Source: an uncultured Anaerolineales bacterium (GTDB lineage: Bacteria; Chloroflexota; Anaerolineae; B4-G1; SLSP01). From it: a stretch of 43,251 nt of DNA. The notes beneath the pieces were generated by a model that did no database searches, was not told where the DNA came from, and was given only the letters and a program-made list of their open reading frames with translations. Of the stretch, positions 1 through 43,251 are shown piece by piece. Every line of letters begins with the position of its first letter. Position 1 is the first letter of the stretch. The stretch is from contig CAYLRT010000010.1 of NCBI GenBank assembly GCA_964385885.1, forward strand, positions 1-43,251, written 5' to 3'. Position numbers and translations under genes: made by a program.

Positions 1-80
1 TCCAGGGCTTCATCCTCCTCCCCACGTCGGTAGGCCTCTCGCACAGCCTCGGCCATCAGGTAATGTCCATTGTCTTCCAT
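1..80 (-). CDS. 5' end of an unidentified CDS running off the left edge (N-terminus MEDNGHYLMAEAVREAYRRGEEDEAL...)
   Basis: ATG at 80-78 is preceded by AGGAGA (complement of 85-90) with a 4-nt spacer. The frame stays open to position 1. Too short to assign a family. Confidence 0.35.
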   Translation of the reverse strand, partial: MEDNGHYLMAEAVREAYRRGEEDEAL

Positions 81-297
81 TTTGTCTCCTCAGGACCAGC
101 GTGGGCGGTCTCTCTACGTTGCCCACCCTGGAGTCAGCTCCGTGCATTCTAAGATAGGCCCTCCTGCTGTCAACGGGAGTGGTTCACCAACGAACCGGGA
201 AACCCCAGATACAGCCTTCGGCAATAGCTTTGTGAGGTAAAGGCGAAAAGAACAGACTCAGGCAGCATGCACAGCGTATGCCCCGCCGTCAATGCGG

Positions 298-303
298 TAT
301 AAT
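298..303 (+). promoter_or_regulatory. Candidate -10 box (TATAAT) 9 nt upstream of the ribF ATG, implying a near-leaderless transcript
   Basis: Exact TATAAT at 298-303. There is no Shine-Dalgarno sequence between it and the ATG at 313, and the -35 is poor. Confidence 0.25.
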
Positions 304-312
304 TGAACAGAC

Positions 313-1296
313 ATGGCCATGTGGATTCAACGAGATTTCGCTCATAGCCCGGATAAGAGAGACACTGCCATTACCATCGGTAGTTTTGACGGTGTCCATC
401 GCGGTCATCAGGCGCTCATTCGCCGCATGGTCACCCACGCGCAGGAGACCGGCCTGAAGCCAATCGTGATCACTTTCGACCCACTCCCGGGACAGGTGCT
501 CATGCCAGATGAGTACAAGCTGCTCTCCACGCTTGAGGAACGGGCCGAACTCATCGAATCTCTCGGCGTCGTAGGCCTCATCGCGTTGCCTTTCGACGAG
601 ACGGTACGCAACATGTCGGCCGAGGTGTTCATCCGACAACTGGCCACCCATCTTGGGATCAAGGCGCTGTGGATCGGCCCAGACTTCAGACTAGGTCGAA
701 ACCGGGAGGGGGATGCGGAACTCCTGCATGGAGCCGGCCACCGCTACGGCTTTGATCTCCACATCCACAATGAGGTCATCACGTGGCAAGGTAAGCCCGT
801 CCACAGCAGCCGCATCCGCGCCGCGCTGCGAGAGGGACGCATCGATGAGGCCAACGGATGCCTTGGCTACCCCTATCGCCTGAGCGGCATCGTAGAGGAG
901 GGAAACAGACGCGGCAGGATTCTCGGTTTTCCCACCGCCAACGTAGCGGTACCCCGCGAACGCCTTCTCCCACGCTACGGTGTCTATCTTTGTCAGGCCC
1001 GTCTGGGCGATCAGGCCCTGGATGCGATCGTCAACGTGGGAAGACGTCCTACCTTCGACAACGGCTCGCCCACAGTGGAAGCCCATCTTCTGGACTTCAA
1101 TGGCGATCTCTACCAGCGCACGCTGCGTCTCGAGTTCCTGGCATGGCTACGCCCCGAGCGCAAGTTCGCATCGGTGGTGGCGCTAACCAAGCAATTGCAG
1201 CGGGATCGGATAGAGGCCCGCAGGCGCTTCCAGATGCTCCGCGAACGTGGCAAAGCCCCCAGCCTGAGTTACGAGGACTCGAGAATCAATGCATAA
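313..1296 (+). CDS. ribF: Bifunctional riboflavin kinase / FMN adenylyltransferase
   Basis: The 327-aa ORF has an N-terminal nucleotidyltransferase motif (GSFDGVHRGHQALI) and a C-terminal riboflavin kinase region (GFPTANV...PTVEAHLLDF). Confidence 0.93.
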   Translation: MAMWIQRDFAHSPDKRDTAITIGSFDGVHRGHQALIRRMVTHAQETGLKPIVITFDPLPGQVLMPDEYKLLSTLEERAELIESLGVVGLIALPFDETVRNMSAEVFIRQLATHLGIKALWIGPDFRLGRNREGDAELLHGAGHRYGFDLHIHNEVITWQGKPVHSSRIRAALREGRIDEANGCLGYPYRLSGIVEEGNRRGRILGFPTANVAVPRERLLPRYGVYLCQARLGDQALDAIVNVGRRPTFDNGSPTVEAHLLDFNGDLYQRTLRLEFLAWLRPERKFASVVALTKQLQRDRIEARRRFQMLRERGKAPSLSYEDSRINA

Positions 1297-2189
1297 ACGG
1301 TCTGCCTAGGCCAACCCGACAGCTTGGCGACATATCGCGCCGCTTGTGAGGGTGACTTGCCCTGAGACAGAGCCTCAGAGAGGGCCTCACGTACTTGGGA
1401 CTCGTCCCAACGCAAATTACCCTCCGCGGCGCCAGCCACCACCAGGGTATACTCCCCCCGAGGAGGATGAGCTTCCAACCAGGTCAACGCTTGCGCAATC
1501 CTCCCCCGCCATACTTCCTCATGCACTTTCGTCAATTCGCGGCAAAGGGCCAACTCTCGATCCCCTAACACCGCCAACATAGCCCGCAGAGTATCGATGA
1601 GTCGGTGAGGTGCCTCGTAGAAGATCAGGGTAAACGGGAGCTCAGCCAATGGCTCAAGGGCAACCCCCGGTCGTTTGCGCGGCAGGAATCCCACAAACAG
1701 AAAGCGATCCGTCGGCAGCCCTGACACGACCAGTGCCGCTGTATGGGCGGAGGGCCCAGGGATGGGCACTACTGGGATGCCCTGCTCAATCGCAGCGCGT
1801 AGTAAGACATAGCCAGGATCCGAAATGCCAGGCATGCCAGCCTCTGAGATGAGCGCAACATCCCCCTCTTCCAAAGCCGCCAGGATCCTCCCCAACTTCT
1901 GACGCTCGTTAGCATCATAGTAGGAGGTCACCGAGGTGGTGATTCCATAGTGTTTCAGGAGCACACGTGCTCTCCGCGTGTCCTCAGCGGCAATCAGGTC
2001 GACCTCCCGAAGGATTCGCAACGCCCGCAGCGTCACGTCCTCCAGGTTCCCAATCGGAGTTCCCACTACATAGAGCGTCCCCCCCGCCCTGGTTCGGGGA
2101 GCCCCGCGTCCTTCTGGCTGCGTGTTGCCCTGGACCACTGAACTTAGTGATTCTTGATAAAAGTAATCCGCGCCAACGAGGAGGAGCAA
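1269..2189 (-). CDS. rsmI: 16S rRNA (cytidine1402-2'-O)-methyltransferase
   Basis: Shows LYVVGTPIGNLEDVTLRALRIL...AEDTR and the tetrapyrrole-methylase-like fold motifs typical of RsmI. The track start at 2189 is TTG and overlaps the upstream gene by 46 nt; GTG at 2138 is an alternative start. The 3' end overlaps ribF convergently by 28 nt. Confidence 0.88.
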   Translation of the reverse strand: MLLLVGADYFYQESLSSVVQGNTQPEGRGAPRTRAGGTLYVVGTPIGNLEDVTLRALRILREVDLIAAEDTRRARVLLKHYGITTSVTSYYDANERQKLGRILAALEEGDVALISEAGMPGISDPGYVLLRAAIEQGIPVVPIPGPSAHTAALVVSGLPTDRFLFVGFLPRKRPGVALEPLAELPFTLIFYEAPHRLIDTLRAMLAVLGDRELALCRELTKVHEEVWRGRIAQALTWLEAHPPRGEYTLVVAGAAEGNLRWDESQVREALSEALSQGKSPSQAARYVAKLSGWPRQTVYALILESS

Positions 2190-2836
2190 TACCCCGGGAA
2201 GTTTAGGACGATCTCCTCGGAGACAGGTGGGTGACGCGGATCATCCTTGGCGTGGATCTGCACCCGGAACACCCCTCGCACCTCCATTGGGGCATTGTTG
2301 AAGAACTGCTCCCACCCGGAGTCGCCATAGAGAGTCTTGCTCCCGGAATAGACCACCGTGTCAATCCCACCACCCCAGATGTGGATAGGATAGCCCAGCA
2401 GCGGATTGCCATCGATATCTTCCACAGTGCCCGCCACCCCCGTCCATGCGCATCCATAGTAGGGTGTCTCGTAAGAGATCTCATACGTAAACGGGTAAGG
2501 CGAACGGGTCACCCTTGGCGTTGGTGTGGCAGTGGGCTCCGGTGTCGGCGGTGGCGTAGTTGGTTTCGGGGTGGGCGTAATCGTTGGCGTGAAGGTGGGC
2601 GGCGGCGTTGGTGTAATCGTGGGCGTATTCGTCGGGGTCCAGGTGGGGACTGGGGTCCGCGTAGGGGTCGACATTGGCGTCGGGGTAGCCACCAGGAACG
2701 CCTCCGGCTCAGGCGGGAAGGGATTCAACGAGGAATAAGGCCAGAGCGCAATCAACGCATACCAGACGATAAGGAGAAACGTGAGCCCCAACATCACCAA
2801 ACTCAGTACGTTGAAAAGGCGGCTCTGCTTCGCCAT
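2144..2836 (-). CDS. Hypothetical signal-anchored protein with a Pro/Thr-rich linker and an unknown C-terminal domain of about 125 aa
   Basis: The internal ATG at 2836 (MAKQSRLF...) is preceded by AAGGAGG. An N-terminal TM helix is followed by the linker and a two-Cys globular domain. The longer track ORF (to 3004) would overlap the PPIase gene. Confidence 0.7.
   Translation of the reverse strand: MAKQSRLFNVLSLVMLGLTFLLIVWYALIALWPYSSLNPFPPEPEAFLVATPTPMSTPTRTPVPTWTPTNTPTITPTPPPTFTPTITPTPKPTTPPPTPEPTATPTPRVTRSPYPFTYEISYETPYYGCAWTGVAGTVEDIDGNPLLGYPIHIWGGGIDTVVYSGSKTLYGDSGWEQFFNNAPMEVRGVFRVQIHAKDDPRHPPVSEEIVLNFPGYCSSSLARITFIKNH
2516..2689 (-). repeat. Low-complexity imperfect tandem repeat encoding a (Pro-Thr)n linker
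   Basis: Encodes TPTPMSTPTRTPVPTWTPTNTPTITPTPPPTFTPTITPTPKPTTPPPTPEPTATPTP, with the unit PTITPTP recurring. Similar linkers occur in the 12356-13900 protein. Confidence 0.6.
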
Positions 2837-2855
2837 GCTGACCTCCTTGAACCTT

Positions 2856-3818
2856 TCACGGGTGCACGAACACCTGAATATCGGCAGAGGCGCGGAGCTC
2901 CTCCAGCCATTGCCGGACCGCCTGGTCGCGCAAGAAACGCAATGTGTCAGGTGAGATCTCCTGATCGGGGATGCGCTCGACCACCTGCACAATGTGGTAG
3001 CCAAGCTCGCTAGGGATCACATCGCTGACCTGGCCTGGCTGAAGCGCAAAGGCCACGGCTTCCACCTCCTTGGAGGTCAACACACCCCGCGGGAACACCC
3101 CAAGATCACCGCCCAAGTCCCGTGTGCTGCTATCCTGTGAGTATTTCCGGGCCAATGCGGCGAACTCAGCCCCAGCCTGGAGTTGACCCAGCAGACGCCG
3201 CGCTTCCTCTTCGGTTCCGACGAGGATATGGCGCGCGTGCACGTGTTCAGCGTGAGTCGGCACCTGTTCCGCGATCAGATTCGCCATCTTGGTGGCCAGC
3301 AGATCAGCCCTCAACTTGGCCCGCATCTCATCGAGGGTCATTCCCTCGCGTTCAAGCCAACCATTGAATGTTTCATTGCCGATCTCATCCCGCAACGCGG
3401 AGAGGGTTTGATCCACTTCCTCTGGTGATACCGTCACGCCCTGATGTGCTGCAGCCTGCTCGATCAAAACCTGATCGATCATCAGATCCAGCACCCACTG
3501 TCTGCCCTCAGTCAGGGCCTTTTGTCCCTCTGGTGTGCTAGGATCCTGCCCCGCCGCCACCATCGAGGCCCTATAGCGCTCAACCTGACGTTCAAACTCC
3601 GCAAGGGTGATGGTCTGCCCATTGACCAAAGCCGCCATGGGCTCTGGTGTGGGAGAAGGTGACGGGACCGGTGTAGGAGAGTCCTGGACGGGCACAGGCG
3701 GTGTCTGCCCAGAGTCCACACCTCCGCTCTCCCGGGTCGCCTCGGCAGTAGGAAACGTACAGGAGGATCCAATAGAAACCACGATTACCAGAAATACCAG
3801 CATCCGCGACAACTTCAT
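2856..3818 (-). CDS. Peptidyl-prolyl cis-trans isomerase, parvulin (PpiC) type with a SurA/PrsA-like N-domain; probable lipoprotein
   Basis: Signal peptide plus lipobox-like IGSSC. Parvulin domain: HARHILV...FAALARKYSQD...GGDLGVF...GYHIVQV. GAGGAGGA lies upstream of the ATG at 3818. Confidence 0.85.
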   Translation of the reverse strand: MKLSRMLVFLVIVVSIGSSCTFPTAEATRESGGVDSGQTPPVPVQDSPTPVPSPSPTPEPMAALVNGQTITLAEFERQVERYRASMVAAGQDPSTPEGQKALTEGRQWVLDLMIDQVLIEQAAAHQGVTVSPEEVDQTLSALRDEIGNETFNGWLEREGMTLDEMRAKLRADLLATKMANLIAEQVPTHAEHVHARHILVGTEEEARRLLGQLQAGAEFAALARKYSQDSSTRDLGGDLGVFPRGVLTSKEVEAVAFALQPGQVSDVIPSELGYHIVQVVERIPDQEISPDTLRFLRDQAVRQWLEELRASADIQVFVHP

Positions 3819-3951
3819 CCGTTCCGATCCTCCTCAAAATAAAGCCGAAACCGGCATTAACTTACCACAAACCATGGGCATTATAAACCCAGAGAACACC
3901 AAAGCAATATGCGGATCCAACACAGAGCACGATTGGCCTGAAAGTCAGTCT

Positions 3952-3979
3952 TTGACAGAGCCCTCAAACTGAGTACAAT
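3952..3979 (+). promoter_or_regulatory. Sigma-70-type promoter candidate (TTGACA-N16-TACAAT) for the molybdoenzyme gene
   Basis: TTGACA at 3952-3957 and TACAAT at 3974-3979. Its position argues that ATG 4016, not GTG 3983, is the start codon. Confidence 0.45.
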
Positions 3980-4015
3980 GAAGTGAGTGAAGGAATATCC
4001 GAAGTGGGGCCCCTA

Positions 4016-6949
4016 ATGCTCATAACTGCAGTGCTAAATGGCGAGCGGCGTCAGTTTGACGTCACTCCCGGAGAGACGCTCTTCGATCTCCTGCGGCGTA
4101 GTGGAATCCGGAGCGTGAAATTCGGCAGCGAAGACGGAAGCGCTGGCTACAGCACGGTTCTGGTCAACGGTCGCCCCATCGACAGCGCTGTCCTTCTGGC
4201 TGCCCAGGTCGACGGGGCCGAGATACTCACCGTCGAAGGCCTCAACAAACGTCACTCTCCAGGATGGAAAGCTTCGGATGCCTGGCATCCCCTTCAACGC
4301 GCATTCATCGAAACCGGCGCCATCCAGAGCGGCTATGATACGCCAGCTCTCATCCTTGCCGGCAAAGCCTTACTCGACAGAAATCCCAATCCCACAGAGT
4401 CCGAGGTCCGCGACGCTATCAGTGGGATTATCTCCCGGGAGACTGGCTACGCCAAACCCGTGCTGGCCATCCTGCGTGCAGCTGCCTACATGCGCAGTGA
4501 GCCCCCTGAACCCATCGAAGGGAAGGCCACAGGACCACTTGCCGTGCAGGAAACGGTTGACCGGACGGGCCCAAGGTTGAATGTACAACCCAAGATCTTC
4601 AACTCGGATGCAGCACCGAGCTTCTCAGTGGTCGGCAAGCCCCTGCCAAAGGTCGATGCACCAAAGCTGGCGCAGGGTAAGCCGGCATTTGCGGCAGACT
4701 TCGAGCGTCCGGGCATGCTCTATGCCAAGATCCTCCACAGCCCCCATGCCCATGCTTTCATCAAAGAGATCGATACCAGCGCCGCAGAGGCGTTGCCAGG
4801 CGTACACGCAGTCCTGTGTTACAAGAACGTACCCCGAGTCCCCTTCTCCACCGCCGGGCAATCCTATCCCATCCCTGGCCCTTTGGATTACGTCAGCTTC
4901 GACAACAAAGTGCGTTACGTCGGCGATCGCGTCGCGGCAGTTGCAGCAGAGACACCGGAGATCGCGGAGGAGGCACTGTCACTCATTCGGGTGGACTACG
5001 AGGTGCTCCCCCCGGTGCTCAGCCTTGACCAGGCGATGGCAGAGGATGCCCCTGTCATTCACGACGAGCCTGATTACGTGAACTTCGGTGAGAGCGATCC
5101 CCAGCGCAACCTGGTCGCCCGCGTGTGCATTGACATCGGTGACGTGGATGAGGCACTGGAGCGTGCAGATTACGTCTTCGAGACCCAGGTCGAAACCCAG
5201 AAAATGAAGCATGTGCCTCTGGAGCCCTGGGTTGTTCTCACCTATTGGGACGAGGACGACCGACTCGTCATCCTGAGCTCGACGCAGGTGCCGTTCCACG
5301 TGCGACGCATCCTGGCACCAGTCTTAGGCCTCACCGAGAAGCAGATTCGGGTCATCAAGCCGAGGATCGGAGCTGCCTTCGGTAACAAGCAGGAGATTTA
5401 CGAGGATATTCCAGCTCATCTCACCATCGCAACGGGAAAGCCTGTGCTCTTGACACTGACCCGCGAGGAACAATTCATCTATACGACCACACGCCACCCT
5501 ATGCGTGTTACCTATCGCATCGGTGTGCAGAGCGACGGCACAATGATCGCCCAAGACCTTCATGCGTTGAGTGATACGGGCGCTTACGGGGGACATGGGC
5601 TGACTGTGTTGGGCAACACAGGCCATAAGACCCTTCCCCTCTACAACACGCCGCACGTGCGGTTTTGGGGAGAGACCTACTACACAACGCTGCCCCGCGC
5701 CGGGGCCTATCGAGGGTATGGCGTCACACAAGGGGTCGTGGCCACAGAGACCCTGATCACGCAAGCGGCACGCGAACTGGGGTGGGATCCCCTCGAGTTC
5801 AGGCTCAAGAACATCATCGCTCCTCATACTGAAAACATTATGAGCAAAGCCTGGAGTGAAGGACGTGAGGCACATGGCGAGATGATCGAAACCAATGCCC
5901 TGCGAGAAGCGGCATTCCAGGGAGCCACTGCGATTGGCTGGTACGATAAATACGGCAATCCTGAGTGGCACATCGTCCCGGGGCACCCTCACCTGCGCCG
6001 GGGCATCGGCGTCGCCTTCCTGATGCAGGGCTCTGGGATCCCCAATCTGGATATGGGATCAGCCCTGATCAAGATGAACGACGATGGATCATTCAACCTC
6101 CTGATGGGTGCTACTGACCTGGGAACCGGTTCAGATACTGTGTTGGGGCAGATCGCGGCGGAGATCCTGGGTTGCAGCCTCGATGACTTCATCATTCGCT
6201 CTTCAGACACCGATCTTACCCCCTTCGACAAAGGGGCCTACGCCTCAAGCACCACCTACGTGAGCGGTGGTGCTGTGGCGCGGGCGGCATCTCAGGTCGC
6301 CCAACAGATCAAAGAGGTCGCGGCCGAGATGATCGGTGGGGAGCCCCAAGACTTCACCCTGCGAGATGCCAAAGTGTGGCGGGACAAGGAAACCAGCCTC
6401 ACGTTCCGAGAAGTTGCACTCTACAGCCTGCACACCCACAATCAACATCAAATCATGGGATTGGGCTCTTTCGTCAGTCCTGTCAGTCCTCCTCCGTTCG
6501 CCGCGCAGTTCGCAGAAGTGACCGTAGATATCGAGACCGGACAGACCCGGGTAGATCATCTGCTTATTGCACTGGATTCGGGGCAGGTCATCAACCCGCT
6601 GACGGCCAGTGGCCAGGCTGAGGGAGGCATGCATCAGGCACTTGGGTACGCACTGACGGAGGAGCTTATCTACGATGCCCAAGGTCGGACCGTGAATCCG
6701 CGTTTGGATGACTATCGCATCTTCCGGGCCGACGAGACACCACCGATGACGACTCTCTTCTATACTACCTTCGAGCCGTCTCATCCTGTAGGTGTGAAAT
6801 CGGTGGCCGAGATCGTGGTCAACGGCGTGGCACCAGCCGTGCTCAATGCCATTTACGATGCCACAGGTGTCATGATGCATAAGACGCCAGTGACTCCGCA
6901 GCGATTGTGGAAGGCTCTTCAGCGCAAGGCGCCGCCACTGACACCATAG
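4016..6949 (+). CDS. Xanthine dehydrogenase-family molybdopterin oxidoreductase: single-chain aldehyde-oxidoreductase architecture with cysteine-less [2Fe-2S]-like N-domains
   Basis: The N-terminus MLITAVLNGERRQFDV matches small-subunit starts. It has an a/b-hammerhead region (VGKPLPKVDAPKLAQGKPAFAADF) and the Mo-domain motifs STQVPFHVRR, GAAFGNKQE and VAEIVVNGVAPAVLNAIYDATG. The track ORF begins at GTG 3983. Confidence 0.88.
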   Translation: MLITAVLNGERRQFDVTPGETLFDLLRRSGIRSVKFGSEDGSAGYSTVLVNGRPIDSAVLLAAQVDGAEILTVEGLNKRHSPGWKASDAWHPLQRAFIETGAIQSGYDTPALILAGKALLDRNPNPTESEVRDAISGIISRETGYAKPVLAILRAAAYMRSEPPEPIEGKATGPLAVQETVDRTGPRLNVQPKIFNSDAAPSFSVVGKPLPKVDAPKLAQGKPAFAADFERPGMLYAKILHSPHAHAFIKEIDTSAAEALPGVHAVLCYKNVPRVPFSTAGQSYPIPGPLDYVSFDNKVRYVGDRVAAVAAETPEIAEEALSLIRVDYEVLPPVLSLDQAMAEDAPVIHDEPDYVNFGESDPQRNLVARVCIDIGDVDEALERADYVFETQVETQKMKHVPLEPWVVLTYWDEDDRLVILSSTQVPFHVRRILAPVLGLTEKQIRVIKPRIGAAFGNKQEIYEDIPAHLTIATGKPVLLTLTREEQFIYTTTRHPMRVTYRIGVQSDGTMIAQDLHALSDTGAYGGHGLTVLGNTGHKTLPLYNTPHVRFWGETYYTTLPRAGAYRGYGVTQGVVATETLITQAARELGWDPLEFRLKNIIAPHTENIMSKAWSEGREAHGEMIETNALREAAFQGATAIGWYDKYGNPEWHIVPGHPHLRRGIGVAFLMQGSGIPNLDMGSALIKMNDDGSFNLLMGATDLGTGSDTVLGQIAAEILGCSLDDFIIRSSDTDLTPFDKGAYASSTTYVSGGAVARAASQVAQQIKEVAAEMIGGEPQDFTLRDAKVWRDKETSLTFREVALYSLHTHNQHQIMGLGSFVSPVSPPPFAAQFAEVTVDIETGQTRVDHLLIALDSGQVINPLTASGQAEGGMHQALGYALTEELIYDAQGRTVNPRLDDYRIFRADETPPMTTLFYTTFEPSHPVGVKSVAEIVVNGVAPAVLNAIYDATGVMMHKTPVTPQRLWKALQRKAPPLTP

Positions 6950-6968
6950 GTTGAAATACCCTGTACAG

Positions 6969-7008
6969 ATCAGAAGGCGGCGCAGAAGAGGAAGCGCCGC
7001 CTTCTGAT
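6969..7008 (+). terminator. Perfect 15-bp GC-rich hairpin after the molybdoenzyme stop codon (weak U-tract)
   Basis: ATCAGAAGGCGGCGC, a 10-nt loop, then GCGCCGCCTTCTGAT, followed by ATTGC. Confidence 0.45.
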
Positions 7009-7140
7009 ATTGCAGAAGCAACGGACATCGTGGGGGACGTCGGGAGATTCTGTCGATCGGCAGAGCGTCCTGACGAGTGCGTGACAAGCGCAAAAGATGT
7101 GACCAAGAAGTTACGGAGTTTTCTAAGGAGGAGACGTGCA

Positions 7141-9021
7141 ATGAGCTGGGAGAAATACCATCTACCGCAAGAAGCCGCGGACATCCTGGCACGGAGCCCG
7201 CAGGTGATCGTAGCCAACACAGTGGCTGAGCTGATAAACCTGGCGTGCGGTGGCCTGGGAAGCAACCACTTCGAGGTAGCCTACGACGTGCCAGGTAACG
7301 GTGAGATCGTAGAGGCCATCGTGGCCCGGGTGCGCAACGGTGTCTCGGTGAATTACCCCGAACCCTACATGCGGCGCCGAGACCCGGATTGTCTTGTCAT
7401 CGCGGATGATAAACCCACTGACAAGCCCACATTCAAGGAACGATTCGGCATCGACTTCGAATCTGTCCGTCAGGAAACCTTTGAGTGGATGGCGTCGGTT
7501 CCCCTGGCGATGTTTGCCTACGTTGCGGGGCAGCAAGGCATGGGGACGGACTCCATCGCCATCGTACCGGCCAACGCGGGCTTCTTCGCGCTTGCCCTGG
7601 CGCTGCTGCAGGGCATCATTCACGAAAAGGACCTGTCACCCGACTTCAATCCTCAATCCATCATCTACGTGGCGCCCGTGTTTCGGCACACCCACTTCCA
7701 CGGCAAGCAAGTCGTGGTCCACAATCGCCTGGACCATCTGCATGAGATGTTTGCCTACAACCTCTACCCCGGCCCTAGCGCCAAAAAGGGCGTCTACGGC
7801 ATGTTGTTGACACAAGGAGAGCGTGAGGGATGGGTGACGACACACTGCTCTGCGGTTCGAGTCGTCACACCGTACGACAACGTCACGACCATCATGCATG
7901 AAGCAGCCAGCGGTGGTGGCAAGAGTGAGATGCTGGAACATGCACATCGAGAGGACGATGGGACCCTGCTGTTGGGTGAGAACCTGATTACGGGAGAACG
8001 TCGCTACCTGGAGATCCCGCGCTCCTGCCAACTCCAGCCGGTCGCTGATGACATGGCACTGTGCCATCCCTCCCTGCAGAACGACACAGGCAAGCTTGTA
8101 ATCACTGACGCCGAGGACGCATGGTTCCTGAGAGTCAATCACATCAACCATTACGGGACCGACGTACACCTGGAGCGACTGACTGCAGAGCCCCCCGTCC
8201 CCCTCCTGTTCCTGAACATCTATGCCGTCCCGGGCAGCCGTGCGTTGATCTGGGAACACATCGAGGATGAGCCCGGCAGACCTTGTCCGAATCCCAGGGT
8301 GGTGATCCCACGGCGTATCTTCCCCGACATCGTCCACGAGCCAGTGGAGGTTGACATCAGGAGCTTTGGCGTCCGCACCCCACCCTGCACTGAGGAACAC
8401 CCGACCTATGGCATCATGGGTCTCTTCCACATCTTACCACCTGCCCTGGCGTGGTTGTGGAGACTCGCTGCTCCTCGTGGTTATGCCAATCCCAGCATCA
8501 TCGATTCGCGGGGCATGAGCAGTGAAGGCGTAGGGTCCTACTGGCCCTTTGCAACGGGCCGGCGAGTCGACCAGGCCAACCTGCTACTCGCTCAGTTCAG
8601 GGAACATCTCAACACCCGCTATGTTCTATGCCCCAACCAGTACGTGGGCGCCTGGCGCGTCGGCTTCATGGGAGAGTGGATCATGCGCGAATATCTGGCG
8701 CGCCGCGGGACCGCGCGGTTCAAGCCCGGGCAGATCCGTCCCGCGCGCTGCGCCTTGCTCGGGTATGCCCTGCATCAACTTCAGGTCGAGGGGCGGTTCG
8801 TGTCCCGGTGGTTCCTGCAGGTGAACACGCAACCCGAAGTGGGAAACGAGGGGTACGATGCAGGAGCTCGCATGCTGTACGATTTCTTTAAAAAGGAACT
8901 TGAACTATACCTCGTCGACGATCTGGACCCACTAGGCCGCAGAATTATTGAATGTTTCATGGATCACGGCTCCGTGGCGGACTATGCCTCTCTAATCCCT
9001 CAAGTTGACTTCATCCCATGA
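7141..9021 (+). CDS. Large uncharacterised P-loop protein, DUF4914-like
   Basis: ATG 7141 is preceded by TAAGGAGGAG. The protein is 626 aa with a Walker-A-like SGGGKSE (7909-7929) resembling the HPr kinase/PEPCK-type P-loop. The family assignment is from memory of the DUF4914 length and motif. Confidence 0.7.
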   Translation: MSWEKYHLPQEAADILARSPQVIVANTVAELINLACGGLGSNHFEVAYDVPGNGEIVEAIVARVRNGVSVNYPEPYMRRRDPDCLVIADDKPTDKPTFKERFGIDFESVRQETFEWMASVPLAMFAYVAGQQGMGTDSIAIVPANAGFFALALALLQGIIHEKDLSPDFNPQSIIYVAPVFRHTHFHGKQVVVHNRLDHLHEMFAYNLYPGPSAKKGVYGMLLTQGEREGWVTTHCSAVRVVTPYDNVTTIMHEAASGGGKSEMLEHAHREDDGTLLLGENLITGERRYLEIPRSCQLQPVADDMALCHPSLQNDTGKLVITDAEDAWFLRVNHINHYGTDVHLERLTAEPPVPLLFLNIYAVPGSRALIWEHIEDEPGRPCPNPRVVIPRRIFPDIVHEPVEVDIRSFGVRTPPCTEEHPTYGIMGLFHILPPALAWLWRLAAPRGYANPSIIDSRGMSSEGVGSYWPFATGRRVDQANLLLAQFREHLNTRYVLCPNQYVGAWRVGFMGEWIMREYLARRGTARFKPGQIRPARCALLGYALHQLQVEGRFVSRWFLQVNTQPEVGNEGYDAGARMLYDFFKKELELYLVDDLDPLGRRIIECFMDHGSVADYASLIPQVDFIP

Positions 9022-9120
9022 GACGGGGTATACTCATTGAGGAGACCATGCGGCGAGAGGGCTCCAAAGGGTGGCAGCCAAATAGAGTTGGCGTGGTGCC
9101 ACAAGAGCCATAGCAGGCAA

Positions 9121-9152
9121 GGGTTTGACCGGCTGTTGAGCCGGTCAAACCC
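9121..9152 (+). terminator. Perfect 14-bp hairpin (GGGTTTGACCGGCT / AGCCGGTCAAACCC) 100 nt downstream of the DUF4914-like gene, with no U-tract
   Basis: The inverted repeat with a 4-nt loop was read directly. It could be a terminator or an RNA-stability element. Confidence 0.35.
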
Positions 9153-9181
9153 CGCCAGATCATGAGAGAGGAGCTCAGAAG

Positions 9182-9496
9182 ATGATTCCAACACTTCCGG
9201 AGCAGAGCATTCGCATCGTAGCTGCTGATCCGATCACTGTAGGCAAGCACCGCTTGCTTCCCTCCGTTTTGGTCAATGCCACAAAATGGACCATACCACG
9301 CGCAGGGACATTCGGTGCGGTACGGGTGCGTCCCATCTCTATCGTAGTCGAGACCCCAACGGAGACCCAGTGGATGGAGATTCCCAATACGACCAGCAAC
9401 GCCCTGAGCGTCATGGCCTTCGTAGCAGCCGCCATCGCGCTGGTCAGCGTAGTCGCCATCGGGATGACGCAACTCATGCGGAGGAGGGCAGATTAG
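9182..9496 (+). CDS. Small tail-anchored protein with a weakly GerW/YtfJ-like beta domain
   Basis: GAGAGAGGAG lies upstream. Third-codon positions are GC-rich. A C-terminal TM helix (ALSVMAFVAAAIALVSVVAIGM) is followed by RRRAD. The gene ends 4 nt before the next one. Confidence 0.55.
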   Translation: MIPTLPEQSIRIVAADPITVGKHRLLPSVLVNATKWTIPRAGTFGAVRVRPISIVVETPTETQWMEIPNTTSNALSVMAFVAAAIALVSVVAIGMTQLMRRRAD

Positions 9497-9500
9497 ACCA

Positions 9501-9866
9501 ATGGATACACCCGAGACCCTATCCGAGTCCCTGGACGGACTCACAAAGAAAATCGACGTCAACACCACGTTTGGAAAGCCCAGAACCGCAGGCACCCGTA
9601 CCGTGATCCCCGTGGTAGAGCTCAGCTATAAGTTCGACCTGACACAGGATACGCACATCACGGCTTGCCATGCCGAAAGCGAGGACGGGGTAAGCGCCAA
9701 AGCACAACCAATCGCCTACATCGAAATCGATGATGACGGGGTCCGCGTCAAGCCGATTGTCGATGGACAGAAGATTGCATTGGCAGGCATCTTTCTTGCC
9801 GGCTGGGCCGCCGGATGGCTGGGAGTGGTCCTCAAGAGGGTCTTCCACCCCGTAACTGAGAGCTGA
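9501..9866 (+). CDS. GerW/YtfJ-family protein with a C-terminal TM anchor
   Basis: Contains IDVNTTFGKPRTAGTRTVIPVVELSYKF ... PIAYIEIDDDGVRVKPIV, the typical GerW pattern. GGAGGAGGG lies upstream. Its stop overlaps the pgeF ATG (TGATG). Confidence 0.7.
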   Translation: MDTPETLSESLDGLTKKIDVNTTFGKPRTAGTRTVIPVVELSYKFDLTQDTHITACHAESEDGVSAKAQPIAYIEIDDDGVRVKPIVDGQKIALAGIFLAGWAAGWLGVVLKRVFHPVTES

Positions 9867-10663
9867 TGGGCTTCTCCCGGGTCCCCGAAAGGGAAAGCGG
9901 TCCGATCTGGTATCACTTCGACAGCCTGCGGCCTGAGGTGACACGTGAGTTCCTCCACGCCGTCTTCACCCGCCGTGGAGGCGTCAGCAGCGGTCCCTTC
10001 TCATCGCTCAACCTGGGAGGCAGCGTTGGCGATGACCCCGAGGCCGTCTCCGAGAACCACCATCGTATCTATACGGCACTCGGATTACGAGCGTCACAGG
10101 TGGTCAGCCCCTACCAGGTCCATGGCGCCCGCGTTGGGATCGTGGGCCGGCACGACGGTGGGCACATCATTCCAGATACCGATGCCCTGATCACGGCAGA
10201 GGTGGGCGTTGCCCTCTTGTTGCGCTTTGCTGACTGCGTTCCCATTCTCATGGTCGACCCACGCCATCACGTCGTGGCATTGGCCCACGCCGGTTGGCGT
10301 GGGCTTGTGGCGGGGGTGATCCCGGCCACAGTGGCTGCCTTGACAAAGCACTTCAGCTCTCGGCCCCCTGACCTGTGGGCGGGCATTGGCCCTGCTATCG
10401 GGCGTGATCACTACATCGTCGGCCCAGATGTCGCCGCAGCGGTCCAGCGCACGTTGCCCCCCAGCGTGAAGGTCGCTACTCAACAGAAGGGTCAGTGGCA
10501 TCTAGACCTCGCCGCTGCCGCCCGAGAGCAGCTCCGAATGTCAGGGGTTACTGACATCAGCGAGTCCAACATGTGCACGGCCTGTCACACCGAGGAATGG
10601 TACTCCCACCGTGCCGAGCATGGCAGGACAGGGCGATTTGGTGTGTTGGCTATGGTCACCTAG
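9866..10663 (+). CDS. pgeF: Peptidoglycan editing factor / YfiH-family (laccase-domain) protein
   Basis: Contains QVHGARV, DALIT, ADCVPILMVD, HAGWRG and CTACHTEEWYSHR, which are the YfiH/PgeF signature residues. Confidence 0.9.
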   Translation: MGFSRVPERESGPIWYHFDSLRPEVTREFLHAVFTRRGGVSSGPFSSLNLGGSVGDDPEAVSENHHRIYTALGLRASQVVSPYQVHGARVGIVGRHDGGHIIPDTDALITAEVGVALLLRFADCVPILMVDPRHHVVALAHAGWRGLVAGVIPATVAALTKHFSSRPPDLWAGIGPAIGRDHYIVGPDVAAAVQRTLPPSVKVATQQKGQWHLDLAAAAREQLRMSGVTDISESNMCTACHTEEWYSHRAEHGRTGRFGVLAMVT

Positions 10664-10676
10664 CTCGACCGGGATC

Positions 10677-12329
10677 TCACTCGATCTCGAACTCGAACCC
10701 GGCAATGGTCAGCCGAAGGACTGCTTCTGGCTGCCTGGGGGCCTCGAACTGCAGCTCAAACTGCTGCACCGTCGCAGGTTGGACACGCCAGGGCAGAAGA
10801 GGAGTCGCTGCCACAAGGGCATATTCCTGACCAGGTGAAGTCAGTTTCACCTGATCGCGCTCAATCCCGACCAACGAGTCTCCATTGTTGGTCACCTGTC
10901 CCGAGAGCACAACGACAGCACGCGCTGGATCCCAGAACGCATCGAGGAGCATGACCTCTGGCAACGGCTCCGCTGGCGCGGGCGACGTGAGATCCAGGAC
11001 TACCCGCATATCATCTGGGAGCGAAGGATCCGGGCGGAAGACCCAGATCAAGGGGAAACGCGCCGTGGCAGGGATGACGTAACCCGCGCTCCCACGAGCC
11101 GTCTCTCCAGGAGAGAGAGCAACCTCCAACTTACCATACGTGCCCAATGCGGTGGCAGTCTCATTGAGGATGTAACGATACCCGTCGCTGTCCTCAAGTG
11201 CCAGATCGAAAGCCAGGGGTTGCAAGACCGAACTTGTCGTATTCGTCACCTGGTAGTCAACCACGACATACCACGAGTCGACCTCCAGGGGACGCACGTC
11301 CTCCACGATCTCGCTTCCAAGAACCCGCACGGCAACGCCAGCGATCGTGGTCTCTCCTGGCTTGCTTCCCGCCTCGGGCAAGTAGCGGGCATGTACCAGC
11401 AGTCGTGTGGATTCCTCGCCCCCAAGCACTGCCAACGTCATGCCTGGGCGATCCTGGGCCATTGGCGAGACGTCGGACGGATCGATCCTCACGACCTCGG
11501 GCAACCCGAAAATGAGCTTCGTGCCTGAGTCCAGGGTAAGGGTCAGGCGATCCTGGGAAGACAGGCCAGAGAGTGCAGCCAGGGTCCCGGGGTTGTAAGG
11601 CAGACCTATGACGTAATTGACGACCGTGCCATGGATCCACACCGCCAGGTTCTCATCTTGGGCCGGCACAGGCCAATGCCCCTCCTCCGGTATCACCGCT
11701 GCTACGGGATAGACCAGACCTGCGACCTCTAATTGCGAAGGAGAGGCAACACGCAGGGGAACCCCATCATCCTCCAACACGATCTGGGACTCGGGAGCCA
11801 CAAGCGGAGACGTGAAGGTGGTCACCTTACTGACCGTAACGGCCTCAGCGCCCCCTGATGGGTGAGGCTGCCGCAGGGACAGGAAAGCCCCAACAGCAAC
11901 AGCGGCAACAATACAGATGCCCAACACGATCAACAGCACAGCCCACGGCGGCGGCGCGGGTCGTCTTCCTCTCTCCTGAGGGGACTTGCTCGGAGGAACA
12001 CCCACGGTGCTCGTTTCGCCGGGTGTTTCCTCCCCTCGCTCCTGGGCAGTCACCACGTGGGGCATGGCCGATGCCTCTCCTGACTCAGATGCTTCCCGCT
12101 GCGCCACTGAGACAAAGTAGTCATAAGCCTTGCGCTTGGTCGCATCCGCCAGGATCTCATAGGCTTCATTGATCTCCAGGAAACGGGCTTCTGCCTCGGG
12201 GCTTGAATTGAGGTCCGGGTGGAAGGCACGGGCTCGCTCTCGATACGCCACCCTGATCTCGGCCAGCGTAGCGGTCGGAGAGACCCCCAGAATCGCGTAG
12301 TAATCCTTGACCTGCCTACTACCCGTCAT
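10677..12329 (-). CDS. Membrane-anchored J-domain protein with an extracytoplasmic sortase-like (apparently inactive) domain and two DUF4352-like Ig domains
   Basis: J domain: DYYAILGV...HPDLN. TM helix: WAVLLIVLGICIVAAVAVGAFL. ATG 12329 lies behind GGAG. See the findings for the sortase-like domain. Confidence 0.85.
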   Translation of the reverse strand: MTGSRQVKDYYAILGVSPTATLAEIRVAYRERARAFHPDLNSSPEAEARFLEINEAYEILADATKRKAYDYFVSVAQREASESGEASAMPHVVTAQERGEETPGETSTVGVPPSKSPQERGRRPAPPPWAVLLIVLGICIVAAVAVGAFLSLRQPHPSGGAEAVTVSKVTTFTSPLVAPESQIVLEDDGVPLRVASPSQLEVAGLVYPVAAVIPEEGHWPVPAQDENLAVWIHGTVVNYVIGLPYNPGTLAALSGLSSQDRLTLTLDSGTKLIFGLPEVVRIDPSDVSPMAQDRPGMTLAVLGGEESTRLLVHARYLPEAGSKPGETTIAGVAVRVLGSEIVEDVRPLEVDSWYVVVDYQVTNTTSSVLQPLAFDLALEDSDGYRYILNETATALGTYGKLEVALSPGETARGSAGYVIPATARFPLIWVFRPDPSLPDDMRVVLDLTSPAPAEPLPEVMLLDAFWDPARAVVVLSGQVTNNGDSLVGIERDQVKLTSPGQEYALVAATPLLPWRVQPATVQQFELQFEAPRQPEAVLRLTIAGFEFEIE

Positions 12330-12355
12330 CACCACTCCACATGCGTGTCGTCATC

Positions 12356-13900
12356 CTATGGGATTGCGCTCGGCAACTGAACCGGAAGGATCCGGATCTT
12401 GATCTCCGGACGGGATGCATCCACTAGTCGATCTACGCCCAGTAGGGGGATCACCACACGTACCGATCCCACAGTTGGCACAGTAAAAGATAGCTGACCC
12501 TGATTGTCTGTATATCCCTGAGCCAGCTCCTGCCGGCCATCTGACGAAAGTACCCAGACGAACATACCAGGCACACCTTCCCCTGCCCCCATTTGTCCAT
12601 CGTTCACCTGATCATAGAACACCACCACGCGGAAGGTGCGGAATCCTCCCGGGGTAGGTTTGACCTCAGCACGTTCGGGGCGTCGCACCAACCGAAACGT
12701 CAGCGTAGTCGCCTGGCCCGCTGGTGTGGGCGTCGGGGTAGCCGACGGCTCGGGAGGTACTGGCGTGGCCCCTTTGTCAACGGGCGTCGAAACTGGGGGC
12801 GACGGTGTCGTGCCCGCGGCCGGTGTCAGAGTACAGGTCAACGTGTAATCGCTGTTGACCGTGTCCTCTGGTGCCATCCTGTTACCCTGTCCGACCAGGA
12901 GATAGACATATCCCTCAAACGTAGCGTAGTACGAGATCCGGCTGTTGAAGTTCCCGAGGGAGATGTCATCGTTCGCTGTGACGAAATACTGTTTACCCGG
13001 ACCGCTATAGAGTTCGATCCGAGGATCGACCCCTGGATCCAGATCAGACGTCTCACAGACCAGCCGGAGGCCAGGCTTAACCCGAATCTTCAGGAAATCG
13101 TTATCCACCTCCGCCCCGCCCCACGGCACGAAGTTCATCGCATAGCTGACGCCCGGCGCAATCGTTGTTGCCAACTCCCAGGTATAGTTTGGCTCATAGG
13201 GGTCAAAGCCTGATCTCCACGTAGGTTGAGGCGTAGGGGCTGGAGACTCAGGGGTTGGGGTAGCCGTCGGCGTTGCCGTCGGGGTGGGCGTCACTGCACT
13301 CAAATTCAGGCTGTAGGTATGGCCAGTGCACTGCTCACTGATCTGGAAGACCTTGAAAAAGTAGGGGCCGTAACTATCTGCCACGAAAGAGACACTGGCG
13401 AGGTTGTCGGCCGTATTGGTGTCGGTGATGATGGGGACTTTGGCACTGTCATAGACAATGATGCCCAGATTGTAGTTGATGGTCCAGTCTGGTTTGGCCT
13501 GTACCGTGTACCGCGTGCCGGGCGAGGCGTTGTCAAGCCGATAGTAGTCAGAGAAGGGAGGAACCCAATCGCCTTCGTTCCCAACCACCAACGCCTGCTC
13601 GGTATAATTCGCAATGGTAGCGGCCGTCTCCAGGGTGTGGTTGTTCAGAGGTGGCTTATCCGTCGTCGTCACCTCCAGCGAACACGTAATCGCTTGAGCG
13701 GCATAGAGCCATGAGGTACGTTCGAACGCCCGAAATATCCCTGGCCTCTCTTCCTGCGGCAGAACACCGTGGGCCACAACGGCCCTGGCCCCGTATCCCA
13801 CGGATCCCCACGACACGAGCAGGAGCCAAAAAGCAAGCACCAAGGCCACACCGCTCAACACCGAGAGGCCAGCCATGGAGCGTCTACCACGTCTGCGCAT
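12356..13900 (-). CDS. Secreted or membrane-anchored modular protein: two PPC-like beta domains, Pro/Thr linkers and a carboxypeptidase-regulatory-like C-domain
   Basis: Has an N-terminal signal/anchor with AGGTGA upstream of the ATG at 13900. The domain calls are tentative, based on a pattern such as YRLDNASPGTRYTVQA. Confidence 0.7.
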   Translation of the reverse strand: MRRRGRRSMAGLSVLSGVALVLAFWLLLVSWGSVGYGARAVVAHGVLPQEERPGIFRAFERTSWLYAAQAITCSLEVTTTDKPPLNNHTLETAATIANYTEQALVVGNEGDWVPPFSDYYRLDNASPGTRYTVQAKPDWTINYNLGIIVYDSAKVPIITDTNTADNLASVSFVADSYGPYFFKVFQISEQCTGHTYSLNLSAVTPTPTATPTATPTPESPAPTPQPTWRSGFDPYEPNYTWELATTIAPGVSYAMNFVPWGGAEVDNDFLKIRVKPGLRLVCETSDLDPGVDPRIELYSGPGKQYFVTANDDISLGNFNSRISYYATFEGYVYLLVGQGNRMAPEDTVNSDYTLTCTLTPAAGTTPSPPVSTPVDKGATPVPPEPSATPTPTPAGQATTLTFRLVRRPERAEVKPTPGGFRTFRVVVFYDQVNDGQMGAGEGVPGMFVWVLSSDGRQELAQGYTDNQGQLSFTVPTVGSVRVVIPLLGVDRLVDASRPEIKIRILPVQLPSAIP

Positions 13901-13940
13901 TATTCACCTGATCTGGTCTCAATCAGCCTCTCGAAAGACC

Positions 13941-16127
13941 TCAATGATCGGGTAGTGGCTCCATAGGAGCCATACTACTCACCAGAGTCTTGACACCGAC
14001 GCCATTGCCAAAGAGGACCGTCACCATCTCATCCCGGCCCTCCAACGCGCTCTCAATAACGATCCCGTCCCCATAATAGGCATGATGCACACGCTGTCCA
14101 GCGCGATAACGCTGTACAGCCTTGACCTTTTTCTCGGCAGATGAACCCGGCGAACCACCCCAAGACTGCGCTTTCCAGCGCGGGCGTGAAAACGATGCGC
14201 TGCCAGCAGGGCGCGACAGAACTTCATCAGGGATGTCCTCCAGAAACCTGGAGGGTACAGAAGGTTCTCCGTCCCCGTAGGCGCGCCAGCCCCTGCGAAA
14301 GGCATAGGTGAGGACCAGGCGTTCCTTGGCGCGAGTCATGCCCACATAGAGCAAGCGACGCTCCTCAGCGACCTGGGAAGGCGATTCCATCGACCGGCTG
14401 TGGGGCAACACACCTTCCTCCAACCCGGTAAGGAAAACTATCGGATATTCCAGTCCCTTGGCGCTGTGCAGTGTAAGCAATGTGACCGCATCCACCTCGT
14501 CGGACAACATATCCACATCAGCTACCAACGCGACATCTTCCAGGAAATCGGACAACTGAATCAAGGGAGACTCAGCGACGACTGCGCGCAGAGCCAGGAT
14601 GTTCTCCCAACGGGCTTCTCCCTGCTCGCTCCCGTCCCTGGTGTATGATTCATAGCCTGTATCCGCGAGCACCTGATCGATAAGTTGAACGACGCTCAGC
14701 TCCTCACGCAGGCGGATCCAGTTCTGGAGCATCACTGCAAAGGCTGTCAGGCTCCTCGATGTCCGGCCAGTCAGCCCCCCTTGTGCAGTAAGGGACAACA
14801 AGGCCCTCGAGAGGCTGCTCCTCTCACGTTGGGCTTCTTCACTGAGTAGAGCCAGCGTGCGCCGCCCTATGCCGCGAGGCGGGACATTCACGATACGGGA
14901 GAAGCTGACGTCATCGTCAGGGTTTTGAATCACCCGAAGATAGGCCAGAACGTCCTTGATCTCCTTCCTGGCATAGAAGCGCGTCGCACCAATGAGGCGA
15001 TAGGGAATATTGTAACGAATCAGGCTCTCCTCGAGCGCGCGGGATTGGGCGTTCGTACGGTACATGATCGCGATATCTCCCGGAGCATAACCAGTCCGCA
15101 AAAGGCGCCCGATCTCCTTCGCCACGTAGTCCGCCTCTTCGCGCTCGTCGTATGCCTCGCGTAACACGATCGGAGTGCCGCCGCGCCGTGTGGTGAACAG
15201 TCGCTTTGGTGTACGATCAGCATTGCGTGCGATCACGGCTTGCGCCCCGTCCAGGATAACCTGCGTGGAGCGATAGTTCTGCTCCAAGAGAAACTCCTGC
15301 AGCTCAGGGAAATCCTGTCGGAGGCGGGATATGTTTCGATAGTCCGCCCCACGCCACGAGTAGATCGATTGATCTTCATCAGCCACGACGTACAGGCTGC
15401 GGTGTTCACGCGCCAACAGACGCAAAATCACATATTGCGCCATGTTGGTGTCCTGAAACTCATCGACCAGGACATGCTCGAATCGTTCGCGATAGTAGGT
15501 GAGCACAGAGGGCTCAGACTGGAAGAGCATCGCTGTCTCCATCAAGAGATCATCGAAATCCAATCCACCATTTCGACGGAGGACCTCCTGATATTGCTCA
15601 TAGACCCGCGCCACAATCTCGTCATGATAGGTCCGGATCGGGTAGTCAGTGGCCCGAATCAGCTCATTCTTCGCACTGGAGACTGCGTTCAGCAGCGCAT
15701 GCGGCCGATACCGTTTCTCATCGAGCCCCATCTCTCCGACTACCTGCTTCATCACAGCAAGTTGATCATCGGTGTCGAAGATCGAATAGCTGCTGGATAG
15801 CCCCAGCCTGTCCGCCTCACGTCGGAGAATGCGGGCACACGTCGCATGGAACGTCCCCAAGGTCAATGCACGCGCTGACTCATCGCCCAGCAGGTGTTCG
15901 AGGCGGTGACGCATCTCTCGCGCCGCCTTGTTGGTAAACGTGACGGCCAGGATATGCCAGGGTGGAATCTGCAACTCGCCAAGCATCCAAGCCACCCGAT
16001 GCGTGAGCACCCGGGTCTTCCCTGAGCCGGGGCCTGCCAGGACCAGAACAGGTCCCACAGAGGTTGTCACAGCCGCACGCTGCTGAGCATTGAGCCCTTG
16101 GAGAAGTGGATGGTCATCTGGGTTCAT
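13941..16127 (-). CDS. pcrA: ATP-dependent DNA helicase PcrA/UvrD
   Basis: Shows LNAQQRAAV, the Walker A motif AGPGSGKTRVLTHR, DEFQDT, and a C-terminal Tudor-like tail. The track ORF begins at GTG 16166. I prefer ATG 16127 (MNPDDHPLLQGLN) because a promoter-like element lies inside the longer version. Confidence 0.92.
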   Translation of the reverse strand: MNPDDHPLLQGLNAQQRAAVTTSVGPVLVLAGPGSGKTRVLTHRVAWMLGELQIPPWHILAVTFTNKAAREMRHRLEHLLGDESARALTLGTFHATCARILRREADRLGLSSSYSIFDTDDQLAVMKQVVGEMGLDEKRYRPHALLNAVSSAKNELIRATDYPIRTYHDEIVARVYEQYQEVLRRNGGLDFDDLLMETAMLFQSEPSVLTYYRERFEHVLVDEFQDTNMAQYVILRLLAREHRSLYVVADEDQSIYSWRGADYRNISRLRQDFPELQEFLLEQNYRSTQVILDGAQAVIARNADRTPKRLFTTRRGGTPIVLREAYDEREEADYVAKEIGRLLRTGYAPGDIAIMYRTNAQSRALEESLIRYNIPYRLIGATRFYARKEIKDVLAYLRVIQNPDDDVSFSRIVNVPPRGIGRRTLALLSEEAQRERSSLSRALLSLTAQGGLTGRTSRSLTAFAVMLQNWIRLREELSVVQLIDQVLADTGYESYTRDGSEQGEARWENILALRAVVAESPLIQLSDFLEDVALVADVDMLSDEVDAVTLLTLHSAKGLEYPIVFLTGLEEGVLPHSRSMESPSQVAEERRLLYVGMTRAKERLVLTYAFRRGWRAYGDGEPSVPSRFLEDIPDEVLSRPAGSASFSRPRWKAQSWGGSPGSSAEKKVKAVQRYRAGQRVHHAYYGDGIVIESALEGRDEMVTVLFGNGVGVKTLVSSMAPMEPLPDH

Positions 16128-16134
16128 ACCATGC

Positions 16135-16162
16135 ATTGTAACATGGGGGATACCTTGAGCAA
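16135..16162 (-). promoter_or_regulatory. Promoter candidate TTGCTC-N16-TACAAT, placed 7 nt upstream of the pcrA ATG (leaderless candidate)
   Basis: TACAAT is the complement of 16135-16140 and TTGCTC is the complement of 16157-16162. There is no SD before ATG 16127. Confidence 0.3.
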
Positions 16163-16323
16163 CCACCGACGGGCGCAGAACCCTTCACAGGTCTCCCAAC
16201 GCGGCGCTCATGCGGTGTCGCGAAGACCTGGCCCTCTCGTCCATCTCGCCTACCAGGTTCGACTGTGATAAGCTAAGGAGGAACAGCGATTAGGAGCGTC
16301 TGTACAATGAGGGCAGCAACCTG

Positions 16324-17988
16324 TTAGTGGCGTCTGATGACGGACCAGACAAACCACGCACCCAACAGGAGAGCGGTCAAGAAACTGATACCCACGACCG
16401 CCTGGACAACCCAACTGGCGGCCGACACCGTCGGGATCAACCACGCCAGGCCAATGATCATACCCGCAATAATCATGCTCAGCGCCAAACGCGTGGCGAG
16501 CCGATCCAGATAGGCCAGGCTCTCCTGCTCCAACGCCAGGCGCATAGGCTCACGTTTCTCCAGCCGGTCGATCAGCAGCCGTCCCGCATAAGGAAGTTCG
16601 TCCAAGAGATCTGTCCAGGCAAGGCCCCGCCGCAGGGCCTCAGATCCCCACGTACGCTTCGGCAATACCGCCTGAACCATCAAGCGTGTCACATAAGGCC
16701 GAGAGAACTCAAAGATGTCAAAGCCGGGTGAGAGCCTCAGCCCGATACCCTCCATCATGGACAGCGTCTTGGTAAGCAACCAGAGGTCAGTAGGGAAACG
16801 CAGACGGTATTCGAAGGCGAGGGGCCTGATCTGCGCCATGAGCTCCTGCATCCGGATCTCCTGCAGGGGCATTCCTTCGTAGCGATGAAGCAAGCGCGCA
16901 ATATCCCGAGTCAGGCCTTGCCGATCCACATCAGGGGGAGCCGCTCCAATATGGATCAAGTCATCGGCCACACCCTTCGCGTTCATCTGAACCGCGGCGG
17001 TGTAGAGACGGATGAGGTTCACCCGGTCCGCCTGGCTCAGGAAACCTACAATACCGAAATCCATTGCACCGATGACCTCGCCCTCCATCACGACGAAATT
17101 TCCAGGATGGGGATCCGCATGGAAGAAACCATCCAGGAGCACCTCTTGAATAATCATCCGTGCAGCGTTGCGTGCTATCTTATCGCGGTCAAACCCGGCC
17201 TGATCGAGGGTCTCAATGTCGTCGATCTTGATACCCTCAATGTACTCCATCACCAGGAGGCGCCTGCTCGTATATGCCCAGTAAACCCGTGGAATGTGGA
17301 TCGCCGGCTCGTTCCGAAAATTCTCACGAAAACGATCAGCATTGCGCCCCTCCACACGGTAGTCAAGCTCATTATTCAATGTATCCGCGAAATCATCGGC
17401 GATACCCACCAGATCGTAAAGCCGCCCTAAGGGGGTGCGATTCTGAACGTAGCGCGCGATGTCATGGATGATCTCCAGGTCAGTCTTGAGAGTGCGGAGA
17501 ATATGTGGACGCTGCACTTTTAGGACCACCCGCTCTCGGGTCACCAGCCGCGCCGTGTGTACCTGAGCCAACGAGGCCGAAGCTAGTGGCACGGTGTGGA
17601 TCTCCTCGAACACTTCACTGAGAGGACGGTCCAGTTCTTCCCGGATCACGGGCTCGATTACATCCCAAGGGAGAGGCTGAACTTTGTCCTGCAGATTGGA
17701 CAACTCCTCAATATAGCTCGGCGGCAACACATCGGGGCGCGTACTCAATATCTGCCCCAGTTTGACAAAGGTGGGCCCTAACTCTTCCAGGGCGCAGCGG
17801 AAATGATAGGGCAAAGAGGCTGGCTCCTGCCTGGGAAATGGGTGGAGTTCACGAAGCCACAGCGGCTCAGCCGGCAAGTGTGAGAGGGCAAAGCCAAAGC
17901 CATGTCGGGTGAACACGGACAGGATCTCCCGATACCGCTGCAGGTGACGCACGGGACGGGAAAAGACTGGAATGGTACCCGCTGTCAT
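16324..17988 (-). CDS. ABC1/UbiB-family atypical kinase (paralogue 1), with two C-terminal TM helices
   Basis: Contains LEELGPTFVKLGQILSTRPD, ASLAQVH, VLKVQRP and FHADPHPGN. Confidence 0.9.
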   Translation of the reverse strand: MTAGTIPVFSRPVRHLQRYREILSVFTRHGFGFALSHLPAEPLWLRELHPFPRQEPASLPYHFRCALEELGPTFVKLGQILSTRPDVLPPSYIEELSNLQDKVQPLPWDVIEPVIREELDRPLSEVFEEIHTVPLASASLAQVHTARLVTRERVVLKVQRPHILRTLKTDLEIIHDIARYVQNRTPLGRLYDLVGIADDFADTLNNELDYRVEGRNADRFRENFRNEPAIHIPRVYWAYTSRRLLVMEYIEGIKIDDIETLDQAGFDRDKIARNAARMIIQEVLLDGFFHADPHPGNFVVMEGEVIGAMDFGIVGFLSQADRVNLIRLYTAAVQMNAKGVADDLIHIGAAPPDVDRQGLTRDIARLLHRYEGMPLQEIRMQELMAQIRPLAFEYRLRFPTDLWLLTKTLSMMEGIGLRLSPGFDIFEFSRPYVTRLMVQAVLPKRTWGSEALRRGLAWTDLLDELPYAGRLLIDRLEKREPMRLALEQESLAYLDRLATRLALSMIIAGMIIGLAWLIPTVSAASWVVQAVVGISFLTALLLGAWFVWSVIRRH

Positions 17989-18151
17989 TGCTGCATCCTT
18001 CCTACTTGCCTCCTCTGGTGAAGCACACTACCACGGCCCAGGATCACGCAGCCCGTCATGCGCCAGACCTCATCCCCCATGTATGAATACGAACGCGAGA
18101 GGATGACTCAGGCAACCGACTACGTAGCGAGAACTCGTTCAGTGCAGGGGT

Positions 18152-18179
18152 ATTGTGGGGCACATTGCACGCAGGTCAA
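18152..18179 (-). promoter_or_regulatory. Promoter candidate TTGACC-N16-CACAAT upstream of ABC1 kinase 1
   Basis: The hexamers were read on the minus strand within the 228-nt intergenic region. Confidence 0.3.
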
Positions 18180-18216
18180 ATGTGATAGTGATACTTTGTT
18201 GCAGGCTACCCATGTT

Positions 18217-18990
18217 CTAGTCAGGTTCCTCCGATCCATGTGGCGATGACGGAGGTCGATACCCCATGATACGATACTTCAGAAGCGTACCCAGTACGGT
18301 GAAACCATCGCGCCAGGAGATCTTCTTGCCCTCCTCGAACTCACGCCCGCTGTAGGAGATCGGGACCTCATAGATCCGGTACCCACACAAGAGGATCTGA
18401 GCGGTGATCTCTGGGTCGAACCCCCAACCACGCGCGCGTAATCGCAGCTTTTCAGCGACCTCCCGTGTGAACATCTTGTAACATGTCTCCATATCGGTCA
18501 GGATAGTGTTATACAGGACGTTAGTCGCGAAGGTCAACATGCGGTTCCCTACCATATGCCAGAAAAACATAGCCTTCGTAGGCCCACCACGGAAGCGCGA
18601 ACCATAGACCACCTGCGAGCGCCCCTCCAGAATAGGCTGGAGCAACCGGGGATAATCGCGGGGATCATACTCTAGATCGGCATCCTGAATGATGCAGATA
18701 TCGCCTGTCGTGGCCTGAAGGCCAGTGCGAACCGCGCCGCCCTTCCCTTGATTCTCCTCATGGAATATCACGTTGACATCCGGCTCACCGCGCAACGTAG
18801 CCAAATACTCTCGCGTGCCATCCGTGGATCCATCATCGACCACTACGATCTCACGATCCAAGCAGACCAATGCCTCATTCGCTTGATCCACCCATACACG
18901 CACCTCAAGGGGCACAGCACGTACACGGGCGATGATCTCCTCGATCGTGTGAATCTCATTGTAAGCCGGGATAATCACTGAAAGCCTCAT
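18217..18990 (-). CDS. GT2 glycosyltransferase, polyprenol-phosphate (Dpm1/Ppm1-like) type
   Basis: Contains MRLSVIIPAYNE...VVVDDGSTDGT...QGKGGAVRTG...IQDADLEYDP. ATG 18990 lies behind GGAGG and forms an ATGA overlap with the upstream gene's stop codon. Confidence 0.87.
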   Translation of the reverse strand: MRLSVIIPAYNEIHTIEEIIARVRAVPLEVRVWVDQANEALVCLDREIVVVDDGSTDGTREYLATLRGEPDVNVIFHEENQGKGGAVRTGLQATTGDICIIQDADLEYDPRDYPRLLQPILEGRSQVVYGSRFRGGPTKAMFFWHMVGNRMLTFATNVLYNTILTDMETCYKMFTREVAEKLRLRARGWGFDPEITAQILLCGYRIYEVPISYSGREFEEGKKISWRDGFTVLGTLLKYRIMGYRPPSSPHGSEEPD

Positions 18991-19613
18991 GAATACCTCC
19001 GCACGCGGGTTGGAGAGCCGGATCGCCGACGACCTCGTGGCCACACATCATCCAGGAGCACCCGAAGTTCCGTTGCAGTCAGATCCCGCCACTCGCCGGG
19101 CGCCAAGTCCCGTGGCAATGTCAGACGCCCAATAGCTACACGGACCAGTCGCACAGTAGGATGCCCCACTGCGCCAGTCATCCGTCGAACCTGCCGCTTC
19201 CGGCCCTCACGCAACACGATCCTCAGCCACGTCGTTTTGGCAGGGGAAGGAAGTTGACGAGGAAAAGGAGGCAGATGCGGTTCACCCATCAACACCTCGA
19301 CATCAGCCGGTCGCGTTCTGCGGCCCTTAATCTCGACACCGGCACGCAGTTGCGCCAACGCCTCCGCGGAGGGCCGACCAAGAACCAGGACGAGATAGGT
19401 CTTTGAATGTCGAAAATAGGGATGAGTGAGACGATGAAGGGTCTGCCCATCATCCGTAAGGAGCAAGAGTCCCTCACTGTCAAGGTCCAGACGCCCTGCC
19501 GGATTGAGGGTCACTGGGATTCCCAAGGTGGTCAGAGTCCCACGCCCCAACGGATCTCGATGATGGATGCTGAGCACGCCGTAGGGCTTGTAGGCTATCA
19601 CATAACGATACAC
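18987..19613 (-). CDS. rRNA pseudouridine synthase (RsuA/RluE-like, no S4 domain)
   Basis: Contains YKPYGVLS, the catalytic GRLDLDSEGLLLLTDDG, and LREGRKRQVRRM. The start is GTG. Confidence 0.87.
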   Translation of the reverse strand: MYRYVIAYKPYGVLSIHHRDPLGRGTLTTLGIPVTLNPAGRLDLDSEGLLLLTDDGQTLHRLTHPYFRHSKTYLVLVLGRPSAEALAQLRAGVEIKGRRTRPADVEVLMGEPHLPPFPRQLPSPAKTTWLRIVLREGRKRQVRRMTGAVGHPTVRLVRVAIGRLTLPRDLAPGEWRDLTATELRVLLDDVWPRGRRRSGSPTRVRRYS

Positions 19614-19637
19614 TGCCCACGCTCCCCGCGTCCCCTC

Positions 19638-20444
19638 TCACTTCCAGGCATCGCTCTCCGCCCGCCAACGGTCCCAAGGCCAGGACTCCAGGGCCCCCAG
19701 TAAACCATAGGCTGTGAAATCCATCTGCACAGGTGTGACCGAGATAAAGCCCTGCGTCAGAGCAGCGAAGTCTGTGCCCTCCGCCAGGATCCCAGTAGGT
19801 GGATCGCCCCCGATCCAGTAGTACGGCCGGCCTGATGGGTCTTTGCGAGTGACCAACACATCCCGGTAGACCCGAATGCCCATACGGGTCACCTTGACAC
19901 CCTGGATGTCAGTTGAGGCCCGTGCTGGGACGTTGACATTGAGCAGGACCCCGGGGGGAAGCCCGTGGTCGAGCACGAGATGGGCAAGGTAAGCGGCAAA
20001 TGCAGCAGCGACATCATAATCCTCGGAAGCGGAGGCACGGACATCAAGCGACACCGCAAACGCGGGCACCCCACCAATGACTCCTTCCATGGCAGCCGTC
20101 ACGGTGCCAGAGTAAGTGAGATCATGACCCACATTGGCCCCGCGATTGATCCCCGCAACGACCAGATGGACGGGCTGCGGTACCAGGCCCATCAGGCCGA
20201 GTGCCACAGCGTCAGAGGGAGCGCCGTCAGTCATCAGAGCAGGCAATCCGTTCGCTAGACAGGTCTCATCAACCCGCAGCGGACGATGCAAGGTCTTGAC
20301 ATGGCCCGAAGCACTCCGATTGCGGTCCGGCGCGATCACCGAAACCCTACCGACTGCCTTCAAGGCCTCGGCAAGGGCAGCCAACCCTGGAGCAAGGACC
20401 CCGTCATCGTTCGTCACCAAGATATGTGGATAATCTGTGTTCAC
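19638..20444 (-). CDS. surE: 5'/3'-nucleotidase SurE
   Basis: ILVTNDDG plus the downstream SurE pattern. The track start is TTG 20450. GTG 20444 has GGGGAG at ideal spacing. Confidence 0.92.
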   Translation of the reverse strand: MNTDYPHILVTNDDGVLAPGLAALAEALKAVGRVSVIAPDRNRSASGHVKTLHRPLRVDETCLANGLPALMTDGAPSDAVALGLMGLVPQPVHLVVAGINRGANVGHDLTYSGTVTAAMEGVIGGVPAFAVSLDVRASASEDYDVAAAFAAYLAHLVLDHGLPPGVLLNVNVPARASTDIQGVKVTRMGIRVYRDVLVTRKDPSGRPYYWIGGDPPTGILAEGTDFAALTQGFISVTPVQMDFTAYGLLGALESWPWDRWRAESDAWK

Positions 20445-20592
20445 CGACAACTCCCCACGTACAGGTCAGTGGGCGCATTATACCTGGCAGGTCTGGTCGC
20501 ACAATCCCCGTTATCCAACACCCGGTTCACCTGAACCCCCAACCAGCAAAGGCAGGTCCTCAGCGCCAGGGTCTCCCCTGAACCCGACATAA

Positions 20593-20621
20593 TTGCCGCC
20601 GAAACAGGATGCCAATATAAT
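20593..20621 (+). promoter_or_regulatory. Promoter candidate TTGCCG-N17-TATAAT for spoVS
   Basis: The hexamers are at 20593-20598 and 20616-20621, about 40 nt upstream of the AAGGAGG-ATG. Confidence 0.4.
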
Positions 20622-20664
20622 AAATACAGATACCGTTTCGCAGGGCCCCCCAAGGAGGTCATCC

Positions 20665-20946
20665 ATGGATCTGGTCAAGGTGGCAGCGAATTCACGGTCC
20701 ACATCAGTAGCCGGCGCCATAGCTGGCATTGTTCGGGAAAAGGGACAGGTCGATGTGCAAGCGATCGGCGCTGGTGCAGTCAATCAGGCCATTAAGGCCA
20801 TCGCCATCGCACGTAGCTACCTGGAACTGGACAATATCCACATTGTGTGTGTCCCTTCTTTCTCCGAAGTCATCATCGATGGGAAGGAACGCACCGCAAT
20901 CCGTCTATCCGTAGAATCTGGATTTGTCCCTGCCCAACCCAAGTGA
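20665..20946 (+). CDS. spoVS: Stage V sporulation protein S family protein
   Basis: Contains MDLVKVAANSRSTSVAGAIAGIVREKGQVDVQAIGAGAVNQAIKAIAIARSYL. AAGGAGG lies upstream of ATG 20665. Confidence 0.9.
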   Translation: MDLVKVAANSRSTSVAGAIAGIVREKGQVDVQAIGAGAVNQAIKAIAIARSYLELDNIHIVCVPSFSEVIIDGKERTAIRLSVESGFVPAQPK

Positions 20947-20983
20947 AAGCGTAGAGCATACCCCGCCGTGGGTGCAGTGTGGT

Positions 20984-21994
20984 TTAACCTGGTATCTGCG
21001 GGACGTTTACCTGCGGCAAGTCCAGCATGAGGGATTCAAGGAGGAGTTGAAGATTGGCGTTGGCGCGGACCGCATCTCGGGCCGCCACCAGCGCTTCGAG
21101 CAACGCAGCGACCTCCGTCACCAGAACACTATCAGCGACATATTGGGCAAACCCTGGCCTCGTCAGGTCCGTCACGACCTGTTCCTGCCCGGTCTGCAGG
21201 CTCAGCACATCCCGCCAGAAAAGCAGCCAGTACTCCAACATCTCCAGGAACGCCTCTGGAGCACGGGCTAACTGAGCCGCCAGCGCAAACCTCTCCGGCA
21301 ACTCCATGGCAAGCGCGTCGGCCAACGAACCCAACGCAGATTCCAGTTGCTCCGAGATCGATGGATCCTGAGATGCAACCACAGCCCACCCGATCCGTCC
21401 GCCGGAGATCTGCGCCAGCCGCCAGGCTGTCCCCTGATCCACATGCCACACTCTCTCAAGCGCCTCCGCAATCCTCGCCGGAGCCAGAGGACGAAGGGTG
21501 ATCTGTTGAGTGCGGGAGGTAATCGTTGGTAGAAGCCTTTCAGCATCCTCCGCCAACAGGATCAAGTGAGCATAACGCGGAGGTTCTTCCAGAGTCTTCA
21601 ACAGCGCATTGGCTGCACTCACATTTGCCCGATCGAATTCCCCGATAATCGCCACTTTGTGGGTGCCCTCTAGAGGGGTCAAGGCGAGGAAACGCTCCAC
21701 CCCACGTATCTGATCGATCTTCAGTTGCGCCTTGGCTCCTTCAGGTTCCACCCACAGCACGTCGGGATGGTTGCCCGAGAGAATCCTGCGACACGAACGA
21801 CAGACACCGCATGGTGCTTCAGCAGGCGTCTCACAGAGGAGGGCAGCAGCCAGCCAACGCGCGAGCGTGTGCTTACCGACACTCTCTGGACCGGTCAAGA
21901 GCAACGCCTGGGGAACACGCTGACCATCCAGCGCCTGTTGAAGTTGCTCGACAGCCCACTCGTGCCCAACCACTGTAAAGGGATTCAACCGCAC
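20984..21994 (-). CDS. holB: DNA polymerase III delta' subunit
   Basis: Contains ALLLTGPESVGKHTLA, the zinc module CGVCRSCRRILSGNHPD, and the clamp-loader AAA+ layout. Confidence 0.9.
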   Translation of the reverse strand: MRLNPFTVVGHEWAVEQLQQALDGQRVPQALLLTGPESVGKHTLARWLAAALLCETPAEAPCGVCRSCRRILSGNHPDVLWVEPEGAKAQLKIDQIRGVERFLALTPLEGTHKVAIIGEFDRANVSAANALLKTLEEPPRYAHLILLAEDAERLLPTITSRTQQITLRPLAPARIAEALERVWHVDQGTAWRLAQISGGRIGWAVVASQDPSISEQLESALGSLADALAMELPERFALAAQLARAPEAFLEMLEYWLLFWRDVLSLQTGQEQVVTDLTRPGFAQYVADSVLVTEVAALLEALVAARDAVRANANLQLLLESLMLDLPQVNVPQIPG

Positions 21995-22091
21995 TCACCT
22001 CTGCAGAAAAAACTAACCCGAACTACGATCGCATCTTTGACATTCTCACACAAAGAGGGCCGGCGGCAAGGTTACCACCGACCCTCTATGA

Positions 22092-22490
22092 GGTGGAGAT
22101 GGCGGGAATCGAACCCGCGTCCGAAGAATTCGACTGTGAGCATCTACGAGCGTAGTCGGCGATTTCATTTCACGTGGAGGGTCGCTGCCGACCGCGCCAC
22201 ATCCACGCTAGCCGAATCTCTCTTGAGCCAGCCTATCGGCGTCAGCCGGCTTGCACGCATGCATTATGTCGCCTGACTTCGGCACGCATGCGAGATGCCG
22301 AAGGGGCGTGATCGGATTCCCCGATCAGGTTTTTGGGTCAGTCACCTACTGCTTACGCAGCGACGGCGACCGGAGCCCAGTTGTTCGCCATAGTGTTGGC
22401 ATTTTTGGGTTTGCTTCTGGGTTTACGGAGACGAAGCCTCCCCGGCTCGCAGCCCACAATCAGCCTTCCCCGTCGATACCGATCATCCCC
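22092..22490 (-). ncRNA. ssrA: tmRNA (transfer-messenger RNA), tag peptide ANNWAPVAVAA
   Basis: The 5' end GGGGAUGAUCGGUAUCGACGGGG pairs with the 3' end CAUCUCC-ACC, giving a G3:U wobble. The T-arm is GGACGCGGGUUCGAUUCCCGCC. The resume codon GCG is at 22388-22386 and the tag ORF ends with UAA at 22355-22353. Confidence 0.88.
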
Positions 22491-22496
22491 AATAGC

Positions 22497-22525
22497 ATTA
22501 TAGCAGAAACACCAACGAAGAGCAA
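22497..22525 (-). promoter_or_regulatory. ssrA promoter candidate TTGCTC-N17-TATAAT
   Basis: TATAAT is the complement of 22497-22502 and lies 6 nt upstream of the mature tmRNA 5' G. Confidence 0.5.
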
Positions 22526-23127
22526 GCAGAATCGAAAGGCTTCTCGGGCATACCAAGTGAAGATGCTCTCCCTGGAGATCTGGGAGAAATCGAAGAAGGT
22601 AACCGATGCAACCAACAATCGCACAGAACACTCCATCGGACGGGCTTTCGAGGTTCGGGTCAGAAGCATGCGCGGGTCCAAGAAAGAATCCAATCGAATG
22701 GGCTTCCTGGCCCTGAGGCTGCTGCTGGACCAGATGCAACCGCAGAAAGGAGACATTTGTCTGGCCTGAAGAGCGCTTGAACGGGGGCCTCCCCCATTTT
22801 CTCCTTGCCTCCACCCAAAATGAAACGGTCACCTCACGCGGGGGCTCCACTTCGCTCAGGCGATGATCCGCTTCCGAGAGAATGTAACTCAGCAAGGCCG
22901 CGGCGAGCCAGCCCACTCCGCCCCCCTCGACTGCCGCTGATCCCGATCGTGTCCTCCCAGTCGGTAACATCACCTATTGGAGCAGATGACCCATCGTGAT
23001 AGGATGACAGAAGGGATCACGGAGGGAGAAGGTCTTCTCGCTTCGGAGAACAGCGTTGATTCTTGCGGGAGCCCCACCACACTGCCTGGAAGGCCAGTGG
23101 CCGGATGGACCACTGGTGACTCACAAC

Positions 23128-24801
23128 CTATTTCCTCGAACGCCAAATGGAGAAGATGAGCCATAGGCCCAACAGGCTGGCAGCAGCGAATCCGGCGATG
23201 ACCAGCGTCGTCGCCAGCCCCCACGGTTGGGCCAGGTTGAAGGCCGGGATGAGCAGGGCCAGCCCGACGATCAATGCAGCCAGCAACACGCTGATCGAGA
23301 TGCGGTTTGCCAGGCCGTCCAGTCGAGCCAGCGCCTGTTCCAGTCCTTTGGGACGGATCGCGACCTCCAGCTCTCCCTGCTCCGCGCGGGTCAGGAGCTG
23401 CGAGCCGACGCGCGGAATAAGGCCAAGCAGTTCCGCCCATTCGCCGACCCCCTTGACCATGGACGGGCCCCACGAGCGTGGAGAGGCCATTTGCCATATG
23501 AACCGCCGCACGTAGGGTTCGGAGACGGCGAATATATCGAAGTCGGGAGCCAGTCTCAGCCCCACGCCCTCCATCATCGCCAGCGTTTTGCCCAGCAGCC
23601 AGTACTCAGAGGGCAAGTGCAGGTGATGGCGGAAGGCGATGGGCATCACCTCTTCCACCACCTCCCGGGCACGGATCTCCCTCAGCGGGAGCCCGTGGTA
23701 CTTGCGCAGCAGCTGGGCGATATCACGCTGCAGCCCAGCCCGGTCCACCCGGCCGGTGGCGGTCCCCATCCGAAGCAACTGCTCCACGATGCCTTCCTCC
23801 TCCAGTCGTACAGAGACGATGTACAGGCGGATTAGGTCGGTTCGTTGGTGCTGGCTCAGATAGCCCACCATCCCAAAATCCATCGCGCCGATGACATGAC
23901 CTGGCATAATCACAAGGTTGCCTGGATGGGGGTCGCCGTGGAAGAAACCGTCCTCTAGCACTTCCTTGATGATGATGCGGGCCGCGTGAAGAGCGACCCG
24001 ATTGCGATCGTATCCCGCCGCGTCCAGCGCCTCGATATCGTCGATCTTGATCCCACGGATGCGCTCCAAGACCAGCACTCGGCGGGTCGTGTAGTTCCAA
24101 TAGACCTTGGGGATGTAGAGATGTTGCTCACCGACGAAGTTGGTTCGGAAGCGATCAGCATTCCGTCCTTCTCGGTAGAAGTCGAGTTCAGCCCGCAGCG
24201 TGCTGGCAAAGTCCTGGGCAATCTCTGGCAGATCGTAGATTTCTCCCAGCGATGTGTGGTCCTGCAGCAGCCGGGCCAGCTCGAATAGGATCTCCAAGTC
24301 GGTCTCGATGGTCGTCTGGATGTTCGGTCGCTGTACTTTGACGACGACCTCTGCGCCGTCGTGGAGGGTGGCCGTGTGCACCTGGGAGAGGGAGGCAGCA
24401 GCGATAGGGACGGTATCGAAGGCAGCGAACAGTTCCTCCGGCGGTGCTCCCAGCTCCGCCTTGATCTGTGCCCGGATCGGCTCCCACGGTTCCGGAGGAA
24501 CGGTGTCCTGTAGTTTGGCGAGTTCGGCGATGTAGGCAGGTGGAATCAAATCGGGTCGGGTGCTGAGGATCTGCCCCAACTTGATGAAGGTGGGGCCCAA
24601 CTCCTCCAGCGCCAGACGCAATCGTTGGGGTGCCCCCAAGGGAGTGCGGCGCCAGCGTCGCAGCAGCCTACGCGGTAGCGCCGAGTACGGCTGCGCTGCC
24701 AAGAGGTCCACAAGTTGCCCAAAACCGTTGCGCCCCAAGACCTCCACGATCTCACGATAGCGCCGAAGATGGCGGGCATTACGGGCCGGCGACCAGGCCA
24801 T
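23128..24801 (-). CDS. ABC1/UbiB-family atypical kinase (paralogue 2), with two C-terminal TM helices
   Basis: Contains LEELGPTFIKLGQILSTRPD, ASLSQVH, VVKVQRP and FHGDPHPGN. It is collinear with the 16324-17988 protein. GAGGTGA lies upstream. Confidence 0.9.
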   Translation of the reverse strand: MAWSPARNARHLRRYREIVEVLGRNGFGQLVDLLAAQPYSALPRRLLRRWRRTPLGAPQRLRLALEELGPTFIKLGQILSTRPDLIPPAYIAELAKLQDTVPPEPWEPIRAQIKAELGAPPEELFAAFDTVPIAAASLSQVHTATLHDGAEVVVKVQRPNIQTTIETDLEILFELARLLQDHTSLGEIYDLPEIAQDFASTLRAELDFYREGRNADRFRTNFVGEQHLYIPKVYWNYTTRRVLVLERIRGIKIDDIEALDAAGYDRNRVALHAARIIIKEVLEDGFFHGDPHPGNLVIMPGHVIGAMDFGMVGYLSQHQRTDLIRLYIVSVRLEEEGIVEQLLRMGTATGRVDRAGLQRDIAQLLRKYHGLPLREIRAREVVEEVMPIAFRHHLHLPSEYWLLGKTLAMMEGVGLRLAPDFDIFAVSEPYVRRFIWQMASPRSWGPSMVKGVGEWAELLGLIPRVGSQLLTRAEQGELEVAIRPKGLEQALARLDGLANRISISVLLAALIVGLALLIPAFNLAQPWGLATTLVIAGFAAASLLGLWLIFSIWRSRK

Positions 24802-24854
24802 AGTCTGTCACCTCGCTGCAGACATTCACGGCATGTTGAGCCGAAGTGAGGACA

Positions 24855-25469
24855 TTACAAACCGAATCCCACGCTGTAGAACAAGAGCGAGAGTAGGGCA
24901 CCGACTGCCACCTGGGCCAGCGTATGCCGGCCGCGCTCCACCTGCGCCCAGCCGACCAAGGGTAGGAGGCCCAGCAACGGCCAGGTTTCCATGCCGTAGA
25001 GAATGAGCCCCACTGCTGCCAGTGCTCCGGCGGTCGCGCCATGGAAACTGATCTGCCAGAAGGGTGTAATGGCCGTCATCAAGGCAGCCTGCACCATCTG
25101 TACCCAGGCCAGCCGACGCAACAGGAATGGGGCATGAATATGCTGGTACAACGCTGCTGTAAGACCGACAAAGCCCAGTGACACCAACAACGGTTTCAGT
25201 CTCTCTCGTCGGCAAGCGTGTTCCAGGTCGACCGCCCATCCCCATCGGCCTAGCAGGATCAGCAAGGTCATCGGGCACACATCGGCCAGCAGCAGGTACG
25301 GGCCTCCCCACAGGAAAGCTTCCCTCCAGGATGTGGTGGCGCGCCAGGCCACACTGAGCACCAACGGGATTGCGATGAGACCGGGGTTGGTAAGGTGGGA
25401 AACGCAGCGGGCGATGAGTTGCCCGTCCACCGCAGCCCGACGGATCCTTGTGGATACGTGCTCAGTCAT
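24855..25469 (-). CDS. Divergent PAP2-like integral membrane protein (lipid phosphate phosphatase superfamily)
   Basis: Multi-TM protein. SFHGATA resembles the PSGH motif, and VERGRHTLAQVAVG resembles SRxxxxxHxxxD but carries Q in place of D. The first motif (KxxxxxxRP) is not recognisable. ATG 25469 overlaps the patatin stop by 8 nt. Confidence 0.55.
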   Translation of the reverse strand: MTEHVSTRIRRAAVDGQLIARCVSHLTNPGLIAIPLVLSVAWRATTSWREAFLWGGPYLLLADVCPMTLLILLGRWGWAVDLEHACRRERLKPLLVSLGFVGLTAALYQHIHAPFLLRRLAWVQMVQAALMTAITPFWQISFHGATAGALAAVGLILYGMETWPLLGLLPLVGWAQVERGRHTLAQVAVGALLSLLFYSVGFGL

Positions 25470-26331
25470 CCTTTGCCTCCTGCAGCAGATCTCGAACGCA
25501 TGGCAACACTTCCCGCGCCGCCTGCTGCCCTGCAGCAATGATCTCAGCAGCATGATGGAATCCGGTCAGCACCGTCACGTCTTGCGGAATACGGGGGAGG
25601 ATGACAACCTCCGGGCGCGCCAGGACCATCCGATGGCGCTGGATCTCTCCCATCATCACCGCCAGCGTGCGGTATAGTACTTCAAAGGTTCCCACCAGCC
25701 CCTTGGGAAGATAGCGGTGACGTCTCAATGTCTGGATCAGTAGAGAGGCCATGCGACCGCTCGCCGTGACGTCGACAGCGATAACCAAGTCCGCTCCCAT
25801 TTGCCGTACTACGTCGGCAGGCAGGTTGTTTAGCACACCTCCGTCCACTAGCGTCTGCTCCCCTCGTTCTACCGGGGCCAGGAAACCGGGCAATGCGATG
25901 GTCGCCCGCACCGCGTCCACCACCTGGCCGTCGCGCAGGACCACCTCCCGGCCACTGTTGAGGTCCACGGCAACCAGCGCCAACGGTACGCGGAGGTCAT
26001 CAAAGGTACGCTCACCCAGGTGGCCTCTCAAGTAGTCTTTTACCTTCTCGCCCTCGAAAAGGGCTCGATGGGAAAGTGGTGGCTCGGCCAGGGCCAGGAG
26101 ATGGCGCCGGCTGCCCATACGCTGAGCTTCCTGTTCCATAAAACCAGGGCTCAGCCCGGCGGCATACAGTGCGGCAATGAGGCCACCCATGCTCGTGCCG
26201 GCCAGGCAGTGAATCGGGACGCCCTCCTGCTCCAGGACCTTCAACACGCCGATGTGCGCCAGTCCCCGGGCACCACCGCCGCTAAGCGCCAGTCCAATCC
26301 TGCGAGTCGATACCCTCAGCAGTGTATCCAT
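25462..26331 (-). CDS. Patatin-like phospholipase
   Basis: Contains the oxyanion motif GLALSGGGARG, the nucleophile elbow GTSMGG, and the catalytic Asp motif VDGGVLNNLP. Confidence 0.9.
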   Translation of the reverse strand: MDTLLRVSTRRIGLALSGGGARGLAHIGVLKVLEQEGVPIHCLAGTSMGGLIAALYAAGLSPGFMEQEAQRMGSRRHLLALAEPPLSHRALFEGEKVKDYLRGHLGERTFDDLRVPLALVAVDLNSGREVVLRDGQVVDAVRATIALPGFLAPVERGEQTLVDGGVLNNLPADVVRQMGADLVIAVDVTASGRMASLLIQTLRRHRYLPKGLVGTFEVLYRTLAVMMGEIQRHRMVLARPEVVILPRIPQDVTVLTGFHHAAEIIAAGQQAAREVLPCVRDLLQEAKDD

Positions 26332-26335
26332 TGTC

Positions 26336-27061
26336 TCACTCCGGGGTGCTTCCCTCGTCTGTGACCGCTTCGCGCCTCCTGTACTGCCGCCAGAACCGGA
26401 TGGCTTCCTGGAGATGTTCCTCGTCGAAGTCGGGCCAGCAGGTTGGCGTACTCCAGAACACCGCGCCTGCGGTCTGCCAGAGCAGGAAATTGCTCAGCCG
26501 TTGCTCTCCGCCAGTGCGTATCACCAGGTCTGGATCCGGCATCCCTGCAGTATACAGAAAACGCTCGAGGACCGTTCCGGTCACTCCTTCTGGATCGACC
26601 TCTCCCTGTTGCACTGCGCGCGCGAGGGAGCGAACAGCGTCAGTGATCTCCGATCGCCCCCCGTAGTTGATCGCCAGGTTGAGAACCATCCGCTCACCAT
26701 CCTGCGTCGCACGCATCGCTTGCTCCAACGCGTTCCGTACTTCGAGAGGCAGATCCTCACGCCGACCAATAACGTTCAACCGCACGGCGTTTCGGCGCAA
26801 CTCAGGCACCTCCCTTTCAGCGTACTCGCGGCACAGCCGCATTAGGAAGTCCACCTCGTTGCGCGGGCGTTTCCAGTTGTCAACAGAGAAGGTATAAAGG
26901 GTAAGCACGCGAACGCCCAGTTGCCTGCACATCCGAACCACGTGGCGTGCGGCCTGTACACCGGCGGCATGGCCAGCGGTGCGGGGCAGCCCCCGCGCCT
27001 GCGCCCAGCGTCCGTTGCCGTCCATGATCATAGCGACATGGTCGGGTACTTCAGAATCCAT
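26336..27061 (-). CDS. Isoprenyl transferase (cis-prenyltransferase, UppS paralogue)
   Basis: Contains HVAMIMDGNGRWA, LYTFSVDNWKRP and IRTGGEQRLSNFLLWQ. The start is ATG 27061. The 366-aa track ORF has a spurious N-terminal extension. Confidence 0.87.
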   Translation of the reverse strand: MDSEVPDHVAMIMDGNGRWAQARGLPRTAGHAAGVQAARHVVRMCRQLGVRVLTLYTFSVDNWKRPRNEVDFLMRLCREYAEREVPELRRNAVRLNVIGRREDLPLEVRNALEQAMRATQDGERMVLNLAINYGGRSEITDAVRSLARAVQQGEVDPEGVTGTVLERFLYTAGMPDPDLVIRTGGEQRLSNFLLWQTAGAVFWSTPTCWPDFDEEHLQEAIRFWRQYRRREAVTDEGSTPE

Positions 27062-27084
27062 CACGTCTCTAGTGCACCCTTTCT

Positions 27085-27369
27085 TTACCCTCTGGGTAGA
27101 TGATATGCCACCATTAACACAACAACCGCCAGTACCCATCCCACGGCGATGGAGGTGAGCGCCACGTCTCTGCAGACGACCAGCAAGGCGATGCCCCGCA
27201 AGACGAGCAGCACTGCCGCAGCCAGCAACAGCGAGAGGCCGCGCCGGGTCCTGTCCGTGAGCCCCTCGACCGCGTCCCGCAGGCAGGTCCAATCCGCGCG
27301 GCTGAGCCATACGACCAGGAGGGCCACGACCAGGGCCACCACGATCCACCATAACAGCAACCAGCCCAT
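27085..27369 (-). CDS. Hypothetical 94-aa membrane protein with three TM helices
   Basis: ATG 27369 (MGWLLLWWIVV...) lies behind GGAGGA. It has three hydrophobic helices and ends 23 nt upstream of the UppS paralogue. Confidence 0.55.
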   Translation of the reverse strand: MGWLLLWWIVVALVVALLVVWLSRADWTCLRDAVEGLTDRTRRGLSLLLAAAVLLVLRGIALLVVCRDVALTSIAVGWVLAVVVLMVAYHLPRG

Positions 27370-27695
27370 TTGCCTGTCCTCCTCTTCCCCCATTGGCGGG
27401 TGCCGGTGCCCGGCGCGTCGCCTGTCCACTTGGCACTTCACCGGATCCTAAGTTTCAGCCAGCTTGAGACGGAAAGGACACAACCGGGTCGCAAGGAGGA
27501 CGAGCACCCATAGCACCAGCACACCCGTCTCCCATTCCCCACCTATTTATCCCGGCGCGGGAGCGGTCGGCGACGGTGAAGACGCATACTGTGTGGTATG
27601 ACTCGCCGTCTGCAGCGCCTACCAGCGGCGCCACGGAGATAACCACACCTCACTCTATCGCGGAACCAATCCGTAGTGATAGCAATGCGCGCTGG

Positions 27696-28010
27696 CTATA
27701 GCTCCTCTTCGTCCGACATCTGCCCGGAATCGAAGTCGGCAAATGCCCCCAGGATGTCCACGTCGCTCAGCGGAAAGTGGCGGGCAATCACAGGGAGCAA
27801 GTCGTTCATCAACGTAGCACGCTCCTGCCGTGCCAACCCCTGCAAGGCCATACCCAGGTACTGCTCCACCAAGCGACTCAGGAAGGCTACCCGCTCCTCA
27901 ACAGGCAGACGGACGATCCATTCCCGCATCGCCTCGCCAGCCAGATCGAGTGCGTCCTGGGGGCTCAGGCGGCGGACAAACTGCCGCGCCAGCGCGGCCT
28001 TCAGGTTCAT
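27696..28010 (-). CDS. Hypothetical helical protein with an acidic C-terminal tail (...DFDSGQMSDEEEL)
   Basis: ATG 28010 (MNLKAALARQF...) is preceded by GAGGTG. GTG 28109 is an alternative start. I do not recognise a family. Confidence 0.5.
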   Translation of the reverse strand: MNLKAALARQFVRRLSPQDALDLAGEAMREWIVRLPVEERVAFLSRLVEQYLGMALQGLARQERATLMNDLLPVIARHFPLSDVDILGAFADFDSGQMSDEEEL

Positions 28011-28148
28011 CTCTTCACCTCGATCATCGCGTTTCTCCTGCTTCGGAATATCGTTGAGCGCGGCATCTCTTACCCGGTGGGGCAGGGCAGCGCCTGTTTG
28101 GTCCGGCACACACAGGCGCTCCCCGCCCTCCCGTCCCCTGTGACGCGA

Positions 28149-28469
28149 TCAGTCTGCTTGCTTGGTCGTCCTCTTCCTGCCTGCCAGTTCCTCAACCCGG
28201 GCTGCCAGCTCGTCTATTTTGCGGTTCAATTCCTCGATATCCTGGCGAGACACCGGGATCATACGGTCGAGTTCCTGACGCATAAGCTTGCGCAGTTCCT
28301 CCTGCTCCTCCTCACCGCGCGCCACCAGACGATCGACCACGCTCGGGGCCTCTTCCGGCCTGACCTCTCCTTCCTCGACCAGTCTATCTACGAACCGGGT
28401 CACCTTATCGCGTGTCAGGTTGAACACACCGAGACCCAGCAGCATGCTTCTTTCTATCCACTTACCCAT
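28149..28469 (-). CDS. Phasin-family / PHA-granule-associated-like coiled-coil protein
   Basis: Contains LLGLGVFNLTRDKVTRFVDRLVEEGEV and a C-terminal heptad region (DIEELNRKIDELAARVEELA). GGAGGTG lies upstream. Confidence 0.65.
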   Translation of the reverse strand: MGKWIERSMLLGLGVFNLTRDKVTRFVDRLVEEGEVRPEEAPSVVDRLVARGEEEQEELRKLMRQELDRMIPVSRQDIEELNRKIDELAARVEELAGRKRTTKQAD

Positions 28470-28545
28470 TCTTACACCTCCACCTCAAACTCGTAAGGCC
28501 AACTCGATTTCCTTCAGACACTTCCGCCATCACTTAAGGTGTGCC

Positions 28546-29817
28546 TCACCTCCCTTCTTCCACGGGGTAGGATACTCCCTTACCCCACGCATCTCGGGCA
28601 CTTGCCATCCAGACGCCAAGAACGACTAAGGCCAGCAGTGAGAAGACCCACCGGAAGCCAAGCAAGTCCGCCAGGCCACCCATCAGAGGTAGGGGCAATG
28701 TGGAGACGGTGCTGCTCAGCAACAACTGAGTGGAGATCACCCGCCCGCGCATCTCGTCCGGCGAGCGCTCCTGCACCACCGTCCGGGCTGGGATGATGAT
28801 CAGCGCGAACGAGGTCCCCAGCCCCAGCGAAAGTAGCAGGAATAGCAGGATGTATGGGCCCTCCAGGGCTCGGAGGGCAGGCAGCAGCGCCAGCCCCCCG
28901 CCCAGGAGCAGCAGGCCGATACTGACCCATACCTCCTCCTTCAGACGGCGTCCACTCCATCCGATCAGCCACACACCGAGACCGAAGCCCAGGCCGCCGG
29001 GCACCGCCAGGTAGGCGACGTGATCCACCCGGACACCCCAGACACGGGCTGCCAGCCCAGGCACGAGCGTCGTCAGCGCGAGGGAGAGAGCGGACGCGAG
29101 CACAAGGCAGCCAATGGCGCAGCGTACCGGTGGGCTGTCGGCCACAAACCGCCACCCCGTCCGCAGGTCGTCGCAGAACGACCCCCACGTGCGGGACACT
29201 CCTGGATCGCTCCTCTCGCTCAGCCGGGCTGGCAGGCGTGCACACATCCAGGCGGATATCCCGAAGAGAGGAATGGCTCCCAGCCCGGCTGCCGGTACAC
29301 CGCCCAGGTGCAGCAGCAGCGGGGCGACGACCAGGGTTCCGACCCCCATAGCCCCCAGGCTCGCCACCTGGAAGATCGAATTGGCTGCCAGAAGCCGCTC
29401 CGACGGCACGAGATGGGGGAAGATGGCCCCTTCCGCCGAGGTGGTGAACTGAGATGTGGCTGAAAGGAGGAAGTTGCCGGCGTACACCGCGCTCAAGAGC
29501 AACGAGACGCTGTCCAGCCAGTGTGTGGCAGCCGCGAAACCGGCGGCGATGAGCAGGCGCAGCAAGTTGCTGACCACCAGGACACGGCGTCGATCGTACC
29601 GGTCCACTACCACCCCGGCCAACATCCCGAACACAACGCCCGGGAGGGTAGAAGAAAAGATCATCAATCCCATCTGAGCGCTGGAGTGTGTCCTTTCCTC
29701 GACCAACGTCATCGAGGCAAGGTACACGGCATAGGTCGCCGTCAGCGCTGTGAACTGAGCCACGCTGATGCGGCGCAGGAGCATGTTCCTGGCAATGGAG
29801 AGAGTGCGGCTGTCCAT
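28546..29817 (-). CDS. MFS transporter
   Basis: Roughly 12 predicted TM helices, with the motif GMLAGVVVDRYDRRRVL after TM2. ATG 29817 lies behind GGAGG. Confidence 0.85.
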   Translation of the reverse strand: MDSRTLSIARNMLLRRISVAQFTALTATYAVYLASMTLVEERTHSSAQMGLMIFSSTLPGVVFGMLAGVVVDRYDRRRVLVVSNLLRLLIAAGFAAATHWLDSVSLLLSAVYAGNFLLSATSQFTTSAEGAIFPHLVPSERLLAANSIFQVASLGAMGVGTLVVAPLLLHLGGVPAAGLGAIPLFGISAWMCARLPARLSERSDPGVSRTWGSFCDDLRTGWRFVADSPPVRCAIGCLVLASALSLALTTLVPGLAARVWGVRVDHVAYLAVPGGLGFGLGVWLIGWSGRRLKEEVWVSIGLLLLGGGLALLPALRALEGPYILLFLLLSLGLGTSFALIIIPARTVVQERSPDEMRGRVISTQLLLSSTVSTLPLPLMGGLADLLGFRWVFSLLALVVLGVWMASARDAWGKGVSYPVEEGR

Positions 29818-29880
29818 CCTCAGACCTCCACGCCTGTGTGGGTCCAAGGGATGGCAAGCTCTTGCGCCAATGCGTTTGGG

Positions 29881-31368
29881 TCAGGGCGTTTCTTGGCCAT
29901 TGCCCCCCAGGTATTCCTGTCTCCAGATGGGATCCAACATCCGCGCAAGCGCCTCATCGTATGCGGTCATTCCCCTGCGGTAGACGGGGTCCATCATCGC
30001 CTGCAACGCGGCCTTGTCCTCCGGGTCTGGCTCGGTTGTCTCCAGGATGCGCCGAAAATCGGCGTGATGGTCGCGGATGATACAGGGCATTAGCCAGTTC
30101 CCCGTTTCCTCTGGCTTGTCTGCCGTGAAACCGTAGCCATGTTGCCACTCGCGGATGGCGCGGAAGAACGGCTCCTCCAGGACGTCATTCAACGTTCCAC
30201 CCCGCCGGTAAACCTCGTTGATGTTGACGGGTGAGTAAGGGACGAAGACACAAGGCATCACTTTCCCATTCCAGTCGATGTAGAGGTAACCACCCTGGCG
30301 CCCAGCCGAGATGCACCCATCCGAACAGGTACCCAGGTTCCAAAAGTCAGGCAGGAAGTACTTTCTTTCGCGCACCACCTGCCAGGTCCGTCGCCACATC
30401 CAGAGCCTCTGCTCCGGTGTGGGGAGCAGGTCGAGCGTGAAGCCTCGCCCGATGGGCATGTATTGGAAGATCCAACCGTAGACAGCCCCCTGCTCCTCGA
30501 AGAAGAAGTCCAAGAACTCGTCGGAGAGGATCTCCTCGCAGTTCTCACGCGTGGCGGTGAGGGAGATACCGAAGGGCACGCCGACCTGGCGCAGGTTGGC
30601 CATAGCCTTGAGGACACGCTGGAAGACGCCTTTGCCACGCCGGGCGTCGGTGCGCTCTTCCCATCCCTCTACCGAGATAGCCGGGGTCAGGTTGCCGACT
30701 TCCGCCATACGAGCGGCCATCTGCTCATCGATCAGTGTGCCGTTGGTGTACATCAGGAAGAAGGCGTCCTGATGCTCGGCCGCCGCATCCAGCACGCCCT
30801 TGCCGTGCGACTGGTAAGCCAGCGGCTCGCCGCCGGAGATGACGATGAAGCCGGCCCCCCACAACGTCTGGGCCTCGGTGATGATGCGATCAAAGACCTC
30901 CCAATCCAGTTTCTCACTGTCGTTGCCGGAACTGGCATAGCACCCCTTGCAGCGCAGGTTGCAGAGTTTGCCCGGTGAGATGGTCAGGAAGCCAGGCGGG
31001 CCATAACCTCCATGCTCCAGACGAAAGCGCTCGAGCGCGGCACTACGCTCCTCACGCAGGAAAGCGTTCACGACCAGGCCACGCAGGAGCCCGCGCACGA
31101 CGGCATCGGAGACGTGACCTCGGGCCAGCGCACGGTCGACGGAATGCACCATTGCCTGTACAATGTATGCCTTGTCCTGAGTGACGCGCGGCGGGCGACG
31201 CCCGTTGGCTTGCTGGGGTTCCTCCAGGCGCTGGCTGATGCGCCGGTCGACGTAGTTCACCAGCATACGCCGGACCGGCTCGTGGCGCACCGCGGCAGCG
31301 GTGACGTTGGCGAATGTCCTCGTCTGCCCGATAGATGCGGCCGTGTGAACGATATTTTCCAGTTTCAT
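29881..31368 (-). CDS. Radical SAM enzyme, 495 aa, with a long N-terminal extension and one auxiliary Cys cluster
   Basis: Contains CNLRCKGC (30940-30963), ISGGEPL, and C-terminal Cys residues C-x3-C...C...C (30082-30327). ATG 31368 lies 6 nt after GGGAGGTG. Confidence 0.9.
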   Translation of the reverse strand: MKLENIVHTAASIGQTRTFANVTAAAVRHEPVRRMLVNYVDRRISQRLEEPQQANGRRPPRVTQDKAYIVQAMVHSVDRALARGHVSDAVVRGLLRGLVVNAFLREERSAALERFRLEHGGYGPPGFLTISPGKLCNLRCKGCYASSGNDSEKLDWEVFDRIITEAQTLWGAGFIVISGGEPLAYQSHGKGVLDAAAEHQDAFFLMYTNGTLIDEQMAARMAEVGNLTPAISVEGWEERTDARRGKGVFQRVLKAMANLRQVGVPFGISLTATRENCEEILSDEFLDFFFEEQGAVYGWIFQYMPIGRGFTLDLLPTPEQRLWMWRRTWQVVRERKYFLPDFWNLGTCSDGCISAGRQGGYLYIDWNGKVMPCVFVPYSPVNINEVYRRGGTLNDVLEEPFFRAIREWQHGYGFTADKPEETGNWLMPCIIRDHHADFRRILETTEPDPEDKAALQAMMDPVYRRGMTAYDEALARMLDPIWRQEYLGGNGQETP

Positions 31369-31396
31369 GATTTTCACCTCCCATTTGCTCTCAGCA

Positions 31397-32137
31397 TCAT
31401 CGGATGTCCGTCATCGGCAGTAGGGGCGGACGTCGCAGCAGAAATCGGCTCGCCGCATTGGCGGCCGAACGGGCGACCACACGGTGCCATCCTTCGCCGG
31501 CACGCCGTGGTGAGGCGTAGACAACGAGGTCGCGGTCGAAGCGCACCGGCGCGATGCGGCTCACCCGCAGCGAGAGATCGGTATCTTCACCGGAGTACCA
31601 GTCCACCGGGAAGCCACCAGCCTCCCAGAACACGCTTCCACGCACGGCGAAGTTGCTCCCCCACCAGAGACTGCGCCGGACACGGTTACTGGCCCAGAGG
31701 ATCCAAGTGACTGGGTGGCGCAGCCAGAACCGTTCGATCGGCCGCCCGTCAGACCAGTAGACCGGACCGTAGACCGCCCCCAGCGTGGGGTCGGCCTGGA
31801 AGTGGGCAGCGATGCGGGCCAACCAGAATGGCGGCACGATGGTATCGGCATCAGTGGAGGCGATGACTTCCCCTCGCGCTGCCTCGAAGCCGGCCTGGCG
31901 GGCCCGGGCCACGCCCTTTCGTGGCTCGATCACTACCCGAGCCCCGCGCCGACGTGCAATCTCTGCCGTTCGATCGGTCGATCCGTTGTCCACGACGATG
32001 ATCTCGGACAGGTCGGCTGGGTACGTCTGGCGGGCCAGAGCCGCCAAACAACGGCCCAGGTACTTCTCCTCATTGTACGCCGGGATGACCACGGAGATGT
32101 TGATCTTTCCCGGGGATCCAGACACAGTTCGCTTCAT
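31397..32137 (-). CDS. GT2 glycosyltransferase (soluble, 246 aa)
   Basis: Contains ISVVIPAYNEEKYL, VVDNGSTDRT, STDADT and a GEDTDL-like motif. GGGAGGTGG lies upstream. The start forms an ATGA overlap with the DegV stop codon. Confidence 0.85.
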   Translation of the reverse strand: MKRTVSGSPGKINISVVIPAYNEEKYLGRCLAALARQTYPADLSEIIVVDNGSTDRTAEIARRRGARVVIEPRKGVARARQAGFEAARGEVIASTDADTIVPPFWLARIAAHFQADPTLGAVYGPVYWSDGRPIERFWLRHPVTWILWASNRVRRSLWWGSNFAVRGSVFWEAGGFPVDWYSGEDTDLSLRVSRIAPVRFDRDLVVYASPRRAGEGWHRVVARSAANAASRFLLRRPPLLPMTDIR

Positions 32138-33012
32138 GGCAACAAGCCACCTCCCTCTGCCGCATACAAAGCCACACCAACCGTGCCAGGACCAATGTGC
32201 GTGGCGATGGAGGGACTGAACTCGACAACGGACAACTCTCGGCAATCAAAGTGATCAGCCAGATAGTGGCGAATGCGCTGCGCTTCCCCGAGGGCCTGGG
32301 CGTGGACGATGGCGGCATGAATCGGACGCCCCTCCGCACGCTCCGCCACAATCTCCAGCATCCGCTGCTTCGCACGGCGGGCGGTACGTGCCTTCTCCAG
32401 GACGTCGATGCGCCCATCGCGGAAGTAGAGGATTGGCTTGATCTTGAGAATCGACCCTACCAAGGCAGCGGCTCCGCCGATCCGCCCGCCCTTGAATAGG
32501 TACTCCAGCGTGTCCACAACGAAAACGGTCAACAAGCGCGAGGCGAGACTTTCAATCGTTTGGGCCACCTGGGCAGCCGTCTGGCCTTCTGCGATGGCCT
32601 GCGTGGCAGCGGAGACCAGGAGCACCAGGCCACAGGACGTAATGCGCGAATCCACCACGTAGATCTGCGGCGGATCTTGCATCTCACTCAGGAGGGCCTG
32701 GCGTGCGGTGAGCGCGGAGGTGACTGTCCCGCTGATGCCCGAAGAGATGTGGATGGAAATGATGCTGTCCGCCTCCTGGCTAAGACGGCGATACAGTTGC
32801 AGAAAGTTGCCTGCTGAGGGCTGCGACGTCGTAGGGAGCGTGGGGGCCGACTCCAAAAGCCGATAGAAGATGTCCGTATCCAGGTCCACTCCGTCCCGGA
32901 ATGTCCTTTCGCCGAAGTGGACGTAAAGGGGAACGATGTGCACGCCGTGCTGCCGAGCCCACTCTGACGGCAGGTAGGCCGTGCTATCGGTGACCAGCGC
33001 GATCTTAGACAT
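32134..33012 (-). CDS. DegV-family fatty-acid-binding protein (FakB-like)
   Basis: Contains IALVTDSTAYLP, TTSQPS and the typical DegV length and layout. GAGGAG lies upstream. Confidence 0.92.
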   Translation of the reverse strand: MSKIALVTDSTAYLPSEWARQHGVHIVPLYVHFGERTFRDGVDLDTDIFYRLLESAPTLPTTSQPSAGNFLQLYRRLSQEADSIISIHISSGISGTVTSALTARQALLSEMQDPPQIYVVDSRITSCGLVLLVSAATQAIAEGQTAAQVAQTIESLASRLLTVFVVDTLEYLFKGGRIGGAAALVGSILKIKPILYFRDGRIDVLEKARTARRAKQRMLEIVAERAEGRPIHAAIVHAQALGEAQRIRHYLADHFDCRELSVVEFSPSIATHIGPGTVGVALYAAEGGGLLP

Positions 33013-33076
33013 AGGATCTCCTCATGAGAAATACGATAGAAACAAGAAAAACGAAAAAATTAGGCAAAGAAAAGAT

Positions 33077-33781
33077 TCAGGCCTCAAGGACCCGCATCAC
33101 CTCCCGGGTAAAATCGGACAATCGCCGCAAGTTCTCTGGACTCAGGCGGGAAAACAGTTGCTGATAGCGGCCCACCTGGGAGAGCAACAGGTTGACCAAC
33201 CGTCGATTGGCGCGCTCGGCGAAGGACAGGCCCACCGCTAACCCTCCCAAAGCAGCTAGCCCGGCCTCTTCTGGGAGTCCTAGAGAGCGCAATCTGTCGC
33301 TCAGGCCGAATGCGGAGGCATCCTCTCGCAACTGCTGCAGGCTGAGGATGATGGCAGTGACCATCTCTGCGGCGTACAATAGCGGTGACTGGCGTTCCGG
33401 CAGGCGGGCCAGGAGATCCTTGAGCAGCTCCTGGTAATCCCCCCCTTTCCCTGCCTCCAGGTCCTCTAGGATCCGCGCCTTGACTACCTTCCACTGTGCC
33501 AGATCACTCGCTCCGCTGGCCAGTTCAGCGAATAAGGCGCGCGCCTTAGGTGTAGGGCGGAAGACAATGCTCGAACGTCCGGCACCCCGTCCCTTTCCCC
33601 GCAGGACGTATTCGGACTGTACCAGTCCTTGCTCCTCCAGGAGCCGCAGCATGTCGTAAGCGGTGATCTTGCTGACCCCCAGTCGTTCTGCAACAGCGGT
33701 GTAATGCAGGGGCTCTCTGGCCTCCTGGTACAGGTCCAAGAATTGACTCAAGAATGCCTTCTGCCGCCCGGTCAGCTTCAT
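33077..33781 (-). CDS. Transcriptional regulator with a DtxR-like winged-HTH N-domain and an unrecognised helical C-domain without metal ligands
   Basis: LTGRQKAFLSQFLDLY...YTAVAERLGVSKITAYDMLRLLEEQGLV matches the DtxR/MntR HTH pattern. The C-terminal 150 aa contain no His or Cys. Confidence 0.7.
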   Translation of the reverse strand: MKLTGRQKAFLSQFLDLYQEAREPLHYTAVAERLGVSKITAYDMLRLLEEQGLVQSEYVLRGKGRGAGRSSIVFRPTPKARALFAELASGASDLAQWKVVKARILEDLEAGKGGDYQELLKDLLARLPERQSPLLYAAEMVTAIILSLQQLREDASAFGLSDRLRSLGLPEEAGLAALGGLAVGLSFAERANRRLVNLLLSQVGRYQQLFSRLSPENLRRLSDFTREVMRVLEA

Positions 33782-33819
33782 ATTTCCCCCCAGATTTCGG
33801 CTCTGAAAAAGACAAATAT

Positions 33820-33848
33820 ATTATACCGTGAATTCCCCATTGTGTCAA
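33820..33848 (-). promoter_or_regulatory. Full-consensus sigma-70 promoter TTGACA-N17-TATAAT driving the wHTH-DegV-GT2-rSAM-MFS genes
   Basis: TATAAT is the complement of 33820-33825 and TTGACA is the complement of 33843-33848, with an exact 17-nt spacer. The spacer contains the near-palindrome GTGAATTCCC. Confidence 0.6.
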
Positions 33849-33940
33849 ACCTACAGGCGCATCCCCTCCCCCGCTCAGACGCTTCTCCATTGGACCAAAG
33901 ACACTGAGGGACAAGAGTGGCTCCCCCAAAGGGCCATAGG

Positions 33941-33946
33941 TATAAT
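33941..33946 (+). promoter_or_regulatory. TATAAT box 6 nt upstream of the metallopeptidase ATG (leaderless candidate)
   Basis: Exact TATAAT. ATG 33953 has no SD. Confidence 0.35.
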
Positions 33947-33952
33947 GAGCTC

Positions 33953-34330
33953 ATGACAGTCGATGAAGCACGTGCCCGTTTCGAACGCATAGTCGAGGAG
34001 GCCATCCGCGCGCTGCCCGACGCGTTCCTGGAGAAACTCGACAACGTCGATATCGTCGTCGAGGATTGGCCCGACCCTGCCACCCTACGCAGGGCCGGGG
34101 TGCAACGCCCCTCAGACCTCCTGGGATTCTACCAGGGCGTGCCACAGACCCGACGCACACGCGCCTACAGCCTCGTCTTGCCCGACAAAATCAGCATCTA
34201 CCGCTTCCCCATCGAGATGCGGGCACGGGACAGCCAACACCTCCATGCTCTGATCCTTCAGGTCATCAAGCACGAGATCGCCCATCACTTTGGTATCGAC
34301 GATGCCAGGCTTCACGAGCTTGGGCTGTGA
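33953..34330 (+). CDS. Small zincin-like metallopeptidase family protein (DUF1025-type)
   Basis: Contains VVEDWP...LGFYQG... and the HExxH motif in VIKHEIAHHFG. Confidence 0.8.
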   Translation: MTVDEARARFERIVEEAIRALPDAFLEKLDNVDIVVEDWPDPATLRRAGVQRPSDLLGFYQGVPQTRRTRAYSLVLPDKISIYRFPIEMRARDSQHLHALILQVIKHEIAHHFGIDDARLHELGL

Positions 34331-34366
34331 CCTGGAATGGATACCCAGCATACGGCACCAACCAGC

Positions 34367-34393
34367 AACGCCCCCGGATCCTCCGGGGGCGTT
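34367..34393. terminator. Bidirectional terminator-like hairpin between convergent genes
   Basis: AACGCCCCCGGA, a 3-nt loop (tcc), then TCCGGGGGCGTT: a 12-bp perfect stem. Confidence 0.5.
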
Positions 34394-34443
34394 GTCAGCA
34401 CATGTGACAGCTCAGGGCACATCTTTGGGATCCCGCGTACCGG

Positions 34444-36627
34444 TCACCCCTCCAGGGTCGTCTCCTTCTCACCCTCGAGGGTCAGCACCTCCTCCAACGC
34501 AGGTACATAATACTTCTCAGTATACTCCTTGACCATGCGCCGCGTCGAAAACATTGGCCCGACAGTCCGGATTGCCTCCCTCATCATGGCCACCCAGCCG
34601 CGAGGGACAAAATCTCGATCGCGCTGATAGTAGAGTGGGACTACCTGCTCTTCCAGCACTTGATACAGAGAAGCTGCATCGGCTCTATCCTGCTCATACG
34701 GATCGGTGAACTCGACACCGGGATCAATAGCCCAACCGTTACGTCCGTTGTAGGCCTCGGCCCACCACCCGTCAAGCACGCTCAGATTGAGCACACCATT
34801 AAAGGCCGCTTTCATGCCACTGGTGCCGCTTGCCTCATTGGGCTTGCGCGGTGTATTGAGCCACACGTCCACGCCCTGCACCAGATAGCGAGCAACATGC
34901 AAGTCGTAGTCCTCTACAAAGGCGATACGACCACCGAACTTGGGATCGCGCACGTAGTTGTACACCTGCTGCAGCAGCAGTTTGCCTGGATCATCGGCAG
35001 GGTGAGCCTTTCCAGCGAAGATAAATTGAACCGGATGATACTGATCGTGGACCAACTTCAAGAGACGCTCAATGTCCTGGAAGATCAAGTTGGCCCGCTT
35101 GTACGTCGCGAACCGGCGGGCGAATCCAATCACCAGAGCGTCGGGGTCAAGGAAGATGCCCGACGCCAACAACTGTTCCGGCGGCATCGAACGTGCGATC
35201 CAATCATCTCGGGCACGCTCACGGATGGTCGAGAACATCTTGCGCTTGAGGTACACATGCGCCTGCCACAACTCCTCATCGGGGATCTCCTCGACCCGAG
35301 CCCAGATAAGAGGATCGTCTTGGCGTTGGATCCAGTCAGGACTGATGTATTTGCGGTACAGTCGATGCATGGCTTCCCCCGTCCACGAAGGCAAGTGGAC
35401 GCCATTAGTCACGTGCCCAATAGGTACGGCCTCCACGGGCCGATCCGGCCAGAGTGCATGCCACATCTGACGGCTGACCTCTCCATGGAGCGCACTCACA
35501 CCATTGGCGCGTCCCGAGAGACGCAGAGCAAGCCTGGTCATGTTGAAAGCGGGACCAAAGCCCATGTCATAGCTGCCCAACGAGAGGAATTCCTCACGGC
35601 TCAGGCCAAGCTGGGGCCAGAAATCGTGGAAATACTTCTCGACGAGCCCAAAGTCAAAGACATCATGCCCTGCTGGCACAGGGGTATGCGTCGTAAACAC
35701 GGTGCCGGCCCGGACTCTTTCACACGCTTCTTCAAAGGAAAGCCCCTGGGATACATATTCCCTTGCTCGTTCCAACACCATGAACGCCGAATGGCCCTCA
35801 TTCAAATGCCAGACCTTCGGCTCGATCCCCAACGCTCGTAACGCACGGACGCCGCCAATGCCCAGCAGGATCTCCTGCTGAATCCTCATCTCGCGATCCC
35901 CACCATAGAGGCGGGCCGTCAACTGGCGGTCCCAGGGTGCATTCTCCTCAACCCCAGCGTCGATCAGATAGAGCCGCGCGCGCCCCACCAAAACCTCCCA
36001 CAGGCGCAGGTGAATCTCGCGGTCACCGACTTTCACCACGATCGTACCACAGCCATCATCCTCAACCGTGATTGGCCGGAGGGCCACCTGCTCCGGGTCA
36101 AGAGGCGGGTAGATCGCTTCCTGCCAGCCGCTATGATCCAGGCGCTGACGGAAATATCCCTGTTCATAGAGGAACCCCACGGCGACGAAGGGCAGGCCCA
36201 AATCACTGGCCTCCTTGGTGTGATCCCCTGACAGAACTCCCAGGCCCCCAGAATAGATCGGCAAGGAACTGTGGAGGCCGAACTCCGCTGAAAGGTAGGC
36301 AATGGGGTATTCGCAGAGCTTCGGATAAACACGCCTATACCATAGATGTCCATCTTTGGTATCCCGATCCATCTCCATCAGAACCGCATCGTAATCCCTC
36401 AAGAAAACGGGGTCCCTGGCCAGTTGATCCAGGCGCTCCTGCGGGGTCTCTTTCAAGATCCTGACAGGATTATGCCGAGTCATGGTCCACAGCGTACGGT
36501 CCAGCTGCTTAAACAGGTCGCGGGCTGGACGGTGCCAGGCCCACCAGAAATTGTAGGCGAGCTCCTCCAGCCGGGCCAAACGCGGCGGCAGCTTCCTTGA
36601 GATCACGGTCTCTCCTTCATTCTCCAT
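34444..36627 (-). CDS. glgP: Alpha-glucan (glycogen/maltodextrin) phosphorylase, GT35
   Basis: 727 aa. It has the PLP-lysine region EASGTSGMKAAFNGVLNLSVLDGWW and the N-terminal LAYNFWWAW typical of the alpha-glucan phosphorylase subfamily. Confidence 0.92.
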   Translation of the reverse strand: MENEGETVISRKLPPRLARLEELAYNFWWAWHRPARDLFKQLDRTLWTMTRHNPVRILKETPQERLDQLARDPVFLRDYDAVLMEMDRDTKDGHLWYRRVYPKLCEYPIAYLSAEFGLHSSLPIYSGGLGVLSGDHTKEASDLGLPFVAVGFLYEQGYFRQRLDHSGWQEAIYPPLDPEQVALRPITVEDDGCGTIVVKVGDREIHLRLWEVLVGRARLYLIDAGVEENAPWDRQLTARLYGGDREMRIQQEILLGIGGVRALRALGIEPKVWHLNEGHSAFMVLERAREYVSQGLSFEEACERVRAGTVFTTHTPVPAGHDVFDFGLVEKYFHDFWPQLGLSREEFLSLGSYDMGFGPAFNMTRLALRLSGRANGVSALHGEVSRQMWHALWPDRPVEAVPIGHVTNGVHLPSWTGEAMHRLYRKYISPDWIQRQDDPLIWARVEEIPDEELWQAHVYLKRKMFSTIRERARDDWIARSMPPEQLLASGIFLDPDALVIGFARRFATYKRANLIFQDIERLLKLVHDQYHPVQFIFAGKAHPADDPGKLLLQQVYNYVRDPKFGGRIAFVEDYDLHVARYLVQGVDVWLNTPRKPNEASGTSGMKAAFNGVLNLSVLDGWWAEAYNGRNGWAIDPGVEFTDPYEQDRADAASLYQVLEEQVVPLYYQRDRDFVPRGWVAMMREAIRTVGPMFSTRRMVKEYTEKYYVPALEEVLTLEGEKETTLEG

Positions 36628-36711
36628 TATCTACTTCCTCCTGCCGGCAACTCGCCGGCTGTCTTGATCAACATCATCACCTGGATGCGCTCTGCCCTCG
36701 AAGCCACTCCA

Positions 36712-37608
36712 TCAAGGAGCCAACAGCAACACGGCCAAAGTCATCAGCATTCCCATACCCACAAATTCGAAGATCACGCGACGGTTCAAGCGCTCCAGCA
36801 GATGTTGATAACTTATGCCAACCCATACATAGACAACAATCGCAAGCAGAGCGGCTACGCTCCATGGAGAGAGCCGCGCATAGGCAAGTATCCAGACAAG
36901 CTCCGCTTCCAGCAAGGCCGCGGCGCCGCTGTACAACATGACACGCTTCAGAGGTGCTCCTGTCACACTCAATAGCTCTGCGATCCACAGGCCAGACAGG
37001 AGCGCAACCGCAGGAGCCGTGATTAACGCTCTCCCTTGTTGCTCCAGGATCACACTTAAGAGCACGAACCCTGCCACATAATCCACAACGTTGAGCACAG
37101 CGCGTGCGAAGGTGTACCCACGGGCCTCGACAGCGACACTCTGGTAGCTCAGGTAAACCAACCCGCCCACCACAATACCCGCCGCGACAAATGCCAGGAG
37201 CCACAGCGCCCAGGTGCTGGCCTGCGTCAAGAGCACAGAGGCAACCAACGAGCCCATCGTTGGCGTGATCAGCGAGAAGACGAGCGGACGGACTCTGTGC
37301 GAAGCAAGAGGATGCTCCTGCACAATGGCCAATGTGCCCGTGAAAACCAAGCCAGCCACGAGCACCATCAACAGGGCCTGCCCCCCCACTCTGAGTCCCA
37401 AGGGGGAACCGAAGACCTGAAAGACTCCCCAACTGAGGGCCGGAAGCTCCACAATCCTGAATAAGGCAACGCTCAAGAGCATCACAGCCAGGAGCACACT
37501 GAGCTTTCCCTGGGTGGGTTGCTGCGTCCGAGCGACTTCTCCCTTGGGCATCGTATTCATTGCTAATGAGCTATGGGCCATCAACCTGAAGCAGACGGGA
37601 GACGACAT
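36712..37608 (-). CDS. Hypothetical polytopic membrane protein (about 8 TM helices)
   Basis: The hydrophobic helices are periodic. The start is uncertain: ATG at 37608, 37581, 37560 or 37551. It lies 5 nt downstream of rho. Confidence 0.6.
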   Translation of the reverse strand: MSSPVCFRLMAHSSLAMNTMPKGEVARTQQPTQGKLSVLLAVMLLSVALFRIVELPALSWGVFQVFGSPLGLRVGGQALLMVLVAGLVFTGTLAIVQEHPLASHRVRPLVFSLITPTMGSLVASVLLTQASTWALWLLAFVAAGIVVGGLVYLSYQSVAVEARGYTFARAVLNVVDYVAGFVLLSVILEQQGRALITAPAVALLSGLWIAELLSVTGAPLKRVMLYSGAAALLEAELVWILAYARLSPWSVAALLAIVVYVWVGISYQHLLERLNRRVIFEFVGMGMLMTLAVLLLAP

Positions 37609-37613
37609 CCCCC

Positions 37614-39095
37614 CTACATCAGATCCTTTGTCAATACGTCAAGAAACTCTTGGTTGCTCTTCGTCTTCCGCATTTGCTGCAGGAGCGCCTCATGTGCAGC
37701 CGTGATATCGTACCCAGGTGTCGTAGCAGTCCCACTCATCATCTGCGACATCATACGGCGCATGAGCCAGACCTTCCGCAAGGTCTCCCGGTCCAGCAAC
37801 AACTCCTCGCGGCGGGTGCCTGAGCGGATGATATCGAAGGCAGGGAAGACCCTGCGTTCCTCGAGTCTCCGGTTCAGGTGCAACTCCATGTTGCCCGTCC
37901 CCTTGAACTCCTCATAGATCATGTCGTCCATGCGACTGCCCGTGTCAATCAGGCAGGTGGCCAAAATGGTTAGACTGCCCCCTTCCTCGATGTTTCGAGC
38001 CGCCCCGAAGAATCGCTTTGGTGGATAGAGCGCCGCGGGGTCGAGGCCACCTGAGAGCGTGCGGCCGCTGGGCTGCACCACCAGGTTGTAGGCCCTGGTC
38101 AGGCGCGTGAGGCTGTCGAGCAGGATAACCACATCGCGTCCCACCTCGACCAGGCGCTTGGCCCGATGAAGTGCCATGTCCGCAACCCGCGTCTGGTGTT
38201 CGACCTCTTCGTCGAAAGTGGAGCTGATCACCTCCGCATCGACCGAACGATCCATATCAGTCACTTCCTCAGGTCGCTCACCGATAAGCACCACCATCAG
38301 GTGAACATCCGGGTGATTGGCAGAGATGCCATTGGCCACTTTCTTGAGCACTGTAGTCTTGCCCGCCTTAGGTGGTGAGACGATCAAACCCCGCTGACCG
38401 AACCCCACGGGGGCCACCAGCTCCAGCAGACGCTGGGTTAAATTACGTGGTCCAGTGACCAGATTGAAGCGCCGATTGGGGAAGATCGGCGTCAGACGCT
38501 CAAAGTGCGGACGATGTTTGGCAAGTTCGGGATCCATGCCGTTGACGGCCTCAATCCGCAGCAAGCTGCGATACTTCTCTGAGTCCTTGGGAAGGCGAAC
38601 CTGCCCCACCACCATATCGCCCGTACGCAGACCGAAGCGTCGGATCTGGCTTTGGGAGACGTAGACATCATCTGGGCCTGGAACGTAACGGGACGACCGC
38701 AAGAACCCAATGTTCTCATTGGTGATCTCGAGGATGCCACCGCCAAAGATGAAACCCTCTCGTTCGGCTTTGGCCTTCAGCAAGAGCAGGATCAGATCAT
38801 CTTTCTTGAGGCCACTGTACCCGCTGACCTGATACTCACGCGCCAGCTCACGCAGCTCTTGGAGGCGCATACGCTCCAAATCGGCCATATCCATCCTGCG
38901 GAGGATGTCAGACGACTCTTTGGCGCGTTTCTGGCGACGTCGTGATCCAGGCTGAAGCTCAGACTTCGCCTCCTTCTCAGAAGAAGACTTTTCTTCTGCG
39001 ACGTCAGCCTCTGTAGACACAGTGACAGGATCACCCGCGGGCGTCACCGCTCCGCTGTCTACCCCATTATCAAACACTTGTTCTTCTCCCTGCAC
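37614..39095 (-). CDS. rho: Transcription termination factor Rho with an N-terminal extension of about 67 aa
   Basis: Contains [11 protein letters not shown] and the Rho RNA-binding and ATPase layout. GTG 39095 lies 7 nt after AGGAGG. The track start is GTG 39140. Confidence 0.9.
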
Positions 39096-39170
39096 GTTCT
39101 GTCCTCCTAAACCATGCCTGCCCGTCCAATAGCGGGCCACAAACTTGCGTTACGATTGAAAGATGTAAGA

Positions 39171-39986
39171 CTAAACGATTAGACCAACCAACAAACTGGC
39201 CAGAACCCCGGCCCACAGCAGGCTGTCCAAACGATCGAACATACCGCCGTGACCAGGGATCAAAGCACCTGTATCCTTCACACCCACTTCCCGCTTGATC
39301 ATGGAAACCAGGAAGTCTCCTCCGGGGCAGAGCAAGCTCACCAGAAACCCCAGGCCCAATCCTGGTGCTAGCGCCAGGGAAGGCACATGCACCAAACTGG
39401 CCCCCAATGCCCCCAGCCCCCCTCCCAAGAGGGTTCCGGCGAGCACCTGAGCCAGGTATCCCTCCCAGCTCTTGCCAGGGCTGATCCGGGGGGCTATCTT
39501 GTGACGACCCCATCGGCGGCCCACGAAGTAAGCAGCAGAGTCCCCCACCCACACGATGAGACAGGTCAGGAACGTCCACCACAGCCCATCGGGCGCCCGC
39601 CTCAGATGGATCAACGCTCGCCCTCCCAGCCCAAGATAGGAGCTCCCTGCCAACATCAGAGCCCAATGCTCAACCGGCAAAGAACCTTCGCCATCTCGTT
39701 GGCTACGCACCAGGGCGGGGAAGGCACCGACCACCATAAACAATACCATTGGCACCCACGGATCCCCAGCAGGCCATAGCTCCCCGATCTCCCAGGCTAT
39801 TATAAGCGCCATTACCAGCCACGTGTGAAGTTCATACCCCCGGCGTGCCAACATTTGTACATATTCGTACCCAGCAAGGACCGTTGCGAGCCCGACCAGA
39901 GCTTCATAGGGCCATCCTCCAAGGTAGAGGATCACGAGCACGATGGGGAGCAGGACAACAGCACTGATAACCCTAGTCTTGAGCAA
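39171..39986 (-). CDS. cdsA: Phosphatidate cytidylyltransferase
   Basis: Contains SWEGY and the CdsA signature GDFLVSMIKREVGVKDTGALIPGHGGMFDRLDS. TTG 39986 gives MLKTRVISAVVLLP, similar to known CdsA N-termini. AGGAG lies 9 nt upstream. Confidence 0.9.
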   Translation of the reverse strand: MLKTRVISAVVLLPIVLVILYLGGWPYEALVGLATVLAGYEYVQMLARRGYELHTWLVMALIIAWEIGELWPAGDPWVPMVLFMVVGAFPALVRSQRDGEGSLPVEHWALMLAGSSYLGLGGRALIHLRRAPDGLWWTFLTCLIVWVGDSAAYFVGRRWGRHKIAPRISPGKSWEGYLAQVLAGTLLGGGLGALGASLVHVPSLALAPGLGLGFLVSLLCPGGDFLVSMIKREVGVKDTGALIPGHGGMFDRLDSLLWAGVLASLLVGLIV

Positions 39987-40325
39987 TGGTGACAACTCCT
40001 ACGCGGGGTGCATACCCATTCACATCATACTCTGATCATCAAGCGGGCCATACCCACTCACGACAGGCCACCGTCGCTGGGAACCCAACACCTGACAGGA
40101 CCAACCCTGGTCGACACTGATGACGACCCAACTCCCGAGACAATGACGGGCCAAAGACGCTCCACACGACACAAAGGCACACACCCGAAGATGCCCCGTC
40201 AGTAGCCCTATCAGTCAATACCACTCCCGGATATGGTACGCAGCAACACCGGCTCAGGAGAGGAATGGTTTTTCCATGTGAACTCACAGAGGAATATGTG
40301 CAGGCCAGGCAGTCAAACACTTACA

Positions 40326-41069
40326 TTAAGAACGGTCACCAGCCTGCGTCAGCCCACCAAATCTCCGCTCCCTTTGGCTATAGGCCTGCAACGCCCGGTA
40401 GAACTCTGCCTCATCAAAATCTGGCCAATAAACTCGCGCGATATAATACTCCGCATACGCGGCCTGCCAAAGCATGAAATTGCTGATCCGAAACTCACCA
40501 CTCGTTCGAATCACCAGATCGACGTCAGGCAAGCCTGCCGTATAAAGATGAGCGTCAATGACGTCCGCAGTTACCTCCGCGGGCGGAATACGCTCCTCAA
40601 TGATCCTCCGGACCGCTCTCACGATTTCCTGACGTCCCCCATAATTGAAGGCAATATTCATGATCAACCGATCGTTGTTGCGCGTCAGTTCTACAGCGGC
40701 CTGGATCTTCGCCTTGAGGGTATCTGGAAGGGGTGCAGGATCCCCAATGTGCCTCAATTGTACACCGCTTTTGTGCAGTTCGTCAACCTCTTTGTCCAGC
40801 CCCTCGTAAAGCAACTGAAGCAATCCCTGTACCTCTTCCTCTGGACGAGACCAATTCTCGGTTGAGAAAGCGTAAAGCGTCAGGATAGGCACACCGAACT
40901 CTACAGCGGCATGCACCACACGACGCAGGTTCTCGACGCCTGCGCGATGCCCGGCGAGACGCGGCAGGCCACGCGCCTGCGCCCACCGACCATTGCCATC
41001 CATGATGACCCCGACATGCGTGGGTATATTGGACAACGGAGGATACTCGCTTAGATCTTGCTCTGCCAT
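40326..41069 (-). CDS. uppS: Undecaprenyl-diphosphate synthase (housekeeping copy)
   Basis: Contains HVGVIMDGNGRWA, LYAFSTENWSRP, IRTSGEFRISNFMLWQ and the C-terminal RERRFGG. It sits in the frr-uppS-cdsA synteny block. Confidence 0.9.
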   Translation of the reverse strand: MAEQDLSEYPPLSNIPTHVGVIMDGNGRWAQARGLPRLAGHRAGVENLRRVVHAAVEFGVPILTLYAFSTENWSRPEEEVQGLLQLLYEGLDKEVDELHKSGVQLRHIGDPAPLPDTLKAKIQAAVELTRNNDRLIMNIAFNYGGRQEIVRAVRRIIEERIPPAEVTADVIDAHLYTAGLPDVDLVIRTSGEFRISNFMLWQAAYAEYYIARVYWPDFDEAEFYRALQAYSQRERRFGGLTQAGDRS

Positions 41070-41260
41070 TGATATAGCTACACCTGATCCCCGGAATTCT
41101 GAAGGCACTGCACGGAGATGGGAGAGACTTCATACCACGGTAAAGGGTACATCACCGATGGAAGCAAGAGAGCTCAAAACAATAGACCGCGTCCCCAAGA
41201 TGCCGCATCTACCCTCCCGCCCGCGCGGCATCGAACAAAGAGGAGAATGCCGACCTCTGC

Positions 41261-41818
41261 CTATACCTGCATGATATCCTGTTCTTTCAGTTTGCCAATC
41301 TCTTCGACCTTGGCCACGTACTTATCCGTCAGTTCCTGCAACTGATCCTGACCACGCTTAAGATCATCCTCCGAGATCAACGACTCACTCTCGTACTCCC
41401 GCATATCGGCAAGCACGTCCCGGCGGATATTGCGCAGTGCCACTTTGCTCTCCTCAATCCGTCGACGTACGAGCTTGACCATCTCCCGGCGTCTCTCCTC
41501 CGTCAGACGGGGGATAGGGATGCGGATAATCCGCCCATCGTTACTGGGGTTCAGCCCCAGATCGGCCTGCAAAATGGCCCGCTGGATATCACCGAGCGAA
41601 GAGGGATCATAAGGGCGCACGACCAGGAGGTTTGGCTCAGGCGCGGAGATCACGGCCAACTGATTGAGGGGCGTAGGCGTCCCGTAGTACTCCACCATGA
41701 CCCGCTCAACCAACGCTGGGGATGCTCGACCCGTACGCACTCCTCTGAGATCGACTTCGAGCGCTTGCACAGTCTTGTCCATTCGGGTCTCGGCGTCTTT
41801 CATCAGGTCCTTGATCAT
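41261..41818 (-). CDS. frr: Ribosome recycling factor
   Basis: 185 aa from ATG 41818, behind GGAGGAGG. The typical RRF sequence runs throughout. Confidence 0.93.
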   Translation of the reverse strand: MIKDLMKDAETRMDKTVQALEVDLRGVRTGRASPALVERVMVEYYGTPTPLNQLAVISAPEPNLLVVRPYDPSSLGDIQRAILQADLGLNPSNDGRIIRIPIPRLTEERRREMVKLVRRRIEESKVALRNIRRDVLADMREYESESLISEDDLKRGQDQLQELTDKYVAKVEEIGKLKEQDIMQV

Positions 41819-41866
41819 CTCAACCTCCTCCGACAAAACAGTGCACCATAACCACAGGCACGACCC

Positions 41867-42580
41867 TCAGTCACTGATCAGTGTACCCACCGGCTCGCCC
41901 CGCACAAGCCGTTCAAGGCTGTCTTTGTCCCACAGATTCAGCACCACGATCGGCACATGGTTATCCATACAGAGTGTGATGGCGGTCGAATCCATCACCT
42001 GGACGCCCAGGTTCAACGCATCCAGATAGGTCATCCGGTCAAACCGCCTGGCATCGGCATGTTTTTGTGGATCCTTGTCATACACACCATCCACCTTCGT
42101 CGCCTTGACCAATAGATCCGCGTTGATCTCGGCGGCCCGTAGGGCGGCTGCTGTATCCGTCGTGAAGTAAGGGCTTCCCGTCCCAGCGCCAAAGACCACC
42201 ACGCGGCCCTTTTCCAGATGTCGGATCGCCCGCAGGCGGATGTAAGGCTCCGCAATCGCTCGCATTTCGATGGCCGTCTGCACTCTAGTGATCACACCAA
42301 GGCGCTCCAATGCATCGGCCAGCGCCAATGCGTTCATCACTGTTGCCAACATGCCAATCTGATCTGCGCGGGCACGATCCATGCCATGGGCCATTCCGTC
42401 CGCACCACGCCACAGGTTGCCGGCCCCTATGACTACCCCCACTTCGATCTCCTGAGCGTGCACCGCGGCAATCGTGGTTGCCACCGCCTCGGCACGCTCG
42501 GGACTGATGCCAAATCCCCCGGGGTTCGAGAGAGACTCACCGCCAACCTTAATGATGATACGCTTGTACGAAGGCTGCAC
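41867..42580 (-). CDS. pyrH: UMP kinase
   Basis: Contains [33 protein letters not shown] and VDGVYDKDP. Confidence 0.95.
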
Positions 42581-42599
42581 AGCTGGAACCTTTCCAGGG

Positions 42600-42631
42600 A
42601 CAAAAAGCCTGGAGGACTAGTCCTCCAGGCT
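42600..42631 (-). terminator. Intrinsic terminator/attenuator: a 13-bp perfect palindrome spanning the tsf stop codon, followed by a T5 run
   Basis: AGCCTGGAGGACTAGTCCTCCAGGCT at 42606-42631, then TTTTTG on the minus strand. Confidence 0.6.
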
Positions 42632-43222
42632 TTCACCCAACTGATAGCGAGTGAATCGTCGGATGACGATGTTCTCGCCAGTCTTGGCAATCATCTGCTT
42701 CAGCAGTTCCTCTACCGTCAGCGAGTCATCCCGGATGAAATCCTGCTCGAGCAGACAGGCCTGCTTGAAGAATTTCTCCAGTCGCCCTTCGACGATGCGA
42801 TCCACAACACGCTCCGGCTTGCCCTCTTCCAGTGCCTGAGCGCGATAGATCTCCTTCTCACGAGCCACAACGTCTTCGGGGACATCATCTCGGGTCAGAT
42901 AGAGTGGAGACATCGCCGCAATCTGCATCGCGATATCGTTCACGAAGGTCCTGAACTCCTCCGTTCGGGCCACAAAATCAGTCTCGCAGTTCACCTCCAC
43001 GAGGACACCAATCCGTCCGCCGCCATGTACGTAAGCGTGGATCAGCCCTTCCTGGGCCGTTCGGTCCATACGCTTGGCTGCCTGGGCCAGTCCCTTCTCC
43101 CGCAGGTAGTCCACGGCCTTCTCGAAATCACCACCGGTGGCCTCGAGCGCCTTCTTACAATCCAGAATACCAGCCGAAGTAGCCTCTCGCAGCTCTTTCA
43201 CCTTCGCTGCTGTGATCGTCAT
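42617..43222 (-). CDS. tsf: Elongation factor Ts (short form)
   Basis: Contains an N-terminal UBA-like region ([20 protein letters not shown]) and the EF-Ts core. GGAGGAGAG lies upstream. Confidence 0.93.
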
Positions 43223-43251
43223 TCACTCTCCTCCAACAATTCATCATCATC
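43219..43251 (-). CDS. rpsB: 3' end of an upstream CDS (...[10 protein letters not shown]), probably 30S ribosomal protein S2 by synteny
   Basis: The open frame enters from the right edge and its stop TGA overlaps the tsf ATG (ATGA). Only 10 codons are visible, so the identity rests on the near-universal rpsB-tsf order. Confidence 0.35.

Follow-up and report, generated by a model that had tools for sequence, protein, structure and literature searches.

In the textbook view of the xanthine oxidase family, electrons flow between the molybdenum (Mo) centre and the outside through two [2Fe-2S] clusters. The D. gigas aldehyde oxidoreductase (MOP; 1sij/1vlb) binds both clusters through eight cysteines; its single chain combines two iron-sulfur-type domains with a Mo domain and lacks an FAD domain. 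The 4-hydroxybenzoyl-CoA reductase of Thauera aromatica (1rm6), likewise a member of this family, is a dehydroxylating (reductive) enzyme with a CoA thioester as substrate, and it is built of three subunits, including iron-sulfur and FAD subunits, with an extra [4Fe-4S] cluster. Two other Mo enzymes need no intramolecular electron chain: pyrogallol-phloroglucinol transhydroxylase of Pelobacter acidigallici performs a redox-neutral hydroxyl transfer via a cosubstrate, and in plant sulfite oxidase Mo is reoxidised directly at its site. The transhydroxylase (DMSO reductase family) and the sulfite oxidase family are functional analogies only and have no sequence kinship with the protein analyzed here.

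Purified E. coli XdhD (b2881, formerly YgfN), together with the FAD subunit YgfM and NADH, converts urate to 2,8-dioxopurine, named yanthine, and XdhD-YgfM is its urate reductase in the reductive uricolytic pathway (PMC12507026). The published XdhD-YgfM model assumes electron transfer from NADH through FAD to Mo, and E606 of XdhD, a residue absent from XdhA, was proposed to orient urate for the formation of 2,8-dioxopurine (PMC12507026). Uricolytic-type clusters have been noted for Chloroflexota in the same work (PMC12507026). Analysis of E. coli XdhD in this study revealed DADS/SNSD at the ligand columns, that is, none of the eight cysteines, and no cysteine in the first 170 residues. No mention of this absence was found in the searchable literature, and a literature search for cysteine-less or pseudo-enzyme members of the xanthine oxidase family found nothing relevant.

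The window, a stretch of 43,251 nucleotides from an uncultured Anaerolineales bacterium (Chloroflexota), carries a gene for an XdhD-type fused Mo enzyme. The coding sequence, identified by ORF, Pfam, NCBIfam and phmmer analysis and by alignment to E. coli XdhD, runs on the + strand from the ATG at 4016 to 6949 and encodes 977 amino acids; residue numbers are counted from the GTG at 3983, the start of the mechanical ORF (3983-6949, 988 amino acids). In the alignment the first residue of the homologues falls at the position equal to M12 of this ORF. A putative promoter of near-consensus sigma-70 type (3952-3979, + strand; TTGACA, 16 nt, TACAAT; 11 of 12 consensus matches) lies just 5' of the gene and ends 4 nt before GTG 3983, which favours ATG 4016 as the true start. 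The transcription unit probably ends at a perfect 15-bp GC-rich hairpin without a U-tract (6969-7008, + strand), which lies 20 nt beyond the stop codon, and the gene that follows has its own AGGAGG and an ATG at 7141. The XdhD-type gene is monocistronic and is set among housekeeping genes, apart from pathway genes.

The encoded protein consists of a plant-ferredoxin-like domain (residues 12-85; 4016-4237) with the former distal [2Fe-2S] (FeS II) site, a Fer2_2-like helical domain (residues 86-175; 4238-4507; Pfam Fer2_2, 62.9 bits) with the former proximal (FeS I) site, an a/b hammerhead domain (Ald_Xan_dh_C, residues 231-343; 4673-5011; 97 bits), MoCoBD_1 (residues 376-611; 5108-5815; 247 bits) and MoCoBD_2 (residues 670-920; 5990-6742; 237 bits), all on the + strand. 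The last three form the domain set of the xanthine oxidase family, each above its Pfam cut-off, and the fusion of ferredoxin-like domains to a Mo domain in a chain of ~950-1000 amino acids is the XdhD-type arrangement. E. coli XdhD is the closest characterised relative, with 38% identity over the full length, and among the NCBIfam models the one for XdhD, TIGR03313, scores highest (677.3 bits, below the cut-off of 1101.9; E. coli XdhD itself scores 2122.8). The original prediction had compared the protein with the aldehyde oxidoreductase of Desulfovibrio; the comparison holds for the architecture, and the best PDB match of the AlphaFold2 model (pLDDT 81, pTM 0.87) is indeed D. gigas aldehyde oxidoreductase (TM 0.80/0.86), but the closest kinship, which that prediction had not recognised, is to XdhD. 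Identity to MOP is only 26%, MOP is without the STQ glutamine that is present here as Q435, and the Desulfovibrio-type aldehyde oxidoreductase model NF045668 gives 405.3 bits against a cut-off of 1100. For the Mo domain alone, the best match among solved chains is the alpha subunit of 4-hydroxybenzoyl-CoA reductase (1.9e-103).

Like E. coli XdhD, the protein is a single chain of two ferredoxin-like domains, hammerhead, MoCoBD_1 and MoCoBD_2; it has the XdhD-specific active-site glutamate, E626 (5858-5860, + strand), which aligns with E606 of E. coli; it lacks cysteine at every one of the eight ligand columns, and its genome contains a candidate gene for a YgfM-type partner. Unlike E. coli XdhD, it carries different replacement residues at the ligand columns and an arginine, R577, where E. 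coli has glutamine; and while E. coli xdhD adjoins ygfM, ssnA and ygfK, the YgfM-like gene here is on another contig. The protein thus belongs to the XdhD kind, and most likely it is active as a Mo enzyme but has no internal iron-sulfur wire.

Ligand columns were set by a phmmer search against PDB chains, in which residues 18-177 aligned to D. gigas aldehyde oxidoreductase (1sij); C40/C45/C48/C60 and C100/C103/C137/C139 of 1sij, counted from the alignment, are the residues that we take to be the cluster ligands. All eight columns are occupied by residues other than cysteine, as confirmed at the codon level: S49 (4127-4129), A54 (4142-4144), S57 (4151-4153) and A69 (4187-4189) at the former distal site, and S116 (4328-4330), D119 (4337-4339), S151 (4433-4435) and E153 (4439-4441) at the former proximal site, all on the + strand. 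Cysteine is absent from residues 1-200 and occurs three times in all 988 residues, and a Pfam search of the protein gave no Fer2 match, though Fer2_2, Ald_Xan_dh_C, MoCoBD_1 and MoCoBD_2 were all found. [quoted passage not shown] The original prediction, made for 4118-4450 (residues 46-156, the former cluster region), stated that all eight ligands are replaced and that the region is free of cysteine; translation and the 1sij alignment reproduced the motifs quoted there, and the family alignment confirmed the ligand columns as non-cysteine. Since all eight ligands are replaced, the ferredoxin-like domains would not bind [2Fe-2S] clusters, and the canonical path from Mo through FeS I to FeS II is, as predicted, impossible.

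Comparison of homologues revealed the same pattern, S-[DAGT]-S-[VIAT] / S-D-S-E, in ~78 homologue clusters (clustered at 90% identity; 72-96% identical to the protein, from independent assemblies), which excludes chance or sequencing error. Around the former distal site, aromatic replacements specific to the clade were found (H47F, A56Y and L34F), and beside the former proximal site Q115 is kept. F47, N282 and F306 are convergent with another, independent cysteine-less clade; N282 and F306 both lie in the hammerhead domain. Position 153 is acidic in every lineage without the proximal ligand set. Annotation pipelines label proteins of this sort 'Mo/Fe-S-binding subunit' or '(2Fe-2S)-binding protein' despite the absent ligands.

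Serine, aspartate and glutamate occasionally ligate iron-sulfur clusters in other proteins, and the replacement residues are conserved, so one might ask whether [2Fe-2S] clusters are still assembled through Ser/Asp/Glu ligands or through ligands in trans. This is very improbable: two of the four distal positions are alanine here and position 69 is valine or isoleucine in the clade, residues 1-200 hold no cysteine, the Fer2 match is gone, and the bulky F47 and Y56 stand in place of small residues around the site. We know of no natural [2Fe-2S] cluster with oxygen ligands only.

The Mo domain has kept its motifs: STQ with Q435, FGNKQE (466-471) and R577 in MoCoBD_1, and the catalytic glutamate E943 (6809-6811, + strand), the counterpart of E869 in the D. 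gigas aldehyde oxidoreductase alignment. The intact Mo/pterin motifs of the original prediction were thus found again. Q435, F466, G467, K469, R577 and E626 are each present in 84/84 subfamily members, and E943 in 82 of 84 rows, the other two being gaps. Among columns conserved at ≥90% in the all-cysteine relatives (47 in the iron-sulfur domains and 291 in the Mo domain), 282 of the 291 Mo-domain columns are unchanged and the nine changes are mostly conservative, while in the 47 iron-sulfur-domain columns the differences in the clade of this protein are confined to ligand columns. In the cofactor loop the conserved GGG reads GAA. Divergence of the N-terminal domains relative to the Mo domain was 1.41, 1.22 and 1.15 in cysteine-less clades versus 1.34-1.80 in all-cysteine clades; the N-terminal domains are therefore as constrained as in cluster-binding relatives, which, together with the kept Mo domain, indicates that the gene is not decaying.

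These data bear on the suggestion, made in the original prediction, that the protein is a pseudo-enzyme, a non-catalytic relic or scaffold that has given up redox chemistry. The lost electron wire, the GAA in the cofactor loop and the position of the gene alone among housekeeping genes, away from pathway genes, are what such a relic would show. We nevertheless consider it improbable, because the conserved Mo-domain columns and E943, Q435, R577 and E626 are kept, the ~78 clusters at 72-96% identity point to strong purifying selection on the cysteine-less clade, another cysteine-less clade still lies beside FAD-subunit and SsnA-like genes, and the equally cysteine-less E. coli XdhD is reported to be active (PMC12507026).

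Comparative analysis within Chloroflexota showed that whole clades have lost the ligands and that they did so in steps, the proximal cluster going first and the distal cluster second. The loss has also recurred: a tree based only on the Mo domain requires at least five distal and at least four proximal ligand changes. The clade that has lost only the proximal ligands is sister to the cysteine-less clade of this protein, and the natural series is graded: all-cysteine, distal cluster only, proximal cluster only and neither. E. coli XdhD falls outside the Chloroflexota subfamily in the tree, so its ligand loss is independent. The original prediction had asked how widespread cysteine-less homologues are and what their neighbours encode; the survey found them in several clades. 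Short matches resembling stand-alone cysteine-less CoxS-like small subunits were rejected, as they proved to be pieces or split gene calls from this fused subfamily; the remaining small subunits that were found carry the cysteine ligands, bar one substitution in P0192.

The all-cysteine XdhD-like enzymes of Chloroflexota (e.g. L014, L040 and L045) belong to the same subfamily (FGNKQE, E626), have the same length and are 50-60% identical to the protein, but they keep the eight cysteines. Their genes lie in clusters of uricolytic type: the FAD-subunit gene, YgfM-like, is nearly always directly upstream, and further neighbours are XdhC, an SsnA-like amidohydrolase, a luciferase-like enzyme of F420 type and genes for F420 biosynthesis; XdhC, the SsnA-like gene and F420 genes are often nearby, unlike here. 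Next to the XdhD-type gene, no FAD-subunit or XdhC gene was found, and the window holds no SsnA or other reductive-uricolysis gene linked to it. The original claim that no FAD-subunit or XdhC gene is adjacent therefore stands for the neighbourhood but does not extend to the genome, which holds a YgfM-like FAD-subunit homologue on another contig (C19:25056-25916; 30% identity to YgfM; 89.8 bits on TIGR03312, below the cut-off of 241.5), XdhC on C37 and MoeA on C20. The presence of the maturation genes MoeA and XdhC is indirect evidence for a molybdopterin cofactor with a sulfido ligand. SsnA is over cut-off in 35 of 41 related genomes and not in this assembly, where the syntenic site is a gap between contigs. 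Loss of SsnA in the species was dropped as a reading, since the site of ssnA in relatives, between hflX-ftsJ and trmD, is the gap between C136 and C68.

A DUF4914 gene (7141-9021) follows the XdhD-type gene, set apart from it by the strong hairpin and its own ribosome-binding site. It was rejected as a functional partner, since its place behind the XdhD-type gene is confined to the subclade at 76-96% identity; further members of the same cysteine-less clade (L020-L022 and L025-L028) are without it. The literature search found no mention of DUF4914. A gene of 455 amino acids downstream of the XdhD-type gene in the distal-only clade was also set aside; a Pfam search gave no match for it, and it shows no relation to DUF4914.

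The YgfM-like gene is a candidate for a partner. It is found in 22 of the 24 genomes of the family, at a locus conserved across the family; it keeps its TxGG motif and is under purifying selection, with 26 of 27 conserved columns unchanged. Complex prediction of residues 12-341 with the YgfM-like protein scored 0.82, against 0.00 for the best of three controls, although similar complexes are already solved and the pass may only reflect this likeness. Of 80 solved complexes 58 attain that score mark, as do 2 of 110 mismatched pairs; the calibration is rough here, since alignments made for this analysis were used. Three runs agreed in ≥92% of contacts with a partner pLDDT of ≥89, and the predicted complex places the FAD loops of the YgfM-like protein against the former distal-cluster loop.

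Such a complex raises the question of whether electrons still travel via the YgfM-like FAD subunit and from there over a non-canonical relay, be it another cofactor or metal bound at the former cluster sites, an altered assembly of the subunits or tunnelling over a very long range. E. coli XdhD-YgfM does turn over urate with NADH (PMC12507026). The retention of the YgfM-like gene and its TxGG motif and the predicted position of the FAD loops (with the likeness caveat given above) are in line with this route, and the conserved replacement residues S/D/S and S/D/S/E could bind a cation. Against this, position 69 is alanine, valine or isoleucine and position 54 is often alanine or glycine, none of which can ligate a metal, the distal site appears to be filled with aromatic side chains, and no redox-active cofactor is known for oxygen-only sites of this kind. 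Cluster spacings in solved xanthine dehydrogenases are ~15, 12 and 8 Å; on these, the distance from FAD to the pterin would be well over 20 Å, too far for useful tunnelling. Furthermore, in the sister clade the proximal cluster was lost first, so that the wire is broken there even though the distal cluster is still kept. A relay of this kind is hence regarded as unlikely, though less so than a pseudo-enzyme.

As to the electron route, we favour redox chemistry that takes place directly at the Mo site. Overall, our analysis suggests, with a probability of roughly 60%, that the protein is an XdhD-type, cluster-free enzyme active on a purine-like substrate, probably together with the YgfM-like protein, with Mo cycled at the active site; cofactor content, substrate and electron route are inferred. 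The ferredoxin-like domains would serve as a folded scaffold that may help to hold the pterin cofactor and to dock the YgfM-like subunit, and the Mo enzyme would act on a purine-like substrate, probably in complex with this unlinked protein. With no internal iron-sulfur wire, both the reduction of Mo and its reoxidation would have to take place in the active site, in a ping-pong manner. Two electrons might be donated or accepted by a diffusible partner, for instance NAD(P)H or F420H2; alternatively, a second purine could take this role, giving a net transfer of a hydroxyl group. Direct electron exchange between the Mo site and another partner, one of the options named in the original prediction, is accordingly the best reading.

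The E. coli assay contained NADH with YgfM present (PMC12507026), and at face value it points to electron entry via FAD, which a model without a wire leaves unexplained. In the same study, delta-xdhA E. coli did not consume xanthine, in a medium with glucose, which is said to repress the cluster (PMC12507026). Subject to this caveat of the glucose medium, the result argues against xanthine as the reductant there. As a separate observation, the retained YgfM-like subunit has no clear role under a model with electron exchange directly at Mo.

More tentatively, and with somewhat less than even odds, all XdhD-type enzymes including E. coli XdhD may be without a wire, with Mo cycled by NAD(P)H or F420H2 (Chloroflexota) or by a second purine and with the ferredoxin-like domains and the YgfM-like subunit as structural leftovers. 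This would explain at least five ligand losses in one subfamily as compared with invariance elsewhere in the family. If true with a second purine, the reaction would be a redox-neutral transhydroxylation of purines, in which xanthine, for example, could give 2,8-dioxopurine with urate as the intermediate.

In an entire lineage, ligand substitution has done away with both clusters while the Mo site and the domain scaffold stayed under strong constraint. The same applies to E. coli XdhD, whose function was assigned only recently and which is relevant to the clearance of urate in the gut and to gout, and without clusters the assumed route from NADH through FAD to Mo in XdhD-YgfM contains a gap that no known mechanism bridges. 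For work on the electron route to Mo in the XdhD-type family, the E. coli protein has already been purified, and the graded series of Chloroflexota (all-cysteine, distal-only, proximal-only and neither) constitutes a ready-made set of comparison enzymes.

Ligand columns of the window protein were assigned by counting along its phmmer alignment to PDB chains (D. gigas aldehyde oxidoreductase, N-terminus), and the codons were checked. Cysteines 40, 45, 48 and 60 of the D. gigas enzyme correspond to S49, A54, S57 and A69 at the distal site (FeS II), and cysteines 100, 103, 137 and 139 correspond to S116, D119, S151 and E153 at the proximal site (FeS I), next to the pterin; we take these eight cysteines to be the cluster ligands of the D. 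gigas enzyme. Cysteine is never present within residues 1-200 of the window protein. The original prediction that all eight ligand positions are replaced is borne out, and its coordinates for the cysteine-less region (4118-4450) were exact. The Mo-domain motifs that it had named as intact are present, and the catalytic glutamic acid, E943, corresponds to E869 in the D. gigas structure. Pfam domains identified were Fer2_2 (residues 83-163), Ald_Xan_dh_C, MoCoBD_1 and MoCoBD_2; Fer2 gave no Pfam match in this protein. The AF2 model, a confident one (pLDDT 81, pTM 0.87), has the D. gigas enzyme as its best PDB match over the whole length, and its two N-terminal domains score mostly 85-95, with dips at the former ligand loops and the minimum in the surface loop 81-87.

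A homologue search covering 5.8 billion proteins revealed ~78 clusters (at 90% identity) from Anaerolineae assemblies, 72-96% identical to the window protein, and the eight columns read S-[DAGT]-S-[VIAT] (distal) and S-D-S-E (proximal) in all of them, which contradicts an artefact. For comparison of clades, 80 loci were taken from species-representative genomes. Among the 47 columns of the ferredoxin-like domains that are at least 90% conserved in all-Cys members, only the ligand columns differ in the window's clade. In the Mo domain, 9 of the 291 columns conserved at this level differ, mostly conservatively (D282N, L306F, I381V, Q409K, I413L, G464A, M862I, M895L and P945V). The ratio of N-terminal to Mo-domain divergence is 1.41 in the window's clade; two other ligand-poor clades have 1.22 and 1.15, and the four all-Cys clades have 1.34-1.80, so the N-terminal domains of ligand-poor clades are no less constrained. 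Gene decay is contradicted by this equal constraint and by the unchanged conserved columns. Aromatic residues have replaced small or polar ones near the former distal site (H47F, A56Y, L34F), which looks like pocket filling. The gene is functional-looking and the finding is real.

Among NCBIfam models the XdhD model TIGR03313 was top for the window protein (677 bits, below its cut-off), with XdhA a close second, and the E. coli K-12 xdhD product is 38% identical to it over the full length. The window protein belongs to the XdhD kind and is not a new kind of system. E. coli XdhD itself is free of cysteine over residues 1-170 and reads D, A, D, S (distal) and S, N, S, D (proximal) at the ligand columns. 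On the tree it branches outside the 83 rows from Chloroflexota, and hence its ligand loss is independent of theirs. Purified E. coli XdhD brings down a ~30 kDa protein, taken as YgfM, and with NADH converts urate to 2,8-dioxopurine, the regiochemistry of which is proposed to be set by E606 (PMC12507026, 2025). The equivalent residue of the window protein, E626, is conserved in 84/84 members. YgfM is described as an electron-transfer module (PMC12507026; PMC12990295). The missing cluster ligands of XdhD are not mentioned in PMC12507026, in the commentary PMC12990295 or in other papers searchable outside subscription journals. The E. coli K-12 xdhD record (L122:11317-14187) is annotated 'molybdopterin-binding subunit and Fe-S binding subunit' despite the Cys-free N-terminus, TIGR03313 is named 'Mo/Fe-S-binding subunit', and the label '(2Fe-2S)-binding protein' is also given to many Cys-less fragments in public records.

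The tree was built from the Mo domain alone, leaving out the trait's own columns. The window's clade comprises 20 rows (support 100). Its sister clade keeps the four distal cysteines, its proximal columns reading S-[DE]-S-E, and the group formed by the two (support 98) sits within a set of all-Cys clades that have a FAD-subunit gene immediately upstream. Organismal kinship among the related genomes searched shows the same order, the window's family being Cys-less, a second family distal-only and a third all-Cys. Both results indicate that the proximal cluster, next to the pterin, was lost first, and the canonical electron path of XDH-family enzymes through the two [2Fe-2S] clusters was severed already at that step. 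A further Cys-poor clade (n=11; Caldilineaceae and Acidimicrobiia assemblies) reads ST[ADSG][DE] at the distal and S[AS][DC]E at the proximal site, with the FAD-subunit gene still adjoining in most loci. The distal set alone is lost in two lineages (DSD[VG] distal, CCCC proximal), and one lineage reads DSDG at the distal and CESD at the proximal site. Two relatives without the distal set (DSDG in both), L043 and L044 (matches 4286-7258 and 10001-12958), are 92% identical and differ in the proximal set, S, C, D, E versus C, C, C, C; proximal loss in L043 appears very recent. Overall, the tree requires at least five distal-set and at least four proximal-set changes. F47, N282 and F306 are convergent in two fully Cys-less clades, and position 153 is acidic in every lineage without the proximal set. 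In the D. gigas structure the cysteine at the equivalent position touches the pterin amino group, a contact that a carboxylate at position 153 could preserve. In a wider survey of 43 fused relatives (representatives of 50%-identity clusters), all eight cysteines were found in 38; two lacked ligands (one E. coli-XdhD-like representative and one without the distal set) and three were not fully readable across the eight columns. Short Cys-less matches were fragments of the same lineages. Within this sample, ligand loss was confined to XdhD-type proteins.

Neighbours of all-Cys members include a YgfM-like FAD subunit, SsnA-like amidohydrolase, XdhC, luciferase-like enzyme, CofC, CofD, CofE and Fno, in agreement with the Chloroflexota SsnA clusters, which are reported to include XdhA/XdhD homologues and an F420-type luciferase-family enzyme (PMC12507026). 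An Anaerolineaceae clade with all eight cysteines has an adjoining FAD-subunit homologue with degraded TxGG (SLTN, SLAN, SVDN and similar; upstream of loci L051, L056, L063, L067-L069, L072, L074 and L075), which suggests loss of FAD binding with clusters kept, the reverse of the window's clade. Within the distal-only clade, a subclade with CCCC distal and SDSE proximal columns carries a 455-aa protein directly 3' of the XdhD-like gene (L013:10997-12364, + strand; also L032 and L033); it gave no Pfam match and is unrelated to DUF4914.

The window's genome assembly (3.4 Mb, 277 contigs, 91% complete) contains three further Mo-hydroxylase loci with normal FeS subunits, as well as XdhC and MoeA. 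A FAD-subunit homologue on another contig (C19:25056-25916) best matches the partner subunits of all-Cys relatives (34-39% identity; 30% to YgfM). Its locus, with a nucleoside-type ABC transporter, 4HBT thioesterase, the FAD-like gene and DUF1385, is conserved in arrangement across the family. The protein keeps 26 of 27 columns conserved among partner subunits and also its TxGG motif, and AGGTD has become GGGAW. Complex prediction with residues 12-341 of the window protein gave a score of 0.82 (best of three controls, 0.00), passing a rough mark, based on our own alignments, that was met by 58/80 solved complexes and 2/110 mismatched pairs. Contact agreement between runs was at least 92%, partner pLDDT was at least 89, and the FAD loops were predicted to lie against the former distal-cluster loop; the pass may reflect only likeness to solved similar complexes. 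SsnA scored over its cut-off in 35/41 related genomes but not in the window's assembly, where its expected site is a contig gap: hflX-ftsJ and trmD lie at the edges (starts) of contigs C136 and C68, and relatives L123 and L124 have an epimerase gene and ssnA between them. SsnA is therefore not callable as absent. Fno, CofE and a luciferase-like F420-type enzyme occur together at C1:62432-64924 of this assembly (G000), unlinked to the XdhD-like gene; the last is 75% identical to that beside all-Cys XdhD-like genes.

The mechanical ORF of the XdhD-type gene spans 3983-6949 (+ strand, 988 aa), and residue numbering starts at 3983. A promoter-like site close to consensus (TTGACA, 16 nt, TACAAT) upstream ends at 3979 and homologue N-termini match M12, which together make ATG 4016 the likely translation start. 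A perfect 15-bp hairpin (6969-7008) follows the stop codon, the downstream gene has its own AGGAGG and ATG at 7141, and the XdhD-type gene looks monocistronic. The downstream gene (7141-9021, + strand) encodes a DUF4914 protein of 626 aa (Pfam, 1042 bits for the longer ORF from 7030), for which NCBIfam gave no match and the literature searched no paper. Its position 3' of the molybdoenzyme gene is limited to the closest subclade, where two small GerW/YtfJ-like genes and a Cu-oxidase_4 (PgeF-like) gene accompany it; the adjacency looks like conserved local synteny and not a clade-wide partnership. Public runs holding 3900-7200 are mostly hydrothermal vent metagenomes by label, from several studies, and none is recorded as RNA.

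Absence of cluster ligands, conservation of the rest, XdhD kinship and recurrent loss are established for this protein. We infer a bound Mo cofactor and a purine substrate, and the protein is probably heterodimeric with the YgfM-like protein, as in E. coli. Without clusters the FAD-pterin distance would be far more than 20 Å, judged by how the clusters are spaced in solved XDH structures; this is too long for useful tunnelling, and we therefore favour a direct redox reaction at Mo. In such a ping-pong reaction Mo(VI) would receive its electrons from a hydride carrier, either NAD(P)H or F420H2, or from a second purine, and the reduced Mo would then be reoxidised by urate or a similar substrate. 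With xanthine as donor the net reaction would be a redox-neutral hydroxyl shift, for which another Mo family offers a precedent, pyrogallol-phloroglucinol transhydroxylase. Direct redox at Mo would explain the repeated loss of the cluster path in the XdhD-like subfamily only. Against it stand the retained YgfM-like subunit, the use of NADH with YgfM present in the E. coli assay, and the lack of xanthine consumption by an E. coli delta-xdhA strain, an experiment in glucose medium, glucose being reported to repress the gene cluster (PMC12507026). The type enzyme of the XdhD family, that of E. coli, also lacks the cysteine ligands, and this opens an unexplained gap in the mechanism published for it.

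Follow-up and report, generated by a model that had tools for sequence, protein, structure and literature searches.

The closest described relatives of the enzyme discussed here are the membrane-spanning lipid synthases (Mss), represented by T. maritima Tmari_0825 and Thermoanaerobacter ethanolicus WP_129545148.1 (Sahonero-Canavesi et al. 2022, PMC13159169). Validated Mss cleave SAM reductively and link two fatty-acyl tails at their omega or omega-1 carbons, which yields membrane-spanning lipids of diabolic or iso-diabolic acid. An analogue is archaeal Tes (GDGT-MAS; MJ0619, PDB 7TOL/7TOM), which likewise joins two lipid tails by radical SAM chemistry and for which it has been proposed that the first lipid radical is carried by an auxiliary Fe-S cluster (PMC13459092).

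The window analysed here, a stretch of 43,251 nt from an uncultured Anaerolineales bacterium, encodes a 495-aa radical SAM protein (rSAM; 29881-31368, minus strand; PF04055, 1.1e-22). The first-pass annotation knew of no characterised operon of this composition. The lack of a characterised counterpart cannot be upheld given the homology of rSAM to the published Mss family. An exhaustive homologue search led to a second clade of 35-45% identity with members in Bacillota, Ca. Humimicrobiaceae, Spirochaetota, Caldisericia, Synergistales and Syntrophobacterales, and Mss homologues have been reported from those groups (PMC13159169; PMC11868695). BLASTP aligns residues 91-493 of rSAM with Clostridium ihumii WP_040330614.1, which the supplement of PMC13274423 names as an Mss homologue, at 31% identity (E 2e-68). 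Profile-profile comparison of the rSAM family with Mss homologues yielded a probability of 100% (E 1.6e-108, 375 columns), with the homology covering the catalytic and C-terminal regions. Both share all six invariant cysteines and the motifs GGEP, YTNGT, RRG, DFWN, GC, PCxF and NxxxPCxxxD. Judged by sequence, rSAM is an Mss homologue and not an orphan, linked to the validated enzymes through the published Clostridium protein, itself a putative Mss.

At the N-terminus the protein has a helical domain, which is followed by a CX3CX2C core (C136/C140/C143) and by a twitch/SPASM-like region in which a further three cysteines are invariant (C352, C373, C429); helices form its C-terminus. Its match to the SPASM domain is marginal (3e-4). 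Its homologues are numerous (4673 matches at E<=1e-10), and identity within the family amounts to 55-84% from Chloroflexota to Armatimonadota, Acidobacteriota and Desulfobacterales. It resembles published Mss homologues in length (~460-500 aa), architecture and the six cysteines, in being soluble without a transmembrane segment, and in an unusual spread across anaerobe-rich phyla. It differs from them in being only 30-38% identical to Bacillota-type homologues, in a divergent stretch of ~100 N-terminal residues and small insertions, and in its regulated lipid-gene setting, whereas the rSAM genes of the Clostridium and Synergistales clade stand alone among unrelated genes. A further difference is the occurrence of the window subfamily in an aerobe, Fervidibacter sacchari; to our knowledge, Mss have been reported from anaerobes only. 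With at least 50% identity maintained across phyla, the window clade forms a separate, highly conserved subfamily, whose substrate or regiochemistry could differ.

Similarity to other radical SAM enzymes is more limited. Tes matches rSAM marginally and in the radical SAM core only (profile E 0.03), and it was not found in the top 50 structural matches of the rSAM model. The Tes crystal structure, as outlined in its published description, holds three [4Fe-4S] cofactors, whereas the window family has cysteines for one auxiliary cluster only. The closest folds to the AF2 model (pLDDT 82) are SPASM/twitch enzymes such as SuiB, SkfB, anSME and MftC, which also give the best sequence match and share the core with a Cys-containing C-terminal extension. 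However, the query-normalised TM-score is ~0.47 at 16-20% identity, the N- and C-terminal helices are unique to rSAM, and rSAM has three extra conserved cysteines only, with neither a peptide-recognition domain nor a precursor gene. The all-helical N-terminal domain predicted by the model would be unlike a peptide-recognition element.

The rSAM gene belongs to five tightly packed minus-strand genes, in the order winged-HTH regulator (wHTH), DegV, GT2, rSAM and MFS. A sigma-70-type promoter, TTGACA-N17-TATAAT (33820-33848, minus strand), lies upstream of the regulator gene and is the single perfect match in the window, where 0.01 are expected. It is kept upstream of the orthologous regulator in loci L001, L002 and L009, with an invariant -35 hexamer and a conserved -10 element (CACAAT in L006), whereas the sequence on either side diverges. 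We do not regard a perfect and unique motif that is conserved in such surroundings as a chance match. DegV ends in a TGA that overlaps the ATG of GT2 (common sequence ...CCATGAAG..., 32134-32137). GT2 and rSAM are separated by 28 nt, with GGGAGGTGA upstream of the rSAM ATG, and rSAM and MFS by 63 nt to an ATG preceded by GGAGG, or by 33 nt to an alternative TTG. The T-rich spacer between wHTH and DegV (gap 64 nt; 33013-33094, minus strand) contains a candidate terminator-like hairpin across the wHTH stop codon (match at 33094-33078); L001 and L002 share the spacer sequence, and L005 and L006 share parts of it. The gene order, overlap, gaps and sole full-consensus promoter described in the first-pass annotation, as well as its protein classes for DegV, GT2, rSAM and MFS, are all borne out by sequence and Pfam profiles. 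Its operon end at MFS is not, as the tight same-strand run continues through a phasin-like gene (gap 76 nt) and a gene of unknown function, c11 (gap 39 nt).

The regulator (33077-33781, minus strand; 234 aa) matches Pfam at its N-terminus only (HTH_IclR 8e-7, TrmB, Fe_dep_repress 4e-5), followed by an uncharacterised C-terminal domain. It contains zero cysteines and one histidine, situated within the HTH region, so that the C-domain is free of both, as had been noted earlier; conserved cysteines were likewise not found in the family alignment. The regulator may sense a non-metal ligand. A wHTH gene occurs within 5 kb of rSAM in 28 of 56 Chloroflexota entries and immediately beside it in L007, L011, L003, L023 and L024. 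DegV (32134-33012, minus strand; 292 aa) is a full-length DegV/FakB-type fatty-acid-binding protein (PF02645 2.9e-86; TIGR00762 317 bits) with high scores against solved structures, the closest being B. subtilis DegV (3fys, 9.6e-55) and FakB1. Its FakB1 equivalog score nevertheless stays under the cut-off (192 vs 350), and the window has no FakA. Various gene orders place DegV within 5 kb of rSAM (30/56 Chloroflexota entries). GT2 (31397-32137, minus strand; 246 aa; PF00535 2.1e-33) is a soluble glycosyltransferase in which a scan of the sequence found no hydrophobic segment, and all its NCBIfam scores are far under the cut-offs (EpsD 97/370, MftF 92/280). The DHA3/EntS/Mef-like transporter MFS (28546-29817, minus strand; 423 aa from ATG, alternative TTG start at 29847) matches MFS_1 (3.3e-26) and, below the cut-off of 320, TIGR00900 (156 bits); its LplT-type similarity is weak.

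The genes further downstream all lie on the minus strand. The phasin-like protein (28149-28469; 106 aa; PF05597, TIGR01837, NF047773) is small and amphipathic, and its gene is found near rSAM in 23/56 Chloroflexota entries and in Aminicenantes, KSB1 and Latescibacterota loci. The conserved protein c11 (27696-28109) gave no match in Pfam, is present in ~18 related loci (tblastn) and adjoins the phasin-like gene in most arrangements that include it. Beyond c11 follow a second cis-prenyltransferase, an UppS paralogue (26336-27061; 241 aa; PF01255 1.7e-81), a patatin-like phospholipase (25462-26331; 289 aa; PF01734 1.4e-35; RssA-like, 147 bits) and an ABC1/UbiB-type atypical kinase (23128-24801; 557 aa; PF03109 2.7e-76). 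Patatin lies within 5 kb of rSAM in 29/56 Chloroflexota entries and in loci of Desulfobacterales, Aminicenantes and Calditrichaceae, and ABC1 kinase and phasin-like genes recur together near rSAM in L072, L077, L062 and Anaerolineae type-A loci.

The neighbourhood survey reveals a rearranged but recurrent linkage of rSAM with lipid-type genes. At least one such gene lies within 5 kb in 46 of 80 loci, in more than 25 gene orders, and cases from other phyla are provided by L032, L072, L077 and L062. The recurrent partners are wHTH, DegV, patatin, the phasin-like gene, the second UppS paralogue, ABC1 kinases and a NadE-like gene; further lipid neighbours are a cyclopropane-fatty-acid-synthase-like methyltransferase (CMAS), MGDG/diglucosyl-DAG synthase-like glycosyltransferases and UbiA. 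Bellilinea/Levilinea possess a second, paralogous cluster in the order rSAM-patatin-CMAS-DegV. These neighbours and the helical N-terminus agree with the earlier view of an acyl or membrane-lipid theme instead of a peptide. A full-text literature search combining DegV, radical SAM and patatin found no report of DegV linked to such a lipid enzyme, and such a shuffled membrane-lipid gene neighbourhood in Anaerolineae has not been described for Mss.

We regard the locus most likely as a regulated membrane-lipid remodelling cluster around an acyl-tail-coupling enzyme. That an Mss-family rSAM couples acyl chains amid loosely organised, lineage-variable lipid support genes appears, on balance, the probable reading. 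We infer substrate and product from the family kinship: rSAM would join acyl chains through C-C bonds as Mss do, or by a closely related reaction, and its single three-cysteine auxiliary Fe-S cluster may hold the first lipid radical, by analogy with archaeal Tes. The surrounding genes would represent a loose support set that varies among lineages, not a linear pathway. DegV proteins bind fatty acids and patatin lipases release them; here both may serve the supply or recycling of acyl chains. Hydrophobic material would be handled by the phasin-like protein together with c11 and the ABC1 kinases, and GT2 (head group) and MFS (transport or flipping) might serve as clade-specific add-ons. With a strong and conserved promoter ahead of its gene, wHTH is a candidate dedicated regulator, which fits the growth-phase regulation of validated mss genes (PMC13159169).

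Alternatively, the five genes could form one pathway to a new glycolipid, in which an acyl lipid bound by DegV is functionalised by rSAM, then glycosylated by GT2 and exported by MFS. Tight packing and translational coupling favour this explanation, as do the identical five-gene order in L001 and L002 (~81% nucleotide identity over the wHTH-rSAM segment) and the position of a related GT2 beside rSAM in 24/81 loci or entries (19/56 Chloroflexota entries, 5/25 other loci), including Calditrichaceae L077 and L054. However, wHTH, DegV, GT2 and MFS are all present in 3/80 related loci only, and MFS is near rSAM in close relatives only (7/56 Chloroflexota entries). The five genes are not conserved as a set; GT2 and MFS are additions that vary between loci, and neither matches a specific family. 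A 78%-identical rSAM orthologue has neither DegV nor GT2 adjoining, with FabH and acetyl-CoA carboxylase genes upstream and a geranylgeranyl-reductase-family gene, GT4 and patatin downstream, a lipid context of its own. The rSAM family is moreover much older and wider than the five-gene arrangement, and we consider a single pathway unlikely. The fixed modify-glycosylate-export route proposed earlier is not supported.

The rSAM subfamily might instead act on isoprenoid chains, cross-linking or otherwise modifying a polyprenyl lipid made by the UppS paralogue, attached by a UbiA-type enzyme and saturated by a geranylgeranyl-reductase-type enzyme. The paralogue, 48% identical to the housekeeping UppS (40326-41108) of the tsf-pyrH-frr-uppS-cdsA cluster, represents its own orthologous group, and rSAM-linked UppS elsewhere is nearer to it in 13/16 cases, including Desulfobacterales L032. 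It follows rSAM by 0-50 nt in many Anaerolineae loci and by 328 nt in a Desulfobacterales locus; UbiA-family genes occur in 8 loci and a geranylgeranyl-reductase-family gene in L089, and the archaeal analogue Tes joins isoprenoid tails. Nevertheless, DegV, patatin and CMAS indicate fatty acids, and UbiA and the reductase are confined to a minority of loci. Cis-prenyl carriers are usually used in glycan assembly, which would explain neighbouring glycosyltransferases without rSAM. We therefore hold isoprenoid substrates to be improbable.

Likewise doubtful is a non-lipid housekeeping role, for example in cofactor or nucleotide metabolism with the NadE-like PP-loop enzyme, the lipid neighbours being inherited synteny. 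This NadE-like gene is the tightest rSAM partner in several phyla, and in loci of Chloroflexota, Armatimonadota and Acidobacteriota it overlaps the stop codon of rSAM; 25/80 loci have rSAM amid unrelated genes with no lipid neighbour, and the very high conservation is typical for housekeeping enzymes. Much of the Anaerolineae linkage could indeed reflect inherited synteny. Yet two members of the homologous Mss family have demonstrated lipid activity, the DegV and patatin linkage outlasts many rearrangements and recurs in the independent paralogue cluster, and rSAM persists in the window, from which the NadE-like gene has been lost.

It is very improbable that rSAM is a SPASM/twitch maturase of peptides or cofactors (mycofactocin-like, GT2 being the counterpart of MftF) or an anti-phage component (viperin-like, with a patatin effector): MftC is the top NCBIfam match of rSAM (83 bits), MftF the second of GT2, Foldseek ranks SuiB, SkfB and anSME best and PADLOC reports pVip (42 bits) and a phospholipase effector (58 bits), but the scores are far under family cut-offs (MftC 265, MftF 280), MftA, B, D and E are absent, the gaps of 28-64 nt leave no room for a precursor ORF, as stated in the first-pass annotation, the rSAM N-terminal domain is all-helical, the patatin is nearest to RssA, and the locus resembles core genome, with synteny maintained throughout a class.

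The radical SAM protein of the minus-strand gene run (rSAM, 29881-31368) has a PF04055 domain (1.1e-22) whose CX3CX2C motif, C136-X3-C140-X2-C143, is invariant in 19 of 19 aligned family members; only three further cysteines, C352, C373 and C429, are invariant in the family. No curated family was matched, the best NCBIfam model being MftC with 83.5 bits against a cut-off of 265, and SkfB is the best solved relative by sequence (2.5e-10). The family comprises 4673 matches at E<=1e-10, and full-length relatives with 55-84% identity range from Anaerolineae to Armatimonadota, Acidobacteriota and Desulfobacterales. An AlphaFold2 model (pLDDT 82) predicts a six-helix N-terminal domain (residues 1-118, zero strands), a radical SAM barrel extended by a short Cys-containing stretch, and helices at the C-terminus. 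In structure it comes closest to SuiB, SkfB and anSME, all SPASM/twitch enzymes, with a TM-score of just ~0.47.

The spread of the family over phyla resembles that of Mss, a membrane-spanning lipid synthase of bacteria (PMC13159169). An exhaustive HMMER search of 1.8 billion representatives returned a second clade of ~450-490 aa proteins, which are 35-45% identical to the window rSAM and align from about its residue 90-120 through to the C-terminus. Cluster look-ups trace this clade to Bacillota, Ca. Humimicrobiaceae, Spirochaetota, Caldisericia, Synergistales and Syntrophobacterales, most of which are reported carriers of Mss homologues (PMC13159169; PMC11868695). The supplement of PMC13274423 tabulates one member, WP_040330614.1 of Clostridium ihumii, as an Mss homologue; this protein matches residues 91-493 of the window rSAM with 31% identity (E 2e-68). 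Published thresholds for Mss homology are at least 30% identity and E<=1e-30 to 1e-50 to a validated Mss (Tmari_0825 or WP_129545148.1); the link to the window protein is indirect and runs through this published homologue. A family-to-family profile comparison gave a probability of 100% (E 1.6e-108, 375 columns). Six cysteines and seven motifs (GGEP, YTNGT, RRG, DFWN, GC, PCxF, NxxxPCxxxD) show no variation across the window clade and seven second-clade members. These seven come from all six groups, and the C. ihumii protein alone among them has an entry of its own as an Mss homologue. The claim of the first-pass annotation that no characterised counterpart is known is overturned by this homology.

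Proteins of Thermotoga and Thermoanaerobacter were absent from the cluster look-ups, from the plasmid tblastn and from homologue searches seeded by a Eubacteriales locus and by the Mss-homologue clade. The Clostridiales MAG protein MDH7511329.1, of the window subfamily, is absent among the listed Bacillota Mss rows, in a table limited to genomes that also carry Ger, so that this absence carries no weight. We conclude from the sequence comparisons that the window rSAM is in all probability a member of the Mss superfamily, in which it would represent a distinct, highly conserved subfamily, and infer that it may be functionally equivalent to Mss, whose hallmark is to join fatty acyl chains tail to tail under anoxia, forming diabolic or iso-diabolic acid. 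Membership in the archaeal tetraether synthase family (Tes / GDGT-MAS) was rejected on sequence and fold: the family profile matched 7tol at E 0.03 over the core only, Tes was not among the top 50 Foldseek matches, and Tes has multiple auxiliary clusters whereas the rSAM family keeps three non-core cysteines only.

IncF-type and other plasmids of enterobacteria (Escherichia albertii NZ_CP117576.1, 2254-3633; Klebsiella pneumoniae NZ_CP077819.1) encode a radical SAM protein of 459 aa that has 36% identity to residues 118-454 of the window rSAM. It is annotated as 'radical SAM protein' only, and the annotated genes around it (for a replication initiator, a hypothetical protein and an HTH regulator) do not hint at a function. 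There are also matches at 31% to two Methanosphaera records. Neither the plasmid nor the Methanosphaera proteins were accepted as validated Mss, and we regard them as unrelated homologues. The paper describing the isolation of Fervidibacter sacchari contains no lipid data.

The five minus-strand genes lie where the first-pass annotation had placed them, and Pfam and NCBIfam uphold its domain assignments of a regulator (wHTH, 33077-33781), DegV (32134-33012), a GT2 enzyme (31397-32137), rSAM and an MFS protein (28546-29817). Its junctions were likewise read correctly: the end of DegV and the start of GT2 overlap in an ATGA at 32134-32137, the 28-nt GT2-rSAM gap holds the ribosome-binding site GGGAGGTGA, and the MFS ATG, with GGAGG ahead of it, lies 63 nt from rSAM (an upstream TTG start would leave a gap of 33 nt). 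The wHTH-DegV gap is 64 nt. The TTGACA-N17-TATAAT promoter at 33848-33820 is indeed unique in the window, for which shuffles give an expectation of 0.01 matches. Because its hexamers are conserved ahead of the orthologous regulator in four related loci (with CACAAT as the -10 in one of them) while the sequence further upstream diverges, we accept the promoter as real. The tight co-directional run extends beyond MFS into a phasin-like gene (28149-28469) and a conserved unknown gene (c11, 27696-28109), and is followed after a longer gap by minus-strand genes for an UppS paralogue (26336-27061), a patatin-like phospholipase (25462-26331) and an ABC1 kinase (23128-24801).

No riboswitch or other known RNA was detected at E<=1 in 26900-34000. 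The unusually T-rich wHTH-DegV spacer (33013-33094, minus strand) is conserved in relatives, and the terminator-like hairpin at its start takes in part of the wHTH stop codon. The spacer may act as an attenuator, or as an internal promoter that parts the regulator from the structural genes. The ~630 nt gap between the c11-like gene and the UppS paralogue (27062-27695) holds a 118-aa ORF with hydrophobic stretches (27085-27441). Neither this ORF, which may or may not be coding, nor the candidate ORF at 24826-25311 has a Pfam match or a homologue in related loci.

The regulator had been described as joining a DtxR-type HTH to a Cys/His-free C-domain. The protein indeed has no cysteine, and its sole histidine lies inside the HTH region. 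A metal-dependent repressor of the DtxR/MntR type was rejected: the HTH alone matches, and below cut-off (Fe_dep_repress 24.2 vs 26; MntR 19.6 vs 153), and the C-domain has neither Cys nor His and no conserved ligand set. The single-sequence structure model of the regulator is confident for the wHTH domain only, its C-domain being modelled unreliably. DegV has a full-length DegV (EDD-fold) domain above the curated cut-off (TIGR00762, 317 bits vs 99.7; PF02645, 290 bits) and falls below the FakB1 equivalog cut-off (192 vs 350).

Eighty loci from species-representative genomes were screened with HMMs built from the neighbour clusters. Within 5 kb of rSAM, the 56 Chloroflexota entries (55 loci and the window itself) have DegV in 30 cases, patatin in 29, wHTH in 28, the UppS paralogue in 24, the phasin-like gene in 23, GT2 in 19, c11 in 14, ABC1 and a glycosyltransferase resembling MGDG/diglucosyl-DAG synthases in 10 each, and MFS in seven. 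More than 25 distinct gene orders occur, and linkage that persists through so much reshuffling usually signals functional coupling. Similar sets occur in other phyla, as rSAM-UppS-x-patatin in a Desulfobacterales locus, rSAM-phasin-ABC1-patatin in an Aminicenantes locus and phasin-ABC1-x-patatin-rSAM-x-rSAM in a Calditrichaceae locus. An orthologue with 78% identity (L089/L090) has FabH and acetyl-CoA carboxylase genes upstream; after it come NadE-like, MFS, wHTH, phasin, DUF1232, a geranylgeranyl-reductase-family protein, GT4 and patatin; DegV and GT2 are absent there. Twenty-five of the 80 loci have none of the surveyed neighbours. Members of the Clostridium and Synergistales clade have only unrelated genes around rSAM, in contrast to the lipid-gene neighbourhood of the window.

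Bellilinea, Levilinea and related MAGs (L046, L047, L051, L053, L055, L061) each carry a second, paralogous rSAM copy in a different cluster, ordered P-type ATPase, NadE-like, LuxR response regulator, two small unknowns, rSAM, patatin, CMAS-type methyltransferase and DegV. This independent paralogous cluster has rSAM and patatin together with DegV; its cyclopropane-fatty-acid-synthase-like gene (PF02353) is found in L051, L053 and L061 only. The Calditrichaceae MAG locus (L077:4574-8428) holds two rSAM-family copies, 44% and 52% identical to the window protein, with one gene between them, possibly an Mss-type pair whose members differ in specificity.

The locus is most economically read as a regulated neighbourhood for membrane-lipid remodelling around an Mss-type tail-coupling enzyme. 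A mechanism has been proposed for Tes, and PMC13459092 postulates it for Mss as well: a 5'-deoxyadenosyl radical would take hydrogen from the chain terminus, the lipid radical would be parked on an auxiliary cluster, and a second abstraction would then permit C-C bond formation. Such a mechanism suits a protein with a single radical SAM cluster and a single three-cysteine auxiliary site, as predicted for the window rSAM. The supply or recycling of acyl chains is a plausible role for DegV and patatin, and the wHTH protein plausibly gives growth-phase control, as is known for validated mss genes (PMC13159169). GT2 and MFS would be clade-specific extras.

The lipid context seen in the first-pass annotation survives. 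Its fixed pathway, in which the five genes modify, glycosylate and export in linear order, is unsupported, as wHTH, DegV, GT2 and MFS occur together in three of the 80 loci only (L001, L002 and L005, all close relatives) and the linkage is variable elsewhere; we consider it improbable.

An isoprenoid substrate in place of acyl chains is suggested by the UppS paralogue, UbiA and the geranylgeranyl reductase. The paralogue is 48% identical to the housekeeping UppS of the window (40326-41108), which sits in a classical tsf-pyrH-frr-uppS-cdsA array (39171-43222). The rSAM-linked UppS of other loci is closer to the paralogue in 13 of 16 cases, and the UppS genes linked to rSAM in other Anaerolineae and in a Desulfobacterales MAG are its predicted orthologues. 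Weighed with DegV and patatin, an isoprenoid substrate seems rather unlikely to us.

It is similarly doubtful that rSAM is a non-lipid housekeeping enzyme with a NadE-like partner. In Chloroflexota, Armatimonadota and Acidobacteriota loci this PP-loop gene (PF02540) overlaps the stop codon of rSAM, and in Calditrichaceae and Sumerlaeota loci it lies within 0.2-1.5 kb. Two close relatives have it between rSAM and MFS, at ~890 nt (L001:4125-5015, L002:4042-4932); the window lacks it through a clean indel at 29841-29876.

We give an equally small chance to the view that the window subfamily is more than another Mss, forming the catalytic core of a distinct, regulated system whose chains are handled off the bilayer. 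Patatin would release chains and DegV would present them to the radical SAM enzyme, or the chains would be polyprenyl and come from the dedicated UppS paralogue. The phasin-like and ABC1 proteins and, in most lineages, the NadE-like adenylating enzyme would process the product. If true, bacteria would have a second route to cross-linked or bipolar lipids, distinct in mechanism and found in Anaerolineae that abound in sediments, and even in aerobes.

RiPP, mycofactocin and defence readings are essentially excluded: gaps of -4, 28, 63 and 64 nt cannot hold a precursor gene, as had been claimed, residues 1-118 are predicted to be all-helical, unlike an RRE-type peptide-recognition domain, and the conserved small neighbours (phasin-like and c11) are both ~100 aa or longer and free of Cys; MftC and MftF (91.8 vs 280) score far under their NCBIfam cut-offs, with MftA/B/D/E and other mft genes absent from the window ORFs; and PADLOC returned only pVip on the rSAM core (42 bits) and a phospholipase effector on the patatin domain (58 bits).

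The bacterial makers of branched tetraether and diabolic-acid lipids in anoxic settings are an open problem for palaeoclimate proxies. Anaerolineae are a dominant group in sediments and digesters. They have been suspected as producers of branched tetraether lipids on correlative grounds (PMC12383918; PMC11868695). The locus puts a probable Mss-family enzyme in Anaerolineae together with a dedicated regulator and recurrent fatty-acid-handling partners, which are new to the discussion of Mss. Its main use is a testable accessory and regulatory gene set now tied to the Mss family in this group. Should the enzyme be an ordinary Mss, thousands of 'radical SAM protein' entries would gain a better annotation.

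The ABC1/UbiB-type kinase gene at 23128-24801 has a paralogue at 16324-17988, 52% identical and ~5 kb apart on the same strand; in other phyla an ABC1 gene lies directly 3' of the phasin-like gene near rSAM. Elsewhere in the window, a tmRNA gene (22091-22490, minus strand; Rfam RF00023, 156 bits) encodes the tag peptide ANTMANNWAPVAVAA, and a very conserved DUF4914 protein of 663 aa (7030-9021, plus strand; full-length, 1042 bits) adjoins a molybdopterin oxidoreductase gene.

Follow-up and report, generated by a model that had tools for sequence, protein, structure and literature searches.

A radical SAM gene in a recurrent lipid-themed neighbourhood of an uncultured Anaerolineales bacterium encodes a candidate Mss-type lipid synthase

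To our knowledge, Mss is the only bacterial route to membrane-spanning fatty-acid lipids that has been shown experimentally. The brGDGT palaeoclimate markers are presumed to derive from such lipids, and the Anaerolineae, which are abundant in anoxic sediments, are suspected brGDGT sources on correlation alone; no report of diabolic acids from them is known to us. The tested Mss enzymes are WP_129545148.1 of T. ethanolicus and Tmari_0825 of T. maritima (Sahonero-Canavesi et al. 2022, PMC13159169). Mss by itself yields diacids on anaerobic expression in E. coli (PMC13159169), and no mechanistic work has been carried out on any Mss (PMC13459092). Published taxa lists of Mss homologues (PMC13159169, PMC11868695, PMC13023045) span Thermotogales, thermophiles of the Clostridia, Atribacterota, Armatimonadota, Chloroflexota, Humimicrobiia, Acetobacteraceae and Woesearchaeia of the DPANN, with the Thermotogales and Thermoanaerobacter/Moorella lineages among the listed Mss holders (PMC13159169). 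In archaea, the tetraether synthase Tes (GDGT-MAS) contains four metal centres, including a rubredoxin-like Fe and an N-terminal [4Fe-4S] cluster with three Cys and one His (PMC13459092), while the GMGT synthase Gms, a SPASM/twitch radical SAM enzyme, cross-links lipids by a C-C bond (PMC11214058, PMC11186832) and frequently occurs alongside a B12 radical SAM methylase (PMC11214058).

The gene described here lies in the window, by which is meant the whole 43,251-nt stretch of Anaerolineales DNA that was analysed. Its bounds and the main parts of its product are as follows, with residue numbers throughout referring to the 498-aa open reading frame that starts at GTG.

29881..31368, minus strand: radical SAM gene, 495 aa, ATG start, stop codon 29881-29883; Pfam Radical_SAM E 1.1e-22
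31003..31368, minus strand: N-terminal helical extension, residues 4-125; six helices (AF2), Arg-rich, no Cys, no RRE-like strands
30940..30963, minus strand: CX3CX2C motif, C139/C143/C146, for the SAM-cleaving [4Fe-4S] cluster; invariant in 69/69 family sequences, present in 107/111 superfamily sequences
30823..30834, minus strand: GGEP SAM-binding motif, residues 182-185; G182 and G183 invariant, E184 and P185 at least 90% conserved
30067..30357, minus strand: twitch-like auxiliary-cluster domain, residues 341-437; CX9-15GX4C signature, borderline Pfam SPASM
29884..30066, minus strand: C-terminal helical acidic/aromatic tail, residues 438-498; helices 438-448, 455-462 and 464-490 (AF2)

The open reading frame list gives 29881..31377 (-), or 498 aa from GTG. 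This upstream GTG falls inside the ribosome-binding site GGGAGGTG (GGAGGTG), and an ATG follows 6 nt further on, at 31368. Since homologues begin at MKLE, 29881-31368 (495 aa) is the right gene, as the preliminary description of this DNA had it. More than 5000 homologues were found in databases, the best with 99% identity, placing the gene far beyond chance; the protein has no transmembrane segment.

At E<=1e-30 the surrounding superfamily comprises 443 representatives. Named members come from Firmicutes, Moorella, Thermoanaerobacterales, Thermosediminibacterales and Carboxydothermus, from Atribacterota, Acetobacteraceae, Armatimonadetes, Dehalococcoidia, Woesearchaeota and Pacearchaeota, and from Thermosipho and Humimicrobiaceae (Humimicrobiia), a range that agrees with the one published for Mss homologues. 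The window protein aligns with a protein of Thermosipho (P0227, Thermotogales) at 32% identity over about 92% of its length (E 1e-70) and, full-length, with a protein of a Thermoanaerobacterales bin (P0327) at 35% identity (E 5e-83), close relatives of the latter being carried by Moorella and Carboxydothermus. Both comparisons fall within the homologue rule of the Mss authors (E<=1e-50 with identity of at least 30%), kinship to WP_129545148.1 and Tmari_0825 being judged here through these proteins from lineages listed as Mss holders. The gene is present in 9 of 301 sampled Chloroflexota, a frequency similar to the 25 of 558 Chloroflexota genome bins reported to hold Mss homologues (PMC11868695), which counts in favour of the Mss reading. 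Taxon matching and homologues from related organisms thus make it very probable, on sequence, that the window protein is a member of the Mss family.

Like Mss, the superfamily is patchily distributed, resembling the outcome of horizontal transfer. In the tree the window clade (Group 1, with DPANN archaeal members) stands apart from the group of Firmicutes and Thermosipho, at 32-42% identity. Three paralogues occur in Moorella sp. Hama-1; the superfamily has therefore diversified, and not every member need share one reaction. The window protein has the radical SAM core of Mss with its CX3CX2C and SAM-binding motifs, but differs from Mss in its extra length of some 30-40 aa and more extended C-terminal tail, in having a lineage-specific fourth Cys within a separate clade, and in the size of its operon, which is larger and includes DegV, GT2 and MFS genes. 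Among curated families, no NCBIfam model came near its cut-off for either the window clade or the Firmicutes clade.

The catalytic core is canonical. The CNLRCKGC and ISGGEPL motifs, read in the preliminary description at nt 30940-30963 and downstream of it, are in place as residues 139-146 and 180-186. Eight Cys are present in the protein (139, 143, 146, 280, 351, 355, 376 and 432). C280, which lies in the core, had not been included in that description. The remaining four make up CSDGC (residues 351-355) and two MPC motifs (374-376 and 430-432), together at nt 30082-30327, and had been taken for a single four-Cys auxiliary site. The motifs and their location stand, but the four-Cys site is no feature of the family. 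C355, C376 and C432 are invariant in the 69 family sequences and are found in 109-110 of 111 superfamily sequences, whereas position 351 is Cys in 18 of the 69, with a Cys at 348 instead in 29 and at neither position in 22. The putative auxiliary site is thus one of three conserved Cys with a lineage-specific fourth (C351), and a four-Cys site was rejected as a family trait because the Cys at 351/348 alternates or is missing. Met374 was considered as a Tes-like fourth ligand and found unsupported, being Met in 58/69 family sequences and Glu in most of the superfamily.

The auxiliary domain reads D344-F-W346, the variable C351, G354-C355-x15-G371-x4-C376, P431-C432 and D436. Its match to Pfam SPASM is borderline: the protein scores 21.4 bits where the cut-off is 21.5, and the genome scan gives 24.9 bits. 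The CX9-15GX4C hairpin, the later C432 and a fold like that of SkfB place the domain, with its predicted cluster, in the twitch class. The full seven-Cys SPASM motif (CX9-15GX4C...CX2CX5CX3C...C), which the preliminary description had not seen, is indeed absent: there is no CX2CX5CX3C block, and only C355, C376 and C432 are conserved. The same description had found no B12-binding motif, and a Pfam search likewise found no B12-binding domain (PF02310), the hallmark of class B, on the protein.

Helical domains flank this core on both sides, where an Arg-rich, helix-like N-terminal extension of about 135 residues and an aromatic/acidic C-terminal tail had been expected from the letters of the sequence. 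The first 125 residues are all-helical in the AF2 model (pLDDT 90.2); the extension holds 18 Arg, has a net charge of +8, is free of Cys up to residue 139, and aligns with the N-termini of the Firmicutes and Thermosipho homologues. The tail, residues 438-498, has a net charge of -5, and W485 and Y489 are invariant within the family. The top fold and sequence matches were SPASM/twitch enzymes, namely SuiB (5V1Q), SkfB (6EFN; rmsd 2.9 over 268 columns) and anSME (4K36), with BtrN and MoaA in the same class. They share the CX9-15GX4C signature and, as in twitch enzymes, a single auxiliary cluster is likely in the window protein as well. In contrast to these enzymes, to which the TM was only about 0.45, the protein lacks an RRE, has helical N- and C-terminal domains that are unique to its superfamily, retains only three conserved auxiliary Cys, and lies in a lipid rather than a peptide gene context.

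That context was examined by comparing 86 loci of the radical SAM gene. Recurrent neighbours were a patatin lipase, DegV, an HTH regulator, a phasin-like protein, a UppS paralogue, glycosyltransferases and an ABC1 kinase. In the window, the features around the gene are as follows.

33820..33848, minus strand: sigma-70 promoter, perfect consensus TTGACA-17-TATAAT (12/12 match), upstream of the regulator gene
33077..33781, minus strand: dedicated HTH regulator, 234 aa, with an uncharacterised C-terminal domain; Pfam HTH; 28/86 loci
32134..33012, minus strand: DegV, FakB-like fatty-acid-binding protein; Pfam DegV E 2.9e-86; TIGR00762 317 bits; 29/86 loci
31397..32137, minus strand: GT2 glycosyltransferase; Pfam Glycos_transf_2 E 2.9e-33; GT2 in 15/86 loci
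28546..29847, minus strand: MFS transporter; Pfam MFS_1; 10/86 loci
28149..28469, minus strand: phasin-like protein, 106 aa; Pfam Phasin 29.8 bits; 17/86 loci
27696..28109, minus strand: small conserved protein, 137 aa, accompanying the phasin-like gene; no Pfam match
26336..27061, minus strand: cis-prenyltransferase (UppS) paralogue; Pfam Prenyltransf E 1.4e-81; adjoins the radical SAM gene in 16 loci
25462..26331, minus strand: patatin-like phospholipase; Pfam Patatin E 1.4e-35; commonest neighbour, 35/86 loci
23128..24801, minus strand: ABC1/UbiB-type atypical kinase; Pfam ABC1 E 2.7e-76; 12/86 loci

The GT2 gene is likely to start with the ATG at 32137, overlapping the DegV stop as ATGA, as judged from the translation of its open reading frame. 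The MFS transporter has a weak likeness to lysophospholipid transporters and Aas N-terminal domains (NCBIfam PRK08633 and LplT, below cut-off). A second copy of UppS lies at 40326-41108. In 7 of the 86 loci the place beside the phasin-like gene, analogous to that of the 137-aa protein, is occupied by a 106-aa cluster.

Firmicutes homologues, too, have regulator, patatin and phasin-like genes beside them. The regulator is a full-length homologue of those beside the Moorella (33%, E 7e-36) and Carboxydothermus (30%, E 4e-31) homologues, and the patatin and the phasin-like protein are 33% and 37% identical, respectively, to their counterparts beside the Moorella homologue. The lipid-themed neighbourhood thus recurs across phyla and is common to the Firmicutes clade, and the DegV and GT2 genes, previously pointed to as a lipid context, belong to this recurring set. 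UbiA is a neighbour in 6 loci and is also found beside the Moorella homologue. In several other phyla the radical SAM gene is coupled both to a NadE-like gene and to one for a B12 radical SAM enzyme; the latter, a separate gene, adjoins it in those phyla only. No description of the accessory module around the radical SAM gene was found in the literature; the enzyme itself would represent a distinct clade of the known Mss kind.

Because the protein combines a canonical SAM site, a three-Cys auxiliary site and a basic N-terminus with superfamily homology and a lipid operon, the reading favoured here, with moderate confidence, is that of an Mss-type radical SAM lipid synthase, which would form membrane-spanning lipids from two acyl tails. 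The enzyme would bind the membrane peripherally, and SAM cleavage would generate a 5′-deoxyadenosyl radical, which would take H from an acyl chain at its omega or omega-1 carbon. The acyl radical would be parked, with the auxiliary cluster as the probable site, as has been proposed for Tes and postulated for Mss; activation of the second chain by a further SAM would follow, and a C-C bond would join both to give a membrane-spanning diacid of the diabolic-acid type. The accessory genes, comprising patatin, DegV, the LplT-like MFS protein, glycosyltransferases, the phasin-like protein, the UppS paralogue, the ABC1 kinase and the HTH regulator, would most likely supply, remodel, decorate and regulate these lipids. 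A search for ether-lipid partners of the Ger/PlsA type (HGD-D, DUF2229) in the 91%-complete genome found none, so that the product is expected to be ester-linked rather than an ether of the brGDGT type.

Best placed among the alternatives is the view that the enzyme modifies lipids and belongs to the same superfamily but differs in substrate or reaction, for example by coupling or cross-linking polyprenyl or prenyl-glyceryl chains supplied by the UppS paralogue and UbiA enzyme encoded nearby, by Gms-like bridging, or by action on DegV-presented fatty acids. A hint of isoprenoid instead of acyl substrates comes from the cis-prenyltransferase and UbiA neighbours; the coupled B12 radical SAM and NadE-like genes, the distinctness of the window clade and the Moorella paralogues also speak for such a divergence. 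Bacterial Gms homologues have moreover been reported to cluster with mss (PMC11214058), and some relatives of the window gene resemble Gms in pairing with a B12 radical SAM gene. Gms itself is reported to have two auxiliary clusters, whereas the Cys of the window family suffice for one. Catalytic and auxiliary-site residues are the same throughout the superfamily, patatin and DegV point to acyl lipids and not isoprenoids, and the regulator, patatin and phasin-like genes are common to the Firmicutes clade, a pattern in favour of a single function. This alternative is regarded as fairly unlikely.

Much less probable is a RiPP-type SPASM/twitch maturase acting on the adjacent 106-aa phasin-like protein or on the 137-aa protein. 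Peptide maturases (SkfB, SuiB, CteB and MftC) are the closest among both solved structures and NCBIfam models, and small conserved genes often directly adjoin the radical SAM gene. Pfam, however, found no RRE/PqqD-like domain, the N-terminus is purely helical (AF2), and the best NCBIfam maturase model scored 83 bits against a cut-off of 265. Moreover, identities of 55-60% across phyla would be unusual for RiPP enzymes, and the small proteins are not always adjacent while the gene context is consistently one of lipids. The peptide-maturase reading was rejected on the missing RRE and the lipid gene context. An enzyme of a tetrapyrrole or other cofactor pathway, related to AhbD/NirJ or MftC, is hardly to be expected either: the NCBIfam models that rank highest with both the window protein and the Firmicutes clade are NirJ2, AhbD and MftC, yet they score 65-106 bits against cut-offs of 265-500, the called neighbours included no genes for haem d1, alternative haem or mycofactocin, and the three-Cys auxiliary site is short of the full SPASM set.

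Tes (MJ0619, 7TOL/7TOM, NF045702) and the window protein are both radical SAM proteins of about 500 aa with a C-terminal three-Cys auxiliary [4Fe-4S] site, predicted in the window protein, and the enzyme would probably carry out the same kind of sp3-sp3 tail coupling. Unlike Tes, it lacks rubredoxin-like and N-terminal cluster domains, its N-terminal domain having none of the Cys/His metal sites of Tes and no Cys before residue 139, and homology at the level of the family was undetectable. The radical SAM gene was not among the matches of the genome to the NCBIfam Tes model NF045702 at E<=0.001 (model cut-off 450 bits; best match elsewhere in the genome, 73 bits). The family profile matched PDB 7TOL at E=0.1, limited to the radical SAM core, and in Foldseek 7TOL/7TOM ranked 39-41 at TM 0.37-0.39, behind SuiB, SkfB, anSME, viperin and MoaA, the match to 7TOL being no better than that to viperin or MoaA. 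A bacterial orthologue of Tes/GDGT-MAS, for which a similar length, an N-terminal extension, a three-ligand auxiliary cluster and a significant if low-ranked Foldseek match to 7TOL could be cited, is therefore scarcely credible, and membership of that family was rejected. The preliminary description had advanced a lipid C-C coupling or alkylating role with Tes and Mss as comparators; homology and context support the Mss half, and the Tes half fell with NF045702 and the fold and profile comparison against the GDGT-MAS structure.

A bolder proposal is offered only tentatively and is, on balance, doubtful. The enzyme could be the core of a conserved, regulator-controlled system that makes and remodels membrane-spanning lipids and that, in Anaerolineae, uses DegV/patatin-delivered or prenyl-containing substrates to yield a bolalipid class new to bacteria, and not plain diabolic acids. 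Such a system may comprise the HTH regulator, patatin, DegV, the phasin-like protein with its small partner, the UppS paralogue and/or UbiA, glycosyltransferases and the ABC1 kinase.

The Mss-type reading of the enzyme, if true, predicts ester-linked membrane-spanning diacids in some Anaerolineae. It would also make the superfamily's conserved auxiliary site, three Cys and a conserved Asp, a candidate cluster for radical 'parking', and the regulator, patatin and phasin-like genes that accompany the enzyme in both Chloroflexota and Firmicutes candidates for substrate supply and pathway switching.

The minus-strand open reading frame at 29881..31377 was listed as 498 aa from a GTG, but its upstream sequence, GGGAGGTGAAAATCATG, makes this GTG part of the ribosome-binding site and therefore places the start at the ATG at 31368, in agreement with the MKLE start of close homologues. 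Residue numbers in the text follow the 498-aa frame. The preliminary description was thus correct in its coordinates (29881-31368, 495 aa), and it had also placed CNLRCKGC (nt 30940-30963, residues 139-146), ISGGEPL (residues 180-186), CSDGC (351-355) and the two MPC motifs (374-376 and 430-432) accurately. The rSAM protein has eight Cys in total (139, 143, 146, 280, 351, 355, 376 and 432). Pfam identified Radical_SAM (E 1.1e-22) and Fer4_12 and no B12-binding domain, in line with the absence of a B12-binding motif noted by eye. The SPASM family scored 21.4 bits on the protein, just below the cut-off of 21.5, and 24.9 bits, above it, in the genome scan. From 69 homologues AlphaFold2 gave a confident model (mean pLDDT 90.2, pTM 0.89), which predicts six helices over residues 6-121, then the radical SAM barrel, a small hairpin (364-374) carrying auxiliary Cys, and three C-terminal helices that end the protein. 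With 18 Arg, a net charge of +8 and zero Cys, the six-helix domain matches the Arg-rich, helix-like extension originally proposed. Neither a transmembrane segment nor an RRE-like domain was found in the rSAM protein.

The auxiliary site was defined by conservation. C139, C143, C146, C355, C376 and C432 were invariant in 69 family sequences. Position 351 was Cys in 18/69, a Cys at 348 took its place in 29/69, the two never occurred together, and 22/69 had neither; the single 4-Cys auxiliary site first described thus holds for the window sequence but not as a family trait. In a second alignment of 111 sequences spanning the whole superfamily, CX3CX2C, GGEP, D344-F-W346, G354-C355, G371, P375-C376, P431-C432 and D436 were near-invariant. 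C355-x15-G371-x4-C376 corresponds to the CX9-15GX4C signature of SPASM/twitch domains, while the second block, CX2CX5CX3C, is missing, consistent with the earlier reading that a full 7-Cys SPASM pattern is lacking. This combination points to a twitch-like enzyme whose single auxiliary cluster is predicted to be held by the three conserved Cys. Its fourth ligand is possibly variable or non-Cys, and D436 is a candidate.

A word-indexed search gave more than 5000 matches to the rSAM protein, the best 120 of which (54-99% identity) came from Anaerolineae, Armatimonadota, Fervidibacter, Desulfobacteraceae and Acidobacteriota. A species-genome scan found no fewer than 566 relatives, and the top 80 belong to Anaerolineae, Armatimonadota, Sumerlaeota, KSB1, Latescibacterota, Aminicenantes and Verrucomicrobiota. 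Exhaustive searching of 1.84 billion representatives returned 443 at E<=1e-30, in a continuum from 58% to ~35% identity. Cluster look-up, together with two additional searches, put names to superfamily members. They included a Firmicutes clade of ~460-aa proteins with relatives in Moorella, Thermanaeromonas, Desulfofundulus, Pelotomaculum, Carboxydothermus hydrogenoformans, Thermacetogenium, Desulforudis, Halothermothrix, Thermosediminibacterales, Thermoanaerobacterales, Atribacterota, Armatimonadetes, Dehalococcoidia and Acetobacteraceae, and further members in Clostridium ihumii, Woesearchaeota, Pacearchaeota, Thermosipho (Thermotogales) and Humimicrobiaceae. The window protein aligned end-to-end with Thermoanaerobacterales (35% identity, E 5e-83) and Thermosipho (32% identity, E 1e-70) proteins, both alignments covering the N-terminal helices and all three auxiliary Cys.

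For Mss, the bacterial membrane-spanning lipid synthase, production of C32-C34 diacids has been demonstrated by anaerobic expression in E. coli of either the T. ethanolicus (WP_129545148.1) or the T. maritima (Tmari_0825) gene (PMC13159169). The same study defined homologues by E<=1e-50 and identity >=30% and reported them in every member of the Thermotogales that was examined, naming Thermosipho africanus and T. melanesiensis, and in Dictyoglomi, Clostridia including Moorella, Thermosediminibacter and Thermoanaerobacter, and likewise Atribacterota, Armatimonadetes, Chloroflexi and DPANN archaea (PMC13159169). A later survey added Woesearchaeia, Humimicrobiia, Armatimonadota (7/13 genome bins), Latescibacterota and Chloroflexota (25/558) (PMC11868695), and later work added Acetobacteraceae (PMC13023045). 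All the unusual published holder taxa recurred among the named superfamily members, and in an even sample of the Chloroflexota 9/301 genomes had a match at E<=1e-40, about the published frequency. On this strong but indirect evidence, drawn from holder taxa and from homologues in related organisms, the window protein very probably belongs to the Mss-homologue superfamily. The closest homologue in the phylum sample (genome G380, contig C90, 16925-18310; 55% identity) comes from the window's class, G380 being the only genome with a match marked as such; its in-frame TAA may be due to pseudogenization or misassembly.

In a quick maximum-likelihood tree of the 111 sequences, midpoint-rooted for drawing only, the window protein and its Anaerolineae, Armatimonadota, Fervidibacter and Acidobacteriota relatives formed a supported clade (SH-aLRT 98 for 10 rows, 95 for 19 rows) nested in a 38-row group that also contains DPANN sequences. 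The other group (73 rows) held the Firmicutes clade, Thermosipho, Humimicrobiaceae and Clostridium. The Woesearchaeota and Pacearchaeota proteins (P0153 and P0144) grouped in the half of the tree that holds the window clade, not with Firmicutes/Thermotogales. Three superfamily paralogues occur in Moorella sp. Hama-1 and two in a Thermoanaerobacterales genome bin, so the family has diversified; the window's genome has one copy. The Moorella sp. Hama-1 rSAM locus is L096 (AP024620.1), positions 5296-13919 of that locus, and its other paralogues lie at G002:C1:229537-230691 and 2152729-2153556 (genome:contig:positions). The window's genome (G000) encodes three further SPASM-domain proteins in open frames of 509, 471 and 484 aa (C19:17169-17366, C19:19412-19582 and C39:18998-19171; the contig-19 pair ~2 kb apart); the genome search matched none of these to the rSAM protein at E<=0.001.

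A perfect TTGACA-17-TATAAT promoter (33848-33820, minus strand) precedes genes for an HTH regulator, DegV, GT2, the rSAM protein and an MFS protein (weakly LplT-like), followed by a phasin-like gene and a 137-aa gene and, past a gap, an UppS paralogue, a patatin, a Pfam-less membrane protein and an ABC1 kinase, all on the minus strand. The DegV stop and likely GT2 ATG overlap as ATGA (32134-32137, minus strand), so these genes are probably translationally coupled and the 282-aa TTG frame listed for GT2 is probably too long. Two UppS-family genes lie in the window (26336-27061 and 40326-41108, minus strand); the one adjoining the patatin belongs to a recurrent rSAM neighbour cluster, which suggests a specialised polyprenyl product. 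The regulator (33077-33781, minus strand), the operon's first gene, has no Pfam family in its C-terminal 170 residues. In Chloroflexota, Moorella and Carboxydothermus alike it is conserved over its full length beside the rSAM gene, and it may have a dedicated role in sensing lipids. Open reading frames were called and clustered in 86 loci, and the clusters named with Pfam.

Recurrent neighbours of the rSAM gene (loci with the neighbour)
Patatin-like phospholipase, 35/86
DegV, 29/86
Dedicated HTH regulator, 28/86
Phasin-like protein, 17/86
UppS paralogue, 16/86
NadE-like PP-loop enzyme, 16/86
GT2, 15/86
ABC1 kinase, 12/86
MGDG-synthase-like GT28, 10/86
MFS transporter, 10/86
UbiA prenyltransferase, 6/86
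B12 radical SAM, 6/86
Cyclopropane-fatty-acid synthase, 5/86

Gene order in Anaerolineaceae was UbiA-HTH-DegV-phasin-rSAM-UppS-patatin-GT2-GT28-GT2-ABC1-MBL-DegV, and parts of the set reappeared on Verrucomicrobiota, Aminicenantes, KSB1 and Desulfobacterales contigs. Carboxydothermus hydrogenoformans has HTH-patatin-rSAM, and Moorella sp. Hama-1 (locus L096) acyltransferase-patatin-rSAM-HTH-phasin-UbiA, adjoining BcrAD_BadFG and two HGD-D genes that resemble PlsA/Ger-type ether-lipid or dehydratase modules. On sequence comparison the Firmicutes-clade partners are judged genuinely homologous to their window counterparts, with identities of 33% and 30% (Moorella and Carboxydothermus, full length) for the regulator, 37% for the phasin-like protein and 33% for the patatin. 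Patatin, DegV and phasin are not mentioned in the Mss paper (PMC13159169), and a full-text search found no literature linking them, so the accessory module looks undescribed. A NadE-like PP-loop enzyme (PF02540, with an insertion) is encoded directly downstream of the rSAM homologue in Chloroflexota, Armatimonadota, Sumerlaeota and one 'Proteobacteria' genome bin (loci L001, at 9496-10422, L007, L011, L020, L022, L027, L038, L039 and L059-L074). It overlaps the rSAM gene by 11 nt in L001, and some loci have a B12 radical SAM gene between the two. This arrangement suggests a further step, in which a carboxylate may be adenylated or amidated.

Prenyltransferase neighbours, the separate window clade and paralogy elsewhere in the superfamily would also suit an enzyme of the same superfamily acting on a different lipid substrate or by a different reaction, an alternative that is unlikely but keeps a real share of the probability. 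Maturation of a peptide from the small neighbouring proteins is improbable given the lack of an RRE and the 55-60% identity seen between phyla. A cofactor-enzyme role like that of AhbD/NirJ/MftC is slightly more improbable still, with sub-threshold model matches only and no pathway genes nearby; no curated NCBIfam model was approached, the best being MftC (83 bits against a cut-off of 265). As judged by family membership, orthology to Tes, the archaeal tetraether synthase, is refuted and hardly credible. The rSAM gene was not among the genome's matches to NF045702 (cut-off 450 bits) at E<=0.001, the family profile reached GDGT-MAS (7TOL) at only E 0.1 over the radical SAM core, and Foldseek ranked 7TOL/7TOM 39th-41st (TM 0.37-0.39), behind SuiB, SkfB, anSME, viperin, DesII, BlsE and MoaA. 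Tes carries a rubredoxin-like iron and an N-terminal cluster (PMC13459092), whereas the window protein has no Cys before residue 139. The lipid hypothesis, for which Tes and Mss had both served as comparators, is thus supported through Mss and not through Tes.

Beyond the cluster sites (two), fold class, homology and gene context established for the Mss-like protein, the most likely mechanistic steps can be proposed by analogy with the Mss assays and the Tes mechanism, which a 2026 review postulated for Mss (PMC13459092). The basic N-terminal domain would dock the soluble enzyme on the membrane, and SAM, reductively cleaved, would give a 5'-deoxyadenosyl radical that takes H from an acyl chain at its omega or omega-1 carbon. 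The radical would be retained, a sulfide of the three-Cys auxiliary cluster being a candidate for holding it, until a second SAM activates a second chain and the C-C bond forms a membrane-spanning diacid. The patatin, DegV and MFS protein may recycle or supply acyl chains, glycosyltransferases may add head groups, and the HTH regulator would switch on the gene set. Since no HGD-D or DUF2229 (Ger/PlsA) gene was found in the window's genome (91% complete), ester-linked rather than ether-linked products are expected.

Because the family was described in 2022 and published surveys already record it among Chloroflexota, the rSAM enzyme, a further member that falls in a distinct clade, is of modest novelty. 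What is added is the definition of an invariant three-Cys auxiliary site, a conserved accessory module common to different phyla, and a testable prediction, that Anaerolineae would make membrane-spanning diacid lipids.
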